Shown here one piece after another: positions 1 through 52,474 of a stretch of DNA of 52,474 nt. This DNA comes from Candidatus Limnocylindria bacterium. GTDB taxonomy: Bacteria > Chloroflexota > Limnocylindria > QHBO01. A model generated the notes under the pieces. The model was not told the DNA's origin, ran no database searches, and worked only from the letters and a program-made list of their open reading frames with translations. Numbering within the stretch: position 1 is the stretch's first letter; the number at the start of each line of letters is the position of its first letter. The position numbers and the translations under genes are program-made. The DNA is taken from NCBI GenBank assembly GCA_041499395.1, contig JBGQKH010000003.1, forward strand, positions 1 through 52,474. Reading direction: 5' to 3'.

Positions 1-245
1 AGCGGGTTGCGCTGGATCCCCTTGATGATGGCGCTGGTGGGTCGCCCGCCGTCGACCGAGACGTTCACGACGCTGGTGCGGCCGGCGCGGTGGTAGAGCA
101 TCTCGAGCGCCTTGGCATCGATCTGGACCGGGATCGAGCCGGTCGACTTGCCGAAGAGCACGCCCGGCACCACGCCGGTGGTGCGCAGGCGCTTGTTCTG
201 CTTGCCGTACACGTCGCGCGCGGCGACGGCGATCTCCAGGTCCAT
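1..245 (-). CDS. rplY: 50S ribosomal protein L25 (N-terminal part; runs off the window)
   Basis: Not in the ORF track. Manual translation from ATG at 245: MDLEIAVAARDVYGKQNKRLRTTGVVPGVLFGKSTGSIPVQID...SAIIKGIQRNP, the L25/CTC signature (R..GK...RLR..G.VPGVlyG...iQr.P). GAGGA SD upstream. Confidence 0.9.
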   Translation of the reverse strand, partial: MDLEIAVAARDVYGKQNKRLRTTGVVPGVLFGKSTGSIPVQIDAKALEMLYHRAGRTSVVNVSVDGGRPTSAIIKGIQRNP

Positions 246-387
246 GGGTGCGGCTTGATCCTCGAGCTGGGCGTCCGGGCGCGGCCGGACGACGGATGCG
301 ACGCTGTGGTGCGGGGCGGCATCGTACCAGCGCGCCGATGGAGCGGCAAGGAGGCGGATCCGGCATCGGTCTAGAATCAGCGGCCGA

Positions 388-1083
388 ATGGCCGGCACGA
401 TCATGATCGTCGAGGATGAGCCCGCGGTCGCGCGCGGGGTGCAGGTGGCGCTGGAGCGCGAGGGATACGCCACCGCCATCGTGGGCACCGGCGAGGAGGC
501 GGTGAAGCGCTTCGCCGACATCGCCCCTGACCTGGTCCTCCTCGACGTGCGCCTGCCGGGGATCGACGGCTTCGAGGTGTGCCGGCAGCTGCGCCGCGAG
601 ACGCGGGCTCCGGTGCTCTTCCTGACGGCCCGCGCCGACGAGGTCGACAAGGTGGTCGGCCTGGAGATCGGCGCCGATGACTACCTGGTCAAGCCGTTCA
701 GCGTGCGGGAGCTGGTGAGCCGCATCAAGGCGCTCCTGCGGCGAGCCTACGGCGAGCTGTCCGATACTCAGACCGGCCGCACCCTCCGCCGCGGGGAGCT
801 GGTGATCGACCTCGAGCGACGCCGCGTGACGCGTGACGGCGAGCGGATCAGCCTGACCACCACTGAGTTCGACCTCTTGCGCCACATGGCCGCCAAGCCG
901 GGTCGTGTCTACACCCGCACCCAGCTGCTCGAGCTGGTGCGCGACTACGAGGCGCTCGAGGCCGACGAGCGGACGATCAACGTCCACATCAGCCACATCC
1001 GCGACAAGATCGAGCCGGACCCCGCCCAGCCGCGCTTCATCAAGACGGTGAGGGGCGTCGGGTATGCATTCAGCGAGGACTGA
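388..1083 (+). CDS. OmpR/PhoB-family response regulator
   Basis: Receiver domain (VEDE, LLDVRLP, GADDYLVKPF) plus winged helix (LTTTEFDLL, RTINVHISHIRDKIE, TVRGVGY). Confidence 0.95.
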   Translation: MAGTIMIVEDEPAVARGVQVALEREGYATAIVGTGEEAVKRFADIAPDLVLLDVRLPGIDGFEVCRQLRRETRAPVLFLTARADEVDKVVGLEIGADDYLVKPFSVRELVSRIKALLRRAYGELSDTQTGRTLRRGELVIDLERRRVTRDGERISLTTTEFDLLRHMAAKPGRVYTRTQLLELVRDYEALEADERTINVHISHIRDKIEPDPAQPRFIKTVRGVGYAFSED

Positions 1084-1099
1084 GCCGCCGTCGGAGCCG

Positions 1100-2593
1100 A
1101 TGGGTGAGCGGGTCCGGCGTCAGCTGGCGTGGTTCCAGCAGCTCAACGCCCGCCTCGTGCTGGCCCTCGCCAGCGTCGCGCTGGTCGCGCTGCTGGTGTC
1201 TGGCCTGGCCCTCAACCAGATCCTCCCCGGCTACTTCCTGGAGCAGGCCACGAGCCGCGCGCACACGGCGGCCCTGTCGACCGGGCTCCTCATGGTGGAC
1301 GACGCGAACCGAGTCGCCGAGTCCCAACCCGACCTGCTCACCGTTCGGGAGCTGCGCGACACGCAGTTTCTTCAGTCCGTGGCCCAGACGGCGGTAAACC
1401 AGCTTGCCCAGGGCACCGTGACCTTCTACTACTTCGGCGGCAGCATCGACGGGACGCAGGCAGCGCGCGCGGAACCCGACGACAAGGCCAAGGCAGACAT
1501 GCGCGCCGCTGGCCTCCGCCCCGACCCGGACGTCCCGCCCCAGACGGTCACGGCGACCCTGACCATGCCGGATCAATCGCCCCCGATCACGTTCGCGATC
1601 ACGGTCTCGGCCCCTTACACCTCGCGGCTCACTACGCTCGAGCGAGTTCGCAGCACGCTCCTCTTTACGGGACTGCTGGCGCTCGTCGCGTCGCTGGTGG
1701 TGGGGATCCCTGCCGCGCGCCGCTTCACCGCCCCGCTGGCGAGGCTGCGGCGCGCATCCAGCCGCCTGGCGCAGGGACAGCTCGACGAGCGGGCGCCGCG
1801 CTCCGATATCGTGGAGATCGACGACTTGGCACGCCAGTTCAACGTCATGGCGGATCGTCTCTCGGAGTCACTACGCCTGCTCGAGGCGGACCGCGACCGG
1901 CTGCGTGAGTTCGTCGCCGACGTGTCGCACGAGCTCCGCACGCCGATCGCCGCGCTGCGCGCGTTCACCGAGCTCCAGGGTGACGGAGAGGTCGACGAGG
2001 CGACGCGCCGCGAGTTCCTCGATCGCTCCAAGGAGCAGATCAGCCGGCTTGAGTGGATGAGCACCAACCTGCTCGACCTGTCTCGGATCGACGCCGGCAT
2101 CTTCCCGCTCGACATGCGCCCCGGCGACCTGCGCGACCCGATTCGCTCGGTGGTCGAGGCGCACGCGGAGCTCGCCGAGCAGCGCGGCGTGTCCCTGATC
2201 AACGAGGTGCCGGCGTCGCCGGTGATCCTCCGCTTCGACCGCGAGCGGATCGTCCAGCTGCTCACCAACCTGGTGGGCAACGGCCTCAAGTTCACGCCCC
2301 GAGGAGGGGAGGTGCGGGTCGAGTTGACCGACGTCCCCGAGGGGGCCACGCTCGTGGTGCGCGACTCGGGTCCCGGGATCCTGGCCGCCGAGCTGCCGCA
2401 TATCTTCGAGCGCTTCTTCCGTGGCACCAACGTCGGGGATGCGCGCGCCTCGGGGAGCGGCCTCGGGCTCGCGATCGCACGCTCGATCGTCGAGATGCAC
2501 GGCGGCGAGATCGAGGCGAGCAGCGTCGTGGGCGCGGGATCGGCCTTCACCGTCCGGCTGCCGAGGCTGGCGGCCGTGGCGGAAGGTCAATGA
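1100..2593 (+). CDS. Membrane sensor histidine kinase (2 TM, HAMP, HisKA, HATPase)
   Basis: H-box DVSHELRTP, N-box NLVGNGLKF, G1 DSGPG, G2 GSGLGLAI. Start placed at ATG 1100 after GGAG; ORF track gives 1064. Confidence 0.93.
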   Translation: MGERVRRQLAWFQQLNARLVLALASVALVALLVSGLALNQILPGYFLEQATSRAHTAALSTGLLMVDDANRVAESQPDLLTVRELRDTQFLQSVAQTAVNQLAQGTVTFYYFGGSIDGTQAARAEPDDKAKADMRAAGLRPDPDVPPQTVTATLTMPDQSPPITFAITVSAPYTSRLTTLERVRSTLLFTGLLALVASLVVGIPAARRFTAPLARLRRASSRLAQGQLDERAPRSDIVEIDDLARQFNVMADRLSESLRLLEADRDRLREFVADVSHELRTPIAALRAFTELQGDGEVDEATRREFLDRSKEQISRLEWMSTNLLDLSRIDAGIFPLDMRPGDLRDPIRSVVEAHAELAEQRGVSLINEVPASPVILRFDRERIVQLLTNLVGNGLKFTPRGGEVRVELTDVPEGATLVVRDSGPGILAAELPHIFERFFRGTNVGDARASGSGLGLAIARSIVEMHGGEIEASSVVGAGSAFTVRLPRLAAVAEGQ

Positions 2594-2685
2594 AACTTCA
2601 CCCCTCGCCGCGATCGACCGCAACGCGTGCGTTGCACGATCCAGTCTGACGCCCCGTATTCGAGAGCAGTGAGCAGACACCACCC

Positions 2686-3948
2686 ATGACCGACCGCGAC
2701 GATCCCGCATCCCAACCCGAAGCGCCCGAGGTGCTCCACTACGGACCGCCGTCGAGCCAGCCGATGGGGCCCGTGTCGCAGGCGCCCTCTTGGCCGAGGG
2801 CCGATCCGCCCGCCCCGGAGCAGCGCGAGCGCCATGGCCTCGGCATGCTGCAGGTGGTGACGATCGCCCTGATCACGGCCGTCGTCTCTGGCTCGCTCTC
2901 CGCCGCGGCGGTCGCCAACCTGCTGCGTCCGACCTCCGGGAGCGGGCCGAGCGGCTCGACCGGCACGCCGGTCAGCCAGGTCCACCTCGACGAGTCGAGC
3001 GCGGTGATCACCGCAGTGGCCCGGGTGATGCCGGCGGTCGTGGTGATCACCTCATCGAGCAGCGGCGGCGCGCTCGGCGGCGCGAACGGCGTCGGCTCGG
3101 GCTTCATCTTCGATTCGAACGGCTGGATCCTGACCAACAAGCACGTCGTGAACGGCGCCGACCAGATCAGCGTCCAGCTCAACGACAGTCGCGTCTTCAC
3201 CGGCCGCGTGTACGGGATCGACACCCTCACCGACCTTGCCATCGTGAAGATCGACGCAACCGGGCTCCCGGTCGCTCCACTCGGCTCGAGCGATGACCTC
3301 CAGCTCGGGCAGCTGGCGATCGCCATCGGCAACCCGCTCGGCACGTTCGAGAACACCGTGACGACGGGGGTCGTCTCGGGGCTCGGGCGGCACATCCAGG
3401 CCGGGGACACCGGTGGAAGCTCCTCCGAGCAGCTGAACAACCTGATCCAGACCGATGCCGCCATCAACCCGGGCAACTCGGGCGGTCCGCTCATCAACAG
3501 CGCCGGCCAGGTCATCGGGATCAACACCGCCGTCAACCAGAACGCGCAGGGGATCGGCTTCGCGATCCCGATCAACGTCGCCCGTCCGATTCTCCTGCTG
3601 GCGCTTGCCGGCAAGCAGCTGGCGCGGCCGTGGATCGGGGTCTACTACACCCCGATCGATCAGCAGCTGGCCAAGGAGCAGGGGCTCGCCGTGGACCATG
3701 GCGTGCTGATCGGTCCCGCCGCGAGCGGGGCCCCGGGCGTCTTCCCGGGGAGTCCCGCCGAGAAGGCCGGGCTCAAGGACGGCGACATCGTGGTCGCGGT
3801 CGACGGGCAGGCGATCGACGCGGAGCACGACCTGTCGAGCCGCGTCCTCCCGCACGTGCCTGGCGACACGATCACCCTCTCGGTCGTGCGCGCGTCCGGC
3901 ACGGCCTCGATCAAGGTGACGCTGGGGACGCTGCCCGCGAACCCCTAG
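2686..3948 (+). CDS. htrA: HtrA/DegP-family serine protease with one PDZ domain, membrane-anchored
   Basis: TNKHV (His), DLAIVKI (Asp), QTDAAINPGNSGGPL (Ser), PDZ segment SPAEKAGLKDGDIV, N-terminal TM. Confidence 0.93.
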   Translation: MTDRDDPASQPEAPEVLHYGPPSSQPMGPVSQAPSWPRADPPAPEQRERHGLGMLQVVTIALITAVVSGSLSAAAVANLLRPTSGSGPSGSTGTPVSQVHLDESSAVITAVARVMPAVVVITSSSSGGALGGANGVGSGFIFDSNGWILTNKHVVNGADQISVQLNDSRVFTGRVYGIDTLTDLAIVKIDATGLPVAPLGSSDDLQLGQLAIAIGNPLGTFENTVTTGVVSGLGRHIQAGDTGGSSSEQLNNLIQTDAAINPGNSGGPLINSAGQVIGINTAVNQNAQGIGFAIPINVARPILLLALAGKQLARPWIGVYYTPIDQQLAKEQGLAVDHGVLIGPAASGAPGVFPGSPAEKAGLKDGDIVVAVDGQAIDAEHDLSSRVLPHVPGDTITLSVVRASGTASIKVTLGTLPANP

Positions 3949-4319
3949 CCGGCCTCGCCGTCGCGTCGGCGACGGAGCCGTACCTCAACCGTCTCGAAGG
4001 CCCCGGGCAAGGGGGCCTTCGGCTTTCTCACGCGCGCCTCGACCTCGTCGACCGGGAAGGCGGCAAGCACGGCGTCGGCGATCGCGCCGGCGAGCGCCTC
4101 GAGGAGGTGGAACGAGCGCCCCTCCACGATGCGCCGCGCGACCTCGAAGGCGGCGCCGTAGTCAACGGTATCGGCCAGGTCGTCGCTGGCGGCTGGGCGG
4201 GTCAGGTCGAGGCGAAGGACGAGGTCGACCTCGAACGGCTGGAGCTCCGCTCGCTCCTCGGCCGTGACTCCGTGGCGGCCCTGGAAGCGCATCCCGCGCA
4301 GGGTGATGCGATCGCTCAC
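3945..4319 (-). CDS. folB: Dihydroneopterin aldolase
   Basis: DRITLRGMRFQGRHGV..EER...QPFEVD, DDLADTVDY, LLEALA, VRKPKAP. GTG start overlaps the folP stop (GTGA). Confidence 0.92.
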   Translation of the reverse strand: MSDRITLRGMRFQGRHGVTAEERAELQPFEVDLVLRLDLTRPAASDDLADTVDYGAAFEVARRIVEGRSFHLLEALAGAIADAVLAAFPVDEVEARVRKPKAPLPGAFETVEVRLRRRRDGEAG

Positions 4320-5170
4320 GGATGCCACCGCACGATCCCGTCTGCGACCCGCACGGTGCGTGCGATGGTCGCCACGTCGTGGACCCGGACCATGTCCGCG
4401 CCAGCCGCGATGGCCAGGGCGACGCTGGCCGCGGTCCCCTCGAGGCGCTGATCCGGCGGGGCGCCACCGAGCAGCTCGCCCAGGACCCGCTTGCGGCTCG
4501 TGCCGACCAGCAGGGGCAGGCCGCCGAGCGCCGCCTTGAGCTCGGCGAGGCGGTGGAGGATCTCGATCGAATGGGCCGGGGTCTTGCCGAAGCCGATCCC
4601 CGGGTCGACGATCAGCCGATCCCGCGCAACCCCGGCCGCCATCGCGGCGTCGACCGCCGCCGCGAGCCATCGGACCACCTCATCGAAGACGCCGCCCGGA
4701 TATTCGGCGACCTCCCGGTTGTGCATCAGCACGAGATGCGCGCCCGCCTCGGCGGCGGCGGCCACGGTATCCGCGTCGCGACGCCCCGCCCACACGTCGT
4801 TGACGATCGTGGCACCGGCGGTGAGCGCCTGGCGCGCCACCGACCCCTTGCTCGTATCGATGCTCACCAGGGCCCGGCCGGGAAAGGCGCGCGCGAGGGC
4901 AGCCACCACCGGGACGGCCAGGGCGGCCTCGTCCTCGGCGGCGACCGCAGCATGCTCGCCGTAGAACTGGGCCGGACGGGACGACTCGGCTCCGACATCG
5001 AGGATCTGCGCTCCGCCGGCCACGAACTCGGTCGCCATCGCCAGCGCCGCGGCGACCACCTCAGCCTCGCTGCGGCCCGCCGGGGCGATGCCGTCGCCGG
5101 AGAAGGAGTCCGGCGTCACGTTGACGACGCCCATCACCCACGTCCGCTCCCCCCAGCGCAGCTCGATCAC
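4316..5170 (-). CDS. folP: Dihydropteroate synthase
   Basis: MGVVNVTPDSFSGDG, LDVGAESSRP, SIDT, DPGIGFGK, GTSRKR, VRVHDV. GTG start overlaps the folC stop. Confidence 0.95.
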   Translation of the reverse strand: MIELRWGERTWVMGVVNVTPDSFSGDGIAPAGRSEAEVVAAALAMATEFVAGGAQILDVGAESSRPAQFYGEHAAVAAEDEAALAVPVVAALARAFPGRALVSIDTSKGSVARQALTAGATIVNDVWAGRRDADTVAAAAEAGAHLVLMHNREVAEYPGGVFDEVVRWLAAAVDAAMAAGVARDRLIVDPGIGFGKTPAHSIEILHRLAELKAALGGLPLLVGTSRKRVLGELLGGAPPDQRLEGTAASVALAIAAGADMVRVHDVATIARTVRVADGIVRWHP

Positions 5171-6513
5171 CCGGCCTCCTCCTCGCCGAGGAGCATCCCA
5201 CGAACCGCGCCGACCAGATAGAGCGAGCCGGCCACCACGACCGGCTGATTGGCGCTGAATCGCTGCGCCGCGGCAATTGAGATTGCCTCCTCCGGCGTTG
5301 GCGCCGCGTGGGCTTGTCCCATGCCGATGCGGTGCCACCTGCGTAGGAGCTCCTCCGCCGGCAGCGCCCCCGGGTCGGCGATCCGGGTGAAAATAGGCCT
5401 CGGCTCGAGGGGAGCAAGGGCACGGAGCACGGCGCTGACGCGCTTGCCGCGGGTCGCCCCGAAGACGAGGGGGAATCGGTGCAGCCCGAGCTCGCCCAGC
5501 GAGGCGGCGAGGGCTCGCGCGCCCGCCGGGTTGTGTGCGCCGTCGAGCAGGATCCTGCCGAACCGAGACTCCTTGATGAGCTCCATGCGTCCGGGCCACG
5601 CGGCTCGGCCGAGCCCGCCCCGGATCGCTTCCTCCGTGAGGGTGATCGGGGCGCCGCGCCGCGCCGCGTCTTCCACGAGCGCGTCGAGGAGTGCCAGGGC
5701 GACCGCGGCATTCGCCGCCTGGTGGCTCCCCAGCAGCCCGACCCGTAGCGCTTTCAGCTCGCCGCGCGGCGTCGTCGCGTCCAGCACGAGCCCGTCCCAC
5801 CCGGAGTGACGGACCGATGCGGAATAGGGCTGTCCCGGGCCGGCGCGTCGCAGGGATGCTCCGACGACCTCGCACCGGTCCTGGATGGGAGCCAGGCCTC
5901 GCCCCCGCGCCCCCGTGGCGGCGAGGTTCCCGGCCTTGATGATCGCCGCCTTCTCGCTGCCGATCGAGGCGAGGCTGCTACCGAGCAGCCGCTCGTGGTC
6001 GTGCTGGACGTTCGTGATCGCCGCGACCCCGGCGTCGAGAACGTTGGTCGCGTCGAGCCGGCCGCCCAGGCCGACCTCCACCAGCGCCATGTCGATCTTG
6101 CTGGCGGCCAGCTCGACGAAGGCCGCGGCCGTCAGCGCCTCGAACTCGGTCGGCGGGCCGAGCCGGGCCGTCACGCGATCGATCGCGGGCATCACGGCCG
6201 CCAGCGCGGCGGTGAACCGCTCGCGGCTGATCGGTGCTCCGTCGATCGCGATCCGCTCGCGGTAGCTGATCAGGTGCGGCTTCGGCATGGTGCCGACCCG
6301 CAGCCCGGCCTCGCCCAGGACCGATCGGGCCATCGCCACGACGCTGCCCTTCCCGTTCGTGCCGCCGACCAGCGCCCCATGAAGGCGGCGCTCCGGATGG
6401 TCCAGCTCGGCAAGGAGCGCCTCGATGCGGGCGAGGCCCAGGCTCACCCCGAACCGGCCGCGGCCGCGCAGCGCGGCGACCACCGCGTCATAGTCGAGCT
6501 GGCTGGGGCTCAT
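5167..6513 (-). CDS. folC: Folylpolyglutamate synthase/dihydrofolate synthase
   Basis: GGTNGKGS P-loop, TEFE, EVGLGGRLDATNV, EKAAIIK, WPGRME, DGAHNPAG, GSLYLVG. Start taken as ATG 6513. Confidence 0.95.
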   Translation of the reverse strand: MSPSQLDYDAVVAALRGRGRFGVSLGLARIEALLAELDHPERRLHGALVGGTNGKGSVVAMARSVLGEAGLRVGTMPKPHLISYRERIAIDGAPISRERFTAALAAVMPAIDRVTARLGPPTEFEALTAAAFVELAASKIDMALVEVGLGGRLDATNVLDAGVAAITNVQHDHERLLGSSLASIGSEKAAIIKAGNLAATGARGRGLAPIQDRCEVVGASLRRAGPGQPYSASVRHSGWDGLVLDATTPRGELKALRVGLLGSHQAANAAVALALLDALVEDAARRGAPITLTEEAIRGGLGRAAWPGRMELIKESRFGRILLDGAHNPAGARALAASLGELGLHRFPLVFGATRGKRVSAVLRALAPLEPRPIFTRIADPGALPAEELLRRWHRIGMGQAHAAPTPEEAISIAAAQRFSANQPVVVAGSLYLVGAVRGMLLGEEEAG

Positions 6514-6544
6514 CGACGACGGAAGCCGATCGGTCCCGACCGGC

Positions 6545-7102
6545 TCAGGCTCCCTCGTCCTCGTAGAAGACGCAGTCATGGTACTGGCCGGTCATGCACA
6601 GGTCGCCGACATAGCCGGCGTCGAGGTGGACGCCGCCGCGCAGCTCGCATCGGTTCACGACCCCGTCGCGCTTCATGAGCATCCGGAGCACGCCCGGCGA
6701 GTCGGTGCCGACGCGACCCTTGGCCCCGGAGGTCAGGTAGAAGTGCGGGCACGAGTGGCGGCGCGGCTTCGAGTAGCCGAGCGGCATCCCCCGCCGTCCC
6801 ACGTGCACGGTGAGCGGCTCGGCGGAGCCGGCGAAACGCTTCTCGGCGATGGCGCAGCGGCCCGGCTCGCAGTCGATCTCGTTGTGGCAGCAGGCGCGCG
6901 CCGGTCCCACCCCGTCGACCGCCCAGAGCTCCCAGCAGGGGCGCCGCAGGATGAAGGCCGGACACCGATATCGGATCGTGAGCGAGCAGTTCTCGACCTC
7001 CCAGCACATCGTGCGGCGGTCGCCGGTGGGCCGCTCCGGGGCGAACGGGTCGGCCACCTGGCGCCGGTCCGGGCTGGTCCGGCGCTCGGTCTTGATGATC
7101 AC
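6545..7102 (-). CDS. Cys-rich hypothetical protein with a CW...CPA...CW module, probable metal-binding
   Basis: 185 aa with 12 Cys. Fills the gap between trxA and folC. TAGACT -10 box 6 nt upstream of the GTG. Confidence 0.75.
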   Translation of the reverse strand: MIIKTERRTSPDRRQVADPFAPERPTGDRRTMCWEVENCSLTIRYRCPAFILRRPCWELWAVDGVGPARACCHNEIDCEPGRCAIAEKRFAGSAEPLTVHVGRRGMPLGYSKPRRHSCPHFYLTSGAKGRVGTDSPGVLRMLMKRDGVVNRCELRGGVHLDAGYVGDLCMTGQYHDCVFYEDEGA

Positions 7103-7145
7103 CGGCGGAGTCTAGCGGCTGAGGGGTCCCGCGGACGCAATCGGG

Positions 7146-7472
7146 TCAGGCCAGGAACTCGCGCAGCCGATCCTCCATCGCCGCCTGCGGCATGTAGCCG
7201 ACGACCCGCGCCGCCTCGCGCCCGCCCTTGAAGACGACCATGGTCGGGATGCTGAAGATGCTGTAGCGCATCGCCAGCTGCTGGTTCTCGTCGGTGTTCA
7301 CCTTGGCGGTGGTGAGCTTGTCCGGGTGGGCCTCCCCGATCGCCTCGATCACCGGTGAGACGAGGCGGCATGGGCCGCACCAGGGAGCCCAGAAGTCGAC
7401 CAGCACCGGCTTCTTGGAGTTGAGGACCTCTGCCTCGAAGGTCGAGTCATCGACCGTGATCGGGGCCGTCAT
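7146..7472 (-). CDS. trxA: Thioredoxin
   Basis: VLVDFWAPWCGPC, cis-Pro motif SIPT, GGAGG SD, TGn-TACGAT extended -10 upstream. Confidence 0.97.
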   Translation of the reverse strand: MTAPITVDDSTFEAEVLNSKKPVLVDFWAPWCGPCRLVSPVIEAIGEAHPDKLTTAKVNTDENQQLAMRYSIFSIPTMVVFKGGREAARVVGYMPQAAMEDRLREFLA

Positions 7473-7552
7473 GTTCGTGCGTGACCTCCAGGTCGGGGTG
7501 AGCGGGCGGGCGGGGATCGTAGCACCGGCGAGCTCGCCCTACGAGCCGAGCG

Positions 7553-9172
7553 TTAGCAGGGGGCGCTCGGGCACGGCGTCGGAGTTGCAGGGACGGGTGT
7601 CGGCGTCGGCGACGGCGACGGGACCGGCGTCGGGGTCGGCCCGCTCGAGAGCACGATGTCGACCTGTTTCCCCTTGCCAACCTGCACGCCGGCGGTGGGG
7701 TTCGAGCGGATCACCTCGCCGGCCGGCTGGCCGGACGGCTCGCTCGTGACGGCGCCCAGCACGAGGCCGGCCGCGGTGAGGGTCGTGGTCGCTTCCTGCC
7801 GGGTCTGCCCGAGGAGCACGGGGACCGCCACCTGCTCCTGCCCGGAGCTGACGACGACCTGGATGGTGTCGCCGCTATGCACGCTGGTGCCGGCGGCCGG
7901 ATTTGTCGAAATCACCGTGTCGACCGCGACCGTGTCGCTCGGCTGGGTCTGCTCGACGAGGACGAGACCCCGAGCGTGCGCCTCGGCGCGGACGCCGGCG
8001 ATCGGGCTGCCGACCCAGTTCGGCAGGCTGATGCCGCCGGACGGCGTCGGGGTCGGGTTGTTGGGGCCAAGGCCGCCGAGCACGGACGCCACCAGGAAGC
8101 CGATCGTCGCGAGCAGGATCACCCCGAGGACGGCGAGGAGCCAGACCCACCAGGGCTGAGCATTGCGGCGGGGCGCCGGATAGGCCATCGAGCGGCGGGG
8201 AGGAGGTGGGTTGCCGGGGCCGCCCGGCGGCATGCCGGAGATGGCCGCCCGGTCCGACGGCAGCGTCACGCGGGGCGGGACGTAGACGGTCGGCTCGCCG
8301 GCCGGCGGGATCGCGGCCACGATGGGAGCCGCCGCGGCTCCGACGGCGTCCGGGTTGCGCTGCCAGACGCGGAGCGCCTCGGCGAAGGCACCGGCATCTG
8401 GGAAGCGCCTGGCGGGGTCACGCTCCAGGGCGCGCATCACGATGGCGGAGAGGCCGGGCGGGACCGGGCCGTGGACGGTCGGGGGGAGCGGGTCCTCGGT
8501 CAGGCGCTTGAGCGCCACGCCCGCCGCCGAGTCGCCCTCGAACGGGCGCCGGCCGGTCAGCATCTCGTACAGGACGATGCCCAGGGCGTACACGTCGGAC
8601 TGTCCTGTCACCTCGTCCCCGCGCGCCTGTTCCGGGCTGAAGTAGTGGACCGATCCGAGGGTCGTCCCCGTCACTGTCATCGACGCCTCGGCCACGGCCC
8701 GCGCGATGCCGAAGTCGGTCACCTTCACGTCGTGGTCGATCAGGATGTTCCCCGGCTTCACGTCCCGGTGGACGATCCCGCGCCGATGCGCCGCCTCGAG
8801 CGCCGATGCGACGCCGATCGCGATCCGCACCGCGTCGTCGACCTTCAGCGGGCCGTTCTTCTCGAGGATGGCCGCCAGGTCCTGGCCGTCGATCAGCTGC
8901 ATGACGATGAACTGGCCGCCGGTCTCGGCATCGGTCCCGTAGTCGTAGACCGAGACGATGTTCGGGTGGGAGAGCGAGCCCGCCGATCGGGCCTCCTGCT
9001 TGAAGCGGGCCGCGAAGCCGGGGTCGTTGCCGAACTGGGGGCGGAGCAGCTTGACGGCGACCTCGCGGTCGAGCTGCTCGTCCATGGCGCGCCACAGGGT
9101 GGCCATCCCGCCCTCGCCGAGCGGTGCGATGAGCCGATAGCGCCCGCCGATCAACCGGCCGATCATCTCCAC
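7553..9172 (-). CDS. pknB: PknB-like Ser/Thr protein kinase with TM and two PASTA domains
   Basis: GEGGMA, VAVK, HRDVKPGN, DFGIAR, YFSPEQ, then a TM and two PASTA-like repeats (VISTNPAAG, VIRSNPTAG), Pro/Thr-rich tail. Confidence 0.92.
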   Translation of the reverse strand: MEMIGRLIGGRYRLIAPLGEGGMATLWRAMDEQLDREVAVKLLRPQFGNDPGFAARFKQEARSAGSLSHPNIVSVYDYGTDAETGGQFIVMQLIDGQDLAAILEKNGPLKVDDAVRIAIGVASALEAAHRRGIVHRDVKPGNILIDHDVKVTDFGIARAVAEASMTVTGTTLGSVHYFSPEQARGDEVTGQSDVYALGIVLYEMLTGRRPFEGDSAAGVALKRLTEDPLPPTVHGPVPPGLSAIVMRALERDPARRFPDAGAFAEALRVWQRNPDAVGAAAAPIVAAIPPAGEPTVYVPPRVTLPSDRAAISGMPPGGPGNPPPPRRSMAYPAPRRNAQPWWVWLLAVLGVILLATIGFLVASVLGGLGPNNPTPTPSGGISLPNWVGSPIAGVRAEAHARGLVLVEQTQPSDTVAVDTVISTNPAAGTSVHSGDTIQVVVSSGQEQVAVPVLLGQTRQEATTTLTAAGLVLGAVTSEPSGQPAGEVIRSNPTAGVQVGKGKQVDIVLSSGPTPTPVPSPSPTPTPVPATPTPCPSAPC

Positions 9173-9178
9173 CGCGGG

Positions 9179-10051
9179 CTAGTCTCGCAGGTCGAGGCCG
9201 CGAACGAAGGCGCGCACCTCGTCGGCCAGGTCCGAGTCGAGCGACATCGCGATGTTTGCCTTCAGCCAGCCGAGGCGCGTCCCGGCGTCGTGACGCACCC
9301 CTTCGAACTGGTAGCCGAAGACCGGCTGCTCTGCCGAGAGCGCGCGGAGCGCGTCGGTGAGCTGTATCTCCCCGCCGGCGCCACGCTGGGTCGTCTCCAG
9401 CTTGTCGAAGATCTTCGGGCTGAGGATGTATCGGCCCAGGACGGCGAGGTCCGATGGCGCGTCCTCGACCGACGGCTTCTCGACCAGGTCGCCGATTTCC
9501 ACCAGCCGGCCCTCCTCGCGGCGCGGCGCGACGATGCCGTAGCGGCCCACGTCGTCGCGCGGCACGCGCTGGAGGGCGATCACCGAGCCGCGATGCGCCG
9601 CGTGCTGCTCGATCAGCTGCTGGGTCACCGGCTTGCCGCCCGGGTTGAGCATCACGTCGTCGGAGAGGAGCACGGCGAACGGCTCGTCGCCGACCAGCTC
9701 CTTGGCCATGAGCACCGCGTGCCCGAGCCCGAGCTGCTCCTTCTGGTGGACGAAGGCGATGGTGCCGATCTCCGAGATGCGCCGCACCGCCCGCAGCATC
9801 TCGATGTCGCCGCGCTCCTCGAGCCAGCGCTCGAGCGCCGGGTGCGAGTCGAAGTGCTCCTCGATCGTGCTCCGCCCACTGGCGATGACGATGATGATCT
9901 GCTCGATCCCCGAGGCGACTGCCTCCTCGACCGCGTACTGGATGATCGGCCGGTCGACCAGGGTGACCATCTCCTTGGGGATGGCCTTGGTCGCGGGCAG
10001 GAAGCGGGTTCCGAATCCGGCCGCCGGCAGGACGGCCTTTCTGACGCGCAC
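9179..10051 (-). CDS. galU: UTP--glucose-1-phosphate uridylyltransferase
   Basis: KAVLPAAGFGTRFLPATKAIPKEM, QLGLGHAVL, LVEKP, GEIQLTD. GTG start preceded by AGGAG. Confidence 0.95.
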   Translation of the reverse strand: MRVRKAVLPAAGFGTRFLPATKAIPKEMVTLVDRPIIQYAVEEAVASGIEQIIIVIASGRSTIEEHFDSHPALERWLEERGDIEMLRAVRRISEIGTIAFVHQKEQLGLGHAVLMAKELVGDEPFAVLLSDDVMLNPGGKPVTQQLIEQHAAHRGSVIALQRVPRDDVGRYGIVAPRREEGRLVEIGDLVEKPSVEDAPSDLAVLGRYILSPKIFDKLETTQRGAGGEIQLTDALRALSAEQPVFGYQFEGVRHDAGTRLGWLKANIAMSLDSDLADEVRAFVRGLDLRD

Positions 10052-10223
10052 GGTGATCGGGTATCTCCTGGAGCGGGTTTCGTCTCGCAGCGCGCTCGGC
10101 GGTCTCAGGCCGCGCGGATGGAGGGATGCCTCACGGGGAGAGGAGTATAGCAACGGACGTCCCGCGCGCCCCCACCGCCCCCTGACCCGTCCGTCCGGCC
10201 GGCGACGCTACAATCGCGACCCG

Positions 10224-10688
10224 ATGATCAAGTCGCTGGTCCGCACCCTCCGGGGGCCGAGCCGCAACCCGCTGATGTCGTACATCAGCCGTCCGCTCCC
10301 GCGCGACCTTCGAGACGAGGATGTCCTCGCCGCGCTCGAGATCGCCCTTGCCGTGGATCCGAACCCAGACGACCTGGTCGAGTCGCTGCCACCCGCGTTG
10401 CGGAAGGTGACGGGGCGTGACTTCCAGGTTCTCGACCGCTCCGCCGGCGACGTGACCGGCACGTTCCGGCGCTCCCAGGTGATGATCAGGGACGGCGCCG
10501 TTGGGCTGTGGCCGGGCTACGAGGCGCGCGCCTATCCGCTCCTCGAGCGTTCCCGGAAGGTGGAGCGCACCCGTGCGGCGATCGTCGCGGCCGACGGCGG
10601 CGCCTCCGCCGCTCCCAGCCCCACCAGCCCGGTCGGCAAGCCGGGATGGGCGCCTCCGCCCCCCATCAGGGACGACGCGAGCGAGTAG
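10224..10688 (+). CDS. Hypothetical protein (154 aa)
   Basis: GC3-rich frame from ATG 10224. TACAAT box 9 nt upstream. Stop overlaps the next start. Confidence 0.7.
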   Translation: MIKSLVRTLRGPSRNPLMSYISRPLPRDLRDEDVLAALEIALAVDPNPDDLVESLPPALRKVTGRDFQVLDRSAGDVTGTFRRSQVMIRDGAVGLWPGYEARAYPLLERSRKVERTRAAIVAADGGASAAPSPTSPVGKPGWAPPPPIRDDASE

Positions 10689-10867
10689 TGGGCCGTCAGA
10701 ACGTGCCACGCGACCAGTGGCTGGAGATCGGGGCGGAGTGCCCGCACTGTGGCGAGCGCGTCAACGAGCAGATGGTCTACTCCTGGCGCCCGGTGCCGGA
10801 GGACCCGAAGCTCCTGCTCCTCTACTGCCCTGACTGCGGGGAGCGGGTCGAGATCAACCACGTCTGA
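10688..10867 (+). CDS. Small zinc-ribbon protein (59 aa)
   Basis: CPHCGERV and CPDCGERV knuckles. GTG shares a base with the upstream TAG. Confidence 0.75.
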   Translation: MGRQNVPRDQWLEIGAECPHCGERVNEQMVYSWRPVPEDPKLLLLYCPDCGERVEINHV

Positions 10868-10870
10868 GAT

Positions 10871-10947
10871 TGGTGCCCCCAACCGGATTCGAACCGGTGA
10901 TCTCCACCTTGAAAGGGTGGCGTCCTAGGCCTCTAGACGATGGGGGC
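10871..10947 (-). tRNA. tRNA-Glu (anticodon TTC), CCA encoded
   Basis: Minus strand GCCCCCA...CCACC-CTTTCAA-GGTGG...ACCGG-TTCGAAT-CCGGT-TGGGGGC-ACCA, 77 nt cloverleaf. TGcTACGAT promoter box upstream. Confidence 0.97.
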
Positions 10948-10995
10948 GCGTGACCGCGCCATCGTAGCAAGGCGCCCGGCGGGCACCATCGGTCG

Positions 10996-11304
10996 CTAGA
11001 GGACGAAGACGATGACCAGGATCACGGCGCCCGCCAGTGCGACCGCGGCCAGCACGATCATGAGCCCACCGCCAAGGGCGATCGTGACCGACATCCCCGT
11101 CGACCTGGTGCGGTAGGCGCGCTGCGACCAGATCCATCCCTGGATGAAGAGGAAGACGCCGATCCCGGCCGCGATCAGCGCCGAGGCCAGCATTGCGCCG
11201 ACCGACAGGCCGGTGTTCTCGCCGAGGACCGCCATCGTCGTCAGGCCGGCCGCGATCAGGAGCCCGACCAGGCCGATCACCACGTTGCGGACGAATGGAT
11301 GCAT
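10996..11304 (-). CDS. Small integral membrane protein (about 3 TM)
   Basis: Three hydrophobic stretches and coding-like codon usage. Confidence 0.7.
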   Translation of the reverse strand: MHPFVRNVVIGLVGLLIAAGLTTMAVLGENTGLSVGAMLASALIAAGIGVFLFIQGWIWSQRAYRTRSTGMSVTIALGGGLMIVLAAVALAGAVILVIVFVL

Positions 11305-11410
11305 CGGCGCCAAGCCTGATTGGACCCATCCGCGACGTCAAGGAGCGGCCGACATGGAGGACCGGGCGTCGGAGTGACGCTCGGTCCGAAGTCGCCGTGG
11401 GCGCGAGGGG

Positions 11411-11875
11411 TCAGCCGTTCGGCGTGCTGCCCTGCCAGGTGGATGAGCCGTCCGACCCGTCTTCCGGATGGGGACGCCCGTGGTCCGAGGTGCCCGAGTG
11501 CTGGAAATCCCCGCCCGTCGTGGATTCGGTGTCGTTGGCATCCTCGGCCCCGGCCGAGTCAACATCGCCCTTGTCGGCCTGGTCGCTCGAGGTGGTCGTG
11601 CCCGGGGTGGTGCCGCCCTGCTCGGTCTGCGAGCCACCGCTGACCGGGTTCACATCGGTGCTTCCGCTGGCGCGGTCGAACTCACCGGCCTGCCAGCCGT
11701 CGACCTCGTCCGATGCCGAGTCGAGCGCCGCGGAGGACGTGGCCTCGTGGCCTGATGCGGAGCTCGGGTGATGTGCGGCTGCCGGGGCGGCCGCGGCCAG
11801 GAGGAGCGCTCCCGACGCGATGAGCGTCGCCAGTCGGTGTCGACTGGCAAGAAGGTGGATCGACTGCAAGGTCAC
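11411..11875 (-). CDS. Secreted acidic low-complexity (disordered) protein
   Basis: GGGAGG SD, signal peptide (RHRLATLIASGALLLAAAAPAAAH), mature part rich in S/D/G/T. Confidence 0.6.
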   Translation of the reverse strand: MTLQSIHLLASRHRLATLIASGALLLAAAAPAAAHHPSSASGHEATSSAALDSASDEVDGWQAGEFDRASGSTDVNPVSGGSQTEQGGTTPGTTTSSDQADKGDVDSAGAEDANDTESTTGGDFQHSGTSDHGRPHPEDGSDGSSTWQGSTPNG

Positions 11876-12002
11876 GACCTCCCGAATGAATGCGGGCCCG
11901 TGAAAGGGACCCTATGCGATACGAGCCACCGCGTCCGTTTGAAGTTTCGAGGCCGGAGCGGTACTTTGGTCTGCGGGCCAAGGTGACCCGTAGACTCACG
12001 AC

Positions 12003-13739
12003 ATGCTCGCGAGCCGATTCGCCGACTTCGCCCGGACCGCGGAGGAGGTCGCCGCGACGACCTCCAAGCTGCGCAAGCGCGACCTGCTGGCCTCCTACCT
12101 GCGGGGGCTCCCCTCCGACGATGTGCCGACCGCGGCCACCTTCTTCTCGGGGCGGCCGCTCCCGGCCGCGGCGGACAAGCTGGGGCTCGGCTGGGTGCAG
12201 CAGAGCCAGGCCCTCGTCGTCGCTACAGGCGCAGGCGAGGACGCGCTCTCCGCCGCGTATCTGCGTCACTCCGACTTCGGTGACGCGGCCGCCGAGCTGC
12301 TGGCGGGACGCGACCCGGCGGGCGAGCCGCTCACCCTGGGCGAGGTGGGCGCGGCCTTTCGCGCGTTGAGCGAGGCGGAGTCCACGTCGGCTCGGGTCGC
12401 CGGCATGGCCGACCTCTTCCGGCGAGCGACGGCGCGCGAGGCGCGCTTCGTTGGCCGCATTGCCACGCGAGAGCTCCGCATCGGGCTGCGGGAAGGGCTG
12501 CTCGAGGAGGCGATTGCCACCGCCTTCCAGCGCCCGATCGAGGAGGTGCGACGCGCCCTGATGCTGGTTGGCGAGCCGGGCGAGGCGGCCGTGCTGGCTC
12601 GCGACGATCGGCTCGGGGAGGCGGCCCTGCACCTCGGCCGCCCGATCCGCTTCATGCTCGCCACGCCCGTGGCCGACGCCACGGAGGTGATGCGGCGGGT
12701 TGGGGACGAAGCGTGGATCGAGGACAAGTACGACGGGATCCGCGCTCAGCTGCACCTGGCCGGAGTGGATGCCGCGCCCCAGCTCTTCTCCCGGGACCTG
12801 AACGAGATCACCGTCTCGTTCCCCGAGGTCGCAGCCGCGGCGGCGACGCTCGGGCGCCGCCTCGTCATCGACGGCGAGCTGGTCCCGTATCGGTCCGGAT
12901 CGGTCCTCGACTTCGCCAGCCTCCAGACCCGGCTCGGGCGCGTCGACCCGTCGAAGAAGCTGCTCGAGCAGGTCCCGGTGGTGCTGGTCGCCTTCGACCT
13001 CCTCCACCTCGACGGTCGCGATCTGCTCGAGGTGCCGCTGCGTGAGCGGCGCGCCGCGCTCGAGGAGCTAAGCCTGCCGGAGCGGTCGGGGGAGCGACTC
13101 CTCTACTCGCACCTCGCCACGGCGCGCAGTGCCGCCGAGGTGGAGGCGCACTTCGACGAGGCTCGCGAGCGGCGCAACGAGGGGCTGATGGTGAAGGACC
13201 CCGGCTCGCTCTATCAGCCCGGCCGTCGCGGGCTCGGCTGGCTGAAGCTGAAGAAGGCGCTCGCCACCCTGGACTGCGTCGTGGTCGGCGTCGAATGGGG
13301 CCACGGCAAGCGGCGCGGCGTCCTCTCCGACTACACGTTCGCGGTGCGCTCAGCCGATGGCGAGGCGCTGCTCACCATCGGCAAGGCCTACACCGGCCTG
13401 ACCGATGCCGAGATCGCGACCATGACCGAGCGCTTCAAGCAGATCACGCTGCGCGACCACGGTCGGTACCGGAGCGTCGTGCCGGAGGTGGTGGTCGAGA
13501 TCGCATTCGACCGGATCATGCGCAGCACGCGGCACGGCAGCCATGGGAGCGGCTTCGCGATGCGCTTCCCGCGCATCGTCCGCATCCGCGACGACAAGAC
13601 GCCGGCAGAGATCGATGACCTGGCGACCGTGGAGACGCTCTTCGCCGCCCAGGCGAGCGGCCGCATCCTCCTCGCCCGCGGTGCTGGTGGCGAGACGGAG
13701 CGGATCAGTGCAACAGGCGCCACCGAGGGCGAGGGGTGA
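12003..13739 (+). CDS. ATP-dependent DNA ligase, LigB/archaeal-type (DBD + NTase + OB)
   Basis: Motif I EDKYDGIR, III IDGEL, IIIa AFDLL, IV EGLMVK, V WLKLK, VI MRFPRIVRIRDDK. N-terminal DNA-binding domain (ELRIG). Confidence 0.95.
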   Translation: MLASRFADFARTAEEVAATTSKLRKRDLLASYLRGLPSDDVPTAATFFSGRPLPAAADKLGLGWVQQSQALVVATGAGEDALSAAYLRHSDFGDAAAELLAGRDPAGEPLTLGEVGAAFRALSEAESTSARVAGMADLFRRATAREARFVGRIATRELRIGLREGLLEEAIATAFQRPIEEVRRALMLVGEPGEAAVLARDDRLGEAALHLGRPIRFMLATPVADATEVMRRVGDEAWIEDKYDGIRAQLHLAGVDAAPQLFSRDLNEITVSFPEVAAAAATLGRRLVIDGELVPYRSGSVLDFASLQTRLGRVDPSKKLLEQVPVVLVAFDLLHLDGRDLLEVPLRERRAALEELSLPERSGERLLYSHLATARSAAEVEAHFDEARERRNEGLMVKDPGSLYQPGRRGLGWLKLKKALATLDCVVVGVEWGHGKRRGVLSDYTFAVRSADGEALLTIGKAYTGLTDAEIATMTERFKQITLRDHGRYRSVVPEVVVEIAFDRIMRSTRHGSHGSGFAMRFPRIVRIRDDKTPAEIDDLATVETLFAAQASGRILLARGAGGETERISATGATEGEG

Positions 13740-14501
13740 CTAGGCGAGGTTCGGCGTGGCGGCGCGGACCGAGCCCAGCGCCTCTTCCTCGGTCGCCCGC
13801 AGCACCTCTTCGACGAACCCCGCCGCGCGTCGTGGATCGAGTCGCTGCACTCGCCCCATGCTCTGCGCCCACCAGGGCGCGTTGTCGGTGGTGACGACCT
13901 CGCCGATCGGCTCCTCGAGCACGACGGTCGAGTAGCCACGCGGAAATGCGACCGCCGGCGAGATGGCGAAGGTCTGCTCCCCGAGCGCGCTGCGTGTCCA
14001 GCGGGCCACCGCGGTGGCAACGGCGTCCGCGTCGAAGGACGGGTTGGTGAGGGTCGGGACCCAGCCGGCGCGCGATTTCGTGTCGTACTCCCAGCCGCGC
14101 CCCCGGACGCGGTAGCGGCCCTCCCAGCGTCGCGCGATGAAGGCCTTCACGCCTGCCGGTCCGACTAGCAGGGCGGCCAGGTCGTCGGGTACGCCGGGGA
14201 GGCGCGGAGCAAGCACCAGCGTGTAGCTGTCATCGAGGGTGGACGCCAACAGGCGGCCCAGGTCGTCGCTGATCTGCTCGCGCCGACGCCGGATGCGGGC
14301 GATGGCGCGCCACGCCATCCCTGTGCCGACGCCGAGGCCGAGCGCCGCGGAGAGGGCGAGCAGCGCGATCGGCGCGACGCGGTTCGTCGGGATGATCGCC
14401 ATGAGCGCGACGGCGGCGCCTCCCACCACGAGCATGGCGAGCGCCAGGCTGAGGCCGTTGTGGCGGAAGCCGCGGGCGACTCGTGGATGGATCAGGCGCA
14501 T
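13740..14501 (-). CDS. Membrane-anchored NERD-like protein with degenerate nuclease motif
   Basis: Two N-terminal TMs, then LDDSYTLV...LLVGPAGV...W.G.Y...NP pattern. GGAGG SD. Confidence 0.6.
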   Translation of the reverse strand: MRLIHPRVARGFRHNGLSLALAMLVVGGAAVALMAIIPTNRVAPIALLALSAALGLGVGTGMAWRAIARIRRRREQISDDLGRLLASTLDDSYTLVLAPRLPGVPDDLAALLVGPAGVKAFIARRWEGRYRVRGRGWEYDTKSRAGWVPTLTNPSFDADAVATAVARWTRSALGEQTFAISPAVAFPRGYSTVVLEEPIGEVVTTDNAPWWAQSMGRVQRLDPRRAAGFVEEVLRATEEEALGSVRAATPNLA

Positions 14502-14530
14502 CGGGAACCTCCGGCTGCTAGGCTCATGGC

Positions 14531-15022
14531 ATGCCAACGACGGCTTCCGTGCTGGCCACGGTGGTTGACCCGCAGCACGGGCTGCGTGTCGACGTGGTGA
14601 CCGGTACCGGCTTCAAGCTGACCTTCGACACGGACGATTCGGGCGAGTTGCGCGCCGGGGCCGGGCCGACCGAATCGCTGCTTGCGGCGCTCGCCGGCTG
14701 CACGTCGATGGACGTTGGACCGATCCTGCGGAAGAAGCGACAGGCGGCCGCGACCTACCGGATCGCGGTCACGGGGGAGAAGTCCGACGAGCACCCGCAG
14801 GTCTATACCGCGATCACCGTGGAGCACCAGATCACCGGCGATGTCGAGCCGGAGGCGCTGCGGCGGTCGATCGAGCTCTCCGCGACGCGGTACTGCCCAG
14901 TGAGCGCCATGCTCTCGCGCTCCGTGCGTATCGAGCATCGCTACCGGCTGCGACAGGACGGCCACGAGGAGATCCGCGCGCTGGTTGCGATCACCGGGCC
15001 AGAGGGTGCACAGGTCCTCTGA
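14531..15022 (+). CDS. OsmC/Ohr-family protein (YhfA-like)
   Basis: GPTESLLAALAGCTSMDV..IL.K and S..RYCPVSAML, both conserved Cys present. Confidence 0.9.
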   Translation: MPTTASVLATVVDPQHGLRVDVVTGTGFKLTFDTDDSGELRAGAGPTESLLAALAGCTSMDVGPILRKKRQAAATYRIAVTGEKSDEHPQVYTAITVEHQITGDVEPEALRRSIELSATRYCPVSAMLSRSVRIEHRYRLRQDGHEEIRALVAITGPEGAQVL

Positions 15023-15145
15023 GGGCTGCATTCGGCCAGTCTCGACATCGGGCAGGCGCGTGCCTATGGCGTGATGGTCCTGCCGTCGCCGCGTCCTTTC
15101 GTCGAGATCGGGACCATTGCGCGCCCGGTGTAGGATTCCGTCTCC

Positions 15146-16009
15146 ATGGCACGTTCGATGTGGCGCGGGGCGATCCAGTTCGGCCTGGTGACGATCCCGG
15201 TCAAGCTCTACCTGGCGACCGAGAGCGGCGGCATCGGCTTCAACATGCTGCATGCCAGCTGCGGCAACCGGATCCAGATGAAGATCTACTGCCCCTTCCA
15301 CGACGAGGTGGTGCCGCGTTCTGAGACGGTCCGCGGCTACGAGTGGAGCAAGGGACGGTACGTCGTCGTAACCGACGAGGACATCGACTCGGTCCCGCTC
15401 AAGACGGTGCGCGCCATCGAGATCGAGATGGTCGTCGACGCCCACCGCGAGGGGCAGGGGATCGAGTTCGTGAAGCAGGCCTACTACCTCGAGCCCGACC
15501 CGATCGGCCGCAAGGCGTTCGAGCTCCTGCGGCAGGTCCTGGCCGACCAGGGCAAGACCGCCATCTGCAAGATCGTGCTGAAGGATCGCGAGCAGCTCGC
15601 CGCGCTCAATCCGTACACCAAGACGATGCTGCTCACCACCCTGCACTGGCCCGATGAGGTCCGCTCGCTCGACGAGCTGAACATCCCCGACGAGGAGATC
15701 GAGGTGAAGCCCGCCGAGCGAAAGATGGCGGAGCAGCTGATCGCGTCGATGGAGGGCCAGTTCTCGGCCGATGACTACCGTGACGACTACCGCAAGGCCC
15801 TGATGGCGGTGATCGACGCCAAGGTCGCCGGCGAGGCACCCACCCCGGCGCAGCGGGTTGAGCCGACCAAGATCGGAGACCTGATGGCGGCCCTCGAGGC
15901 GAGCGTCGCAGCCGCGCGCGAGGCGCGGCGCGAGAGCGCCGCCGAGCCAGTCGCGGAGAAGGCCAGCGCCGGCGAGGCCGCACCAGCGCGGCGCCGCAAG
16001 AGCGCCTAG
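15146..16009 (+). CDS. ku: Non-homologous end joining protein Ku
   Basis: RSMWRGAIQFGLVTIPVKLY, RGYE, YYLEPD, LHWPDEVR, DDYR, DLMAALEASV, basic C-terminal tail. Confidence 0.97.
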   Translation: MARSMWRGAIQFGLVTIPVKLYLATESGGIGFNMLHASCGNRIQMKIYCPFHDEVVPRSETVRGYEWSKGRYVVVTDEDIDSVPLKTVRAIEIEMVVDAHREGQGIEFVKQAYYLEPDPIGRKAFELLRQVLADQGKTAICKIVLKDREQLAALNPYTKTMLLTTLHWPDEVRSLDELNIPDEEIEVKPAERKMAEQLIASMEGQFSADDYRDDYRKALMAVIDAKVAGEAPTPAQRVEPTKIGDLMAALEASVAAAREARRESAAEPVAEKASAGEAAPARRRKSA

Positions 16010-16017
16010 CCGGCCGC

Positions 16018-16707
16018 GTGGCGGCAGACCAGCTCCCACTCCCGATCGCGCCCCCGGGCTCGCCCCGCCGCCGGCTCCCATCCCGCGTCAGGCCGATGCA
16101 GGCCACCGAGGCGGCGGCTCCCTTCGACGACCCCGACTATCTCTTCGAGCCGTGGTGGCCGGGGGCCCGGGCGATCGCCTTCTGCGAGCGCGGCGAGCTC
16201 CGCCTCCAGGTGTCCGGCATGGCGGACGCGCTGGCCGCCTTCCCCGAGCTGGGGGAGATGCCCCGCCAGCTCGCGGAAGACGGCGTCATCCTGGACGGGA
16301 CGCTGCTCGTGCTCGACGACGCGGGACGCCCCGACCCCGACCTGCTGCGCGTCCGCCTCGCGGCGCAGGGTCGGCCCGGGCGCCCCGCCTACGTGGCCAG
16401 CGACCTTCTCTGGAGCGGCGGGCAGCCGGTGGTCGCCCGCTCATTCGCGGTGCGGCGGCGCTGGCTGGAGGCGATCCTCACCCCTGGCGATCGCGTCACC
16501 GTGGGACGCGGTTACCGAGGCGACGGGACGCTGGTGGCCGAGGCGCTTGGGGCGCTCGGGATCGATGGCCTCTCGGCGCGGCACCTCGCCGCTCGCCACC
16601 GGTCCGGGAGGGCCGGCGTCGCGTGGCTGCGTGCTTCGATTGCGGCTCCGGAGCCGCGTCCGCGGCCGACGCTCGCGCTCATCCTTCGCCTCCCGCTCGA
16701 CGGCTAG
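16018..16707 (+). CDS. ATP-dependent DNA ligase adenylation-domain homolog, catalytic residues substituted, no OB domain
   Basis: PM.A....PFDDPDYLFEP lead-in, FPEL, ILDG, DLL and RR..LE match LigD/LigC ligase domains, but motif I KxDG reads WWPG. Confidence 0.8.
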   Translation: MAADQLPLPIAPPGSPRRRLPSRVRPMQATEAAAPFDDPDYLFEPWWPGARAIAFCERGELRLQVSGMADALAAFPELGEMPRQLAEDGVILDGTLLVLDDAGRPDPDLLRVRLAAQGRPGRPAYVASDLLWSGGQPVVARSFAVRRRWLEAILTPGDRVTVGRGYRGDGTLVAEALGALGIDGLSARHLAARHRSGRAGVAWLRASIAAPEPRPRPTLALILRLPLDG

Positions 16708-18863
16708 GGGGCCAGCAGCGGCTCCAGGTCCCACGGCCACGGCCTGCTCGACAGCAGCCGTTGCGCCGCCTTTATGAGGCCGTCGCCGGGATACGCGCGG
16801 AACGAACCGATGTCGTAGGAGATGATGGGGATCTCGGGCGCCTCCTTGGTGAGCACCCAGCCACGGATGAGGTTCCCCATCTGAACCGCCGTGGAGCTGT
16901 CCTCGCCCCAGTGGGCCAGCAGCAGCATCGCAACGTCCCATGTGAGGGGGTCTGCCGGCTGCTCCACATAGGCAGCCTCCATGGCCGATCGAGCCGCGTC
17001 CCGGTTTCCCTCCATCCCAAAGGCGAGCGCTCGAATGCTGGCCAGGGCATAAGACCCGGGCTGCACGTTCTCGCCGCCCTTTCTGCGGGCGACCAGCTGC
17101 GCCAGTTCCCCGTTGAACGTGCCGCTCGCTACTCCCGGCTCGTTGATCGGAGCGACCGGCCGCGGCCACGGGACGAGCATGCCGGTCTGCCAATCGGCGA
17201 GCAGCGCCGCTCCATACAGCGCATCGGCCTGCGTCGGCCGTCCAAGTGCCTCGAAGACCAGAGCCGCGTTGACGAGCGCCACGGCGCTCCGCCCCGAGGT
17301 GTCGAGCGCATGCCGCGCAGCCTCGGCAGCGCAGGCCCGGTCGCCATCCTGCAGGCAGATGAGCGACAGGTTCGTCCACGATGCCCAGTCGCCGCGATTC
17401 AGCGCGACGGCCCGCTCTGTGCTGCTCCGCGCGAGGTCGGTCTCGCCCTCGTGGTCTGCCGCCAGCGAGAGGGCCTTCGGGCCGGCGGGGTGGCCAGGGT
17501 TCAGCTGGACCGAGATGCTGAAGTCACTGAGCCCATCCGCCCACGCGCCGGCAGCCACCGCATCGGTCCCCGCGCGGTACGAGATCGCGGACGCGTCGGC
17601 CAGGATTACCACCACCACCATCCCAGCGGCGGCGACTGCCAACCCGCTGGCACCCCAGCCGCGCCCTCGCCGCTGGACGGGGCGCCACTCCACCGCCCCG
17701 GCGTCGCGAAGTGCGACGGCGGCGAGCAGGATGAGCAGCAGGTTGACGTTCGGCAGGAAGGTCAGGTCGTCCGTGAGAAACCCAGCTGCCACACCGACCA
17801 GGACGGCATAGGCGGCTCGCCCGGGAAGGGGATGCTCCCGACGTGGCCGAGCGATCCATGCGAATCGCAGGAACAGGACAAGCGCGACGACCAGCCCCGC
17901 GAGCCCGGCGTCGCCAAGGATGCCCAGCGGCACGTCGTGGGAGTGTGGCTGGACGAGCGGGGCGATCGCCTGTCGTGCGTAGGCCATCGCGCCCGGACCG
18001 ATGCCGAGCATCGGGTGGGCGCTCCAGACGTGAAGTGTCACATCCCACAGCGTGCCTCGATAGGCCAGCGAGGTGGTCTGCGTCAGCCTCGGCGCGACAT
18101 ACGCGACGGCGGCGGCGCCCAGCACCAGAAGCGCGACTCCGGTCACGATGCGACCGGGTGAGGGGCGCATTGCGGCGCGCAGCTCCCGGATTGAGAGGGT
18201 GGCCATCACGAGGGCAGCGACAGCAAACGCGATCCATGCCGAACGGGACCCGCTGACGAGGGTGAGCGGCACGCAGAGCGCCAAGAGCGGCCAGAGGAGC
18301 CACCTCCGCAGCTCGGGCCTGGTCACGACCAGGGCCAGCGGCAAGGTGGCCAGCAGCACGAAGGGGGGGACCGTCACGAGGCCGAACTGCGTCACCTCGT
18401 TCGGCAGGCGAACCGGCGGCAGGCCAAGGCCCCCGGCCAGCACCCAGTCGATGCGGCGCCAGGCAAGGCTCCAGAGGCTGATCGCGGCAAGGCCGATGAC
18501 TGGGACGACGACGACCAGCGCCGTCAGGTTCGGCCGATGGCGAAGCGCCACCAGCGCCACGGGCAGCATCAGGGAGGTGACCACGATGCCGGCGAAGGCG
18601 GGAGCGGAGAGCCCGATGTTCCAGGCCGAGATGGTCGCGATCCCCTCGGTGACGAGGAGTGCAAGGAGTGGAAGGTCGATGGGCGTTCGCGGCATCGCTT
18701 CGCCGCGCAGCGCCATCCAGGCCAGCACGCCAATCGCCGCCGCGGCCGCGAGGTGGAGGACGGCCTGGAGACGCGGGTCCCAGAGGGCGTTGTCCCAGCC
18801 GACCTTCGTGGCAATGACGACAACGACGCCAAGCGCGACGATCCACGCCAGTCGCCGGATCAC
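16704..18863 (-). CDS. O-antigen ligase (WaaL/Wzy_C)-family membrane protein with C-terminal TPR-like region
   Basis: Many TMs, SGSRSAWIA, R..LW.......HPMLGIGPG, HSHD..L..L.D.GL.G, then Ala-rich TPR-like helices (AVALNRGDWASWTNL). GTG overlaps the upstream stop. Confidence 0.8.
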   Translation of the reverse strand: MIRRLAWIVALGVVVVIATKVGWDNALWDPRLQAVLHLAAAAAIGVLAWMALRGEAMPRTPIDLPLLALLVTEGIATISAWNIGLSAPAFAGIVVTSLMLPVALVALRHRPNLTALVVVVPVIGLAAISLWSLAWRRIDWVLAGGLGLPPVRLPNEVTQFGLVTVPPFVLLATLPLALVVTRPELRRWLLWPLLALCVPLTLVSGSRSAWIAFAVAALVMATLSIRELRAAMRPSPGRIVTGVALLVLGAAAVAYVAPRLTQTTSLAYRGTLWDVTLHVWSAHPMLGIGPGAMAYARQAIAPLVQPHSHDVPLGILGDAGLAGLVVALVLFLRFAWIARPRREHPLPGRAAYAVLVGVAAGFLTDDLTFLPNVNLLLILLAAVALRDAGAVEWRPVQRRGRGWGASGLAVAAAGMVVVVILADASAISYRAGTDAVAAGAWADGLSDFSISVQLNPGHPAGPKALSLAADHEGETDLARSSTERAVALNRGDWASWTNLSLICLQDGDRACAAEAARHALDTSGRSAVALVNAALVFEALGRPTQADALYGAALLADWQTGMLVPWPRPVAPINEPGVASGTFNGELAQLVARRKGGENVQPGSYALASIRALAFGMEGNRDAARSAMEAAYVEQPADPLTWDVAMLLLAHWGEDSSTAVQMGNLIRGWVLTKEAPEIPIISYDIGSFRAYPGDGLIKAAQRLLSSRPWPWDLEPLLAP

Positions 18864-19510
18864 GACGAGGAGGCCCCGATCAGGGCGAGTGCGTGCTGGA
18901 TCTTCGTCATCGGGTCCGCCTGGAGCCCATGGATCCGCTCCAGCGCCTGCCACAGGTGGTCCGCCTCGCGCGCGCCGGGCGCCGTGGACGGGTCGAGCTC
19001 GAGCTCCACGATGTGCAGCAGGCCGACCGTGACGTCGCCCGTCACGACCCGCACCCGGTCAAGCGAGAGGATTCCCGCCCGGCGTCCCCGCATCAGGACC
19101 GCGCGCTCGGTCCGGGTCTGGGCGAGCGTGAACTGCTCGACCAGCGGCTCGCCGCCCGACATCGCGTCGAGCAGGTCGCGAGCCTCCGAGCGCGGCCACG
19201 CCGAGGGCGTTACCTCCACGGTCGCCGGACCGTTCACCTCCGGTCGACGGTGCAGCACGGCGCCCTCGGCATGCTGCGCGGGACCCTTCAGCGAGACCGT
19301 CGTCGATCCCTCCCGGGTGCGGAGGCGGCACGCCCAGCCCTGATCGGCGAGGCGACCTTCGACCGTGTCCAGGTAGCGATCCAGCTCGTCCACAGTTCGC
19401 GGCGCTCCCAGTCGCGCGCCTCCGAGCGTCTCCCGCGTCGCGAGCCCTGCCAACGGCGCCTCGTCATCGGCGATCAGCTTGAGCTCCGATTCGATGGCGG
19501 GCGCGCTCAT
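18860..19510 (-). CDS. CYTH-domain protein (triphosphate tunnel metalloenzyme)
   Basis: N-terminal ESELK (ExExK), DRYLDT, CRLR, SLKG, RPEV, LDRV, VELEL, C-terminal TK. ATGA overlap with the WYL gene. Confidence 0.85.
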   Translation of the reverse strand: MSAPAIESELKLIADDEAPLAGLATRETLGGARLGAPRTVDELDRYLDTVEGRLADQGWACRLRTREGSTTVSLKGPAQHAEGAVLHRRPEVNGPATVEVTPSAWPRSEARDLLDAMSGGEPLVEQFTLAQTRTERAVLMRGRRAGILSLDRVRVVTGDVTVGLLHIVELELDPSTAPGAREADHLWQALERIHGLQADPMTKIQHALALIGASSS

Positions 19511-20520
19511 GCCCCGTAGCGGGCCGACGCGTCCCGCACCGCCTGCGCGACCGACGCGCGCAGCTCTGGCGGCGCGAGCACCTCGACCCCATCGCCCCAT
19601 GAGAGGATCCACGGCCGGATCTCGACGATGCCGGCGACGGTCACGGTCAGCTCGACGCCGCCATCGGGAAGCTCGACGAGCTTCTGGGAGCGATGCCAGA
19701 CCGCCTCGCGGACGCGCTGCGCGGTGGAGGGGCCAAATCGCAGCCGCACCTCAGCCGTGGCGGTGGTGTCGGACGACCAGATTCCCCACGAATTGGCGAG
19801 CCACCGGTCAGGATCGAAGTCCGCCGGGATCACGTACCGATCGGCGGTGAGCGTCGAGCTGCGGATCCGCTCCACCTTGTAGGTGCGCATCGCGACGACC
19901 GTCTCGTCGAAGCCGATCAGGTAGACGCTGCGCCCCGCCGCGTCGGGCTCCAGGAAGTACGGCTGGACGCGGGCGTGCCGTCGATCGCCCTCGGCCGGCT
20001 CGTAGTCGAACTCGACCACGCGTCCTTCGGCCCAGGCCTGCGCCACGTGCGCGAAGTTGCGCACGAACTGGTCGTTCGGCTCGGCCGCTCCCACGGTCAG
20101 CATCGCCGCCGCCACGTGCCGCGCGATCGGCTGCGGGAGCAGGTCTGCCAGCTTGGTGAAGGCGCTGACGACGGCCTGGTCGTACGCGTCCGACCAGCGC
20201 GCGATGAGGCGCGAGGCCAGGAAGAAGACGACCGCCTCCGGGACGGAGAGGTGGAGGGGCGGCAGGAAGTACTTCTTCTCGATGCCGTAGCGACCCTTGC
20301 CGGCCTGAAAGATCGGCATCGCCAGCTCCTCTTCCAGCGCCCGGATGTCGCGGTATACCGTGCGCGTGGTCATCCCGGTCAGGCGGGCGATCTCGGTGAC
20401 CGGGACCCCCGCATCTCCACTGCCGCTGGCGTAAAGGATCGAGGCGACCTTCAGGAGGCGCGCCAGCCGGTCGCGCTTGCGCGAGAGACGATCGTCGGGG
20501 CTGCCATCCCAGTCGCTCAC
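19507..20520 (-). CDS. HTH-WYL-WCX transcriptional regulator (YafY/PafC-like)
   Basis: HTH TTRTVYRDIRALE, LPPLHLS, WYL core VQPY...VYLIG...MRTYKVERI, WCX WILSWGDGVEVLAPPELR. Confidence 0.92.
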   Translation of the reverse strand: MSDWDGSPDDRLSRKRDRLARLLKVASILYASGSGDAGVPVTEIARLTGMTTRTVYRDIRALEEELAMPIFQAGKGRYGIEKKYFLPPLHLSVPEAVVFFLASRLIARWSDAYDQAVVSAFTKLADLLPQPIARHVAAAMLTVGAAEPNDQFVRNFAHVAQAWAEGRVVEFDYEPAEGDRRHARVQPYFLEPDAAGRSVYLIGFDETVVAMRTYKVERIRSSTLTADRYVIPADFDPDRWLANSWGIWSSDTTATAEVRLRFGPSTAQRVREAVWHRSQKLVELPDGGVELTVTVAGIVEIRPWILSWGDGVEVLAPPELRASVAQAVRDASARYGA

Positions 20521-20583
20521 GGCCGCGTCGATCCCCGGTTCACCACGCGATCGATGATAGACCGCGCGCATGCGCGCCCCGGC

Positions 20584-21303
20584 TCAGGAGGGCGAGGCCG
20601 TGGCGCTTGCCCCGGGCGTGCCGCTCACCGATGGGCGCGGCGTCGGGGTGGGCGCGGGCGCGCCCGGGAGGGCCGCCAGCATCGCGAGGTTCTGCTCTTC
20701 GTCGGCGCCGATCATCAGGAAGACGAGCCCATCGACGGCCCAGGTGTAGACCCGCGTCCCCTTCAGCGTCGCCATGTCCTCCGGCCGCCACCAGACGAGG
20801 CGGTTGCCCGCAACCCCGAGCGTCCACGGCTCACGATGCAGGCCGGCGATCCCGACGTACTCTCCGGCCGCGGCCAGGTGCGGTTCGAGGTCGGCGCTGG
20901 TGGCGAAGGGCGGCTGCATCCGCATCGCGTAGAGCGAGAGGCGCGGCTGGGAGATGTAGGCCACCTGGAGCGAGATGAATCGGAGGCCGATCTCCCCGTA
21001 GGCCTCCCCGATATCGCCGGGCGTGTACGCGAAGTCGGTGATCGGCGGCACCTGGACCGCCTTTCCGGCCAGCTCCCTCGGAATCAGCGCGGCCAGCGCC
21101 GGATCGGGCGAGTTGCTGTAGAGGGGCGTCGGGAGCGGGGTCGGCTTCGGCGTTGGGCTGGGGCTTGCCGCGGCGCCCAGTGAGGGGCTCGGGGACGGCG
21201 CGGCGCACGCGCCGAGCGTGACGGCAACAGCCAGGGGCAGGATCGTGGCCCGAATCCGGACGCTGAGCGCCCGGCGCGCAGCGTCGGCTCGGGAGATCGG
21301 CAT
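20584..21303 (-). CDS. Putative lipoprotein with Pro/Ser/Thr-rich linkers
   Basis: Lipobox-like LGAC after a hydrophobic stretch, with PSPSPS/PTPKPTP linkers at both ends. Start uncertain (21303 or 21315). Confidence 0.65.
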   Translation of the reverse strand: MPISRADAARRALSVRIRATILPLAVAVTLGACAAPSPSPSLGAAASPSPTPKPTPLPTPLYSNSPDPALAALIPRELAGKAVQVPPITDFAYTPGDIGEAYGEIGLRFISLQVAYISQPRLSLYAMRMQPPFATSADLEPHLAAAGEYVGIAGLHREPWTLGVAGNRLVWWRPEDMATLKGTRVYTWAVDGLVFLMIGADEEQNLAMLAALPGAPAPTPTPRPSVSGTPGASATASPS

Positions 21304-21342
21304 GGGAGGCGCCATGATAGCGTCCCCAAGCTCAGCGAGGCC

Positions 21343-24300
21343 TCAGGCCGCTCCCCGCTCGCCCGCCGCCTGATCGACCCGGCGGCGTCGGTGACCGCGG
21401 TCCTGACGCGCGGCCACGACGGTGGCGAGCGCCTCGACCACGTCGCCCCGGAACCGCTTCCCGACCTGGGCGCGAAGGTCCGCGAGCGCCGCGGCCCGGC
21501 CGCGCCGCTTGCCGGCGGGAGTCGCCATCAGCGTGTCGTACAGGTCGGCGACCGAGACGATTTGGGACCCGATGCCGCCTTCGCTCGCCCCGAGCGCGGC
21601 CCGGTGCTGGCGGACGATGAGGGCCGCGGGGCGGAGCGACTGGATCGGCTCGAACTCGCTCGCCCCGAGGATGTCGAGGCCATGCAGGCGCGCCGCAAGC
21701 TCGATCTCGGCGATCTGCTGGGTCGGGCAGCGAAGGTCGCCGGCGATGCGGACGGCAAGGTTGCCGACGCGATCGGCATGGCCATGAACGGCGGGATCAC
21801 GCGCGTCGATCGAGCGTGCCAGCGACAGGAGCGACTCGATCACCGCCGACTCGCTGTCCCTCCCGACGCTGCCGGAGATGAGCCCGGTGCGGGCGGTGAG
21901 CGTCCCGACCGGATCATCGATCGGGTGCAGGAGGGCCGCCCGGGCCAGCTGGTCAAGCGTCCCGCGCAGGTCGCGCATCTCGCTCGGGACCTCGCTGGCC
22001 GGGACGACGCGGTCTCCGCCGGACTGCTTCCCGTAGTAGAGGGCGGTATCGGCCGCGCCGATCAGCCCGTTCTTGTCGGACGCGTCGCCCGGCACGGTGG
22101 CGACGCCGACCGAGATCGTCACCGGGTTGGCGTCGTTGGCGGTGAGGCGCGCGACGGCCATCCGAACCCGATTGCCGATCGAGGCGGCCGCGCGCGCGTC
22201 TACCGCCGGCAGCACCAGGGCGAACTCGTCGCCGCCGTACCGGAAGACCCGGTCGTCGGACCGCGCTGCGCCATAGATGGCCGTGCCCACGGCGTGGAGC
22301 AGCGCGTCTCCGGCCGGATGGCCGAGACGATCGTTGTACCCCTTGAACGAATCGAGGTCCATCATCAGGAGCGAGATCGGCTGCTCCTTCGCCTTCGATC
22401 GCTTTCCCTTCCCCTTCGGGGCCGCCGCGGTCAGCTCGTCGACCAGCTCCCCGAGGGTGCGCTGGAAGGCGCCGTGGTTGCCCAGGCCGGTCAGGGCGTC
22501 GGTGTCGGCCCGCTGGCTCACGGCGTGGTGTGTGTCCGCATTGCGGAGCGCGATCGATGCCTGGCCGGCGAACAGCTTGATCAGCTCGAAGTCGTTCTCG
22601 CTGAAGTAGTTGCCGGCGCCCCCGACCCGCGAGATGTTCATGCAGCCGATCACCTCGCCGCCGCTGACGAGCGGCACCACCGCCAGTGCCTCGGGATCGG
22701 CCGGGGTGTCGGGGATCTGCATCGCGCGCGGGTCGTTCAGGGCGTCATTGGCGAGCACCGGCTCCGCGTGGTCGGTGGCCCAGCCCATCAGCCCGTGCCC
22801 GAACGGGACGATGTAGCGCATCACCTGCTCGGCGTGGCGCTCGCGGGTCAGCACCGGGACCAGGATCCGGTTCTCCGGGTCGGCCCGATAGATCGACAGG
22901 TTGTCGTAGTGGACCACTGCGCGCAGGCCGTCGGCGATCGTCTCCAGCACGTGCTGCTGGTCGAGGGTCGAGAGGAGCCGCTCGTTGATCTCGAGGAGGC
23001 GCCGCTGTGACTGGAGCTGCCGCGCGAGCTCGGTCGACTGGAGCTCGAGGCGCTCGTACGCCGAGGCATTGGCGATCGCCTGCGCGGCGTACCCGGCGAA
23101 GATGGTCATCGTCTGGAGGTCGTCGGTGCTGAACTGGTCCTTGCCCAGCTTGGAGAGGGCGACCACGCCGACCGAGCGGCCCTCGAACACCATCGGGACC
23201 ACCAGCATCGACTCGTCGATGTCGTCGGTCCCCTCGATCGTGTGCCCGCGCAGGTCTGTCAGGGCGTCGTTGATCAGCAGCGGCTCACCGTGCTCGGCGA
23301 CCCAGCCGGTGAACGATCCCTCACCGACGGCAACACGGAGCCGCTCATGGAAGTCGCCCTCTCCGAGCAGCCGATCGGTGTAGGCAACCGGCTCGCAGAA
23401 GCCGGTCTCCCAGTTCACGACATAGACGCGAATGTCGTGATAGGCGGCCAGCGAGCTCGCCTCGGAGACGATGGCGTCCGCGATCGCCTGCACATCGGTC
23501 AGGCGGTTGAGGCGGGAGGAGAGGTCCTGGATCGAGCGAATGCGGGCCGCCTGGTCGGCGACCGATCGGTAGAGGCGGGCGTTGCTGATCGCAACGGCGG
23601 CCTGGTTGGCGAACGACTGCGCCAGCGCCACCTCGTCGTCCGGCCACTCGCGGTCGCGGGTGTGGTAGAGGCCGATGACGCCGAGCGCCTGGTCATGGCT
23701 GACGAGCGGCACCAGGCAGGCCGTCTTGATCCCCTCGTCGCGATAGACGTGCTGCATGGCGCCGACTCCAGCGCGCGTGTCGGCGTTGCGGACCACGATC
23801 GTGCGACGCTCGCGCGAGGCTTGGACACCGACCGCCGACGAATCCCAGGTGAGCACGCGGGTCTGCGTCTGGAACGCTTCGCCGATCCCCCGCATAGCGG
23901 CGACGTGGAATGGGTTGGGGCCCTCTTCGATCAGCCAGAGGCCGGCCTTGTCGGCGTCGAAGAGGGTGCGCGTGCGGTCGACGATGTCGTCAAGCACGGT
24001 CCGCAGGTCGAGCTGGCCGGCGAGCTCCTGCGCCACGTGCCGGAGAGCGCGAGAGCGCGCCACCTCGCGCTTGGCGCGGGCCAAGGTGCGAGCCGTGACG
24101 ACATTGGCCGCAACCGCCTGTGCGACCGTGCGCAGGAAGGCGAGCGCGATGCTGGAGAGCGGACCACCCGGATCGTCCTCGAGGACGAGGGCGCCCACGA
24201 TCTCGCCGCCGGCACGCAGCACGACCTGCCGGCGCAGGGGACCGACCGTCACGTCGGCGACCGAGCTGGGCTCGGATCCAAGATCGCCGTCACCGACCGC

Positions 24301-24747
24301 GCGCATCGTGTCGGGAGGAGAGGTCTGGTACCCGGCATGCGTCTCGAGGTGCAGGAGGCCATCCGACGTCTCTCGCGCCAGGTAGGCGGCCACCCGGGCG
24401 ACGCGAAGGTGGGATCGGAGCGCCTCGACGGCGGTGCGGCAGGCGGCGGTCGCGTTGGCCGATGCGCCTGGCCCGGAGCTCAGGCGACCGAGGACGGCCA
24501 GCTCGCCCGCGATGTGGCGCTCGGCGTGTGGGGCGGCCGCGTCGCCAGTACCTTCCGCGAGGAGGCGCTGGACATCGCCCTGCCGGTAACGGCGATCGCC
24601 GCGCGCGTTGATGCGGAAGGCCGGCAGGCGGCCGGCATCGGTCCACGCGCGAATCGTGTTGGGGTGGACGCCGAGGAGCGCGGCGGCCTGGGCAACGCTC
24701 ACCAGCGTTCCCCGGTCGCCCTCACGGTCGCGAGCTGCCTGCGCCAC
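21343..24747 (-). CDS. BldC/excisionase-like HTH + about 4 GAF + GGDEF diguanylate cyclase + degenerate HD-GYP-like domain
   Basis: LVSVAQAAALLGVHPNTIRAW...GDRRY, repeated GAF motifs (LVPLV, VVPMV, VVPLV), DALTGLGN, DLDSFK..ND..GH..GD, RSDD I-site, RYGGDEF, ADTALY, then DARDP...GHADRV. Start uncertain (GTG 24747 chosen; track 24873). Confidence 0.88.
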   Translation of the reverse strand: MAQAARDREGDRGTLVSVAQAAALLGVHPNTIRAWTDAGRLPAFRINARGDRRYRQGDVQRLLAEGTGDAAAPHAERHIAGELAVLGRLSSGPGASANATAACRTAVEALRSHLRVARVAAYLARETSDGLLHLETHAGYQTSPPDTMRAVGDGDLGSEPSSVADVTVGPLRRQVVLRAGGEIVGALVLEDDPGGPLSSIALAFLRTVAQAVAANVVTARTLARAKREVARSRALRHVAQELAGQLDLRTVLDDIVDRTRTLFDADKAGLWLIEEGPNPFHVAAMRGIGEAFQTQTRVLTWDSSAVGVQASRERRTIVVRNADTRAGVGAMQHVYRDEGIKTACLVPLVSHDQALGVIGLYHTRDREWPDDEVALAQSFANQAAVAISNARLYRSVADQAARIRSIQDLSSRLNRLTDVQAIADAIVSEASSLAAYHDIRVYVVNWETGFCEPVAYTDRLLGEGDFHERLRVAVGEGSFTGWVAEHGEPLLINDALTDLRGHTIEGTDDIDESMLVVPMVFEGRSVGVVALSKLGKDQFSTDDLQTMTIFAGYAAQAIANASAYERLELQSTELARQLQSQRRLLEINERLLSTLDQQHVLETIADGLRAVVHYDNLSIYRADPENRILVPVLTRERHAEQVMRYIVPFGHGLMGWATDHAEPVLANDALNDPRAMQIPDTPADPEALAVVPLVSGGEVIGCMNISRVGGAGNYFSENDFELIKLFAGQASIALRNADTHHAVSQRADTDALTGLGNHGAFQRTLGELVDELTAAAPKGKGKRSKAKEQPISLLMMDLDSFKGYNDRLGHPAGDALLHAVGTAIYGAARSDDRVFRYGGDEFALVLPAVDARAAASIGNRVRMAVARLTANDANPVTISVGVATVPGDASDKNGLIGAADTALYYGKQSGGDRVVPASEVPSEMRDLRGTLDQLARAALLHPIDDPVGTLTARTGLISGSVGRDSESAVIESLLSLARSIDARDPAVHGHADRVGNLAVRIAGDLRCPTQQIAEIELAARLHGLDILGASEFEPIQSLRPAALIVRQHRAALGASEGGIGSQIVSVADLYDTLMATPAGKRRGRAAALADLRAQVGKRFRGDVVEALATVVAARQDRGHRRRRVDQAAGERGAA

Positions 24748-24900
24748 TCCGAGCTCCAGTCCGGATTGCACGGTCTGCCCCGCCAGTCGATTGGAACTTC
24801 TGGTAGGTGCCGTGCACCGGATGGTAGAAGTGGGTAGCCGACCCCTCGATACCCCGTTCGTACCCTTTCGCACCGGTACCCGACCGCTCCCCGAGCGTGA

Positions 24901-25659
24901 TCAGCCGGTGAGCAGCGCTGCCGTTGTGAGAATTGCCGCCCCCAGCAGGAGCGCCACGGATGCCGCAATGGCGGCGCTGCCGACAAGGAGGAGCCGTGGT
25001 CTGGGGCCGCCGAGCAGGCGCATCGCATCGTCAAGCTCGACGGCGCTCAGGAGATAGCCGCCGCGCGGGGCCACGAGTCGGGCCTTCCCCTCCCCATCGC
25101 GGCGGACCTCGGCCAGCACCAGGAGCCGATCCACGACGCTGATCATCCGCGTTGTGGCGCGCGCGACCCGCGGCGCGCCGTCTTCCGCGGTCACCCGAGA
25201 GAGCGCCGCCGCAAAGGTCGCGTCCAGCTCATCCGGCGGGCCGCTCCAGACGTGCGGAATGGTGACGAGCGGCTCGGCCGCATCCGCCGGGTCGATGCTC
25301 AGGGACCCGTCGTGGTCCCACAGCTCGAAGGAGCGCGTCTCCCGCACGCGTTCGATGCTCCTCCACCCACGTGAGTTGAGGACCTCGACATCGCGATGCA
25401 GGGCCACCAGCCGGTCGTCGTCCGGGGTGATGATCGGATCGGGGCAGCGGACCCGGCCGCTGACCCGCACCGGGCGCGTCGGGAGGGAGTCCATGGGGCC
25501 AAGTCCGACCATGTCCCCCACGCGGACCTCTCTCGCGCCGGCGAGGCGCCGCCCGATTGCGGGCAGAGCTCCCGAGCGTCGGACGAGCGCCAGGCCACCG
25601 CTCATCAGCAGCGCAGCGCCGAGGGCGAGCCAGGCGGGAAGGGCCAGGGATGGTGGCAT
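24901..25659 (-). CDS. Membrane protein with GIDE-like domain between N- and C-terminal TMs
   Basis: VRVSGRV..P.PI.TP...V....VE....W.......FELWD..G...IDP pattern recalled from bacterial GIDE-domain proteins. Family call tentative. Confidence 0.55.
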   Translation of the reverse strand: MPPSLALPAWLALGAALLMSGGLALVRRSGALPAIGRRLAGAREVRVGDMVGLGPMDSLPTRPVRVSGRVRCPDPIITPDDDRLVALHRDVEVLNSRGWRSIERVRETRSFELWDHDGSLSIDPADAAEPLVTIPHVWSGPPDELDATFAAALSRVTAEDGAPRVARATTRMISVVDRLLVLAEVRRDGEGKARLVAPRGGYLLSAVELDDAMRLLGGPRPRLLLVGSAAIAASVALLLGAAILTTAALLTG

Positions 25660-25822
25660 CGGGCGCCGATTATCGCCCGATAAGCCGCCGATAAGCGGCC
25701 CCGGCTAGGCTCGGGACCACCGATCGGCGAGCACCCGCCAGCCGTCGGACCAGGGAGGGCCAGTCGCCACCACCGGAGCTTCGTCATCTGCACCCACTGC
25801 CCTGCTCACGTGTGGAGGTCCC

Positions 25823-26827
25823 ATGTCCGCTCTCCTCGGCGCCGATCTGCGGCGCCCCTCTCTGGCCGACGGTCGTCGCCTCGGCCTCGTCACTCTCGTC
25901 CCGGTTGCGCTTGCCCTGCTGGCCATTGGCATCGTCTCCGCCGATCGGCCGAGCGAGGTGCTCCGCCTCACGAGCGCGGATGCCGCGCGCTCCGGGGCGC
26001 TGATCGGGTTGCTGCCGCATCGAGTCGGCAGCTCCAGCCTGCTGGAGGTCCAGGCTCCCGGCGCCGCGGTTCTGCTGGCCGTCTCGGCCGATGGCGCCCA
26101 GGCGGCTCTGGCCGATCAGCTCGGTCAGCCCTCCGGCACCCTGACCGTCGCCCATGGCGACGGATCGCAGATCCGCATCTCACTGCCCGGGCTCGCCTCG
26201 GCCGGATTCTCGGCGGATGCCTCGTGGCTCGCCGTGCTGGACGGCAGAGGTGCCCTGTGGCGGATCGATCCGGCGACTGGGGCTGGCGTGCAGATCGGAG
26301 CGGGACCATACCTCGGCTCGCCGGTGCCGGCCGCCGACGGTTCGCTGCTGCTCCTCTCCGTCTCGTCGGTGGAGGCGCCGTATCGCTCGCGCGTGGTGCG
26401 CCTCTCCCCGGCGGGAGCCGTGACGCCGGTGACGAGCGACGACCTCGACTACGCGGCCTACCCGCTCGTCGACGGCGACGTGGCGGTCGTCTCGCACGCG
26501 AGCGGCCGCACCCTCGTCCGACGCGTGACAGCGGACGCGGCGCTGCTCCTCGCCGACCTCGAGCCGGGGGCGTTCAACGTTGTCGTCGCTGCGGACGGAA
26601 GGCACATCGCATACGAGCTTGGCGGGCGCGGCATCGAGCTGCTCGACCGGCCCGGAGCGAACGTCCGCGATCTCGGACCGGGATCCCACCCGTGCTTCGC
26701 GGCGGATGGAACCTCGCTGCTCGTCAGGCGTGGGCTCGGAACGGCGGCGCTGGCGCTCGACGGATCGGTCCTGGCCGTGACGCAGCGGCAGGCGGGGCTT
26801 GCCGGAGCGGTGGGGTGCCTGCCATGA
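25823..26827 (+). CDS. Exported beta-propeller (TolB/WD40-like) protein
   Basis: N-terminal TM/signal and repeated S/A-A-D-G turns (VSADG, FSADA, AADG, FAADG). GGAGG SD. Confidence 0.65.
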   Translation: MSALLGADLRRPSLADGRRLGLVTLVPVALALLAIGIVSADRPSEVLRLTSADAARSGALIGLLPHRVGSSSLLEVQAPGAAVLLAVSADGAQAALADQLGQPSGTLTVAHGDGSQIRISLPGLASAGFSADASWLAVLDGRGALWRIDPATGAGVQIGAGPYLGSPVPAADGSLLLLSVSSVEAPYRSRVVRLSPAGAVTPVTSDDLDYAAYPLVDGDVAVVSHASGRTLVRRVTADAALLLADLEPGAFNVVVAADGRHIAYELGGRGIELLDRPGANVRDLGPGSHPCFAADGTSLLVRRGLGTAALALDGSVLAVTQRQAGLAGAVGCLP

Positions 26828-27870
26828 CAATGCGAATGCGTCGCGGGTCGGGATCGCTCGCGCTGCTGCTGGTCCTGCTCGGCGGGGTTGCCGGCTCAGC
26901 GCTCGCCGCCGACGACTACACGCTCCCGTTCTACGACCCGGGCGTCACGCTGAGCTTCGGCGTCGACCGCGACCGGACGCTCAATCGCCAGCTCGACTGG
27001 ACGGGGCAGGCCTGGAACGACGGCGTTCCCCACGCCGGGCGCGTCTACGACCAGCACACCGGGACCGATTACCCGATGGCGCTGCGCAGCGAGGTCGCCG
27101 CCGCGAAGGACGGGACGGTGATCGACGTGGAGGGCGGCTACGGCACCACCCAATTCGGCAGCTTCGGCAACTTCGTCCTGCTGCAGCACGCAGATGGTCG
27201 GCGCACCCTCTACTACCACCTGGCGAGTGCCGCGGACGGCGGGATCGCAGTCGTGATCGGGCAGACGGTGGCGGCCGGCCAGCTGGTCGGTCGATCGGGA
27301 TGCAGCGGCACCTGCTACGGAGCGCACCTGCACTTTGAGATGCTGGCCTGGAGCGCAGCCGCGAGGGCCTACCTCTCCGTCGACCCGCTCGCCGAGCGGC
27401 GCTGGACGACGTGGCCGGGGCGCATCGCGTACGACGCCGCCTACGTGCGGGAGAGCAACCCGGGCACCGAGGTGATCCAGCAGGGCCACACGATCACCCA
27501 CTGGGTCGAGTTCCGCAACGCCGGCGGCAGGACGTGGCGCGTCAGCGCGACGGTGGGTCGCGTCGCCCTCGCCACGTGGAGCCCGGCGTCGCACGCCTCA
27601 CCCTTCGCCGCGAGTGACTGGCCATCGACTTCGATTGCGACCTACCTCGACAACGCGTCGGTCGCGCCGGACGGGGTGGGTCGCTTCACGTTCGGGCTGC
27701 GGGGCTCGACCGCCTTGGGTATCTACCGGGAGACCTTCAACCTCGCCGCGATCTCCGTCCGATGGTTCGACCACGGCCGGCTTGGAGGGTTCTACGTTCC
27801 GATCCAGGTCACGAGCCTCCCGTCGTGCGGCCCAGCCGCGCTGACGCATGCACTGATCCCGGTCTGCTGA
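26824..27870 (+). CDS. Secreted M23 metallopeptidase with C-terminal Ig-like (NBR1-like) domain
   Basis: Signal peptide, HTGTD (HxxxD), YYHL, HLHFE, C-terminal VEFRNAG..TW...VAP.....FTF....G.YRETF. ATGA overlap. Confidence 0.88.
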   Translation: MTMRMRRGSGSLALLLVLLGGVAGSALAADDYTLPFYDPGVTLSFGVDRDRTLNRQLDWTGQAWNDGVPHAGRVYDQHTGTDYPMALRSEVAAAKDGTVIDVEGGYGTTQFGSFGNFVLLQHADGRRTLYYHLASAADGGIAVVIGQTVAAGQLVGRSGCSGTCYGAHLHFEMLAWSAAARAYLSVDPLAERRWTTWPGRIAYDAAYVRESNPGTEVIQQGHTITHWVEFRNAGGRTWRVSATVGRVALATWSPASHASPFAASDWPSTSIATYLDNASVAPDGVGRFTFGLRGSTALGIYRETFNLAAISVRWFDHGRLGGFYVPIQVTSLPSCGPAALTHALIPVC

Positions 27871-27881
27871 GGTCAGGCGAG

Positions 27882-28322
27882 ATGAAACGTCCGGTCGTCC
27901 TTCTCCTCGCACTGATGTCGACGGTGGTCTCGGCCTGCGACGCAGGCCGAGAGTCGGCCTCGGCCGCCACCTCCGGGCCGTCTCCGCCTGCTTCGGTCGC
28001 GGTCTCCGCACCCGCGTCGGCCGGGGAGCGCGCCCCGCTGCCGAGTGGCTTCCCGGCGCTGCCTGGTGCCGTGCCCCTGCCCCTGCCGGGCGACGATCCG
28101 GGACTGGTCGCCCTCTGGAGCAGCGACCTGCTCGGCTCAGCCGCCTACGACTTCTACCTCCGGGCGCTGCCAACTGCTGGATACCGGATCGTTGCTGCCT
28201 ACCCTGGCGGGGCGGCCGCCGTGATCCGCTTCAGCGTGCCCGATGGAACGATCTGGCAGGTGGTCATCCGCGCTGGCCCGGATGAGACCGTCGCGATCGA
28301 TGTGAGGATCGACCGCCCCTAG
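27882..28322 (+). CDS. Putative lipoprotein
   Basis: MKR + hydrophobic stretch + VSAC lipobox, S/A/P linker, LPSGFP..P motif. Confidence 0.7.
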   Translation: MKRPVVLLLALMSTVVSACDAGRESASAATSGPSPPASVAVSAPASAGERAPLPSGFPALPGAVPLPLPGDDPGLVALWSSDLLGSAAYDFYLRALPTAGYRIVAAYPGGAAAVIRFSVPDGTIWQVVIRAGPDETVAIDVRIDRP

Positions 28323-28822
28323 GGAGCCGCGTCGGCTGCCAGGCTCGCTCGCCGCGCGCCGGCGACGCGCTCGAGATCGAGCGGCGAGACGCGGAAGACC
28401 GCGTCGGGCAGCCCCGCTGCAGCCCACACCTCCGCGTGCGACAGCAGATGCTCGTCGATGAGGATCGGCAGCGCGCGAGCGTGTCCGAACGGTGGGACGC
28501 CGCCGATCGCGTAGCCTGTCGCGGCCCGCACCTCGTCACCCTCCGCACGACGCGCTCGGCTACCTCCCGCGGCTGTAGCCAGCCGAACTGGGTCGAGCCG
28601 ATCCACCCCCGAGATGAGCGCCACTACGGGATCGCCATCAACGACGAAGACGAGCGACTTGACGATCTGCCCCACGGAGCAGCCGACGGCACGCGCCGCG
28701 TCCTCTGCCGTGCGGGTTCCTTCCGGGAAGCGGACGACCTTGATCGAGAGGCCGGCCTCCGCTGCGGCCCGGACGACCCGCTCGACATTCGGGTGGAGGG
28801 GCTCTCCGCCGGTGCTGGTCAT
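28319..28822 (-). CDS. YbaK/EbsC-family aminoacyl-tRNA deacylase
   Basis: TRTAEDAARAVGC..GQIVKSL, TGYAIGGVPPFGH, VWAAAG. Confidence 0.92.
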   Translation of the reverse strand: MTSTGGEPLHPNVERVVRAAAEAGLSIKVVRFPEGTRTAEDAARAVGCSVGQIVKSLVFVVDGDPVVALISGVDRLDPVRLATAAGGSRARRAEGDEVRAATGYAIGGVPPFGHARALPILIDEHLLSHAEVWAAAGLPDAVFRVSPLDLERVAGARRASLAADAAP

Positions 28823-28867
28823 GGCCGGATCATCGCACGCGTGCTACGCTCGGCGAGACAACCCCAA

Positions 28868-28956
28868 GAGCGACAGGGGAGCGCGCAAGCGCTGAGAGTG
28901 CGGAAGGCCGCAGACCCTCGAACCTGATCTGGGTCATGCCAGCGAAGGGAGTCGGA
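28868..28956 (+). promoter_or_regulatory. TPP riboswitch (THI element)
   Basis: GGGGAGC...GCTGAGA...GACCCTCGAACCTGATCTGGGTCATGCCAGCGAAGGGAG, directly ahead of thiamine salvage and transport genes. Ends approximate. Confidence 0.95.
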
Positions 28957-29607
28957 GTGAAAGCGATCGTGGTGGCCGGCGGCGATGCCGCGCCGGGAGA
29001 CGCTGGCCAGCTCAGCGGGGCCGATCTCGTGATCGCTGCTGACTCCGGGGCCGCATGGCTGGCGGCAGAGGGGATCCGCCCGGACCTCGTTGTCGGCGAC
29101 ATGGACTCGATCGACCAGGCCCTGCTGGAGCGGCTCGCAGCGGACGGGGTCAAGGTCGAGCGTCACCCCGCCGAGAAGGACGCATCGGACGCCGAGCTGG
29201 CGATCGACTATGCGGTCGCCGCCGGTGCGGACGAGGTCGTGATCATCGGGGCGCTCGGTGGCGGCCGGCTCGACCACGAGCTGGCGAACGTGCTCCTCCT
29301 CGCCGATCCGAGGTGGCGGGCCGTGGGGCTGCGGATCGTCCGCGCGGGCACCGTCGCGCGGGCCGTGCGCGGAGGCGAGCTGCTCAGCCTCTCGGCAGCC
29401 GCGGGAGGCCTCGTCACGCTGCTCCCGGTGGGAGGCGATGCGGTCGGCGTAAGGACAGTGGGACTGCGCTACCCACTCGACGGTGAGACGCTGCGGATGG
29501 GCCGCTCCCGCGGGCTCTCGAACGTGGGGACACGGACACCCGCATCGGTCTCGCTCGAGGGCGGGACGCTGCTGGTCATCGAAGCGGAGAAGGAGGCAAA
29601 CCGATGA
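28957..29607 (+). CDS. thiN: Thiamine pyrophosphokinase
   Basis: IAADSG, PDLVVGDMDS, EKDASDAELA, GALGG.RLDHELAN, GLRYPL, GLSN. True start likely GTG 28957; the track start lies inside the riboswitch. Confidence 0.92.
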   Translation: MKAIVVAGGDAAPGDAGQLSGADLVIAADSGAAWLAAEGIRPDLVVGDMDSIDQALLERLAADGVKVERHPAEKDASDAELAIDYAVAAGADEVVIIGALGGGRLDHELANVLLLADPRWRAVGLRIVRAGTVARAVRGGELLSLSAAAGGLVTLLPVGGDAVGVRTVGLRYPLDGETLRMGRSRGLSNVGTRTPASVSLEGGTLLVIEAEKEANR

Positions 29608-30200
29608 CGATCGCAATCGACCCGACAACCGGGCGGTGGCGAACCGTCGACATCGTGGTGGGCGCGGTGCTGGCGGTCGCCTTCGGCGCGGTCTTCCAGG
29701 TCTGGAACCTGCTCTGGGCCTCCATCGGCCCCGCGTTCGCGGCCCTCCCGCCGCTCCAGGGATTCATGTACGGGGTCTGGCTGCTGCCCGCGGTGCTCGT
29801 GCCGCTGGTCATCCGGCGCCCTGGCGCAGCGCTGCTCGGTGAGGGAGTCGCGGGGGTCGTTTCGGTGCTCTTCGGCGCGCAGTGGGGGTTGGTGATCGTG
29901 GCGTACGGCCTGCTGCAGGGCGTCGCTGCCGAGGCCATCTTCGGGCTCGGCCTCTACCGCCGCTGGGGGCTACCGACCGCCATGCTGGCTGGCGCGGCGG
30001 CTGGCGCGGCGGCGACCCTCCTCGACTTCGCCTTCTTCTACCCCGACTGGGCGATCGGATACCAGGTGCTGTACGCCGCCCTCGTGATTCCCAGCTCCGC
30101 GCTCATCGCAGGGGCCGGGGGCTGGCTGCTCGTCCGCGCCCTGGCCCGGACCGGGGTGTTGACCGCCTTCCCGGCGGGGCGCGAGCAGCCAGAGGTTTGA
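29604..30200 (+). CDS. ykoE: ECF transporter S component, YkoE-like (thiamine/HMP)
   Basis: WRTVDIVV, GVWLL, IRRPGAALLGE, GLLQG..AE, LARTGVL. TPP-regulated context. Confidence 0.88.
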   Translation: MTIAIDPTTGRWRTVDIVVGAVLAVAFGAVFQVWNLLWASIGPAFAALPPLQGFMYGVWLLPAVLVPLVIRRPGAALLGEGVAGVVSVLFGAQWGLVIVAYGLLQGVAAEAIFGLGLYRRWGLPTAMLAGAAAGAAATLLDFAFFYPDWAIGYQVLYAALVIPSSALIAGAGGWLLVRALARTGVLTAFPAGREQPEV

Positions 30201-30216
30201 CCCGACGAGCGGCCGG

Positions 30217-31677
30217 GTGAGCGGCCCGGTCGGTATCGAGGCGCGCGACTGGGGCTGGCGGCACGCGGGACGGAAGGCGTGGGCGCTGCGCGGCCTCGAC
30301 CTCCGCATCGAACCGGGAGAGCGGGTGCTCTTGCTCGGTGCATCGGGGTCGGGCAAGTCGACGCTGCTTGCCGGCCTGGCCGGGCTCCTCGAGGGAGGCG
30401 TCTCGGAGGGCGAGCTGCACATTGACGGGGTGGAGCCACGCTCCGTCCGCGACCGGATCGGGATCGTCTTCCAGGACCCGGAGTCGCAGCTGGTCATGGC
30501 GCGCGCCGGCGACGAAGTCGCCTTCGGGCTCGAGAACCGATGCGTCCCCGCCGACCAGATCTGGCCGCGAGTCGATGCGGCCCTGGCGGCCGTCGGATTC
30601 CCCTACGGGCGCGATCGGCCGACCGATGCCCTCTCCGGGGGCGAGCAGCAGCGGCTGGCGATCGCCGGGGCGATGGCGCTGGAGCCCGGGCTGCTGCTCC
30701 TCGACGAGCCGACCGCCAACCTCGATCCGGACGGGGCGGCGCTCGTGCGCGGATCCCTGCACCAGGTCCTTCGCGACGGCGCAACCACCATGGTGCTGGT
30801 CGAGCATCGGGTCGAGGAGGTGCTGTCCCTCGTCGATCGGGTGGTGGTGCTCGAAGCCGGTGGCGGCGTCGTCGCCGACGGTCCGCCTCTGAGCGTGGCC
30901 GGGCCCCTCGGCGACCGGCTCGCCGCGGCCGGCGTGTGGGTGCCGGGTCACCCATTGCCGACATCGGTGCGGCGCGCGCGACCGGCTCCTGCGCCGGTGC
31001 TCGAGGTTGACCAGGCGGGCTACGCCTACCCGAGGCAGCCGAACCTGGCGATCGGCCCCATCAGCCTCCAGCTCCGGTCCGGGGAGGCGCTGGCGCTGGT
31101 CGGACCCAACGGCTCGGGCAAGTCGACCCTGGCGCTCCTGATGGGTGGCCTCCTGCGACCGACCCTCGGCGCGGTGCGGGCGGTTGGCGCCCCCGGCGAG
31201 ACGGCTGACCAGGAGCCGATCTGGCGCTGGGCGGCGCCGCGCCTGGCGCGGAGGATCGGCTCGGTCTTCCAGGATCCCGAGCACCAGTTCCTCACCGGCC
31301 GCGTCATCGACGAGCTCACCCTCGCCCCGATCCGCGCCGGCGTCGATCGGTCCGCGGCCACCCAACGGGCCGAGGCGCTGCTCGCGCGCCTCCGCCTCGA
31401 CGCCCTTGCCGAGGCCAACCCCTTCACTCTCTCCGGCGGGGAGAAGCGGCGCCTCTCGGTGGCGACCGCGCTCGTGTCCGAGCCATCGGTCCTGATCCTC
31501 GACGAGCCGACCTTTGGGCAGGACCGCCGGACCGCGGTGGAGCTGCTCGACCTGCTGGGGACGCTCCGCGACGCCGGCACTGCGATCTGCCTCGCTACCC
31601 ACGACGCTCCCTTCGCGACGGCCCTGGCCGATCGCGTGGTGCGGCTCGGAACGCCGGGGACGGAGGCGGTCGAGTGA
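30217..31677 (+). CDS. ykoD: ECF transporter duplicated ATPase, YkoD-like
   Basis: Two cassettes: GASGSGKST/LSGGE/LLLDEP and GPNGSGKST/LSGGE/LILDEP. Confidence 0.9.
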   Translation: MSGPVGIEARDWGWRHAGRKAWALRGLDLRIEPGERVLLLGASGSGKSTLLAGLAGLLEGGVSEGELHIDGVEPRSVRDRIGIVFQDPESQLVMARAGDEVAFGLENRCVPADQIWPRVDAALAAVGFPYGRDRPTDALSGGEQQRLAIAGAMALEPGLLLLDEPTANLDPDGAALVRGSLHQVLRDGATTMVLVEHRVEEVLSLVDRVVVLEAGGGVVADGPPLSVAGPLGDRLAAAGVWVPGHPLPTSVRRARPAPAPVLEVDQAGYAYPRQPNLAIGPISLQLRSGEALALVGPNGSGKSTLALLMGGLLRPTLGAVRAVGAPGETADQEPIWRWAAPRLARRIGSVFQDPEHQFLTGRVIDELTLAPIRAGVDRSAATQRAEALLARLRLDALAEANPFTLSGGEKRRLSVATALVSEPSVLILDEPTFGQDRRTAVELLDLLGTLRDAGTAICLATHDAPFATALADRVVRLGTPGTEAVE

Positions 31678-32417
31678 GGCGCTTCGTGCCGCTGCGCCCC
31701 GATCCCGCAGCGCCGCTGGCCCGGGCGAACCCGACCGCGAAGCTCGGGGCGGCGGCGCTCCTCATGGTCGGCCTCTTCTTCTCGGGCGGGCCGCTGGCAC
31801 CCGCCCTCATCCTTGCGGCGCTCCTCGCAGCAATCCCGTTCACCGGCCTCAGCCCCGGCGGACTGCTGCGGCGGACCTGGCCGCTCCTCCTGGCGGCGCT
31901 CTCGGTGGGGGTCCTCAACGTCCTGCTGGCCAGGGCCGTCGCCGGTGGGCCGGACCTCGTCCGTGGCCTCTCGCTCGGGCTGCGCCTGCTGGGGATCGCC
32001 CTCTCCGGGGTGCTGGCCATCGCCAGCACCGATCCGACCGACCTGGCCGATTCCCTCCAGCAGCAGGCGCGCCTCTCCCCGCGGCTGGCGATCGGGGTGC
32101 TCGCGGCGGTTCGGATGCTGCCGATCCTCGCGCAGGAGTGGCAGATCCTCGGCATGGCGCGCCGGGCCCGTGGCGTGAGCGGCGGTCATTCCCCCGTCGA
32201 GGGCGTGCGGCTCGCCTTCGGGATGCTGCTGGCGCTCCTGGTCGGGTCGGTGCGACGAGCGACGAGGCTGGCGAGCGCCATGGACGCTCGCGGCTTTGGG
32301 GCTGCCCCATGTCGCACGATCGCCCGCCCGCACGAGATGCAGCGCTCCGATTGGAGGCTGGTCGGTGCCGCGGTGCTGCTCGCGGGGCTGGCCGTCGCGA
32401 TCGGCCTGCTGAGCTGA
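31674..32417 (+). CDS. ykoC: ECF transporter T component (CbiQ/EcfT), YkoC-like
   Basis: NP..KL, STDP.DL..SL.Q, and two Ala-Arg-Gly motifs (ARRARG, AMDARGF). Confidence 0.9.
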   Translation: MRRFVPLRPDPAAPLARANPTAKLGAAALLMVGLFFSGGPLAPALILAALLAAIPFTGLSPGGLLRRTWPLLLAALSVGVLNVLLARAVAGGPDLVRGLSLGLRLLGIALSGVLAIASTDPTDLADSLQQQARLSPRLAIGVLAAVRMLPILAQEWQILGMARRARGVSGGHSPVEGVRLAFGMLLALLVGSVRRATRLASAMDARGFGAAPCRTIARPHEMQRSDWRLVGAAVLLAGLAVAIGLLS

Positions 32418-32435
32418 CGCGTGTACCCTCCTCGC

Positions 32436-33407
32436 ATGCCACGCTCCGAGGAGCTCAGCATCCGGGCCGGCGACGCCCAGCTGTCGGCCACGCTCGTCCT
32501 GCCAGACGCCCCGCCGCCGGCGGACCGGCGCGGGCGCTATCCGAGCGTTCTGCTGCTCCCCTCCTGGCTGCCCCGCGACCGCGATGGCGCGTACGACCGG
32601 GTCGGGCATCCCGACTGGTTCGCCCCCGGACCGATGCCGCGTGGCCTGCTCGCACGCCTCGCCGATGCGCTGGCGTCCCACGGCGTCGCATCGCTGCGCG
32701 CCGATCCGCGCGGATGCGGGCGCTCCGACGGCGGGTGGGAGTCGGTGACCCTCTTCACCAAGATCGACGACGCACGGGACCTGCTGGCCGCGATGCGCAG
32801 CCACGGCGCGCTCGACCTGCGCCGGACCGGGATCGTCGGTCACGGGGAGGGCTCCGGGGTCGCGCTCGCCGTGGCGATCGGCGATCCCGCGGTGTCGGCG
32901 CTGACCCTGATCGGCGCATCCGCCCGTTCGTGGCGCGACACGCTCCGACGTGCGGCAGCGACCCGCGGCCGCGAGGGAACCGACCACCAGCACCCGATCG
33001 TCGCCGCCATCGACCGCTTCAGCGAGGAGCTGCTCGAGCACGCCGAACGGAGGGAGGAGCAGCTCACCCTGCCGTTGCGTGGCGGCCGGCGAGTCACGCT
33101 CTCCCTCGCCCCGATCGAGCAGGCGATTCATACGCCGCCGCTCGCGCTCGCCACGATGCTGCATCGGTCCGTTGCGCTGGTCCATGGCGCTGCCGACGCA
33201 TGGAGCGAGCCGGAGGAGTCGCGGCTCCTGGCCGCCTCGCTGACGATCAGCGGGGAGGCTCCGGCGCTGCGCTGGGTCGATGGCGCCGGCCACGACCTCG
33301 CCGAGGCGAGCGACGAGCTGCTCGAGGAGCTGGCCGACGACATCGCCGCCCGCCTGCTGCCGCGCGACCTGCCGCCGGTGCTGGTTGCGATCGAGGAGAT
33401 GGGGTGA
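32436..33407 (+). CDS. Alpha/beta-hydrolase-fold protein lacking the nucleophile Ser
   Basis: DRDG, SLRADPRGCGRSDG, GHGEG at the nucleophile elbow, HGAAD, GAGH. Confidence 0.8.
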   Translation: MPRSEELSIRAGDAQLSATLVLPDAPPPADRRGRYPSVLLLPSWLPRDRDGAYDRVGHPDWFAPGPMPRGLLARLADALASHGVASLRADPRGCGRSDGGWESVTLFTKIDDARDLLAAMRSHGALDLRRTGIVGHGEGSGVALAVAIGDPAVSALTLIGASARSWRDTLRRAAATRGREGTDHQHPIVAAIDRFSEELLEHAERREEQLTLPLRGGRRVTLSLAPIEQAIHTPPLALATMLHRSVALVHGAADAWSEPEESRLLAASLTISGEAPALRWVDGAGHDLAEASDELLEELADDIAARLLPRDLPPVLVAIEEMG

Positions 33408-33421
33408 GGTAGGATGCGACC

Positions 33422-33895
33422 ATGACGCGGCCGAACGAGGGCGACCCGGTCCCGCCCTTCGAGATGAGTGCCGATGACGGCGCATCCGTCTCGAGCACGA
33501 GCATGCTCGGGCGGCGCTACGTCCTCTACTTCTACCCGAAGGACGACACGCCCGGCTGCACGACCCAGGCCTGCTCGCTGCGTGACAACTACGACCGCGT
33601 CCTGGCGACCGGCGTGGAGGTCTTCGGCGTCTCTCCCGACTCGGTCGAGAGCCACGTGCGGTTCCGGGAGAAGTACGACCTTCCGCACCGCCTGCTCGCC
33701 GACCGGGGCCATCAGGTCGCCGATGCCTTCGGGGTCTGGGTCGAGAAGACCTTCGCGGGCAAGACCTACAAGGGGGTCGAGCGGAGCAGCTTCATCATCG
33801 GGCCGGATGGGCGGATCGAGCACGTGCTGCCGCGCGTGAAGCCGATCGAGCACGTGGATCAGCTGCTGGCCCTCCTCGCGACGGTGCCGGCGTGA
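33422..33895 (+). CDS. bcp: Peroxiredoxin Bcp/PrxQ
   Basis: LYFYPKDDTPGCTTQAC (PxxxTxxC...C), GVSPD, ERSSFII. Confidence 0.95.
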   Translation: MTRPNEGDPVPPFEMSADDGASVSSTSMLGRRYVLYFYPKDDTPGCTTQACSLRDNYDRVLATGVEVFGVSPDSVESHVRFREKYDLPHRLLADRGHQVADAFGVWVEKTFAGKTYKGVERSSFIIGPDGRIEHVLPRVKPIEHVDQLLALLATVPA

Positions 33896-34038
33896 TCTGG
33901 ACCGCGATCGCCGTCACACTCGTGGCCTGGTTCATCGGCCTGGTCGTGGTCAAGGGACCGCTGGTCAACCTGCTCCTGGTGGTGGCGGCCGTGCTGCTCG
34001 TGATCCAGGTCATCAACGAGCGCGAAGGGGAGCGGTGA
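33892..34038 (+). CDS. Small membrane protein (48 aa), lmo0937-like
   Basis: Below the ORF-track cutoff: MIWTAIAVTLVAWFIGLVVVKGPLVNLLLVVAAVLLVIQVINEREGER. GTGA overlaps at both ends. Confidence 0.7.
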   Translation: MIWTAIAVTLVAWFIGLVVVKGPLVNLLLVVAAVLLVIQVINEREGER

Positions 34039-34205
34039 GCCCTGCCTGGGAGCACCTGCTCTGGCGCTCGCTCCCGGTCGGCCTGCTGCTCATCTGGTTC
34101 CTCGCGCTGATCGGTGGCTACGGCCTGGGGGGCCTCATCCACCTGCTCCTCCTCGCCGCGGTGGCGATCTTCGGCTTCCAGCTGCGGAGCGACGCCTCCG
34201 CCTGA
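34035..34205 (+). CDS. Small membrane protein (56 aa), lmo0937-like
   Basis: Below the ORF-track cutoff: ...LLLIWFLALIGGYGLGGLIHLLLLAAVAIF..., with the GG.IH.LL signature. GTGA overlap. Confidence 0.72.
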   Translation: MSPAWEHLLWRSLPVGLLLIWFLALIGGYGLGGLIHLLLLAAVAIFGFQLRSDASA

Positions 34206-34266
34206 GCTGCGGGACCTCGCGATCGCGACGGCCTAGCTGTCACGAAGATGGCTAGGCTTGCGAATC

Positions 34267-35358
34267 ATGCGGATCCTGCATTTCGCCGACCTGCACCTCG
34301 ACGCGCCGTTCGCCTGGGCACGGCCGGAGACGGCGCGGATGCGGCGGCGCAATCGACGGGAGACGCTCACCCGCATCCTCCAGCTGGCCGACGAGGAGCG
34401 GGTGGACGCCGTGCTCGGCGCGGGCGACCTCTTCGAGCACGAGCGCTTCACGCCGGACACCGTCGCCTTCCTGCGCGAGAGCTTCGCCCGGACCGACCGG
34501 CCGATCTACCTCGCGCCGGGCAACCACGATTGGTACTCGGCGCGGAGCCCTTACGCGATGGTCGAATGGAGCCCGAACGTCCACCTCTTCACCGAGGCGA
34601 GCCTGACGCCCGTCCCCCTGGCCGAAGGACTGACGCTGTGGGGAGCCGCGCATCGGGCCCCCGCCAACACCGGTTCCTTTTTCACCGATTTCACGACGGA
34701 TCGTGGCGGCGTCCACCTGGCGCTCGCCCACGCCTCCGAGCGGAGCGCGCTGCCCTTCCAGGAGTCGGGCAAGGAGCTGCACGCCCCCTTCGACGCGGCG
34801 GAGCTCGAGGCGGCCGGGATCAGCCACGCCTTCCTGGGGCATTACCACGTCGCCCGTGACCGCGAGCGATACACCTATCCCGGCAACCCGGATCCCCTTT
34901 CGTTTGGTGAGTCCGAGGGGAGGGGCGTGGTGCTCGCCACGATTGCGGACGACGGGACCGTGGAGCGGGAGCGGCGCTCGGTGGCCGTCAGCCAGGTGCA
35001 CGACATCGTGGTCCCGCTCGACGGCTGTCACCACGTCGATGACGTGCTTCAGCGCGTGGCGATGGCGATCACCGGCCTCACCGGGTCCGTGCGGCTCACG
35101 GTCAGTGGCGAGGTGCCCGCGGAGCTGCCGGTCGATCCCAGGACGCTGCTTCCCCTTGGCGAGCACCTCGACGGATTCGTCGTTCGCACCAACCAGGTCC
35201 TTCCCGCCTACGACCTCGAGGCGATCGCCGCCGAGATGACCGTGCGTGGCCAGTTCGCCCGCGACGCTCAGGAGATCGCCGACGACGATCGGCGCCGCAA
35301 GGTACTGGTCACCGGGCTTCGGGCGCTCGAGGGCCGGTCCGACCTGGAGGTGGCCTGA
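34267..35358 (+). CDS. Mre11/SbcD-like metallophosphoesterase nuclease (YhaO-like)
   Basis: HFADLH, AGDLF, PGNHD, LAH, LGHYH, YPGNP motifs. Confidence 0.92.
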   Translation: MRILHFADLHLDAPFAWARPETARMRRRNRRETLTRILQLADEERVDAVLGAGDLFEHERFTPDTVAFLRESFARTDRPIYLAPGNHDWYSARSPYAMVEWSPNVHLFTEASLTPVPLAEGLTLWGAAHRAPANTGSFFTDFTTDRGGVHLALAHASERSALPFQESGKELHAPFDAAELEAAGISHAFLGHYHVARDRERYTYPGNPDPLSFGESEGRGVVLATIADDGTVERERRSVAVSQVHDIVVPLDGCHHVDDVLQRVAMAITGLTGSVRLTVSGEVPAELPVDPRTLLPLGEHLDGFVVRTNQVLPAYDLEAIAAEMTVRGQFARDAQEIADDDRRRKVLVTGLRALEGRSDLEVA

Positions 35359-35361
35359 CCG

Positions 35362-37857
35362 ATGTGGATCGAGCGTGTCATTGCCCGTGCCTTCGGGCCG
35401 CTCAGCGACGAGACCCTCGAGCTCGGGCAGGGGATGACCGTCATCAGCGGACCGAACGAGGCCGGCAAGACGACCTGGCACGCCGCGCTGCGCCTCGCCC
35501 TGACCGGCGTTCGCCGCGGGCCGGGCCGCACCAAGGAGGTGGCGGGTGTCATCGAGCGCCACCGGCCCTGGGATACCCCGGAACGATGGGAGGTCGAGGC
35601 TCGCCTCCACCTCGCCGACGGGCGAACCGTCGACATCTCGCAGGATCTCGCCGGTCGCGTCGCCTGCCGGGCGCGTGACGTGGTGCTGGGTGACGACCTC
35701 TCGAGCGAGATCATCAACGACGGGACGCCCGATGCCAGCAAGTGGCTCGGCCTGGACCGTGAATCGTTCACCGCCGTCGCGGCGGTCAACCAGGCGCAGA
35801 TCATGGCGGTCGCCGACAGCGCCGCCTCGCTCCAGGACCAGATGCAGCGCGCGGCCGCGACGCGCGGAACGGACGCGACCGCCGCCGAGGCGATCGAGAA
35901 GCTGAAGGCCTTCCGCAGAGAGGCCGTCGGGGCGGTGCGGGTCGGCGCAACCGGCCCGCTGTGGGCGGCGATGCGGGAGCACGAGGGCGCCGACGCGGCC
36001 GTCGCCGAGGCGCGCCGCCTCCACGGCGACTACCTGGATCGCGAGGCTCGCCTTGAGGACGCCGCCGCCGACCACCTGGCGGCGGAGCGCGCCCTCGCCG
36101 TCGCAGAGGCGGCACGGGCACTTCGGAACGCGACCAGCCTGGCAGCGCGCGCCGAGCGCGCGGCGCGCCTCGCCGCTGTCCACCCGACCCCGCCCCCACC
36201 GCTTGCTGCCCGCGATGAGCTGGCGGACGAGGTCGCGGCCGCGCTCGACGCGTGGCGCCGCCGCCCCGCGCCGATGCAGCTCGTCGGCCCGACGGCGGCC
36301 GAGCTGCGAGTCCAGCTCGACGCACTCCCCGCCGTTCCCGCCGGGGATCGGCGTCCCGATCGCTTGGTCACCGACGCGCTTCGGGCGCTCGACCTTGCGG
36401 ACGAGGCGCTCCGACTGCACCAGGAGCGCACACCGGTGGCCATTGCGGCCCCAACTCCCCGGGGCGCTGCGGCCGCGCGAATCCCGCTCCTCGGTGCAGC
36501 CGGCGCGGCGATCGTCGGCGTCTTCGCCATCGTCCTCAGCCTGCCGCTGCCCGGGATCGTCCTGCTGGCGGCGGCGATCGGGATCGCCGCGTGGGCGATG
36601 CGTCGCTCTGCGCCTCCCACTCAGGATCGCTCCTCGTCCCTGGCCGACTGGGAGCGGGCCGCCACCGGCCTGCAGGATGCCATCGCTCGGGCATCCGACG
36701 CGCTGCGAGAAGCGCTTCGCCAGCGCGGGGCTGCCGCGGACGGAGAGCTTCGTCCCGCGGTCACTTCCTATGAGGCTCAGTGCGCGGAGCGCGAGGATCT
36801 CGCGCGTGGCGCCGCCGCCGCCGAGGGGCTTCGTCGCGCGATCGAGGCGCGGGAGTCGGCCGAGGATCTCGCAGCGAATGCTCGGGCAGCGGCTGCGGCG
36901 GTCGAAGCCGGCCTTCGAGATGCCGGTCATCGCATCGGGCAGGCTGAGGCCGGCACTCCGGATCAGCTGGTCGCGAGCCTTGCGGCCTGGCAGGCGGAAC
37001 GTGAGGCCGCGACCCGAGCGAGCGAGGTCGCGATCCGAGAGTGGGAGGAGCTGAGCGGGCTGCTTGCCGGGCGGAAGCTGGCCGACCTTCAGGGCGAGGC
37101 CGAGCGCGCCGCCGCGGCAGCGGCAAGCCTTGCGGCGGCCGCCGGAGAGGACGCTCCCCTGAGCGCTGCAGGCGACACCGAGGCGACGGTTGCCGCCGCG
37201 CGGTCCGCCGCATCGCGGGCGAAGGAAGTCGTCGATGCAATGGGCGGCGAGCTGCGCCTCCTGGCCAGTACCTTGCCTGACGTGGCCGAGAGCGAGGAGC
37301 GCGCCGACGCCGCGAAGATCGAGCTTGCGCGGGTGAAGGACCTCGCGGCAGTGATCGACGAGACGCTCGCGCTGCTGGAGGCGGCCGAGCGCCGCGTCCA
37401 TCGCGACCTAGCGCCGATCCTGACCGCATCGGTCCAGCGAAACCTGCCCGCGATCACCGGCGGTGCCTACGTCGAGGTCGGGATGAATCCGCGCGACCTG
37501 TCGGTCGACGTCAAGGAGGCGCGGACGGGCCAGTGGCGCGACGCGCGGCTCCTCTCTGAGGGGACCCGCGAGCAAATCTACCTCCTCCTCCGCGTGGCGA
37601 TGGCCGAGCACCTGGTCGCTCCAGGCGAGATGGCGCCGCTCCTTCTCGACGAGGTCACGGCGCAGGCGGACAGCGAACGGAAGCATCGCGTGCTCGACGT
37701 CCTCCACGACCTGAGCGCGGACCGGCAGGTGATCCTCTTCAGCCATGACGACGAGGTGCTGGCCTGGGCCGCCGACTCGCTCGCGGAGCCGCGGGATCGG
37801 CTCATCCGGCTCGGGACGCCGGTCAGCTCGCCTCTGCCAGGAGCAGCCGTCCGCTGA
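35362..37857 (+). CDS. SMC/Rad50-like ATPase, YhaN-like, with internal hydrophobic segment
   Basis: Walker A GPNEAGKT, coiled coil, signature LSEGTREQIYL.LR, Walker B LLLDE, QVILFSH. Confidence 0.88.
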   Translation: MWIERVIARAFGPLSDETLELGQGMTVISGPNEAGKTTWHAALRLALTGVRRGPGRTKEVAGVIERHRPWDTPERWEVEARLHLADGRTVDISQDLAGRVACRARDVVLGDDLSSEIINDGTPDASKWLGLDRESFTAVAAVNQAQIMAVADSAASLQDQMQRAAATRGTDATAAEAIEKLKAFRREAVGAVRVGATGPLWAAMREHEGADAAVAEARRLHGDYLDREARLEDAAADHLAAERALAVAEAARALRNATSLAARAERAARLAAVHPTPPPPLAARDELADEVAAALDAWRRRPAPMQLVGPTAAELRVQLDALPAVPAGDRRPDRLVTDALRALDLADEALRLHQERTPVAIAAPTPRGAAAARIPLLGAAGAAIVGVFAIVLSLPLPGIVLLAAAIGIAAWAMRRSAPPTQDRSSSLADWERAATGLQDAIARASDALREALRQRGAAADGELRPAVTSYEAQCAEREDLARGAAAAEGLRRAIEARESAEDLAANARAAAAAVEAGLRDAGHRIGQAEAGTPDQLVASLAAWQAEREAATRASEVAIREWEELSGLLAGRKLADLQGEAERAAAAAASLAAAAGEDAPLSAAGDTEATVAAARSAASRAKEVVDAMGGELRLLASTLPDVAESEERADAAKIELARVKDLAAVIDETLALLEAAERRVHRDLAPILTASVQRNLPAITGGAYVEVGMNPRDLSVDVKEARTGQWRDARLLSEGTREQIYLLLRVAMAEHLVAPGEMAPLLLDEVTAQADSERKHRVLDVLHDLSADRQVILFSHDDEVLAWAADSLAEPRDRLIRLGTPVSSPLPGAAVR

Positions 37858-37890
37858 TCGAGGCCCCTGCTGCTAGGATTCGGCCGGCCG

Positions 37891-38610
37891 ATGCCCAACG
37901 ACCGGCTCCCAACACCCGAACGTGTCCTGGTCGTGGCCGCGCACCCCGACGACATCGAGTTTGGCGCGGCCGGGACGGTCGCGCGCTGGGTCGGGGAGGG
38001 GGCCGAGGTGCGCTACCTGCTGCTGACCCGTGGCGACAAGGGGAGCGACAATCCGGCCGCCGATCCCGTGGCCCTGGCCTCGCTCCGTGAGGACGAGCAG
38101 CGGTCCGCCGCCGAAGAGATCGGCGTCACCTCGGTCGACTTCCTCGGCGAGCCCGACGGGCAGGTTGAGCCGAGCCTTCGACTCCGCGAACGCATCACGC
38201 ACGCCATCCGCGCCTTCCGCCCCGAGATCGTGATGAGCCACGACCCGACGGTCCTCTTCGTCAACAACGAGTGGGTGAACCACCCCGACCACCGCGCAGC
38301 GGGGACGGTGGTGGTCGACGCGGTCTTTCCCACCGCGCGCGACCCGCTCAACTTTCCCGAGCACATCGCCGCCGGCCTCGCCGCTTGGAAGGTCGCGGAG
38401 CTCTTCCTCTGGAGCACCAACGAGGCGAACCAGCTGGTCGATATCGGGGCGACGCTTGAACGCAAGATCGCTGCGCTGGCGCACCACGCCAGCCAGTTCC
38501 GCGACTTCCCGGAGACGGCACGCTGGGTCCGGCGCGGGGCAGAGGAGCTCGGGGAGCGAGCCGGCTACCCAGCCGCGGAGGGCTTCCGACGGGTGATGCT
38601 GGCCCGATGA
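37891..38610 (+). CDS. PIG-L/LmbE-family deacetylase
   Basis: AAHPDDIE, T.GDKG, R..EQ..AA, HPDHR, H.SQ. Confidence 0.92.
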   Translation: MPNDRLPTPERVLVVAAHPDDIEFGAAGTVARWVGEGAEVRYLLLTRGDKGSDNPAADPVALASLREDEQRSAAEEIGVTSVDFLGEPDGQVEPSLRLRERITHAIRAFRPEIVMSHDPTVLFVNNEWVNHPDHRAAGTVVVDAVFPTARDPLNFPEHIAAGLAAWKVAELFLWSTNEANQLVDIGATLERKIAALAHHASQFRDFPETARWVRRGAEELGERAGYPAAEGFRRVMLAR

Positions 38611-40583
38611 TGCTGCCGCGCGGACGGGCGCGCGGTCCTGCGCGAGCCACCGCCTGGCTGGTCGCGGTGGCGATGCTCGCCTCCTTCGCCTCGCCGGCCA
38701 TAGCGTCCAGCCCAAGCCCGAATCCCTCCGGCTCGGCTCCGGCGGTGCGCCCCGTCGCCCCTGCCGCGGCTGCCGCGGAGGCGGCGCGGATCTTCGTCGC
38801 GACCTGGCGGTCGCAGCAATACGCCCAGATGGCGCAGCTGGTCGCTCCGGCAGATCGCGCGCACAACAGCCCTGCGGCGATCGCCTCGCTGCTCCAGCAG
38901 TTCGACGATCTCGCCGGAGTCACCTGGATCGACGCGAACGTTGGCACGCCCATCCCCAGCTCGGCCGCGCCCGATGGCGACGGCATTGGGCCGCAGCCCG
39001 CCTTCGCGGTCCCGGTCAGCCTCTCGATCGAGACGAACCTGTTCGGCACCGTCGCGGTCTCCCGGACGCTCATGCTCACCGCGGGCTCCGACGACTGGAC
39101 CGTGCGCTGGCGCCCCTCGCTCCTCTTCCCGCAGCTCGGCGAGCAGGCCACCCTCGAGATCAAACGAAGCGAGCCAGCGCGAGGCCGCATCCTTGCTGCA
39201 GACGGAAAGGTCTTCGCCGAGACGCGTGCTGACGGGATGCGGGTCTACCCGCAGGAGTGGCTCGCCGGCCAGACGATCGGCTACGTCGCGCCGGTCACGA
39301 AGGGCGAGCTCGCCAGCCTTCCGCCGAGCGCCGACTACCTGGTCGGCGAGTCGCTCGGACGCTCGGGCCTCGAGCAGGGGGCCGAGCCGCTGCTGCGCGG
39401 CTCACCCGGGCTCAGCCTCGTCGGGAACCTCGCTGACGGGGAGATGGTCCCCCTCCTCGTCCGGCCGATGGTCCCCGGCGCCGATGTGACGACCACCCTC
39501 CGGCCGACCCTCCAGGCCACGGCCGAGGCCGCGCTCACCGGTCAGAGCGACGCCGGCACCGTCGTGCTCGACCCGAAGTCGGGCGACGTCTGGGCGCTGG
39601 CCTCCATGCCGCGTTTCGACCCGAACTCCATGACGATCGGCAAGACGCTCTCCGGCCAGCCCCTGGCCCGCGCGAAAGCGTCAGACGTGCTGAATCGGGC
39701 CGTGCTGGCAGCATACCCGGCGGGGTCGTCGTTCAAGCCATTCACCCTGATCGCCGCCTTCGAGACCGGGGTGGCCGCCGCTGCCACGAGGATGCCCTGC
39801 CTCGGCACCTGGACCTACGGTGGCTTCACGTACCACAACTACCGTGACCACTTCCTCGGCCCGACTGTCTCGCTGGCGCAGGCAATGGCATTCAGCTGCA
39901 ACACGACGTACATGCCGCTCTCGATCCGGGTCTGGGAGAAGGATCGGACGGCCCTGACCGATTTCGTCACCGCTTTCGGCTTTGGGCGATCCACCCGCAT
40001 CACCCATCTGACCGACGCGCCTGGCATCCTGCCCGATGCGCACTACTACGCCACAACCCCGCGCTCGGGGACGCGCTACTCGCCCTACAGTGCCGTGGAC
40101 CAGATCCAGCTCGCGATCGGACAGGGGAGGTTCGAGACCACCCCGCTACAGCTGGCGAACGCCTACGCCGCCTTCGCAAACGGCGGGACGCTCTGGAGGC
40201 CGCGGCTCGTCACCCAGGCGACGCTGCCGGACGGCACGATCCTCGAGCAGGACCAGCCGCTCCCTATGCGTCGGATCGACCTCAAGCCGGAGACACTCGA
40301 CTACCTCCGACAGTCGCTCCGCGCCGTGGTCTCCCTCCCGATCGGCACCGCGTATGTCGCCTTCTCAGGGTTCGGCCACGAGGTTGCGGGGAAGAGCGGC
40401 ACGGCCGAAACTGGCACGCCGTACCCCGACGCGTGGTTCCCCGCCTTCGCGCCTGTCGGCAGCGCGCAGATCGTGGTCGCCACCGTGCTGGTGCACGTGG
40501 TCATCGGGACCGGCGGGTCGGACACCGCCCCGCTCGTCCGTCGCGTGCTGGCGAAGTACTTCGCCAACCCCAACCTGCTTTGA
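38607..40583 (+). CDS. Class B penicillin-binding protein (NTF2-like N-terminus, dimerisation and transpeptidase domains)
   Basis: RGRI, G.SGLE, SxxK (GSSFK), SxN (SCN), KSG(T), IGQG. Confidence 0.9.
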   Translation: MMLPRGRARGPARATAWLVAVAMLASFASPAIASSPSPNPSGSAPAVRPVAPAAAAAEAARIFVATWRSQQYAQMAQLVAPADRAHNSPAAIASLLQQFDDLAGVTWIDANVGTPIPSSAAPDGDGIGPQPAFAVPVSLSIETNLFGTVAVSRTLMLTAGSDDWTVRWRPSLLFPQLGEQATLEIKRSEPARGRILAADGKVFAETRADGMRVYPQEWLAGQTIGYVAPVTKGELASLPPSADYLVGESLGRSGLEQGAEPLLRGSPGLSLVGNLADGEMVPLLVRPMVPGADVTTTLRPTLQATAEAALTGQSDAGTVVLDPKSGDVWALASMPRFDPNSMTIGKTLSGQPLARAKASDVLNRAVLAAYPAGSSFKPFTLIAAFETGVAAAATRMPCLGTWTYGGFTYHNYRDHFLGPTVSLAQAMAFSCNTTYMPLSIRVWEKDRTALTDFVTAFGFGRSTRITHLTDAPGILPDAHYYATTPRSGTRYSPYSAVDQIQLAIGQGRFETTPLQLANAYAAFANGGTLWRPRLVTQATLPDGTILEQDQPLPMRRIDLKPETLDYLRQSLRAVVSLPIGTAYVAFSGFGHEVAGKSGTAETGTPYPDAWFPAFAPVGSAQIVVATVLVHVVIGTGGSDTAPLVRRVLAKYFANPNLL

Positions 40584-40662
40584 CACCGGCTCTCCGCGAC
40601 GGATACCATCGCGGCGCCGCTGACTCGCTTCGGCAACTCGTGGTGGAACCCGCTCTGCGACG

Positions 40663-42642
40663 ATGCCAGTGATCTCCGCAAACGCCATCCCGCTCAGGTT
40701 CCAGACCGCCGAAGTCGGCGTCGACTGGCTCCAGTGCAACATCGAGTGCCAGGAAGGCTGCCCGGTCAATACCAACTGCCGGGGCTACCTGATGCTCGCC
40801 GCTGAGGGGCGCTTCGAAGAGGGCTACATCCTGGCCCGCGACCCGAACCCGGTCGCCGCCATCTGCGGCTACGTGTGCAGCGCCCCGTGCGAGAAGGCCT
40901 GCCGCCGCGCCGATATCGACAAGCCGCTCTCGATCCGCGCCATGAAGCGCTTCCTGGTCGACTGGCACTACGGCAACAACATGCCCGACAACGTCGTCGT
41001 TGCGCCGCCGACGGGCAAGAGCGTCGGCGTCATCGGCGCCGGCCCGGCGGGACTCACCGTCGCCAAGGAGCTCGCCTCCTACGGGCACCAGGTCCACGTC
41101 TACGAGGCGCTCCCGTCGGGTGGTGGCACGACCCTGATCGGCGTGCCGGCGTTCCGGCTGCCGCGCGACGTGATCGAGCTCGACGTGAACTGGGTCGCCA
41201 AGCACGGGGTCGAGTTCCACTACAACGTCGAGGTCGGGCGCGACATCACCCTCGACCAGCTGCGCGAGCGGCATGACGCGGTGGTCGTCTCGGCCGGCTG
41301 CATGTACCCGGTCGCCATGAACATCCCCGGCGAGGAGCTCGATGGCGTGATCTACGGCGTCGACTTCCTGAAGCGCGCCAACCTGGGCGAGGAGCAGTGG
41401 GTCGGCGACCACGCCGTGATCGTGGGTGGCGGCTACACCGCGATGGACTCGGCGCGCACCGCGCTGCGCATCGGCGCCAAGACCTCGACGATCGTCTACC
41501 GTCGCGGCCCCGAGGAGATGGTGGTCGACGAGGAGGAGCAGCACGAGACCCGCTTCGAGGGGGTCCGCTTCGAGTTCTTCAGCTCGCCGGTCGAGGTGGT
41601 GAGCGACAGCAAGGGGCACGTCTCGGGGATCACCTTCCAGCGGACGCGCCTCGGCCCGCCGGACGCCAGCGGCCGTCGCAGCGCCGAGCCGATCCCCGGC
41701 AGCGAGTTCACGCTCGCCTGCGACATGGTCATCCCGTGCACCAGCCAGGCCTCCGACAACAACGTCCTGGGCGAGTACGGCGCCAAGCTCAACCGCCACC
41801 TTGGTGTGACCGATACCCGCGAGTTCGTGCCAGGCGGCTCGATCTCGTCATGGCGCACGGCGCCGCTCAACGGCACGACCCCGCTCGGGCCCGATGGCAA
41901 GAAGTACAACGCCCTCAAGTTCGACCTGGCGCGCGGCTACGTCGTCGCCCAGGCGGACACGTTCCAGACCAACGTCGAGGGGATCTTCGCCTGCGGCGAC
42001 TTCGTGACCGGCCCGGCCACGATCATCGAGGCGGCCGGGCGTGGCCGCCGGACGGCGCGTGCGGTCGATCGCTGGCTCGGCGGCGTGCGCGGTGCCGAGC
42101 TGGAAGAGCTCCCGGTCATCAACCGCGCCGTGATCACCCAGGCCCTCGAGCACGATATGCCGGACAAGTACGAGGCGATCGAGCGCCAGCACATCCCGAT
42201 GGCTCCGCCGGAGCTGCGTCGCGACTTCACGAGCCTGGTGGAGGTCGGCTACGACACCCGCTCCGCGATCACCGAGGGACAGCGCTGCCTCCAGTGCAAC
42301 CACAACATCAACATCGACGGGCCGCGCTGTATCCTGTGCGGGCTCTGCGCCGACGTCTGCCCCGAGGGCGTGATCTACATGATCGACAAGGCGCAGGTCG
42401 GCGGCGACGACCCGGAGATCGACCTCTTCCAGACGTGGCCGCGCGGGATTGCCATGATCATCGACGAGGAGCGCTGCATCCGCTGCAACCTCTGCGTCGA
42501 GCGGTGTCCGACCAACTGCATCACGATGGATCGGCTCGAGCTCGAGCGGATCACGCCTGACGGGAAGGTGCTCTTGGAGAGCTACAAGGACAACGTGCTG
42601 GGACAGATCGGCCAGCAGGCCGGCGTGGCGGTCCAGCGATGA
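40663..42642 (+). CDS. NAD(P)-dependent flavo-iron-sulfur oxidoreductase, GltD/NfnB/DsrL-like, with C-terminal 2x[4Fe-4S] ferredoxin domain
   Basis: CQEGCP and CGYVCSAPCEKACRR, FAD motif GAGPAG, GGGYTAMD...YRR, FACGD, RCLQC, CILCGLCADVCP, CIRCNLCVERCP. Confidence 0.92.
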   Translation: MPVISANAIPLRFQTAEVGVDWLQCNIECQEGCPVNTNCRGYLMLAAEGRFEEGYILARDPNPVAAICGYVCSAPCEKACRRADIDKPLSIRAMKRFLVDWHYGNNMPDNVVVAPPTGKSVGVIGAGPAGLTVAKELASYGHQVHVYEALPSGGGTTLIGVPAFRLPRDVIELDVNWVAKHGVEFHYNVEVGRDITLDQLRERHDAVVVSAGCMYPVAMNIPGEELDGVIYGVDFLKRANLGEEQWVGDHAVIVGGGYTAMDSARTALRIGAKTSTIVYRRGPEEMVVDEEEQHETRFEGVRFEFFSSPVEVVSDSKGHVSGITFQRTRLGPPDASGRRSAEPIPGSEFTLACDMVIPCTSQASDNNVLGEYGAKLNRHLGVTDTREFVPGGSISSWRTAPLNGTTPLGPDGKKYNALKFDLARGYVVAQADTFQTNVEGIFACGDFVTGPATIIEAAGRGRRTARAVDRWLGGVRGAELEELPVINRAVITQALEHDMPDKYEAIERQHIPMAPPELRRDFTSLVEVGYDTRSAITEGQRCLQCNHNINIDGPRCILCGLCADVCPEGVIYMIDKAQVGGDDPEIDLFQTWPRGIAMIIDEERCIRCNLCVERCPTNCITMDRLELERITPDGKVLLESYKDNVLGQIGQQAGVAVQR

Positions 42643-43373
42643 CCTTCCCCGGTCCGGGCGACCTGATGCGGGTCGTCAAGGAGTCGGCGCTGTGGCGAAG
42701 CCTCTTCCGCCAGCCCTACCCGACCACCAGCCGCACCCGCGCGCTGGCGGTGATGAACAACGTCTTCCTGCACCTGCACCCGGTCCGCGTCAAGAAGCAC
42801 GCCGTCCGCTACACCTACACGTTCTGCCTTGGCGGGGTCAGCTTCTTCCTCTTCCTGGTGCTCACCGTGACCGGCGTCTACCTCATGTTCTTCTACGTCC
42901 CGTCGGTCACGCGCGCGTATCAGGACATCCTCTCGATCGAGAACTCGGTCGCCTTCGGATCGTTCGTGCGGAACATGCACCGCTGGGGCGCGCACCTCAT
43001 GGTGCTCACCGTCTTCCTGCACATGATCCGGGTCTTCTACCACGGCGCCTACAAGCCGCCGCGCGAGTTCAACTGGGCGATCGGGGTGATCCTCCTCTTC
43101 TGCACCCTCTGGCTCAGCTTCACCGGCTACCTCCTGCCATGGGACCAGATCGCGTTCTGGGCGATCACCGTCGGCAGCCAGATGGCGACCTACGCGCCGC
43201 TGCTCAGCAAGGAGTCGAGCTTCATCCTGCTGGGCGGCGTCGAGGTGGGGCAGGGGACCCTGATCCGCTTCTACGTGATGCACGTGATCGCCTTCCCGCT
43301 GATCACCGCCATCCTGATGGTCGTCCACTTCTGGAGGATCCGGAAGGACGGCGGGATCTCCGGCCCGGTCTGA
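42639..43373 (+). CDS. Cytochrome b6-type subunit of a Rieske/cytb complex
   Basis: Four heme His (MHRW...LHM and MHV...VHF, 14 residues between the second pair), TGYLLPWDQ..FWA, heme ci Cys in FCLGG, C-terminal GISGP. Confidence 0.93.
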   Translation: MTFPGPGDLMRVVKESALWRSLFRQPYPTTSRTRALAVMNNVFLHLHPVRVKKHAVRYTYTFCLGGVSFFLFLVLTVTGVYLMFFYVPSVTRAYQDILSIENSVAFGSFVRNMHRWGAHLMVLTVFLHMIRVFYHGAYKPPREFNWAIGVILLFCTLWLSFTGYLLPWDQIAFWAITVGSQMATYAPLLSKESSFILLGGVEVGQGTLIRFYVMHVIAFPLITAILMVVHFWRIRKDGGISGPV

Positions 43374-43377
43374 GCCG

Positions 43378-43992
43378 ATGACGATCGAGAAGCGCCCGAA
43401 CGCCACCGCGGACAAGAACGCGCCGACGCAGGCGCCGCGGGTCCCTGCCGTCGAGCGCGGGGGCGGCCCCAAGCTCCCCGGCCCTCCCGGCGTTCCGGGC
43501 ACGGAGCGCTTCCGCCTCCTCGCCTACGTCAAGCAGGAGTCGATGGTGCGCGTCGACAAGCGCCCGGACGAGACGGTCCTCACCTGGCCGCACCTGCTCC
43601 GCGCCGAGTTCCTGATGGCGACGCTGATCACCGTCCTGCTGGTGGTGGCCTCGACCTTCATCTCCGCGCCGCTCGAGCAGATGGCCAACGCCGGGGTCAC
43701 GCCGCACGTGGCGAAGGCGCCGTGGTACTTCCTCGGCCTCCAGGAGCTGCTCAGCTACTTCAACGCGACCGTCGGTGGCGTGCTGCTGCCGACCCTCTAC
43801 CTCGTCGGCCTGGCGATCATCCCGTATGTTGACCGCTCGCCGTACAAGGCCGCGCGCGACCGGAAGACGATCTGGGTCTTCTTCCTGGCGCTCATGCTCG
43901 GCGGACTGCTGATCACCCTCATCGGCTCATTCTTCCGCGGCCCCGGCTGGAACTGGGTCTGGCCGTGGCAGGGGATCTACTTCACCCTATGA
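43378..43992 (+). CDS. Subunit IV (split cytochrome b C-terminal part) of a Rieske/cytb complex
   Basis: WPHLL, APLE..AN...TP, KAPWYFLGLQELL, IPYVDR. Confidence 0.9.
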   Translation: MTIEKRPNATADKNAPTQAPRVPAVERGGGPKLPGPPGVPGTERFRLLAYVKQESMVRVDKRPDETVLTWPHLLRAEFLMATLITVLLVVASTFISAPLEQMANAGVTPHVAKAPWYFLGLQELLSYFNATVGGVLLPTLYLVGLAIIPYVDRSPYKAARDRKTIWVFFLALMLGGLLITLIGSFFRGPGWNWVWPWQGIYFTL

Positions 43993-44603
43993 GCCATCTG
44001 CCGACCTACGGCGAGGTGCCCGGCCGCCCCGTCGGCGAGATGAGCCGGCGCTCGTTCATGCGCCGCGTCTTCTGGGCCGGCACGGGGCTGCTCACCATCG
44101 AGTTCCTGGCGGGGACCGTCAACTTCCTGTGGCCCAACGTGCGGACCGGGCTGGGCGGCAAGTTCACCCTTGGCAAGGCCTCCGACATCGCGGGGACGCA
44201 GGCGAGCTGGACGCAGGGTCAGCCGTACGCATTCGGCAAGGCGCGCGTCTTCTTCATCAACGTGCCGGCCGCCAAGGCGCTCGTCAACGGCGGCGGCGGG
44301 ACCGTCGCGGACCCCGGGGCGGACGTCCTGGCCCTCTACCGCAAGTGTCCGCACCTGGGCTGCAACATCCCGCCGCTCTGCGAGAAGAGCCACTGGTTCG
44401 AGTGCCTCTGCCATGGCAGCAAGTACAACATCATCGGCGAGAAGCGCGCCGGCCCGGCACCTCGCGGCATGGACCGCTTCACGGTGACCGTCACTGCCGG
44501 CACCTACGTGATCGACACCGGCGTCATCGAGGCCGGACCGCCGATCGGCACCGCGACCTTCGACCCGCGCAATACCGCCGACATTCCCCACTGCGCCGCC
44601 TGA
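43989..44603 (+). CDS. Rieske [2Fe-2S] protein with Tat signal anchor
   Basis: SRRSFM twin-arginine motif, CPHLGC, CLCHGSKY, GPAPR. ATGA overlap. Confidence 0.93.
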   Translation: MSHLPTYGEVPGRPVGEMSRRSFMRRVFWAGTGLLTIEFLAGTVNFLWPNVRTGLGGKFTLGKASDIAGTQASWTQGQPYAFGKARVFFINVPAAKALVNGGGGTVADPGADVLALYRKCPHLGCNIPPLCEKSHWFECLCHGSKYNIIGEKRAGPAPRGMDRFTVTVTAGTYVIDTGVIEAGPPIGTATFDPRNTADIPHCAA

Positions 44604-44606
44604 CCG

Positions 44607-45458
44607 ATGCGCATCAAGACGCTGGCCGTCGTCCTGATCAGCGCCATGTCGCTCTTCACCGCCTTCTACTGGATCACCGACCCCGCCCGCCGCGAGGCGG
44701 CCTACCAGACCCAGATCAAGGAGCTGCTCGCCTACGGGGCGGAGGTCTTCATGCCGGCCGACCCGCAGTTCCCCGACCACGCCGGCTGCGCCTCGTGCCA
44801 CGGCATCGACGGGACCGGCGGGCAGGTCGGGACCACCGGGCGCCTCGCCCCGAACCTGCACTCCAAGAGCATCTACGAGAAGCTGCGGGCGCAGAACGGC
44901 GGATCATTCACCGACATCCGCAAGCCGGGTGACCCGCCCGACTACGTCAACCTGGTGGTCCGCTTCGGCGGCGTGGTCGTGTCGGGCGACGTCAACTCGC
45001 CGATGCCGGCCTGGAGCACGGAGGTGGGCGGGCCGCTGACCATCAACCAGATTGACGCGGTCACGGCGCTGGTCGAGACCTGGGCCCTGGAGGCCGGCAA
45101 GCAGCCCGATGTGCAGGTCCCGAACTCGGTCGACGCCGGCGCGAAGGTCTACGTCGACTCCGGCTGCGGCGGCTGCCACGGGCCGCAGCTCGCCGGCGTG
45201 GCCGGCACCTTCCCGAACCTGACGAACATCGGCAACGCCCCGGTGACCGACCTGCCGACCCCCATCGCCCACCTGGACAAGCTCCAGGCGGACTACGGCG
45301 CCGACCCGCGCGCGTTCCTCGAGAAGTGGATCCGCGACTCGTCGGTCAACTACAACGACGGCACCGCCACCGGCATGCCGGTCCATCCCGAGGGGAAGAT
45401 CAGCGCATCGGCCCTGCAGGCGCTCATCACCTTCCTGCTGAGCCACAAGGGCACCTGA
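44607..45458 (+). CDS. Membrane-anchored diheme cytochrome c
   Basis: CASCH and CGGCH, each followed by an MP distal-ligand motif. N-terminal TM. Confidence 0.9.
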   Translation: MRIKTLAVVLISAMSLFTAFYWITDPARREAAYQTQIKELLAYGAEVFMPADPQFPDHAGCASCHGIDGTGGQVGTTGRLAPNLHSKSIYEKLRAQNGGSFTDIRKPGDPPDYVNLVVRFGGVVVSGDVNSPMPAWSTEVGGPLTINQIDAVTALVETWALEAGKQPDVQVPNSVDAGAKVYVDSGCGGCHGPQLAGVAGTFPNLTNIGNAPVTDLPTPIAHLDKLQADYGADPRAFLEKWIRDSSVNYNDGTATGMPVHPEGKISASALQALITFLLSHKGT

Positions 45459-45462
45459 GCCG

Positions 45463-46044
45463 ATGTCAAACGCCTACACCGTCCCGCCGCGCCGCGACCT
45501 CGTCTCGCGGGTGGCGCGCGAGATCGACGACTTCATGAGCTGGATGCTCTACGGCTCGGAGACGTGGCTGGTCGCGCTGCTCAAAGGCGTGCCGCTGCTG
45601 CTCTTCCTCTACTTCGTGCTCGGCTACATCCCGAACTACGCCAACACCATCGTCACCCTCTACCTGGGCTTCAGCAAGGACGTGGGCTTCCTGGTCGCCG
45701 TGGTGCTCGTCGGCGGGCCGACCTTCACCCTGGTCCTGATCCTCGCCCTCTGGACCCAGGCGGCCCGCGGCCGGCGCGGCTTCGCCTGGTCGCTCATCCG
45801 CTTCCTCGACTTCCTCCAGTACACCGCGCTGGTACTGGGGATCATCCCGTTCATGCTCTTCAACGTCGCCGGCGGCAGCCTCATCCCGCCGCTCTTCCCG
45901 CTCCAGGCGCTGGCGCTCGGCGCCATCGCGGCGGCCGGCGGAGCGACCGGGCTCGCCTACCTGTGGTTCGAGTACCGCCGCATCAGCCGTCGCGAGGCGG
46001 AGGCTGCGGCCGCCGCCAGCGCCGCCTGGGGATCCCGCGGCTAG
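45463..46044 (+). CDS. Integral membrane protein (about 4 TM) at the end of the Rieske/cytb operon
   Basis: 4 nt after the cytochrome c stop, hydrophobic helices, strong codon bias. Confidence 0.8.
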   Translation: MSNAYTVPPRRDLVSRVAREIDDFMSWMLYGSETWLVALLKGVPLLLFLYFVLGYIPNYANTIVTLYLGFSKDVGFLVAVVLVGGPTFTLVLILALWTQAARGRRGFAWSLIRFLDFLQYTALVLGIIPFMLFNVAGGSLIPPLFPLQALALGAIAAAGGATGLAYLWFEYRRISRREAEAAAAASAAWGSRG

Positions 46045-46057
46045 CCGGTTCACGGCC

Positions 46058-46396
46058 ATCTCCCGGCCGCTCGCCGTCCACCTGGCCTGGTCCTTCGGCA
46101 TCCTTGCCGCGGCCGGCAGCGTCATCGCCTGGGAGCTGAGCGCCAGCTGCCCGCCGGGTGGACCGCTCGCCTTCGGCGACTGCACGGGCGTCCGGCCTTT
46201 CGCGATCGGCGTGCTCGGCTTCGCGGCGCTCCTCTACGTCGGCGGCCTCTCCGCCGTGCTCGCCTGGGTGAGCGGCCTGCGGCGGCGCGGCGTGGCGGAC
46301 GGCACGGCGGCTCGTGACTGGTATCTGCTCGCCGCCGCGGTGGGGCTGCCGGTGGCGCCACTCCTCTCGTTCACCCTCCTCTCGGCGCTCCGCTAG
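46058..46396 (+). CDS. Small membrane protein, start uncertain
   Basis: Track gives 46211..46396, but the frame is open and TM-like upstream (ISRPLAVHLAWSFGILAAAGSVIAW...SCPPGGPLAFGDC). There is no canonical start in that extension. Confidence 0.4.
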   Translation: MSRPLAVHLAWSFGILAAAGSVIAWELSASCPPGGPLAFGDCTGVRPFAIGVLGFAALLYVGGLSAVLAWVSGLRRRGVADGTAARDWYLLAAAVGLPVAPLLSFTLLSALR

Positions 46397-46406
46397 CATG
46401 GGACGC

Positions 46407-47861
46407 ATGACCTCAGCCAGCGCCGATGACCTCCTCGCCCGACTCGATGGCACGGCCCGCATCGAGGGCTCCCGCCTGGTCGTGACCGATCCCCCGCGCT
46501 TCCGGCGCGACGTGATCGAGCGGCTCGTCAACGACGCCGTCTTCAACCCCGAGGCCGAGCTGCGCGACGCGGCCCGCTGGCTGATCTGGAGCGCCTCACA
46601 GGTGCTCGGCTGCGGATCGGCGAGCATCCACGAGCTGTACATGGCGCGCGGTCGCGGCGAGTTCTCTCCCACCCGCTTCACCGTCCCTGCCATCAACTCA
46701 CGGGCGGTCACCTACCTCACCGCGCGCCAGGCCTTCGCCGCCGCGCTGGAGCGGGACGCGGGGGCAGTCATCTTCGAGATCGCGAAGTCCGAGATGGCCT
46801 ACACCGACCAGCGACCCGCGGAATACACGGCGGCGATCTTGGCCGCCGCCATCCGGTCGGAGTGGGCCGGCCCGGTCTTCCTGCAGGGCGACCATTTCCA
46901 GTTCAACGCCAGCAAGTGGAAGGCGGATTCGGGCGCCGAGCTCGACGCGCTCAAGCAGCTCACCAGCGAGGCGGTGGCGGCCGGCTTCCTGAACATCGAC
47001 ATCGACAGCAGCACGCTCGTCGACCTCTCCCAGCCGACCGCCGCCGACGAGCAGCGGGTCAACTGCGCCAACTCGGTCGAGCTGACGGGGCTGATCCGGG
47101 CTATCGAGCCGGACGGCGTGACGGTGAGCATCGGCGGAGAGATCGGGGAGGTGGGCAAGGCCAACTCGACCGAGGAGGAGCTGCGCGCCTACCTGGACGG
47201 CTATTTCGCCCCCCTGCACGGCACCGGGCTCCCGGGGCTGAGCAAGGTGAGCATCCAGACTGGCACGAGCCACGGCGGCGTCGTCCTGCCCGATGGCAGC
47301 GTGGCGCGCGTCAAGATCGACTTCGACACGATGCAGCGGCTCTCGACCGTCGCGCGAGACGAGTACGGCCTGGCCGGCGCCGTGCAGCACGGGGCGAGCA
47401 CCCTGCCCGAGGAAGCCTTCCACCACTTCCCGACCAACGGCACCGCCGAGATCCACCTCGCGACCGGCTTCCAGAACATCCTGTACGACGACGGCGGCCT
47501 GCCGGCCGACCTTCACGCCGAGATGATGGCCTGGTGCGTCGGCAACTGCGCCGACGAGCGCAAGCCGGACGAGACCGAGGAGCAGTTCCTCTACAAGACC
47601 CGCAAAAAGGCGATCGGGCCGTTCAAGAAGGCGCTCTGGACGCTCCCCGCCGAAGCCGAGGCGGAGATCGGTGCCAACCTGCGCAACAAGTTCGGGCTCC
47701 TCTTCGACAAGCTGGGGATCGCCGGCACCCGCTCGCTCGTGGACCGATACGTGACGATCCCGGACCTGCCGCGCCCCCTGCCGGTGGCGCTCGGCGGTGG
47801 CGAGCCGCAAGCCGTGACGGCCCACGCATCGGCCTTCGAGGACGACGGGTCGGGGGAGTAG
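46407..47861 (+). CDS. Class II fructose-bisphosphate aldolase family protein
   Basis: FTVPAIN, QGDH, IDIDSS, GEIGEVG, GTSHGG, VQHGAS. Start at ATG 46407, 7 nt after TAGCAT. Confidence 0.88.
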   Translation: MTSASADDLLARLDGTARIEGSRLVVTDPPRFRRDVIERLVNDAVFNPEAELRDAARWLIWSASQVLGCGSASIHELYMARGRGEFSPTRFTVPAINSRAVTYLTARQAFAAALERDAGAVIFEIAKSEMAYTDQRPAEYTAAILAAAIRSEWAGPVFLQGDHFQFNASKWKADSGAELDALKQLTSEAVAAGFLNIDIDSSTLVDLSQPTAADEQRVNCANSVELTGLIRAIEPDGVTVSIGGEIGEVGKANSTEEELRAYLDGYFAPLHGTGLPGLSKVSIQTGTSHGGVVLPDGSVARVKIDFDTMQRLSTVARDEYGLAGAVQHGASTLPEEAFHHFPTNGTAEIHLATGFQNILYDDGGLPADLHAEMMAWCVGNCADERKPDETEEQFLYKTRKKAIGPFKKALWTLPAEAEAEIGANLRNKFGLLFDKLGIAGTRSLVDRYVTIPDLPRPLPVALGGGEPQAVTAHASAFEDDGSGE

Positions 47862-47864
47862 CCG

Positions 47865-48722
47865 GTGGGCAGCATGCAGCGCAAGTCCCTGGACATGCCC
47901 GACGAGGAGCGGAAGCTCCCGAACGGCGGCGTGCAGATCTGGGAGCTGGGCGACTTCGTGGTCGGGAAGGTCACCTTCGAGCCCGGCTGGCGCTGGTCGA
48001 AGGACGTGAAGCCGATTGCCGGGACCGAGTGGTGCGAGTACCACCACCTCGGCCTGATCATCCAGGGCTCGGTTCACTTCGTGACGGCCGAGGGCCTCGA
48101 GATGGAGGTCAGCGAGGGCTGCCTCTACGAGGTAATGCCCGGGCACGACGCCTGGACGGTGGGCGATATCCCGGCGGTCCAATACGACTTCGCCGGGATG
48201 CGAGCTTTCGCGCTCCCCGCCGCCGGTCGCAGCGAGCGGATCCTTGCCACCCTGGTCTGCACCGACGTCATCGACTCCACCGCGACGGCCGAGCGGCTCG
48301 GTCCCGCGGCCTGGCGCACGATGCTCGCCGACCTCAACGCGGAGAGCCGCCGCCAGATCGACAAGTTCCGAGGCAAGCTGGCCGCGAACACCGGCGACGG
48401 CGTCATTGCGATCTTCGACGGGGCGGAGCGCGCGGTCCGCTGCGCCGCGGCGTTGAGCGAGGGCGCCGCCAAGCTCGGCCTGCGGCTGCGCTGCGGCGTC
48501 CACACCGGCGAGGTCGAGCTGATCCCCGACAACATCCGCGGTGTGGCGGTCCACATCGTCAGCCGCATCGCGGGCCTCGCCTCGGCGGGTGAGGTGCTTG
48601 TCTCCGGCACGACCCACGAGCTGGTCGCTGACTCCGACCTGCGCTTCGAGGACCGTGGTACGCACGAGCTGAAGGGCGTGACCGGGGCGCGCCAGGTCTG
48701 GGCGCTCACCTCCTCGGCCTAG
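47865..48722 (+). CDS. Cupin domain fused to class III adenylate/guanylate cyclase domain
   Basis: Cupin EPGWRWS...C...H.G....G...PGHDAW. Cyclase TDVIDST, TGDG, GVHTGEV, AVH..SRI, GEVLVS, HELKG. Confidence 0.88.
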   Translation: MGSMQRKSLDMPDEERKLPNGGVQIWELGDFVVGKVTFEPGWRWSKDVKPIAGTEWCEYHHLGLIIQGSVHFVTAEGLEMEVSEGCLYEVMPGHDAWTVGDIPAVQYDFAGMRAFALPAAGRSERILATLVCTDVIDSTATAERLGPAAWRTMLADLNAESRRQIDKFRGKLAANTGDGVIAIFDGAERAVRCAAALSEGAAKLGLRLRCGVHTGEVELIPDNIRGVAVHIVSRIAGLASAGEVLVSGTTHELVADSDLRFEDRGTHELKGVTGARQVWALTSSA

Positions 48723-48806
48723 CCACCTCACAGCGTGTGTGATCCGCCTCGATTTGCGCAATGAAGATCAAGACGGAGGCGCGGCACCTCCCCCAGGATT
48801 GACAAC

Positions 48807-49724
48807 GTGAGCACCGCGACGGACACCTTCCTGGCATTCGTGGACGTGCTGTCTGCCGCGCTGGACGACCACGAGACATCGGCGCAGGAGATCGCGAGGC
48901 GCGTCCATCTGTCCCGCTTCCACCTTGACCGGCTGATCGCCACGATCGCCGGCGAGCCGCCAGCGGCGCTGCGGCGTCGCGTCCTGCTGGAGCGAGCCGC
49001 GTATCGGCTGTTGACGACGGACAGGACCGCCCTCGAGGTCGCACTCGAGGCCGGCTACGCATCGCACGAGGCGTTCACCCGGGCCTTCTCCCGTGCCTAC
49101 GGCGCCGGCCCGGCCTCCTGGCGCCGGCATCCGACGCGGATCCAGATCTCGGCGCCCAGCGACGTCCACTTCCATCCACCCGGAGGCCTGAAGCTTCCGG
49201 CCCGAAACGAGGTGAGCCCCATGGACCTCCTGACAAAGATCATCGAGCACCACGTCTGGCTGGTCGGCGAGATGGTTCGCCGGGCCGCCACCCTCGGCGA
49301 TGCGCAGCTCGACGCACCGATCCAGATCTCGGTCGAGGGGGTCGATGACGACCCGACGCTCCGATCCCTCCTCTCCCGGCTGATCGGTCAGATGGCGATG
49401 TGGAACGCGGCCTTCGCCACCCGCGGGTACGACTTTGCCATCGAGCGCGGGGAGAGCATCGCCTCGATGCGCGCGCGGCTCGACGTGGAGGGGCCCGCCT
49501 TCGTGGCGCAGGTCCGGGAGGTGATCGACGGCGGGCGGCTGGACGAGACCTTCGTCGACGCCCTCTGCGAACCACCCGAGGTGTTTACCTACGGCGGCAT
49601 GATCGCCCACGTGCTCACCTTCGCAGCGCACCGTCGCACGCTTGTCGCCGGGGCGCTGGTCGACGCCGGCGTCAAGGACCTCGGCGCGGGCGACCCGATG
49701 CGCTGGGTGGCGCAGCCGGCCTAG
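48807..49724 (+). CDS. AraC-family regulator (N-terminal HTH) fused to DinB-like domain
   Basis: LSRFHLDR, LERAAYRL, VALEAGYASHEAFTRAF..AYG..P. C-terminal EHHVW...PTLRSLL...HVLTFAAHRR. Confidence 0.85.
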   Translation: MSTATDTFLAFVDVLSAALDDHETSAQEIARRVHLSRFHLDRLIATIAGEPPAALRRRVLLERAAYRLLTTDRTALEVALEAGYASHEAFTRAFSRAYGAGPASWRRHPTRIQISAPSDVHFHPPGGLKLPARNEVSPMDLLTKIIEHHVWLVGEMVRRAATLGDAQLDAPIQISVEGVDDDPTLRSLLSRLIGQMAMWNAAFATRGYDFAIERGESIASMRARLDVEGPAFVAQVREVIDGGRLDETFVDALCEPPEVFTYGGMIAHVLTFAAHRRTLVAGALVDAGVKDLGAGDPMRWVAQPA

Positions 49725-49741
49725 CCGGTCCCGGACACGAA

Positions 49742-49768
49742 GAAGCCCCGGTGGTGGGCCGGGGCTTC
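49742..49768. terminator. Intrinsic terminator hairpin between convergent genes
   Basis: GAAGCCCCGG-N7-CCGGGGCTTC, perfect 10-bp stem with a short T-rich run on the minus-strand side. Confidence 0.7.
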
Positions 49769-49792
49769 GACGGGGTGAAGGCGGAAGAGAGA

Positions 49793-50215
49793 CTAGTGGC
49801 AGCCGCCTGCCTTGGCGGGGGAGCCATCGGTGTTGAAGGACTGCCCGCAGGAGCAGCTGCTCACCGCGTTGGGGTTGTTGATGGCGAAGCCCGAGCCCAT
49901 CAGCGAGTCGACGTAGTCGATCTCGGCGCCGGCCACGTGCTGGGCGCTGAAGGCGTCGATCACGACCGGCACCTCGCCATGATGCTCGACCCGGTCGTCA
50001 TCGGCGATGTTGCTGTCGAAGGCCAGGCCGTAGCTGTAGCCCGAGCATCCGCCGCTCTTCACGAAGAGGCGCAGGGCCGCATCGGCTTTTCCCTCGCGCG
50101 AGCGAAGCTCCTGCACCTTGGCGACGGCCGCGTCGGTCATGCTGACCAGCAGCTCGGCGGGGGGTGCGGGGGCGATCGGCGGGGCGGTCTGCGGCGTCGT
50201 CTCGGTCAACGTCAT
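49793..50215 (-). CDS. A-type Fe-S carrier protein (IscA/ErpA/HesB family)
   Basis: GGCSGYSY, IDYVD, NPNA..SCSCGQSF. AGGAG SD and TATACT -10 box. Confidence 0.95.
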   Translation of the reverse strand: MTLTETTPQTAPPIAPAPPAELLVSMTDAAVAKVQELRSREGKADAALRLFVKSGGCSGYSYGLAFDSNIADDDRVEHHGEVPVVIDAFSAQHVAGAEIDYVDSLMGSGFAINNPNAVSSCSCGQSFNTDGSPAKAGGCH

Positions 50216-50394
50216 GAGATCAATACTCCTCTGGCGCGGTTGGCGCCGCGTCGCTCGGAAAGGTCGCTTCGGAAAGTATAGCAGCGGTGCTTGTCCACAC
50301 CGCAATGGCCCGAAAGAACTGGCCGATCCGAGCGCGGTCCTTCCCATCGATCGGTACACTTGGACTCCCACCTGACGCAGCGAGGCACTGAGCC

Positions 50395-51588
50395 GTGAAG
50401 CTTGCCAGCCGCATGGAGCGGATCGGGACCGAGACCGCCTTCGAAGCCGCCGCACGCGCTCGCGCGCTCGAGGCGACCGGCCGCGAAGTCATTCACCTGG
50501 AGATCGGCGAGCCCGACTTCGACACCCCGCGCCACGTCAGCGAGGCGGCGGCGCACGCTCTCCTGGACGAGAAGATGACCCACTACCCGCCGGCAGTCGG
50601 CATCGCGCCGCTGCGCGCGGCCATCGCCGCCGACGTGAAGCGCTGGAAGGGGATCGATGCGACGCCGGAGCAGGTGATCGTGACCCCCGGCGCCAAGCCG
50701 ATCATGTTCTACGCAATGCTCGGCCTCATCAACGAGGGCGACGAGGTTATCTACCCCAACCCCGGCTTCCCGATCTATGAGTCGATGGCTCGATACGTGG
50801 GCGGGGTCGCGGTGCCGGCACCACTGCGCGAGGCCAACGACTTCCGGATGGACGTCGCCGAGGTGGAATCCCTCGTGACCGATAAGACACGGATGATCGT
50901 CACGAACTCGCCCCACAACCCGACTGGCTCGATCCTCACCCCCGAGGACGTGCGCGAGATCGCCAGGATCGCGATCGAGCACGACCTCGTCGTCCTGGCC
51001 GATGAGATCTACGGCCGCCTCCAGTACGAGGGCGAGCCGCTCTCGATCGCGACGCTGCCCGGGATGGCGGAGCGGACGATCACGCTCGATGGGTTCAGCA
51101 AGACCTTCGCCATGACCGGCTGGCGGCTCGGCTACGGGATCGTGCCGGGCTGGATGGCGCAGACCTTCAGCCGCCTGGTGATCAACTCCGTGAGTGGAAC
51201 GAACGCCTTCGCGCAGGCCGGGGCGGTCGCCGCCCTCACCGGCCCGCAGGACTCGGCCGATGCCATGCGCACCGAGTTCATGGCGCGGCGCGAGCTCATC
51301 GTCGCGGGCTTCAACGCCATCCCCGGGGTGAACTGCGTCATGCCGCACGGCGCCTTCTACGCCTTCCCGAACATGCGCTCGTTCGGGAAGTCCAGCAACG
51401 AGATCGCCGATCACCTGCTCTACGACGCGGGCGTCTGCGGCCTCTCCGGCACCGCCTTCGGCAGCTACGGCGAGGGCTACCTGCGCTTCAGCTACGCCAA
51501 CTCGCGCGAGAAGATCGCTGCGGCCCTGGAGCGGGTCGGCGAGTCGCTCGCCAAACTGGAGCGCACCGGGGAGCTCGTGCACGGATGA
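50395..51588 (+). CDS. Class I/II PLP-dependent aminotransferase (aspartate aminotransferase-like)
   Basis: GEPDF, NSPHNPTG, DEIY, GFSKTFAMTGWRLG, GAFY, LRFSYA. Confidence 0.95.
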   Translation: MKLASRMERIGTETAFEAAARARALEATGREVIHLEIGEPDFDTPRHVSEAAAHALLDEKMTHYPPAVGIAPLRAAIAADVKRWKGIDATPEQVIVTPGAKPIMFYAMLGLINEGDEVIYPNPGFPIYESMARYVGGVAVPAPLREANDFRMDVAEVESLVTDKTRMIVTNSPHNPTGSILTPEDVREIARIAIEHDLVVLADEIYGRLQYEGEPLSIATLPGMAERTITLDGFSKTFAMTGWRLGYGIVPGWMAQTFSRLVINSVSGTNAFAQAGAVAALTGPQDSADAMRTEFMARRELIVAGFNAIPGVNCVMPHGAFYAFPNMRSFGKSSNEIADHLLYDAGVCGLSGTAFGSYGEGYLRFSYANSREKIAAALERVGESLAKLERTGELVHG

Positions 51589-52474
51589 CGACCATGGCGC
51601 AGCGGACGGCGGATCGTCTGTACGACGAGGCGGTCCCGTCGTTCGAGCGCTGGGACGCCGTGCGGGAGATCATCGACGAGGCGATCGACCTGGCGCTCAA
51701 CTACCGCCAGAGCGGGCACCCCGGCGGCTCACGCTCCAAGGTGCACATGTTCGTCGCGCTCCTTCTGTCGGGGGCGATGCGCTGGGACATCCGGAAGCCG
51801 TGGCGACCCTTCGCGGATCGGTTCGTGCTCTCGGCCGGTCACACCGTGCCGCTCGTGTACGCGACCCTCGCCGTCCTAAACGAGACGCTGCGTGCGCGGG
51901 CGGAGCGGGATCCCAACCCGGCCTTCAAATTCCCCGATGACGGCCGCTGGGCGCTCACATGGGAGGACCTCCTCAAGCTGCGCCGCCGCGGCGGGCTTCC
52001 CGGCCATGCCGAGATGGAGGGCAAGACCCTCTTCCTGAAGTTCAACACCGGGCCGTCTGGGCACGGCATGCCGCCGTCCGCTGGTGAGGCGGCCGCGCTC
52101 AAGCTGGCCGGGGCCGAGGAGGTCAAGGTCTTCGTGGTCGAGGGCGAGGGTGGCCTGACCCCCGGCGCCAGCCACGAGACGCGCAACACGGCCTGGGGGC
52201 TGGGGCTCAACAACCTCGTCTTCCTGCTCGACTGGAACGACTACGGGATCGACGACGTCGCCATCCACGAGGTGGTCCCGGGCACCCCCGAGACCTGGTT
52301 CAACGCCTACTCCTGGCGCGTGACGGGGACCATGGAGGGCTCGGAGTGGGGTCCCGTGACGCGCGCGGTGCTGGAAGCGGCGCGGGGCGAGAACCCGAAT
52401 CGGGTCCCATCGGTCGCCTGGTTCAAGACCCGCAAGGGGCGCGGCTACGGCAAGTACGACAACAAGAGCCACGG
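51585..52474 (+). CDS. Transketolase-family ThDP enzyme (N-terminal part; runs off the window)
   Basis: Not in the ORF track. Manual translation from ATG 51585: SGHPGGS, DRFVLSAGH, LPGH.E, NTGPSGHG, EGEGG...E......LNNL...DWN, T.KG.G. ATGA overlap. Confidence 0.88.
   Translation, partial: MTTMAQRTADRLYDEAVPSFERWDAVREIIDEAIDLALNYRQSGHPGGSRSKVHMFVALLLSGAMRWDIRKPWRPFADRFVLSAGHTVPLVYATLAVLNETLRARAERDPNPAFKFPDDGRWALTWEDLLKLRRRGGLPGHAEMEGKTLFLKFNTGPSGHGMPPSAGEAAALKLAGAEEVKVFVVEGEGGLTPGASHETRNTAWGLGLNNLVFLLDWNDYGIDDVAIHEVVPGTPETWFNAYSWRVTGTMEGSEWGPVTRAVLEAARGENPNRVPSVAWFKTRKGRGYGKYDNKSH

Follow-up and report, generated by a model that had tools for sequence, protein, structure and literature searches.

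Bacterial end joining is described, in the reviews and abstracts consulted, as a two-protein system formed by Ku and LigD. The protein reported here, a pseudo-ligase encoded directly downstream of ku, has its closest relative by both sequence and fold in the ligase domain of M. tuberculosis (Mtb) LigD (Rv0938; structures 1VS0, 6NHX, and 6NHZ; Foldseek E about 1e-12). The two have the F-P-E-L and G-R-P-D scaffold in common and both appear in a Ku-linked end-joining setting, whereas the pseudo-ligase has no nucleophile lysine, carries altered motifs III, IIIa, IV, and V, and lacks OB, POL, and PE domains. Linear motifs at both of its ends have no counterpart in the LigD of its own genome. The stand-alone ligases of the LigC type, which consist of an NTase and an OB domain, resemble it in being small and free-standing and in belonging to the same ligase branch; LigC, however, is an active ligase with K-x-D-G and OB, and the pseudo-ligase has neither.

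Other systems offer parallels for single aspects of this protein. XRCC4, XLF, and PAXX are enzymatically inactive accessories that stand beside Ku and the ligase in eukaryotes. DNA ligase I bears a PCNA-binding motif at its N-terminus, and Hda is a clamp-tethered regulator of DnaA, the folded domain of which acts only on the DNA-loaded clamp.

Organization of the ku locus

The window, by which we mean the whole stretch of 52,474 nucleotides that was analysed, contains ku (287 aa; 15146..16009, + strand) as the first gene of a pair. Its product matches TIGR02772 at 5.3e-79 and the Pfam Ku family at 1.8e-39, and it is the single Ku match in the genome. The second gene is an ORF of 229 aa with a GTG start (16018..16707, + strand), which encodes an NTase fold of the LigD type without lysine, OB, POL, or PE. 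Since the ku stop ends at 16009 and the GTG lies at 16018, the two genes are separated by 8 nt, the distance stated in the initial annotation. On the opposite strand, a convergent gene for a Wzy/O-antigen-ligase-like TPR membrane protein (16704..18953, − strand) overlaps the pseudo-ligase stop by 4 nt with its 3' end and closes the ku unit. A LigB-type ATP-dependent DNA ligase (578 aa; 12003..13739, + strand) with an intact K-Y-D-G and the Pfam N, M, and C ligase domains is also encoded in the window, and its gene is syntenic in those loci of the family that are long enough to include its position.

Between 14400 and 17000, the search for sigma-70 promoters and intrinsic terminators returned 0 and 0 sites, compared with 0.1 and 0.6 expected from shuffling. 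Among 20 sequencing runs, 3 are recorded as RNA, at 0.05-0.07 of the sampled words. Short RNA-library contigs of relatives (85% likeness) touch ku and the ORF at 16096-16251 (two records in X17 and one in X19); DNA carry-over is possible in such libraries and contigs cannot show a transcript, and these contigs were left out of the evidence.

A ligase fold that has lost its catalytic residues

The LigD model PRK09632 matches residues 17-206 of the pseudo-ligase at 1.5e-25, and TIGR02779, the NHEJ ligase domain, matches at 2.5e-18; the scores of 89.6 and 66.3 lie far below the curated cut-offs of 989 and 227.75, and Pfam DNA_ligase_A_M (PF01068) reaches 23.5 bits, below its cut-off of 26.2. The Mtb LigD ligase domain (1vs0, 6nhx) is matched at about 5e-16 with 28% identity. 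An AF2 model of the protein (pLDDT 88.6, pTM 0.81) has ligase adenylation domains as its top Foldseek matches, including 3rr5 (E 1.3e-13, TMq 0.72), and Mtb LigD 6nhx is found at E 9e-13. Profiles, structure matches, and fold thus support the LigD/LigC adenylation scaffold recognized in the initial annotation.

The nucleotide-binding motifs were compared with those of Mtb LigD, whose residue numbering (anchors K481 and K635) follows PMC8656161; all positions below are on the + strand. The motif I remnant reads F-E-P-W-W-P-G (residues 43-49; 16144..16164) against F-E-G-K-W-D-G in Mtb LigD, so that W46 takes the place of K481, the adenylated lysine, and P48 aligns with the motif I Asp; a pattern search hit this site at 16144-16163. 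Motif III is L-D-G-T (residues 92-95; 16291..16302), with Thr for the Glu of L-D-G-E, and motif IIIa is V-A-S-D-L-L (residues 126-131; 16393..16410), with Ser for the Phe of A-F-D. Motif IV reads D-G-L-S-A-R (residues 183-188; 16564..16581) instead of E-G-x-x-A-K, in which Glu became Asp and Lys became Arg, and motif V reads W-L-R (residues 203-205; 16624..16632) instead of W-V-K, again with Arg for Lys; S207 stands opposite the second lysine that LigD has in motif V. Every substitution that had been listed for motifs I, III, IIIa, IV, and V is present in this alignment, and those of motifs III, IIIa, IV, and V are conserved across the pseudo-ligase family.

The alignment with Mtb LigD stops at motif V, and the pseudo-ligase ends 24 residues further on. 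A family search of the 229 aa gave no match to OB (PF04679), POL, or PE, in line with the single domain already annotated. The protein contains 0 lysines, compared with 17 in Ku, 14 in LigB, and 20 in LigD; 22 of the 30 aligned family members are likewise lysine-free, and no alignment column has K in at least three rows. Because the nucleophile lysine and the other nucleotide-contacting residues are gone and OB is absent, the pseudo-ligase, as read from its sequence, cannot be adenylated or seal DNA. Most database entries name it “hypothetical protein”, and some sources call it “LigD” or “ATP-dependent DNA ligase”, names that on the same reading cannot be right.

The altered pocket, with W-W-P-G and Arg for Lys, could have kept an affinity for nucleotides, or for DNA ends adenylated at the 5' side, and serve another chemistry, such as the sensing or removal of abortive ligation intermediates. 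W46, W47, P48, G49, D70, and R205 are invariant in the family alignment (A1), and this points to selection on the pocket region itself. All ATP/AMP contacts of Mtb LigD are nevertheless replaced (K481, motif III Glu, motif IIIa Phe, E613, K635, and K637), the protein offers no lysine, and an OB domain that could close over a substrate is missing; we consider a cryptic activity of this kind very unlikely.

Conservation and selection

All data come from metagenome-assembled genomes. Of the 120 database proteins closest to the pseudo-ligase, 119 keep W-W-P-G and the remaining one reads E-A-W-W-P-G; the signature also occurs in 33 of the best 150 representatives at 50% identity and is retained down to about 43% identity. 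Among 66 family genomes matched at E of 2e-61 or better, 62 have an intact reading frame. In the tree, all 28 W-W-P-G rows and two variant or truncated rows form one clade (SH-aLRT 99), and a second branch with a support of 99 separates the 111 other ligase segments from it. In the ESM Atlas, the matches are confined to clusters of the protein itself, which come from Chloroflexota and are labelled “hypothetical protein”.

Purifying selection was estimated from 15 pairs drawn from 6 loci of the window's genus. The mean dN/dS of the pseudo-ligase is 0.153 (range 0.118-0.180), as compared to 0.147 for ku in the same pairs, and the folded core (0.127) and the C-terminal tail (0.129) are similarly constrained. 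The protein combines the loss of its catalytic residues with a sequence kept under purifying selection, as defines a pseudoenzyme. The conservation of W-W-P-G together with the dN/dS values rules out recent decay or a sequencing error, so that the protein is maintained, as had been proposed. A copy of the ligD ligase domain that arose by duplication and is decaying without a function of its own would explain why the protein scores below curated family cut-offs and goes mostly unnamed in databases, but a dN/dS of 0.15, equal to that of ku, the frame kept in nearly all genomes of the family, the deep retention of W-W-P-G, and the conservation of both tails refute it, and we give it practically no credence.

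Linkage to ku and coexistence with LigD

In all 50 loci of the window's own family (f1), the gene immediately upstream, in the same orientation, is ku. The distance from the ku stop to the first aligned pseudo-ligase residue is 4-31 nt in 48 loci, and the remaining two have distances of 64 and 97 nt. A sister family (f3) shows this arrangement in 10 of 11 loci, which bears out the conserved adjacency to ku. At locus L039, no ku was found within 4 kb. At one sister-family locus, L040, the gene order is ku, pseudo-ligase, and a LigD of 1106 aa with PE-LIG-POL architecture, whose gene starts 34 nt past the pseudo-ligase stop. Paralogues that are not linked to ku have neighbours (PPK2, EamA, MFS, ABC-2, and peptidase S9) among which no repair context was seen.

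The genome also encodes intact ligases. A full PE-LIG-POL LigD of 882 aa with an intact K-W-D-G is on contig C6, and a LigC-like ligase is on contig C4; with the LigB at 12003, ligases able to act in trans exist, as the initial annotation assumed. LigD is present in all five near-complete f1 genomes checked, where its gene is found on a separate contig or at a distance of at least about 1 Mb. The idea that the dead ligase replaces LigD as the partner of Ku does not hold, as LigD coexists with it in these five genomes and follows it in the gene row of L040. The reading that LigD is lacking beside this Ku is rejected, given the LigD on C6 and the same five genomes.

An N-terminal motif that resembles clamp-binding peptides

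At its N-terminus, the pseudo-ligase carries the clamp-binding-like motif D-Q-L-P-L-P-I (residues 4-10; 16027..16047, + strand), recognized by family conservation and a complex model. Its family form is [DE]-Q-L-x-L-[PS]-[IVL], and it is present in 60 of 61 W-W-P-G loci, the exception being L013. Counting from the Gln as position 1, Q is kept in 54 of the 60 loci, the L of position 2 in 59, and the L of position 4 in all 60; position 6 is I, V, L, or F in 48 and non-hydrophobic in 12, and in the loci of genus g3 the residue after Q-L-P-L-P is A, G, E, or T. The segment has low pLDDT in the AF2 model. A start at Met27, which gives the 203-aa form of 77 of the 120 database entries, was rejected: the 26 translated residues before it align from residue 1-5 in most loci, stops just upstream fix the N-terminal start in at least 11 loci, and the motif itself is conserved. 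Since most database entries start at Met27, the motif is hidden in them. It had been missed in the initial annotation, and it alters the mechanism that seems likely.

The hexapeptide consensus for clamp binding is given as Q-phi-x-L-x-L, with Q-L-S-L-P-L in Hda, in two sources (bioRxiv 10.64898/2026.05.27.728225; PMC4564189), and Q-L-P-L-P-I of the window (residues 5-10) agrees with it. For the B. subtilis clamp, weak binding of hexapeptide motifs is described, and the preference of a Chloroflexota clamp may be another. Of the 150 representatives, 28 belong to lysine-less clades other than that of the pseudo-ligase. Distant lysine-less relatives in Dehalococcoidia begin with M-P-Q-L-S-L-F, which corresponds to the pentapeptide consensus, and the DinB of the genome itself contains Q-L-T-L-F. 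The background frequency of the motif pattern is 10 in 46,353 residues.

We modelled residues 1-30 with two copies of the beta sliding clamp, DnaN. The three runs scored 0.65, 0.66, and 0.64, and the best of three controls scored 0.00; in the calibration, from which our own alignments and the use of two clamp copies differ, this mark was reached by 58 of 80 solved complexes and, among the mismatched pairs, by 2 of 110. At least 83% of the contacts agree between runs, and the partner pLDDT is at least 51. Residues 2-11 are placed on one DnaN protomer, in contact with residues 172, 174-177, 245-247, 250, 281, 283, 324, and 326 and, further, with 350, 352, 366, and 368-373. The model places the motif in the cleft of DnaN that receives such peptides, its probable docking site; as clamp-peptide complexes have already been solved, the modelled docking may reflect the memory of the model and speaks for likeness to known motifs, not for binding.

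Two described proteins combine such a motif with a folded domain. E. coli Hda has its hexapeptide at the extreme N-terminus with Pro at position 5, like the pseudo-ligase. The likeness is architectural only, because Hda has an AAA+ fold and an unrelated pathway, and a clamp tether of the pseudo-ligase would be its analogue. The DNA ligase I of eukaryotes and archaea shares both the ligase fold and an N-terminal clamp-binding or clamp-binding-like motif, and the archaeal ligase-PCNA-DNA structures 7rpo and 7rpx are among the fold matches of the pseudo-ligase; in contrast, ligase I is active, has DBD and OB domains, and uses PCNA as its clamp. Paralogues that are unlinked to ku share the N-terminal motif, and its role is thus not specific to Ku.

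Alternatively, the terminal motifs may bind Ku or LigD, so that the protein is an internal scaffold between these two and the likeness to clamp motifs is a coincidence. The frequent lack of a hydrophobic residue at position 6, the common prolines at positions 3 and 5, and a C-terminal R-L-P-L tail that is under the same constraint as the core without having been assigned a partner are consistent with this, as is a model pass that may stem from memorized clamp-peptide complexes. The retention of the Gln and of both leucines (positions 1, 2, and 4) in 54, 59, and 60 of 60 loci, the change to an exact pentapeptide, Q-L-S-L-F, in homologues, the motif of the ku-unlinked paralogues, and the DnaN controls at zero argue against it, and we regard this explanation as unlikely.

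The C-terminal tail and a putative Ku-contact surface

A second conserved tail follows motif V, R-P-x-L-x-L-x-x-R-L-P-L (residues 216-227; 16663..16698, + strand; alignment A1), and was missed in the initial annotation. P217, L219, and L225 are invariant in this alignment, R216, L221, R224, P226, and L227 are found in at least 90% of its rows, and the AF2 model gives the tail a pLDDT of 53-57.

In Mtb LigD, the ligase domain contacts the Ku C-terminus through D522, K579, and L580, according to PMC13717202. These residues align with E87, R148, and W149 of the pseudo-ligase, as counted by hand on the Mtb LigD alignment with the anchors K481=W46 and K635=R205. The protein had also been proposed to bind DNA ends. 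Its core is mildly acidic (pI 5.7; family median 5.5), which speaks against a simple DNA-end binder, and its charge lends that proposal no support. A simple basic DNA-binding protein is likewise disfavoured.

The acidic, basic, and hydrophobic residues retained at the positions aligned with the Ku contacts of Mtb LigD would also suit a brake or decoy, in which the dead NTase occupies the LigD-engaging surface of Ku, its C-terminal arm, and, on clamps behind replication forks, blocks joining by Ku and LigD. A binding surface without catalysis is the classic make-up of a competitor, and the ku linkage, the motif conservation, and the clamp model fit such a role as they fit the accessory that we prefer. 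The position between ku and ligD in the f3 gene row, on the other hand, suits a stoichiometric subunit at least equally, and we hold a brake to be rather unlikely.

Discussion

On balance, we consider it probable that the maintained pseudo-ligase is a non-catalytic accessory or adaptor of Ku-dependent end joining and that it is tethered to the clamp. This explanation builds on the fold, the catalytic loss, the purifying selection, the linkage to ku, the coexistence with LigD, and the conservation of both tails. The pseudoenzyme would be an NTase domain of the LigD type that has lost the lysine nucleophile, the nucleotide contacts, and the OB domain, and Ku and the pseudo-ligase would be made from one transcription unit. 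Sealing would be left to the intact LigD of the genome, and possibly to LigB. The folded core would carry two flexible, conserved tails on either side, of which [DE]-Q-L-x-L-[PS]-[IVL] would, by the complex model, occupy the peptide-binding cleft of the beta sliding clamp. Acting as a recruiter or as a regulator, the pseudo-ligase could in this way connect the machinery of Ku with clamps loaded on DNA. We infer a contact with Ku from the gene order, and we also infer the direction of its effect on repair.

Of the interpretation offered initially, the maintained pseudo-ligase, its link to ku, and the existence of a ligase able to act in trans are retained, the DNA-end binder is not favoured, and the replacement of LigD is abandoned. 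Tentatively, the adaptor may in this lineage be part of a clamp-coupled, three-part form of end joining. A lysine-free adaptor would grip Ku with its core or C-terminal tail, through the surface used by the LigD ligase domain, and the beta clamp with its N-terminal motif, linking double-strand-break repair to DNA-loaded clamps. The lysine-less homologues with a clamp motif in other Chloroflexota would then represent a wider class of clamp-tethered pseudo-ligases. We find this extended scheme possible, albeit doubtful.

The literature searched, which covers few subscription journals, yielded neither a lysine-less, Ku-linked ligase homologue nor a paper that connects end joining in bacteria with the clamp; the clamp-like motif suggests such a connection. 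The protein represents a clean case of a pseudoenzyme derived from a ligase, with its nucleophile site replaced by a conserved W-W-P-G and the whole protein free of lysine. If our explanation is true, bacteria would have in this protein an equivalent to the scaffold factors of eukaryotes; XRCC4, XLF, and PAXX are not homologous to it, and the logic is alike but not the ancestry. A conserved, non-catalytic third component in the ku unit would then change the picture of end joining by Ku and LigD for a class of soil and sediment bacteria.

The pseudo-ligase and its neighbourhood

The ku gene of the window (15146-16009, + strand; TIGR02772, 5.3e-79) is followed, 8 nt after its stop codon, by an ORF of 229 codons with a GTG start at 16018 (16018-16707, + strand), the product of which we refer to as the pseudo-ligase. 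In the best-supported reading, it would be an accessory of Ku-dependent end joining that has no catalytic role, is translated with Ku, and has its N-terminus tethered to the sliding clamp. The window makes up contig C3 of a metagenome-assembled genome (1.86 Mb, 79% complete, ~71% G+C), and the named homologues of the protein come from Chloroflexota, 'Candidatus Limnocylindria'. Upstream of ku lie the genes for OsmC (14531-15022), for a 265-aa protein without a Pfam match at E up to 0.1 (13740-14537, - strand), and for a LigB-type ligase (12003-13739), while the pseudo-ligase gene overlaps at its 3' end, by 4 nt, with the end of a convergent gene for a Wzy/TPR membrane protein. This syntenic block, from LigB to Wzy, recurs in most loci of the window's own family that reach that far. 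The 265-aa protein is kept at the same place in most of the family's loci that reach it (42-58% identity), and may be part of the same repair neighbourhood.

A ligase fold without catalytic residues

The closest likeness of the pseudo-ligase is to the LigD ligase domain (PRK09632, 1.5e-25; TIGR02779, 2.5e-18), with the Mtb LigD structures 1vs0 and 6nhx matching at about 5e-16, and its scores fall far under every curated family cut-off. A HMMER alignment with Mtb LigD bore out the altered catalytic motifs described in the initial annotation. In motif I, W46 stands opposite K481, the adenylated lysine of Mtb LigD (numbering as in PMC8656161), and P48 opposite the motif I Asp; Glu of motif III is replaced by Thr and Phe of motif IIIa by Ser. 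Motif IV has D-G-x-x-A-R where LigD has E-G-x-x-A-K, and motif V reads W-L-R, with R205 opposite K635 and S207 opposite K637. The C-terminus follows only 24 residues past motif V, and, as had also been proposed, none of the OB, POL and PE families matched. The protein contains no lysine, as compared to 17 in Ku, 14 in LigB, and 20 in LigD.

An AlphaFold2 model built from a 30-sequence alignment (pLDDT 88.6, pTM 0.81; confident save for residues 1-20 and 210-229) has ligase adenylation domains as its best structural matches (3rr5, 1.3e-13, TMq 0.72; Mtb LigD, 9e-13), supporting the ligase NTase fold. A cryptic catalytic role is unlikely, since every nucleotide-contacting residue and all lysines have been lost. 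With a pI of 5.7 (family median, 5.5), the core is mildly acidic, and this disfavours the plain DNA-end binder that had been suggested.

Distribution and conservation

A near full-length orthologue was found in 62 of the 66 other genomes of the window's family (E 2.1e-61 or better). Three more (G162, G174, and G192) hold partial or interrupted pieces, and G042 gives a weak match only (2.3e-20), possibly to another ligase. In the sister family, matches at about 1e-46 or better occur in 9/60 genomes, and four more have partial matches carrying the W-W-P-G signature of motif I (K-x-D-G in active ligases) or its neighbourhood. In a further family, f2, the best matches share 32-37% identity, and their frames span about 360 or >800 codons, indicating true ligases. 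These tallies take in unpublished genomes (G087, G096, G123, and G159 of the window's family, and five of f2). Two loci are irregular: L013 (genome G003) lacks the N-terminal motif region and has one TGA and one TAG in the extended match, and the orthologue at L055 (genome G161) aligns as two pieces; in both, the gene is otherwise conserved, and a frameshift or an assembly error may be the cause.

A back-translated motif pattern was present in 18 of 401 Chloroflexota genomes, with 0 for the reversed control. The carriers are the window's genome itself, 12/16 of its family, 4/23 of the sister family, and 1/6 of family f6, with none in the remaining families. The f6 match (G225:C29:481-500), the sole one outside the class, sits at a contig start in a genome with 9% contamination, and from its position could be contamination or transfer.

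Among the best 120 of 728 database matches (70-97% identical), motif I is E-P-W-W-P-G in 119 and E-A-W-W-P-G in 1. Representatives at 50% identity, searched exhaustively, yielded 4927 matches, of which the best 150 were inspected at motif I: 33 have W-W-P, the most distant at about 43% identity, and nine fragments lack the region. One of the 33, P0137 (E-P-W-W-P-A), and 27 further rows have another non-lysine residue at the nucleophile position. In a 'quick' IQ-TREE tree of 141 NTase segments, all 28 W-W-P-G rows fall in one clade together with two variant or truncated rows (SH-aLRT 99), and another branch at 99 splits off the 111 other ligase segments. Elsewhere on the tree, lysine was lost in several places, and the starred branches require the non-lysine label to have changed at least 7 times.

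The Nei-Gojobori dN/dS, computed for 15 pairs drawn from six loci within the window's genus, averaged 0.153 (0.118-0.180), close to 0.147 for ku in the same pairs; by part, it was 0.127 in the core, 0.129 in the C-terminal tail, and 0.46 in the N-terminal 26 residues. The retention of W-W-P-G in relatives and the low dN/dS rule out a decaying gene, and the view that the protein is maintained holds.

Linkage to ku and LigD

The adjacency to ku, the conservation of which had been proposed as a check, is kept in 50/50 loci of the window's family (48/48 without the unpublished G087 and G096) and in 10/11 of the sister family, with ku directly upstream on the same strand. The distance from the ku stop to the first aligned residue is 4-31 nt in 48 loci of the window's family, and 64 and 97 nt in two where the alignment begins later; gaps in the sister family are 29-607 nt, and no ku lies within 4 kb of its locus L039.

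A scan for LigD, also suggested with the initial annotation, found it in the window's genome, as a complete protein (882 aa) on contig C6, with a LigC-like ligase on contig C4, and in 5/5 near-complete genomes of the family, where it is either on a different contig or roughly 1 Mb or more away from ku. At L040 of the sister family, ku, the pseudo-ligase gene, and ligD stand in a row; this LigD (1106 aa, PE-LIG-POL, intact K-W-D-G) starts 34 nt past the pseudo-ligase stop, and a second ligase-domain match lies at the same place in four more loci. Two f2 genomes without the pseudo-ligase have LigD within about 3 kb of ku, divergently oriented. As LigD occurs in the same genomes as ku and the pseudo-ligase, the latter adds to Ku and LigD and does not replace LigD.

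A putative clamp-binding motif

Of the 120 closest database entries, 77 are annotated from Met27 (203 aa form, skipping window positions 16018-16095), which cuts off a conserved N-terminal motif. This start was ruled out, as the upstream 26 codons align as protein family-wide and at least 11 loci have stops a few codons ahead of them. The start codon, mostly GTG, is two or three codons before the motif, which is present in 60/61 W-W-P-G loci and 33-49 residues from motif I. Over these 60 loci, D or E occupies position 0 (52), Q position 1 (54), L position 2 (59), L position 4 (all 60), P or S position 5 (47), and I, V, L or F position 6 (48). By sequence, the motif fits the hexapeptide clamp-binding consensus Q-phi-x-L-x-L, and it resembles Q-L-S-L-P-L at the N-terminus of E. 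coli Hda and Q-L-V-L-G-L of Pol IV (bioRxiv 10.64898/2026.05.27.728225 and PMC4564189). DinB of the same genome has Q-L-T-L-F near its C-terminal end, indicating that this organism makes use of the canonical clamp motif. The long six-frame ORFs of the window, 46,353 residues in total, hold 10 background occurrences of the pattern. A C-terminal tail, R216-L227, which ends in R-L-P-L and has eight positions invariant or nearly so, was found in about 100/112 family sequences.

We modelled residues 1-30 (30-row alignment) with two copies of the genome's beta sliding clamp, DnaN (374 aa, 23-row alignment). The scores were 0.65, 0.66, and 0.64 against 0.00 for the best of three controls, with a score mark reached by 58/80 solved complexes and 2/110 mismatched pairs, from the calibration of which our own alignments and two clamp copies depart. 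Contact agreement between the runs was at least 83% and partner pLDDT at least 51. Residues 2-11 contact DnaN 172, 174-177, 245-247, 250, 281, 283, 324, 326, 350, 352, 366, and 368-373 of one protomer; this is where known motifs bind, in the cleft that separates domains II and III and at the C-terminal strand. The model supports binding without showing it: what it shows is that the peptide resembles a clamp-binding motif, and, since clamp-peptide complexes are already solved, its score may reflect those known structures.

Lysine-less relatives

Nine ku-unlinked paralogues in the sister family (L046-L054) all have D/E-Q-L-x-L-x-L at the N-terminus and the R-L-P-L tail too. They form a separate clade (SH-aLRT 100) of lysine-less ligase folds of 241-256 aa, with x-W-G-G at motif I (one x-W-A-G), and the neighbours inspected encode PPK2, EamA, MFS, ABC-2 transporter, and peptidase S9 proteins. 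Lysine-less (K to L) NTase+OB homologues of about 330 aa from Dehalococcoidia metagenomes (P0143, P0271, and P0272) begin with M-P-Q-L-S-L-F, which matches the pentapeptide consensus for clamp binding exactly. A second short lysine-less ligase-fold paralogue is encoded in the window's genome, on contig C5 (L004:1414-2052, - strand; 212 aa; PF01068, 3.7e-8), with motif I E-P-C-W-S-G, a very long tree branch, and an adjoining DEAD-box helicase gene; inspection of its N-terminus found no clear Q-L-x-L motif. Similar paralogues lie 35-45 kb from ku in four other genomes of the family. In P0303 and P0305 (Pseudonocardiaceae metagenomes; about 530-540 aa), S replaces the motif I lysine (F-E-F-S-W-G-G), and the ligase domain is joined to the histidine-kinase domains PF02518 and PF06580.

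Discussion

Three ligase-domain residues of Mtb LigD, D522, K579, and L580, are reported to help form the contact with the C-terminus of Ku (PMC13717202). By hand count on the HMMER alignment, they correspond to E87, R148, and W149, which are chemically similar, common in the close family, and variable in remote members, a sequence pattern at most compatible with a retained Ku-binding surface. The accessory could work in two ways. As an adaptor, the clamp-tethered pseudo-ligase would recruit; as a decoy, it may instead restrain, mimicking the partner for the Ku arm that engages LigD.

In the literature searched, largely open-access main texts that included PMC10140301 and PMC7719229, neither a lysine-less ligase homologue linked to Ku nor a connection of the clamp with bacterial end joining was described. 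What is new here, on this reading, is a Ku/LigD system with an extra, non-catalytic component that is probably tethered to the clamp.

Follow-up and report, generated by a model that had tools for sequence, protein, structure and literature searches.

We identified an operon of six tightly packed genes on the forward strand (positions 40663-46044) of the window, the whole 52,474-nucleotide stretch of a Candidatus Limnocylindria (Chloroflexota) genome analysed here. The genes encode an FeS flavoprotein resembling NfnB, GltD and DsrL, followed by cytochrome b6 and subunit IV, a Rieske protein of Tat type, a dihaem cytochrome c and a 4-TM protein. Judging from the sequence, we prefer, at about even confidence, the reading that these genes specify a b6c-type quinol:cytochrome c oxidoreductase of the APWY clade with an extra cytoplasmic flavoprotein subunit, operating in the direction from quinol to NADP+. 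Open reading frames match the coordinates of all six genes, and the features of the locus are as follows.

40580..40609, + strand: sigma-70-like promoter match TTGACA-18-TACCAT, 10/12 by consensus match; putative promoter
40663..42642, + strand: predicted NADP(H)-type FeS flavoprotein, cytoplasmic, 659 aa (Pfam, NCBIfam, motifs)
42639..43373, + strand: cytochrome b6, four-helix type, 244 aa (PF00033, E 1.1e-43; NF040969 ExtP; 1q90_B)
43378..43992, + strand: subunit IV, 204 aa, 3 TM (PF00032, E 7e-10; hydropathy scan)
43989..44603, + strand: Rieske [2Fe-2S] protein, 204 aa from ATG (PF00355)
44607..45458, + strand: dihaem cytochrome c, membrane-anchored, 283 aa (PF00034, two stretches)
45463..46044, + strand: 4-TM membrane protein, 193 aa; family-restricted accessory gene

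The compact layout noted in the initial annotation (ATGA overlaps and gaps of 3-4 nt) is borne out by the open reading frame coordinates and the junctions: ATGA overlaps join the flavoprotein gene to that of cytochrome b6 (42639-42642) and the subunit IV gene to that of the Rieske protein (43989-43992), and the remaining gaps measure 4 nt (cytochrome b6/subunit IV), 3 nt (Rieske/cytochrome c) and 4 nt (cytochrome c/4-TM protein). The putative promoter sits in the 79-nt gap 5' of the flavoprotein gene and is the sole promoter-like site within the scanned region 40300-46600, against 0.3 expected from shuffles. Furthermore, the flavoprotein/cytochrome b6 junction is bridged by contigs, 88-99% alike, from three RNA libraries (three studies), which lends weak support to expression of the operon.

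The proposed gene content downstream of the flavoprotein (cytochrome b6, subunit IV, Tat-Rieske, dihaem cytochrome c and 4-TM protein) agrees with Pfam, motif and hydropathy results. Cytochrome b6 scores 294.4 against NF040969 (ExtP; cut-off 290) and matches Chlamydomonas b6 (1q90_B) with an E value of 1.5e-47, its Cys63 (FCLGG) aligning with the haem-ci cysteine region of the latter. The four haem-ligand histidines are invariant in 21/21 aligned relatives (alignment A4: H114, H128, H215 and H230), as is H45, which lies in a conserved N-terminal extension on the n-side. Subunit IV contains three hydrophobic segments and the Qo motif APWY (residues 114-117), present in most aligned orthologues, flavoprotein-linked or not, and misses the ExtQ cut-off (61 bits vs 150). 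ATG 43989 is the most likely start of the Rieske protein, GTG 43965 being that of the longest reading frame; the protein carries the twin-arginine motif SRRSFMRR and the boxes CPHLGC and CLCHGSKY. Among solved structures it is closest to 9rk4_A (E 1.7e-9), the alignment pairing the Ser and Tyr of CHGSKY; Table 1 of PMC12954380 gives this entry as Kuste4569. Cytochrome c contains CASCH at 61 and CGGCH at 187, preceded by an N-terminal hydrophobic anchor (3-24). The 4-TM protein has no match in Pfam or NCBIfam; its gene occurs in 14 of the 41 class genomes, every one from family f1 (13/13 plus the genome of the window), and in 13 of these it shares contig and strand with the cytochrome b6 gene, about 2.1-2.8 kb downstream of it (in G097 it is on another contig).

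The flavoprotein consists of an N-terminal two-cluster Fer4_20 domain (residues 23-105), FAD and NAD(P) Rossmann domains (Pyr_redox_2, 120-374; GAGPAG at 125), a linker and a C-terminal 2x[4Fe-4S] ferredoxin domain (Fer4_7 dicluster, 555-619), with CxxCxxCxxxCP motifs at 556 and 605. The GGG.TA.D...YRR signature initially associated with NADP(H) is present (GGGYTAMD at 255, YRR at 279-281), and YRR is described as the site in NfnB that binds the phosphate of NADPH and as a mark of the NADP(H)-specific DsrL-2 (PMC7596348); this motif suggests that the flavoprotein prefers NADP(H). The claim that it has no signal peptide is supported by a hydropathy scan, the sole basis used, which revealed neither an N-terminal hydrophobic segment nor a transmembrane segment. 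The protein falls below every NCBIfam cut-off (top PRK12771, 407 bits vs 516). Its AF2 model (pLDDT 84.3, pTM 0.86) best matches the folds of NfnABC/StnABC large subunits and NfnB, and PDB sequence matches comprise 9n5u_A, 9bov_A, 8oh5_C and 4ylf_B. Among the sequence relatives are 9bov/9bp5 (NfnABC) and 5t5i (FwdF), the same two entries that Hauser et al. report for the anammox subunit (PMC12954380). A GltB or NfnA partner of its own had been named in the initial annotation as counterevidence to a role in the complex; the operon contains neither, and the NfnA-like/NfnB-like pair of this genome is separate, on contig C100. The genome also holds a NuoF-linked, NuoG-fused paralogue of the flavoprotein.

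Along its full length (residues ~10-630), the flavoprotein shares 34-36% identity with the operon flavoproteins of Brocadia, Scalindua and Planctomycetota, and cytochrome b6 is 51-57% identical to those of the same loci. The phylogenetic comparison proposed at the outset groups the flavoprotein with the anammox operon flavoproteins in one clade of 37 rows (SH-aLRT 98), which leaves out the NfnB-like and NuoG-fused paralogues of the same genome. The operon is conserved as well: in the class sample (41 genomes), the flavoprotein gene was found in 35, with cytochrome b6 directly downstream in 32/35, and the pair is adjacent in 54/60 public loci of Limnocylindria type. Orthologues at E<=1e-120 were detected in 27 of the 301 genomes of the phylum sample, all of the window's class, with cytochrome b6 directly downstream in 26 and the pair separated by contig ends in one. 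Adjacency is kept even between families in which flavoprotein identity falls to 42-53%. In other lineages, pairing was seen at 11/20 loci, with different gene orders, and extends beyond the class to Syntrophaceae, a Proteobacteria MAG, Armatimonadota and other Chloroflexota.

Co-occurrence counts, which are drawn from related genomes and confounded with aerobic lifestyle, are as follows: the six class genomes without cytochrome b6 are also without the flavoprotein; outside the class, a close cytochrome b6 is present in 38/41 genomes with an unlinked member of the flavoprotein family; and 34/72 non-class genomes with a close cytochrome b6 show no flavoprotein. On the cytochrome b6 side, the Limnocylindria clade has its nearest relatives in families f8, f15, f23, f27 and f45, whose five rows join it in a 13-row clade (SH-aLRT 96), and in these families an unlinked flavoprotein copy was found in 36/38 sampled genomes.

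The counterpart of the window's cytochrome b6 is the only cytochrome b (PF00033) found in the congeners G058 (99% complete) and G022 (98%). NrfD, the marker of ACIII, was detected in 0/6 genomes and A-type COX1 in 6/6, and the operon appears to encode the only complex-III-type enzyme of the host. As such, the complex must sustain ordinary respiration as well, which counts against the preferred reading. NuoF-containing complex I genes are present, as is the PntB transhydrogenase in 5/5 genomes, so that the NADPH supply does not need the flavoprotein route.

Under the preferred reading, the flavoprotein would dock on the n-side of the cytochrome b6/subunit IV dimer, and its four [4Fe-4S] clusters would connect FAD/NADP(H) with the low-potential haems bH and ci; the invariant His45 perhaps holds an extra haem, which the FeS chain might also reach. 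Upon quinol oxidation at Qo, one electron would reach the oxidase by way of the Ser/Tyr-type Rieske cluster and then the dihaem cytochrome c, and the other would travel via bL/bH either to Qi, in an ordinary Q cycle, or along the FeS chain to reduce NADP+. The link between haem and NADP(H) may be reversible. Coupling of quinol oxidation to NADP+ reduction has been proposed for anammox bacteria on the basis of Rieske potentials together with AlphaFold3 models (PMC12954380). Weighing against it here, the core features are not specific to flavoprotein-linked complexes, since His45, the haem-ci cysteine (with few Gly exceptions), APWY and CxCHGS.Y are equally common in flavoprotein-less orthologues.

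The same architecture could work in reverse, with NADPH reducing FAD, the FeS chain, haem ci/bH and finally quinone at Qi. The complex would then admit electrons from NADPH to quinone, comparable to the ferredoxin/FNR route suggested for cyclic electron flow through b6f or to Mitchell's 'donor d'. Such transfer would be downhill with special potentials unnecessary, the haem-ci cysteine is conserved, and in GltD and DPD the flavoprotein module forms the half that oxidises NADPH; moreover, the YRR motif of DsrL-2 accompanies NADPH as donor (PMC7596348), and Dibrova 2017 recalls that FNR was co-purified with b6f (PMC5600118). However, we consider this direction rather unlikely, because it would waste energy where complex I exists, as Hauser et al. 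point out (PMC12954380), and complex I genes are found here too; in addition, the Rieske Ser and Tyr go with a high potential, which would be easier to reconcile with a bL of very low potential than with a simple input device.

It is also conceivable, if quite improbable, that the flavoprotein is a soluble DsrL/Nfn-type NADPH:ferredoxin or NADPH:acceptor oxidoreductase, merely co-transcribed and unbound to the complex. Monocistronic family members with varied neighbours occur in Thermomicrobiales, a Nitrospinae MAG and at least five Chloroflexota families, and the Limnocylindrales locus L065 has no cytochrome b6 in the 6.9 kb downstream of its flavoprotein gene, so that a soluble life of the protein is possible; linked and unlinked members are mixed in the flavoprotein tree, and the missing transmembrane segment fits as well. 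Nevertheless, the ATGA overlap couples translation of the flavoprotein and cytochrome b6, their adjacency survives the divergence between families, the two are lost together, and unlinked copies nearly always accompany a close cytochrome b6. In anammox bacteria, the flavoprotein gene even sits inside the operon, between cytochrome b6 and subunit IV, and de Almeida 2016, as cited by Dibrova 2017 (PMC5600118), found expressed Kuenenia complexes with both proteins. A safety valve or redox sensor with minor flux, relieving a low-potential chain that is over-reduced by passing electrons to NADP+, or reporting NADPH/NADP+ to the complex, would be compatible with the sole complex III of an aerobe already equipped with PntB and complex I, and with the flavoprotein-less related complexes counted above; on sequence alone it is indistinguishable from the preferred quinol-to-NADP+ reading, but a four-cluster wire plus flavin would make a costly sensor, and we regard this role as very improbable.

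Rieske/cytochrome b complexes that include an NAD(P) oxidoreductase subunit were reportedly described in anammox bacteria by Kartal in 2011 and 2013. The pairing is not new, being found already in Kartal, Dibrova, Kao & Hunte and Hauser (2025); the initial annotation was right that the anammox case is in print but drew the known range too narrowly, as non-anammox occurrence had been published by Dibrova 2017, who mentions such oxidoreductase genes near short cytochrome b genes 'in many other cases' (PMC5600118). Kao & Hunte 2014 define the APWY clade as spanning multiple phyla, Chloroflexi included (PMC4122944). The operon of the window can be assigned to this clade by its sequence, and would correspond to cytochrome b subfamily G of Dibrova. 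With the APWY clade/subfamily G (Dibrova 2013/2017, PMC5600118), including the Geobacter ExtP-type cytochrome b, it shares the Qo motif APWY, the short cytochrome b with CxGG, the spread over many phyla including Chloroflexi and Planctomycetes (PMC4122944, PMC5600118) and the published occurrence alongside large FeS proteins that bind NAD(P) (PMC5600118). The comparison with the Ext system concerns two proteins, cytochrome b6, barely above the ExtP cut-off, and subunit IV, below that of ExtQ, and we do not file the operon as Ext.

The flavoprotein resembles NfnB, the NfnABC and StnABC large subunits, GltD and DsrL in combining Fer4_20 with FAD- and NADP(H)-binding domains that carry YRR, and DsrL and the A subunits of NfnABC/StnABC in its C-terminal ferredoxin domain, but it misses all NCBIfam cut-offs, and its operon is without an NfnA, GltB, HydB/C-like or DsrAB partner. 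The anammox complexes (Kuenenia Kuste4569-4574 and Kustd1480-1485) likewise combine a split cytochrome b6 with the haem-ci Cys, a subunit IV with APWY, a Ser(/Tyr)-type Rieske protein and, inside the operon, a homologous GltD/NfnB-like flavoprotein with two-cluster domains at both termini and identical solved structural relatives. They differ in gene order (Rieske-b6-Flavo-IV, against Flavo-b6-IV-Rieske-c in the window), in subunit IV (at least 265 aa, with five helices described in PMC12954380, against 204 aa and 3 TM) and in their hexa- or octahaem rather than dihaem cytochrome c; the window operon has no HAO-like partner, and its aerobic host has an A-type oxidase and apparently no other complex III. 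Chloroplast and cyanobacterial b6f and Firmicute b6c complexes share with the window the four-helix b6, the haem-ci cysteine, the separate subunit IV and the Tat-type Rieske protein, whereas the window has APWY in place of PEWY/PDWY, a b6 n-side N-terminus that is ~27 residues longer and bears the invariant His45, a dihaem cytochrome c in place of cytochrome f, and a dedicated flavoprotein gene.

We identified a six-gene Rieske/cytochrome b operon on the + strand (40663-46044) of the window, which is an entire 52-kb contig (G+C 67-74%) from a MAG of 1.86 Mb that is 79% complete. Of the six open reading frames, genes 1 and 2 overlap by ATGA, as do genes 3 and 4, and the remaining intervals measure 4 nt (genes 2/3), 3 nt (4/5) and 4 nt (5/6); the genes for the Rieske protein, the short cytochrome b6 and subunit IV share one operon, led by a flavoprotein gene. 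The limits of the operon are clear because the only sigma-70-like match in the region scanned (40300-46600; 0.3 expected from shuffles) lies in the 79-nt gap 5' of the first gene, and because the flanking genes encode a penicillin-binding transpeptidase and an aldolase-like protein, both of which seem unrelated to the operon. The features are as follows.

38607-40583, upstream flank: class-B penicillin-binding protein (transpeptidase), with MecA_N, PBP dimer and transpeptidase domains
Gene 1, + strand: flavoprotein of 659 aa, with a two-cluster Fer4_20 domain, FAD and NAD(P) Rossmann domains and a C-terminal Fer4 dicluster
Gene 2, + strand: cytochrome b6 of the four-helix type
Gene 3, + strand: subunit IV, with three hydrophobic segments
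Gene 4, + strand: Rieske protein with a twin-arginine motif
Gene 5, + strand: membrane-anchored diheme cytochrome c, with two CxxCH motifs only
Gene 6, + strand: 4-TM protein, with no family found in Pfam or NCBIfam
46314-47861, downstream flank: 515-aa class-II-aldolase-like protein, with a weak match to class-II fructose-bisphosphate aldolase

The open reading frames, their junctions and the synteny across the class show that the operon described in the initial annotation is real and strongly conserved. The flavoprotein/cytochrome b6 junction is also bridged, at 88-99% identity, by contigs of three RNA libraries from three studies; these contigs are short, come from relatives and could include DNA, have no bearing on a single transcript or on expression levels, and are weak evidence for expression of the operon.

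Among 301 Chloroflexota genomes (the phylum sample), 185 encode a cytochrome b6 relative (E<=1e-20) and 27 a full flavoprotein (E<=1e-120), the latter all in the class of the window, Limnocylindria: 16 in family f1 (the window included), 9 of the 15 genomes of f2 and both genomes of f3. By coordinates, cytochrome b6 lies directly downstream in 26 of these 27, the exception (G124) having the genes at contig ends, and cytochrome b6 is likewise missing from the six f2 genomes that have no flavoprotein. A separate class sample of 41 genomes, with families f69 and f70 added, contains 35 flavoprotein carriers, of which 32 have cytochrome b6 adjacent; G124 and G314 are split by contig ends, and in G306 no cytochrome b6 was found at E<=1e-60. 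A family alignment of eight flavoprotein sequences retrieved 80 public loci, 60 of Limnocylindria type and 20 others. Cytochrome b6 follows 36-93 nt downstream in 54 of the 60, and in five the contig ends within 105 nt of the flavoprotein gene. At locus L065 (1174-5355), from a Limnocylindrales MAG, the position after a 51%-identical flavoprotein is taken not by cytochrome b6 but by a second paralogue (32% identical), with no cytochrome b6 in 6.9 kb downstream of the flavoprotein. The 120 best flavoprotein homologues are 84-100% identical, the named ones being Chloroflexota or Candidatus Limnocylindria MAGs, and the related public loci bear the same names. Conservation of the flavoprotein gene beside cytochrome b6 is thus borne out in both the class sample and the public loci.

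The flavoprotein carries the motifs GAGPAG (125), GGGYTAMD (255), YRR (279-281) and CxxCxxCxxxCP (556 and 605). The YRR triplet is described both as binding the NADPH 2'-phosphate in NfnB of Thermotoga and as a mark of the NADP(H)-specific DsrL-2 (PMC7596348). The protein falls below every NCBIfam cut-off, the best being PRK12771 (407 bits vs 516), and is not assigned to NfnB or GltD by TIGR01316 (321 vs cut-off 472) or TIGR01318 (259 vs 483). An AF2 model built from 46 sequences is confident (pLDDT 84.3, pTM 0.86) outside residues 1-8, the 372-404 insertion and the tail 642-659, and Foldseek ranks the NfnABC and StnABC large subunits first (E ~1e-50, 705-725 aligned columns), with NfnB next. 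The initial annotation had named a separate NfnA or GltB partner as evidence against its reading. The NfnA-like gene of this genome pairs with a different paralogue, beside which it lies on contig C100, and the best GltB match in the incomplete (79%) genome, at 25.9 bits, is not convincing. Outside the window, contig C21 of the same genome (L010:2756-6514) carries, inside a nuo operon with NuoD, NuoH and NuoJ/K/L/M genes around, a NuoF-like gene (Complex1_51K) together with a fusion gene whose 793-aa product combines a 2Fe-2S domain of the NuoG type, an NADPH flavoprotein module like that of GltD/NfnB and, C-terminally, a dicluster ferredoxin. The fusion resembles the NfnABC/StnABC large subunits, and the pair is a possible NADPH-linked entry module for complex I.

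In the membrane core, cytochrome b6 matches its Chlamydomonas counterpart (E 1.5e-47) with the heme-ci cysteine region aligned; the heme-ligand histidines H114, H128, H215 and H230 occur without exception in the 21 relatives aligned, and C63, the CxGG cysteine that aligns to 1q90_B, is kept in at least 90%. Subunit IV has the Qo motif APWY (114-117), as do most of its orthologues. Among solved structures the Rieske protein is closest to 9rk4_A (E 1.7e-9), in an alignment that matches the Ser and Tyr of CHGSKY; 9rk4 is Kuste4569, an anammox Rieske protein with a measured potential of +303 mV (PMC12954380). The 4-TM gene is confined to family f1 (14 of the 41 class genomes) and is found just downstream of cytochrome b6, on the same contig and strand, in 13 of the 14, G097 having it on a different contig. 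Residues 1-41 of subunit IV (43378-43500) form a proline/glycine-rich N-terminal extension that is alignable within the class only; in tblastn searches, orthologues from loci lacking the flavoprotein align from residues 24-71 and several class loci from residue 1. The extension may be a disordered n-side tail.

Beyond the class, cytochrome b6 and/or subunit IV lie beside the flavoprotein at 11 of the 20 other loci: six planctomycete loci (three from Brocadia, two from Scalindua/Scalinduaceae and one from a Planctomycetota MAG), all six in the order Rieske, b6, flavoprotein, subunit IV; a Proteobacteria MAG and a Syntrophaceae MAG with the gene order of the window; and two 'Chloroflexia' MAGs and one Armatimonadetes MAG. 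At the other nine (a Nitrospinae MAG, the Chloroflexota loci L102 and L105, a Desulfobacteraceae MAG and five Thermomicrobiales), three of which are too short to judge, no cytochrome b6 was found. Along its full length, the flavoprotein shares 34-36% identity with its counterparts in the Brocadia and Scalindua operons, the loci that represent anammox in this comparison rather than Kuenenia itself. A single clade (37 rows, SH-aLRT 98) unites all of these flavoproteins; linked and unlinked forms are mixed in it, and the NfnB-like (C100) and NuoG-fused (C21) paralogues of the window's own genome fall outside. The relationship to the anammox operon proteins suggested by the initial annotation is therefore upheld by the phylogeny.

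Two further arrangements were noted. Locus L124 (G270:C2:39000-53000; 5660-9816 within it), from family f12, has the gene for a 656-aa flavoprotein (31% identical) immediately 5' of that for a long cytochrome b of 533 aa, in which b6 and subunit IV are fused, and of a small Rieske-like open reading frame; it is a further linked arrangement. Locus L106 (6812-8905) and the other Thermomicrobiales loci L107 and L109-L111 encode stand-alone family members of ~697 aa; the L106 protein, the sole one scanned, has an N-terminal rubredoxin-like domain (RUBY_RBDX), and an IscA/HesB-like gene lies near.

In 18 cytochrome b6 operons from other Chloroflexota classes (cytochrome b6 44-68% identical), the flavoprotein was found in none within the DNA fetched, which for L025 covers merely 0.6 kb upstream. 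Searched with the C-terminal 280 residues, 91 of the 301 phylum-sample genomes gave matches, and outside the class 41 genomes match at E<=1e-29. Among the 268 genomes outside the class, those with a close cytochrome b6 (E<=1e-80) have the flavoprotein in 38 cases and lack it in 34, and those without have it in 3 and lack it in 193, counts that include the unpublished-flagged genomes G038, G227, G272, G173 and G145. Of the three flavoprotein-only genomes, one has a truncated cytochrome b6 match and two are 76% complete. The six unlinked copies inspected are full length (~605-612 aa by best start), 38-41% identical and monocistronic, with varied neighbors. On the cytochrome b6 tree, the closest relatives of the Limnocylindria clade come from families f8, f15, f23, f27 and f45 (13-row clade, SH-aLRT 96), and 36 of the 38 sampled genomes of these families contain an unlinked copy. 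This co-occurrence with the same cytochrome b6 subclade suggests that the two proteins may be partners more widely than their operon linkage reveals; the association is suggestive rather than statistical proof because the genomes are related and aerobes are over-represented. The flavoprotein and cytochrome b6 trees are not clearly congruent (deep supports 87-94), so that gain, loss and transfer are not distinguishable. Weaker C-terminal matches (1e-21 to 1e-28), mainly in f7 and f17 and with frames mostly of ~750-900 aa, were left out of the family; the one inspected, L126, is a 737-aa paralogue with only 29% identity and a very long branch.

The operon's cytochrome b6 is the only cytochrome b found in G058 (99% complete) and G022 (98%), NrfD, the marker of ACIII, was found in none of six genomes, and A-type COX1 in all six; the operon complex must therefore serve as the respiratory complex III of an aerobe. 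PntB is present in five of five genomes, and the window's genome has a nuo operon. That genome encodes one other cytochrome b (383 aa), on contig C23, where no Rieske gene was found. This gene (L012:3892-7756, outside the window) lies in divergent orientation beside a very distant heme-copper oxidase subunit I (COX1, 78 bits), has a monoheme cytochrome c as another neighbor, and occurs in some relatives only (G009, G034 and G160).

The initial annotation proposed that the low-potential b/ci heme branch is wired to cytoplasmic NAD(P)(H). [quoted passage not shown] Precedent comes from Kuenenia, for which Hauser et al. (2025) describe two complexes with NAD(P) oxidoreductases, high Rieske potentials and a bifurcation proposal, together with AF3 models in which an extra heme b is held by His43/His62 of two cytochrome b monomers (PMC12954380). 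The Ser/Tyr pair of the Rieske box, the APWY motif at Qo and this anammox precedent lead us to favor quinol-driven NADP+ reduction alongside a normal Q cycle, to which we would give about an even chance. The chief reservation is that the core features that look 'special', the invariant His45 included, are all equally present without a linked flavoprotein: orthologues with a linked flavoprotein are not set apart from the unlinked or flavoprotein-less ones by His45/His47, 'FRH', the heme-ci Cys, APWY or the Rieske Ser/Tyr, and His45 may or may not be the counterpart of His43 of the anammox protein Kuste4571.

A less likely alternative, though the strongest of the rivals, is that NADPH is instead an input at Qi. 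That the flavoprotein is a soluble enzyme, merely co-transcribed, appears improbable given its conservation beside cytochrome b6 and the co-occurrence of unlinked copies with the close cytochrome b6. A valve or sensor role seems less probable still. A broader and rather doubtful joint reading would be that the sole Limnocylindria complex III permanently carries an NADP(H) module, that low-potential electrons from Qo bifurcation exit as NADPH and re-enter via transhydrogenase and complex I (an 'extended Q cycle'), and that throughout the APWY clade n-side His45 marks an extra inter-monomer heme, a port for docking and electron transfer that relatives without an operon-encoded flavoprotein would use with their own unlinked, detachable flavoprotein.

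The possibility that a Rieske/cytochrome b complex drives quinol electrons up to NAD(P)+ has so far been raised mainly for the hard-to-grow anammox bacteria, with their very elaborate complexes. The Limnocylindria version is stripped down (a diheme c, subunit IV with three helices, HAO partner absent), and its carriers are abundant soil and freshwater aerobes in which the complex seems to be the sole complex III; it should be easier to express, purify and assay. Should the function be confirmed, textbooks would have to extend their treatment of complex III and of how aerobes obtain NADPH.

Our literature search on Limnocylindria with cytochrome b or complex III returned nothing relevant, and supplementary trees of comparative papers may list the lineage. 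Overall, the operon belongs to an already known kind that is biochemically uncharacterized. It has the Qo motif APWY that defines the APWY clade, which as outlined by Kao & Hunte (2014, PMC4122944) spans delta-Proteobacteria, Chloroflexi, Nitrospirales, Planctomycetes and others, with no characterized member. Dibrova et al. (2017, PMC5600118) likewise note oxidoreductase genes of this kind near short cytochrome b genes in many cases beyond anammox. For Nitrospina, the operon description in Lücker (2013) gives a b6-like operon with an octaheme c and does not mention a flavoprotein. The operon is not classed with the ExtP/ExtQ system of the Geobacter selenite/tellurite reduction operon: ExtP scores 294.4 against a cut-off of 290 but ExtQ only 61.3 against 150. 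Unlike NfnAB and the glutamate synthase small subunit, the flavoprotein is encoded in an operon without an NfnA (PyrK-like) or GltB partner gene; its domain order and YRR triplet agree with the description of DsrL, and its operon context is respiratory. The anammox-type complex likewise has a homologous NAD(P)/FAD/FeS oxidoreductase gene inside its operon, but its hexa- or octaheme cytochrome c is absent from the Limnocylindria operon, which has only the diheme protein and no HAO-like gene.
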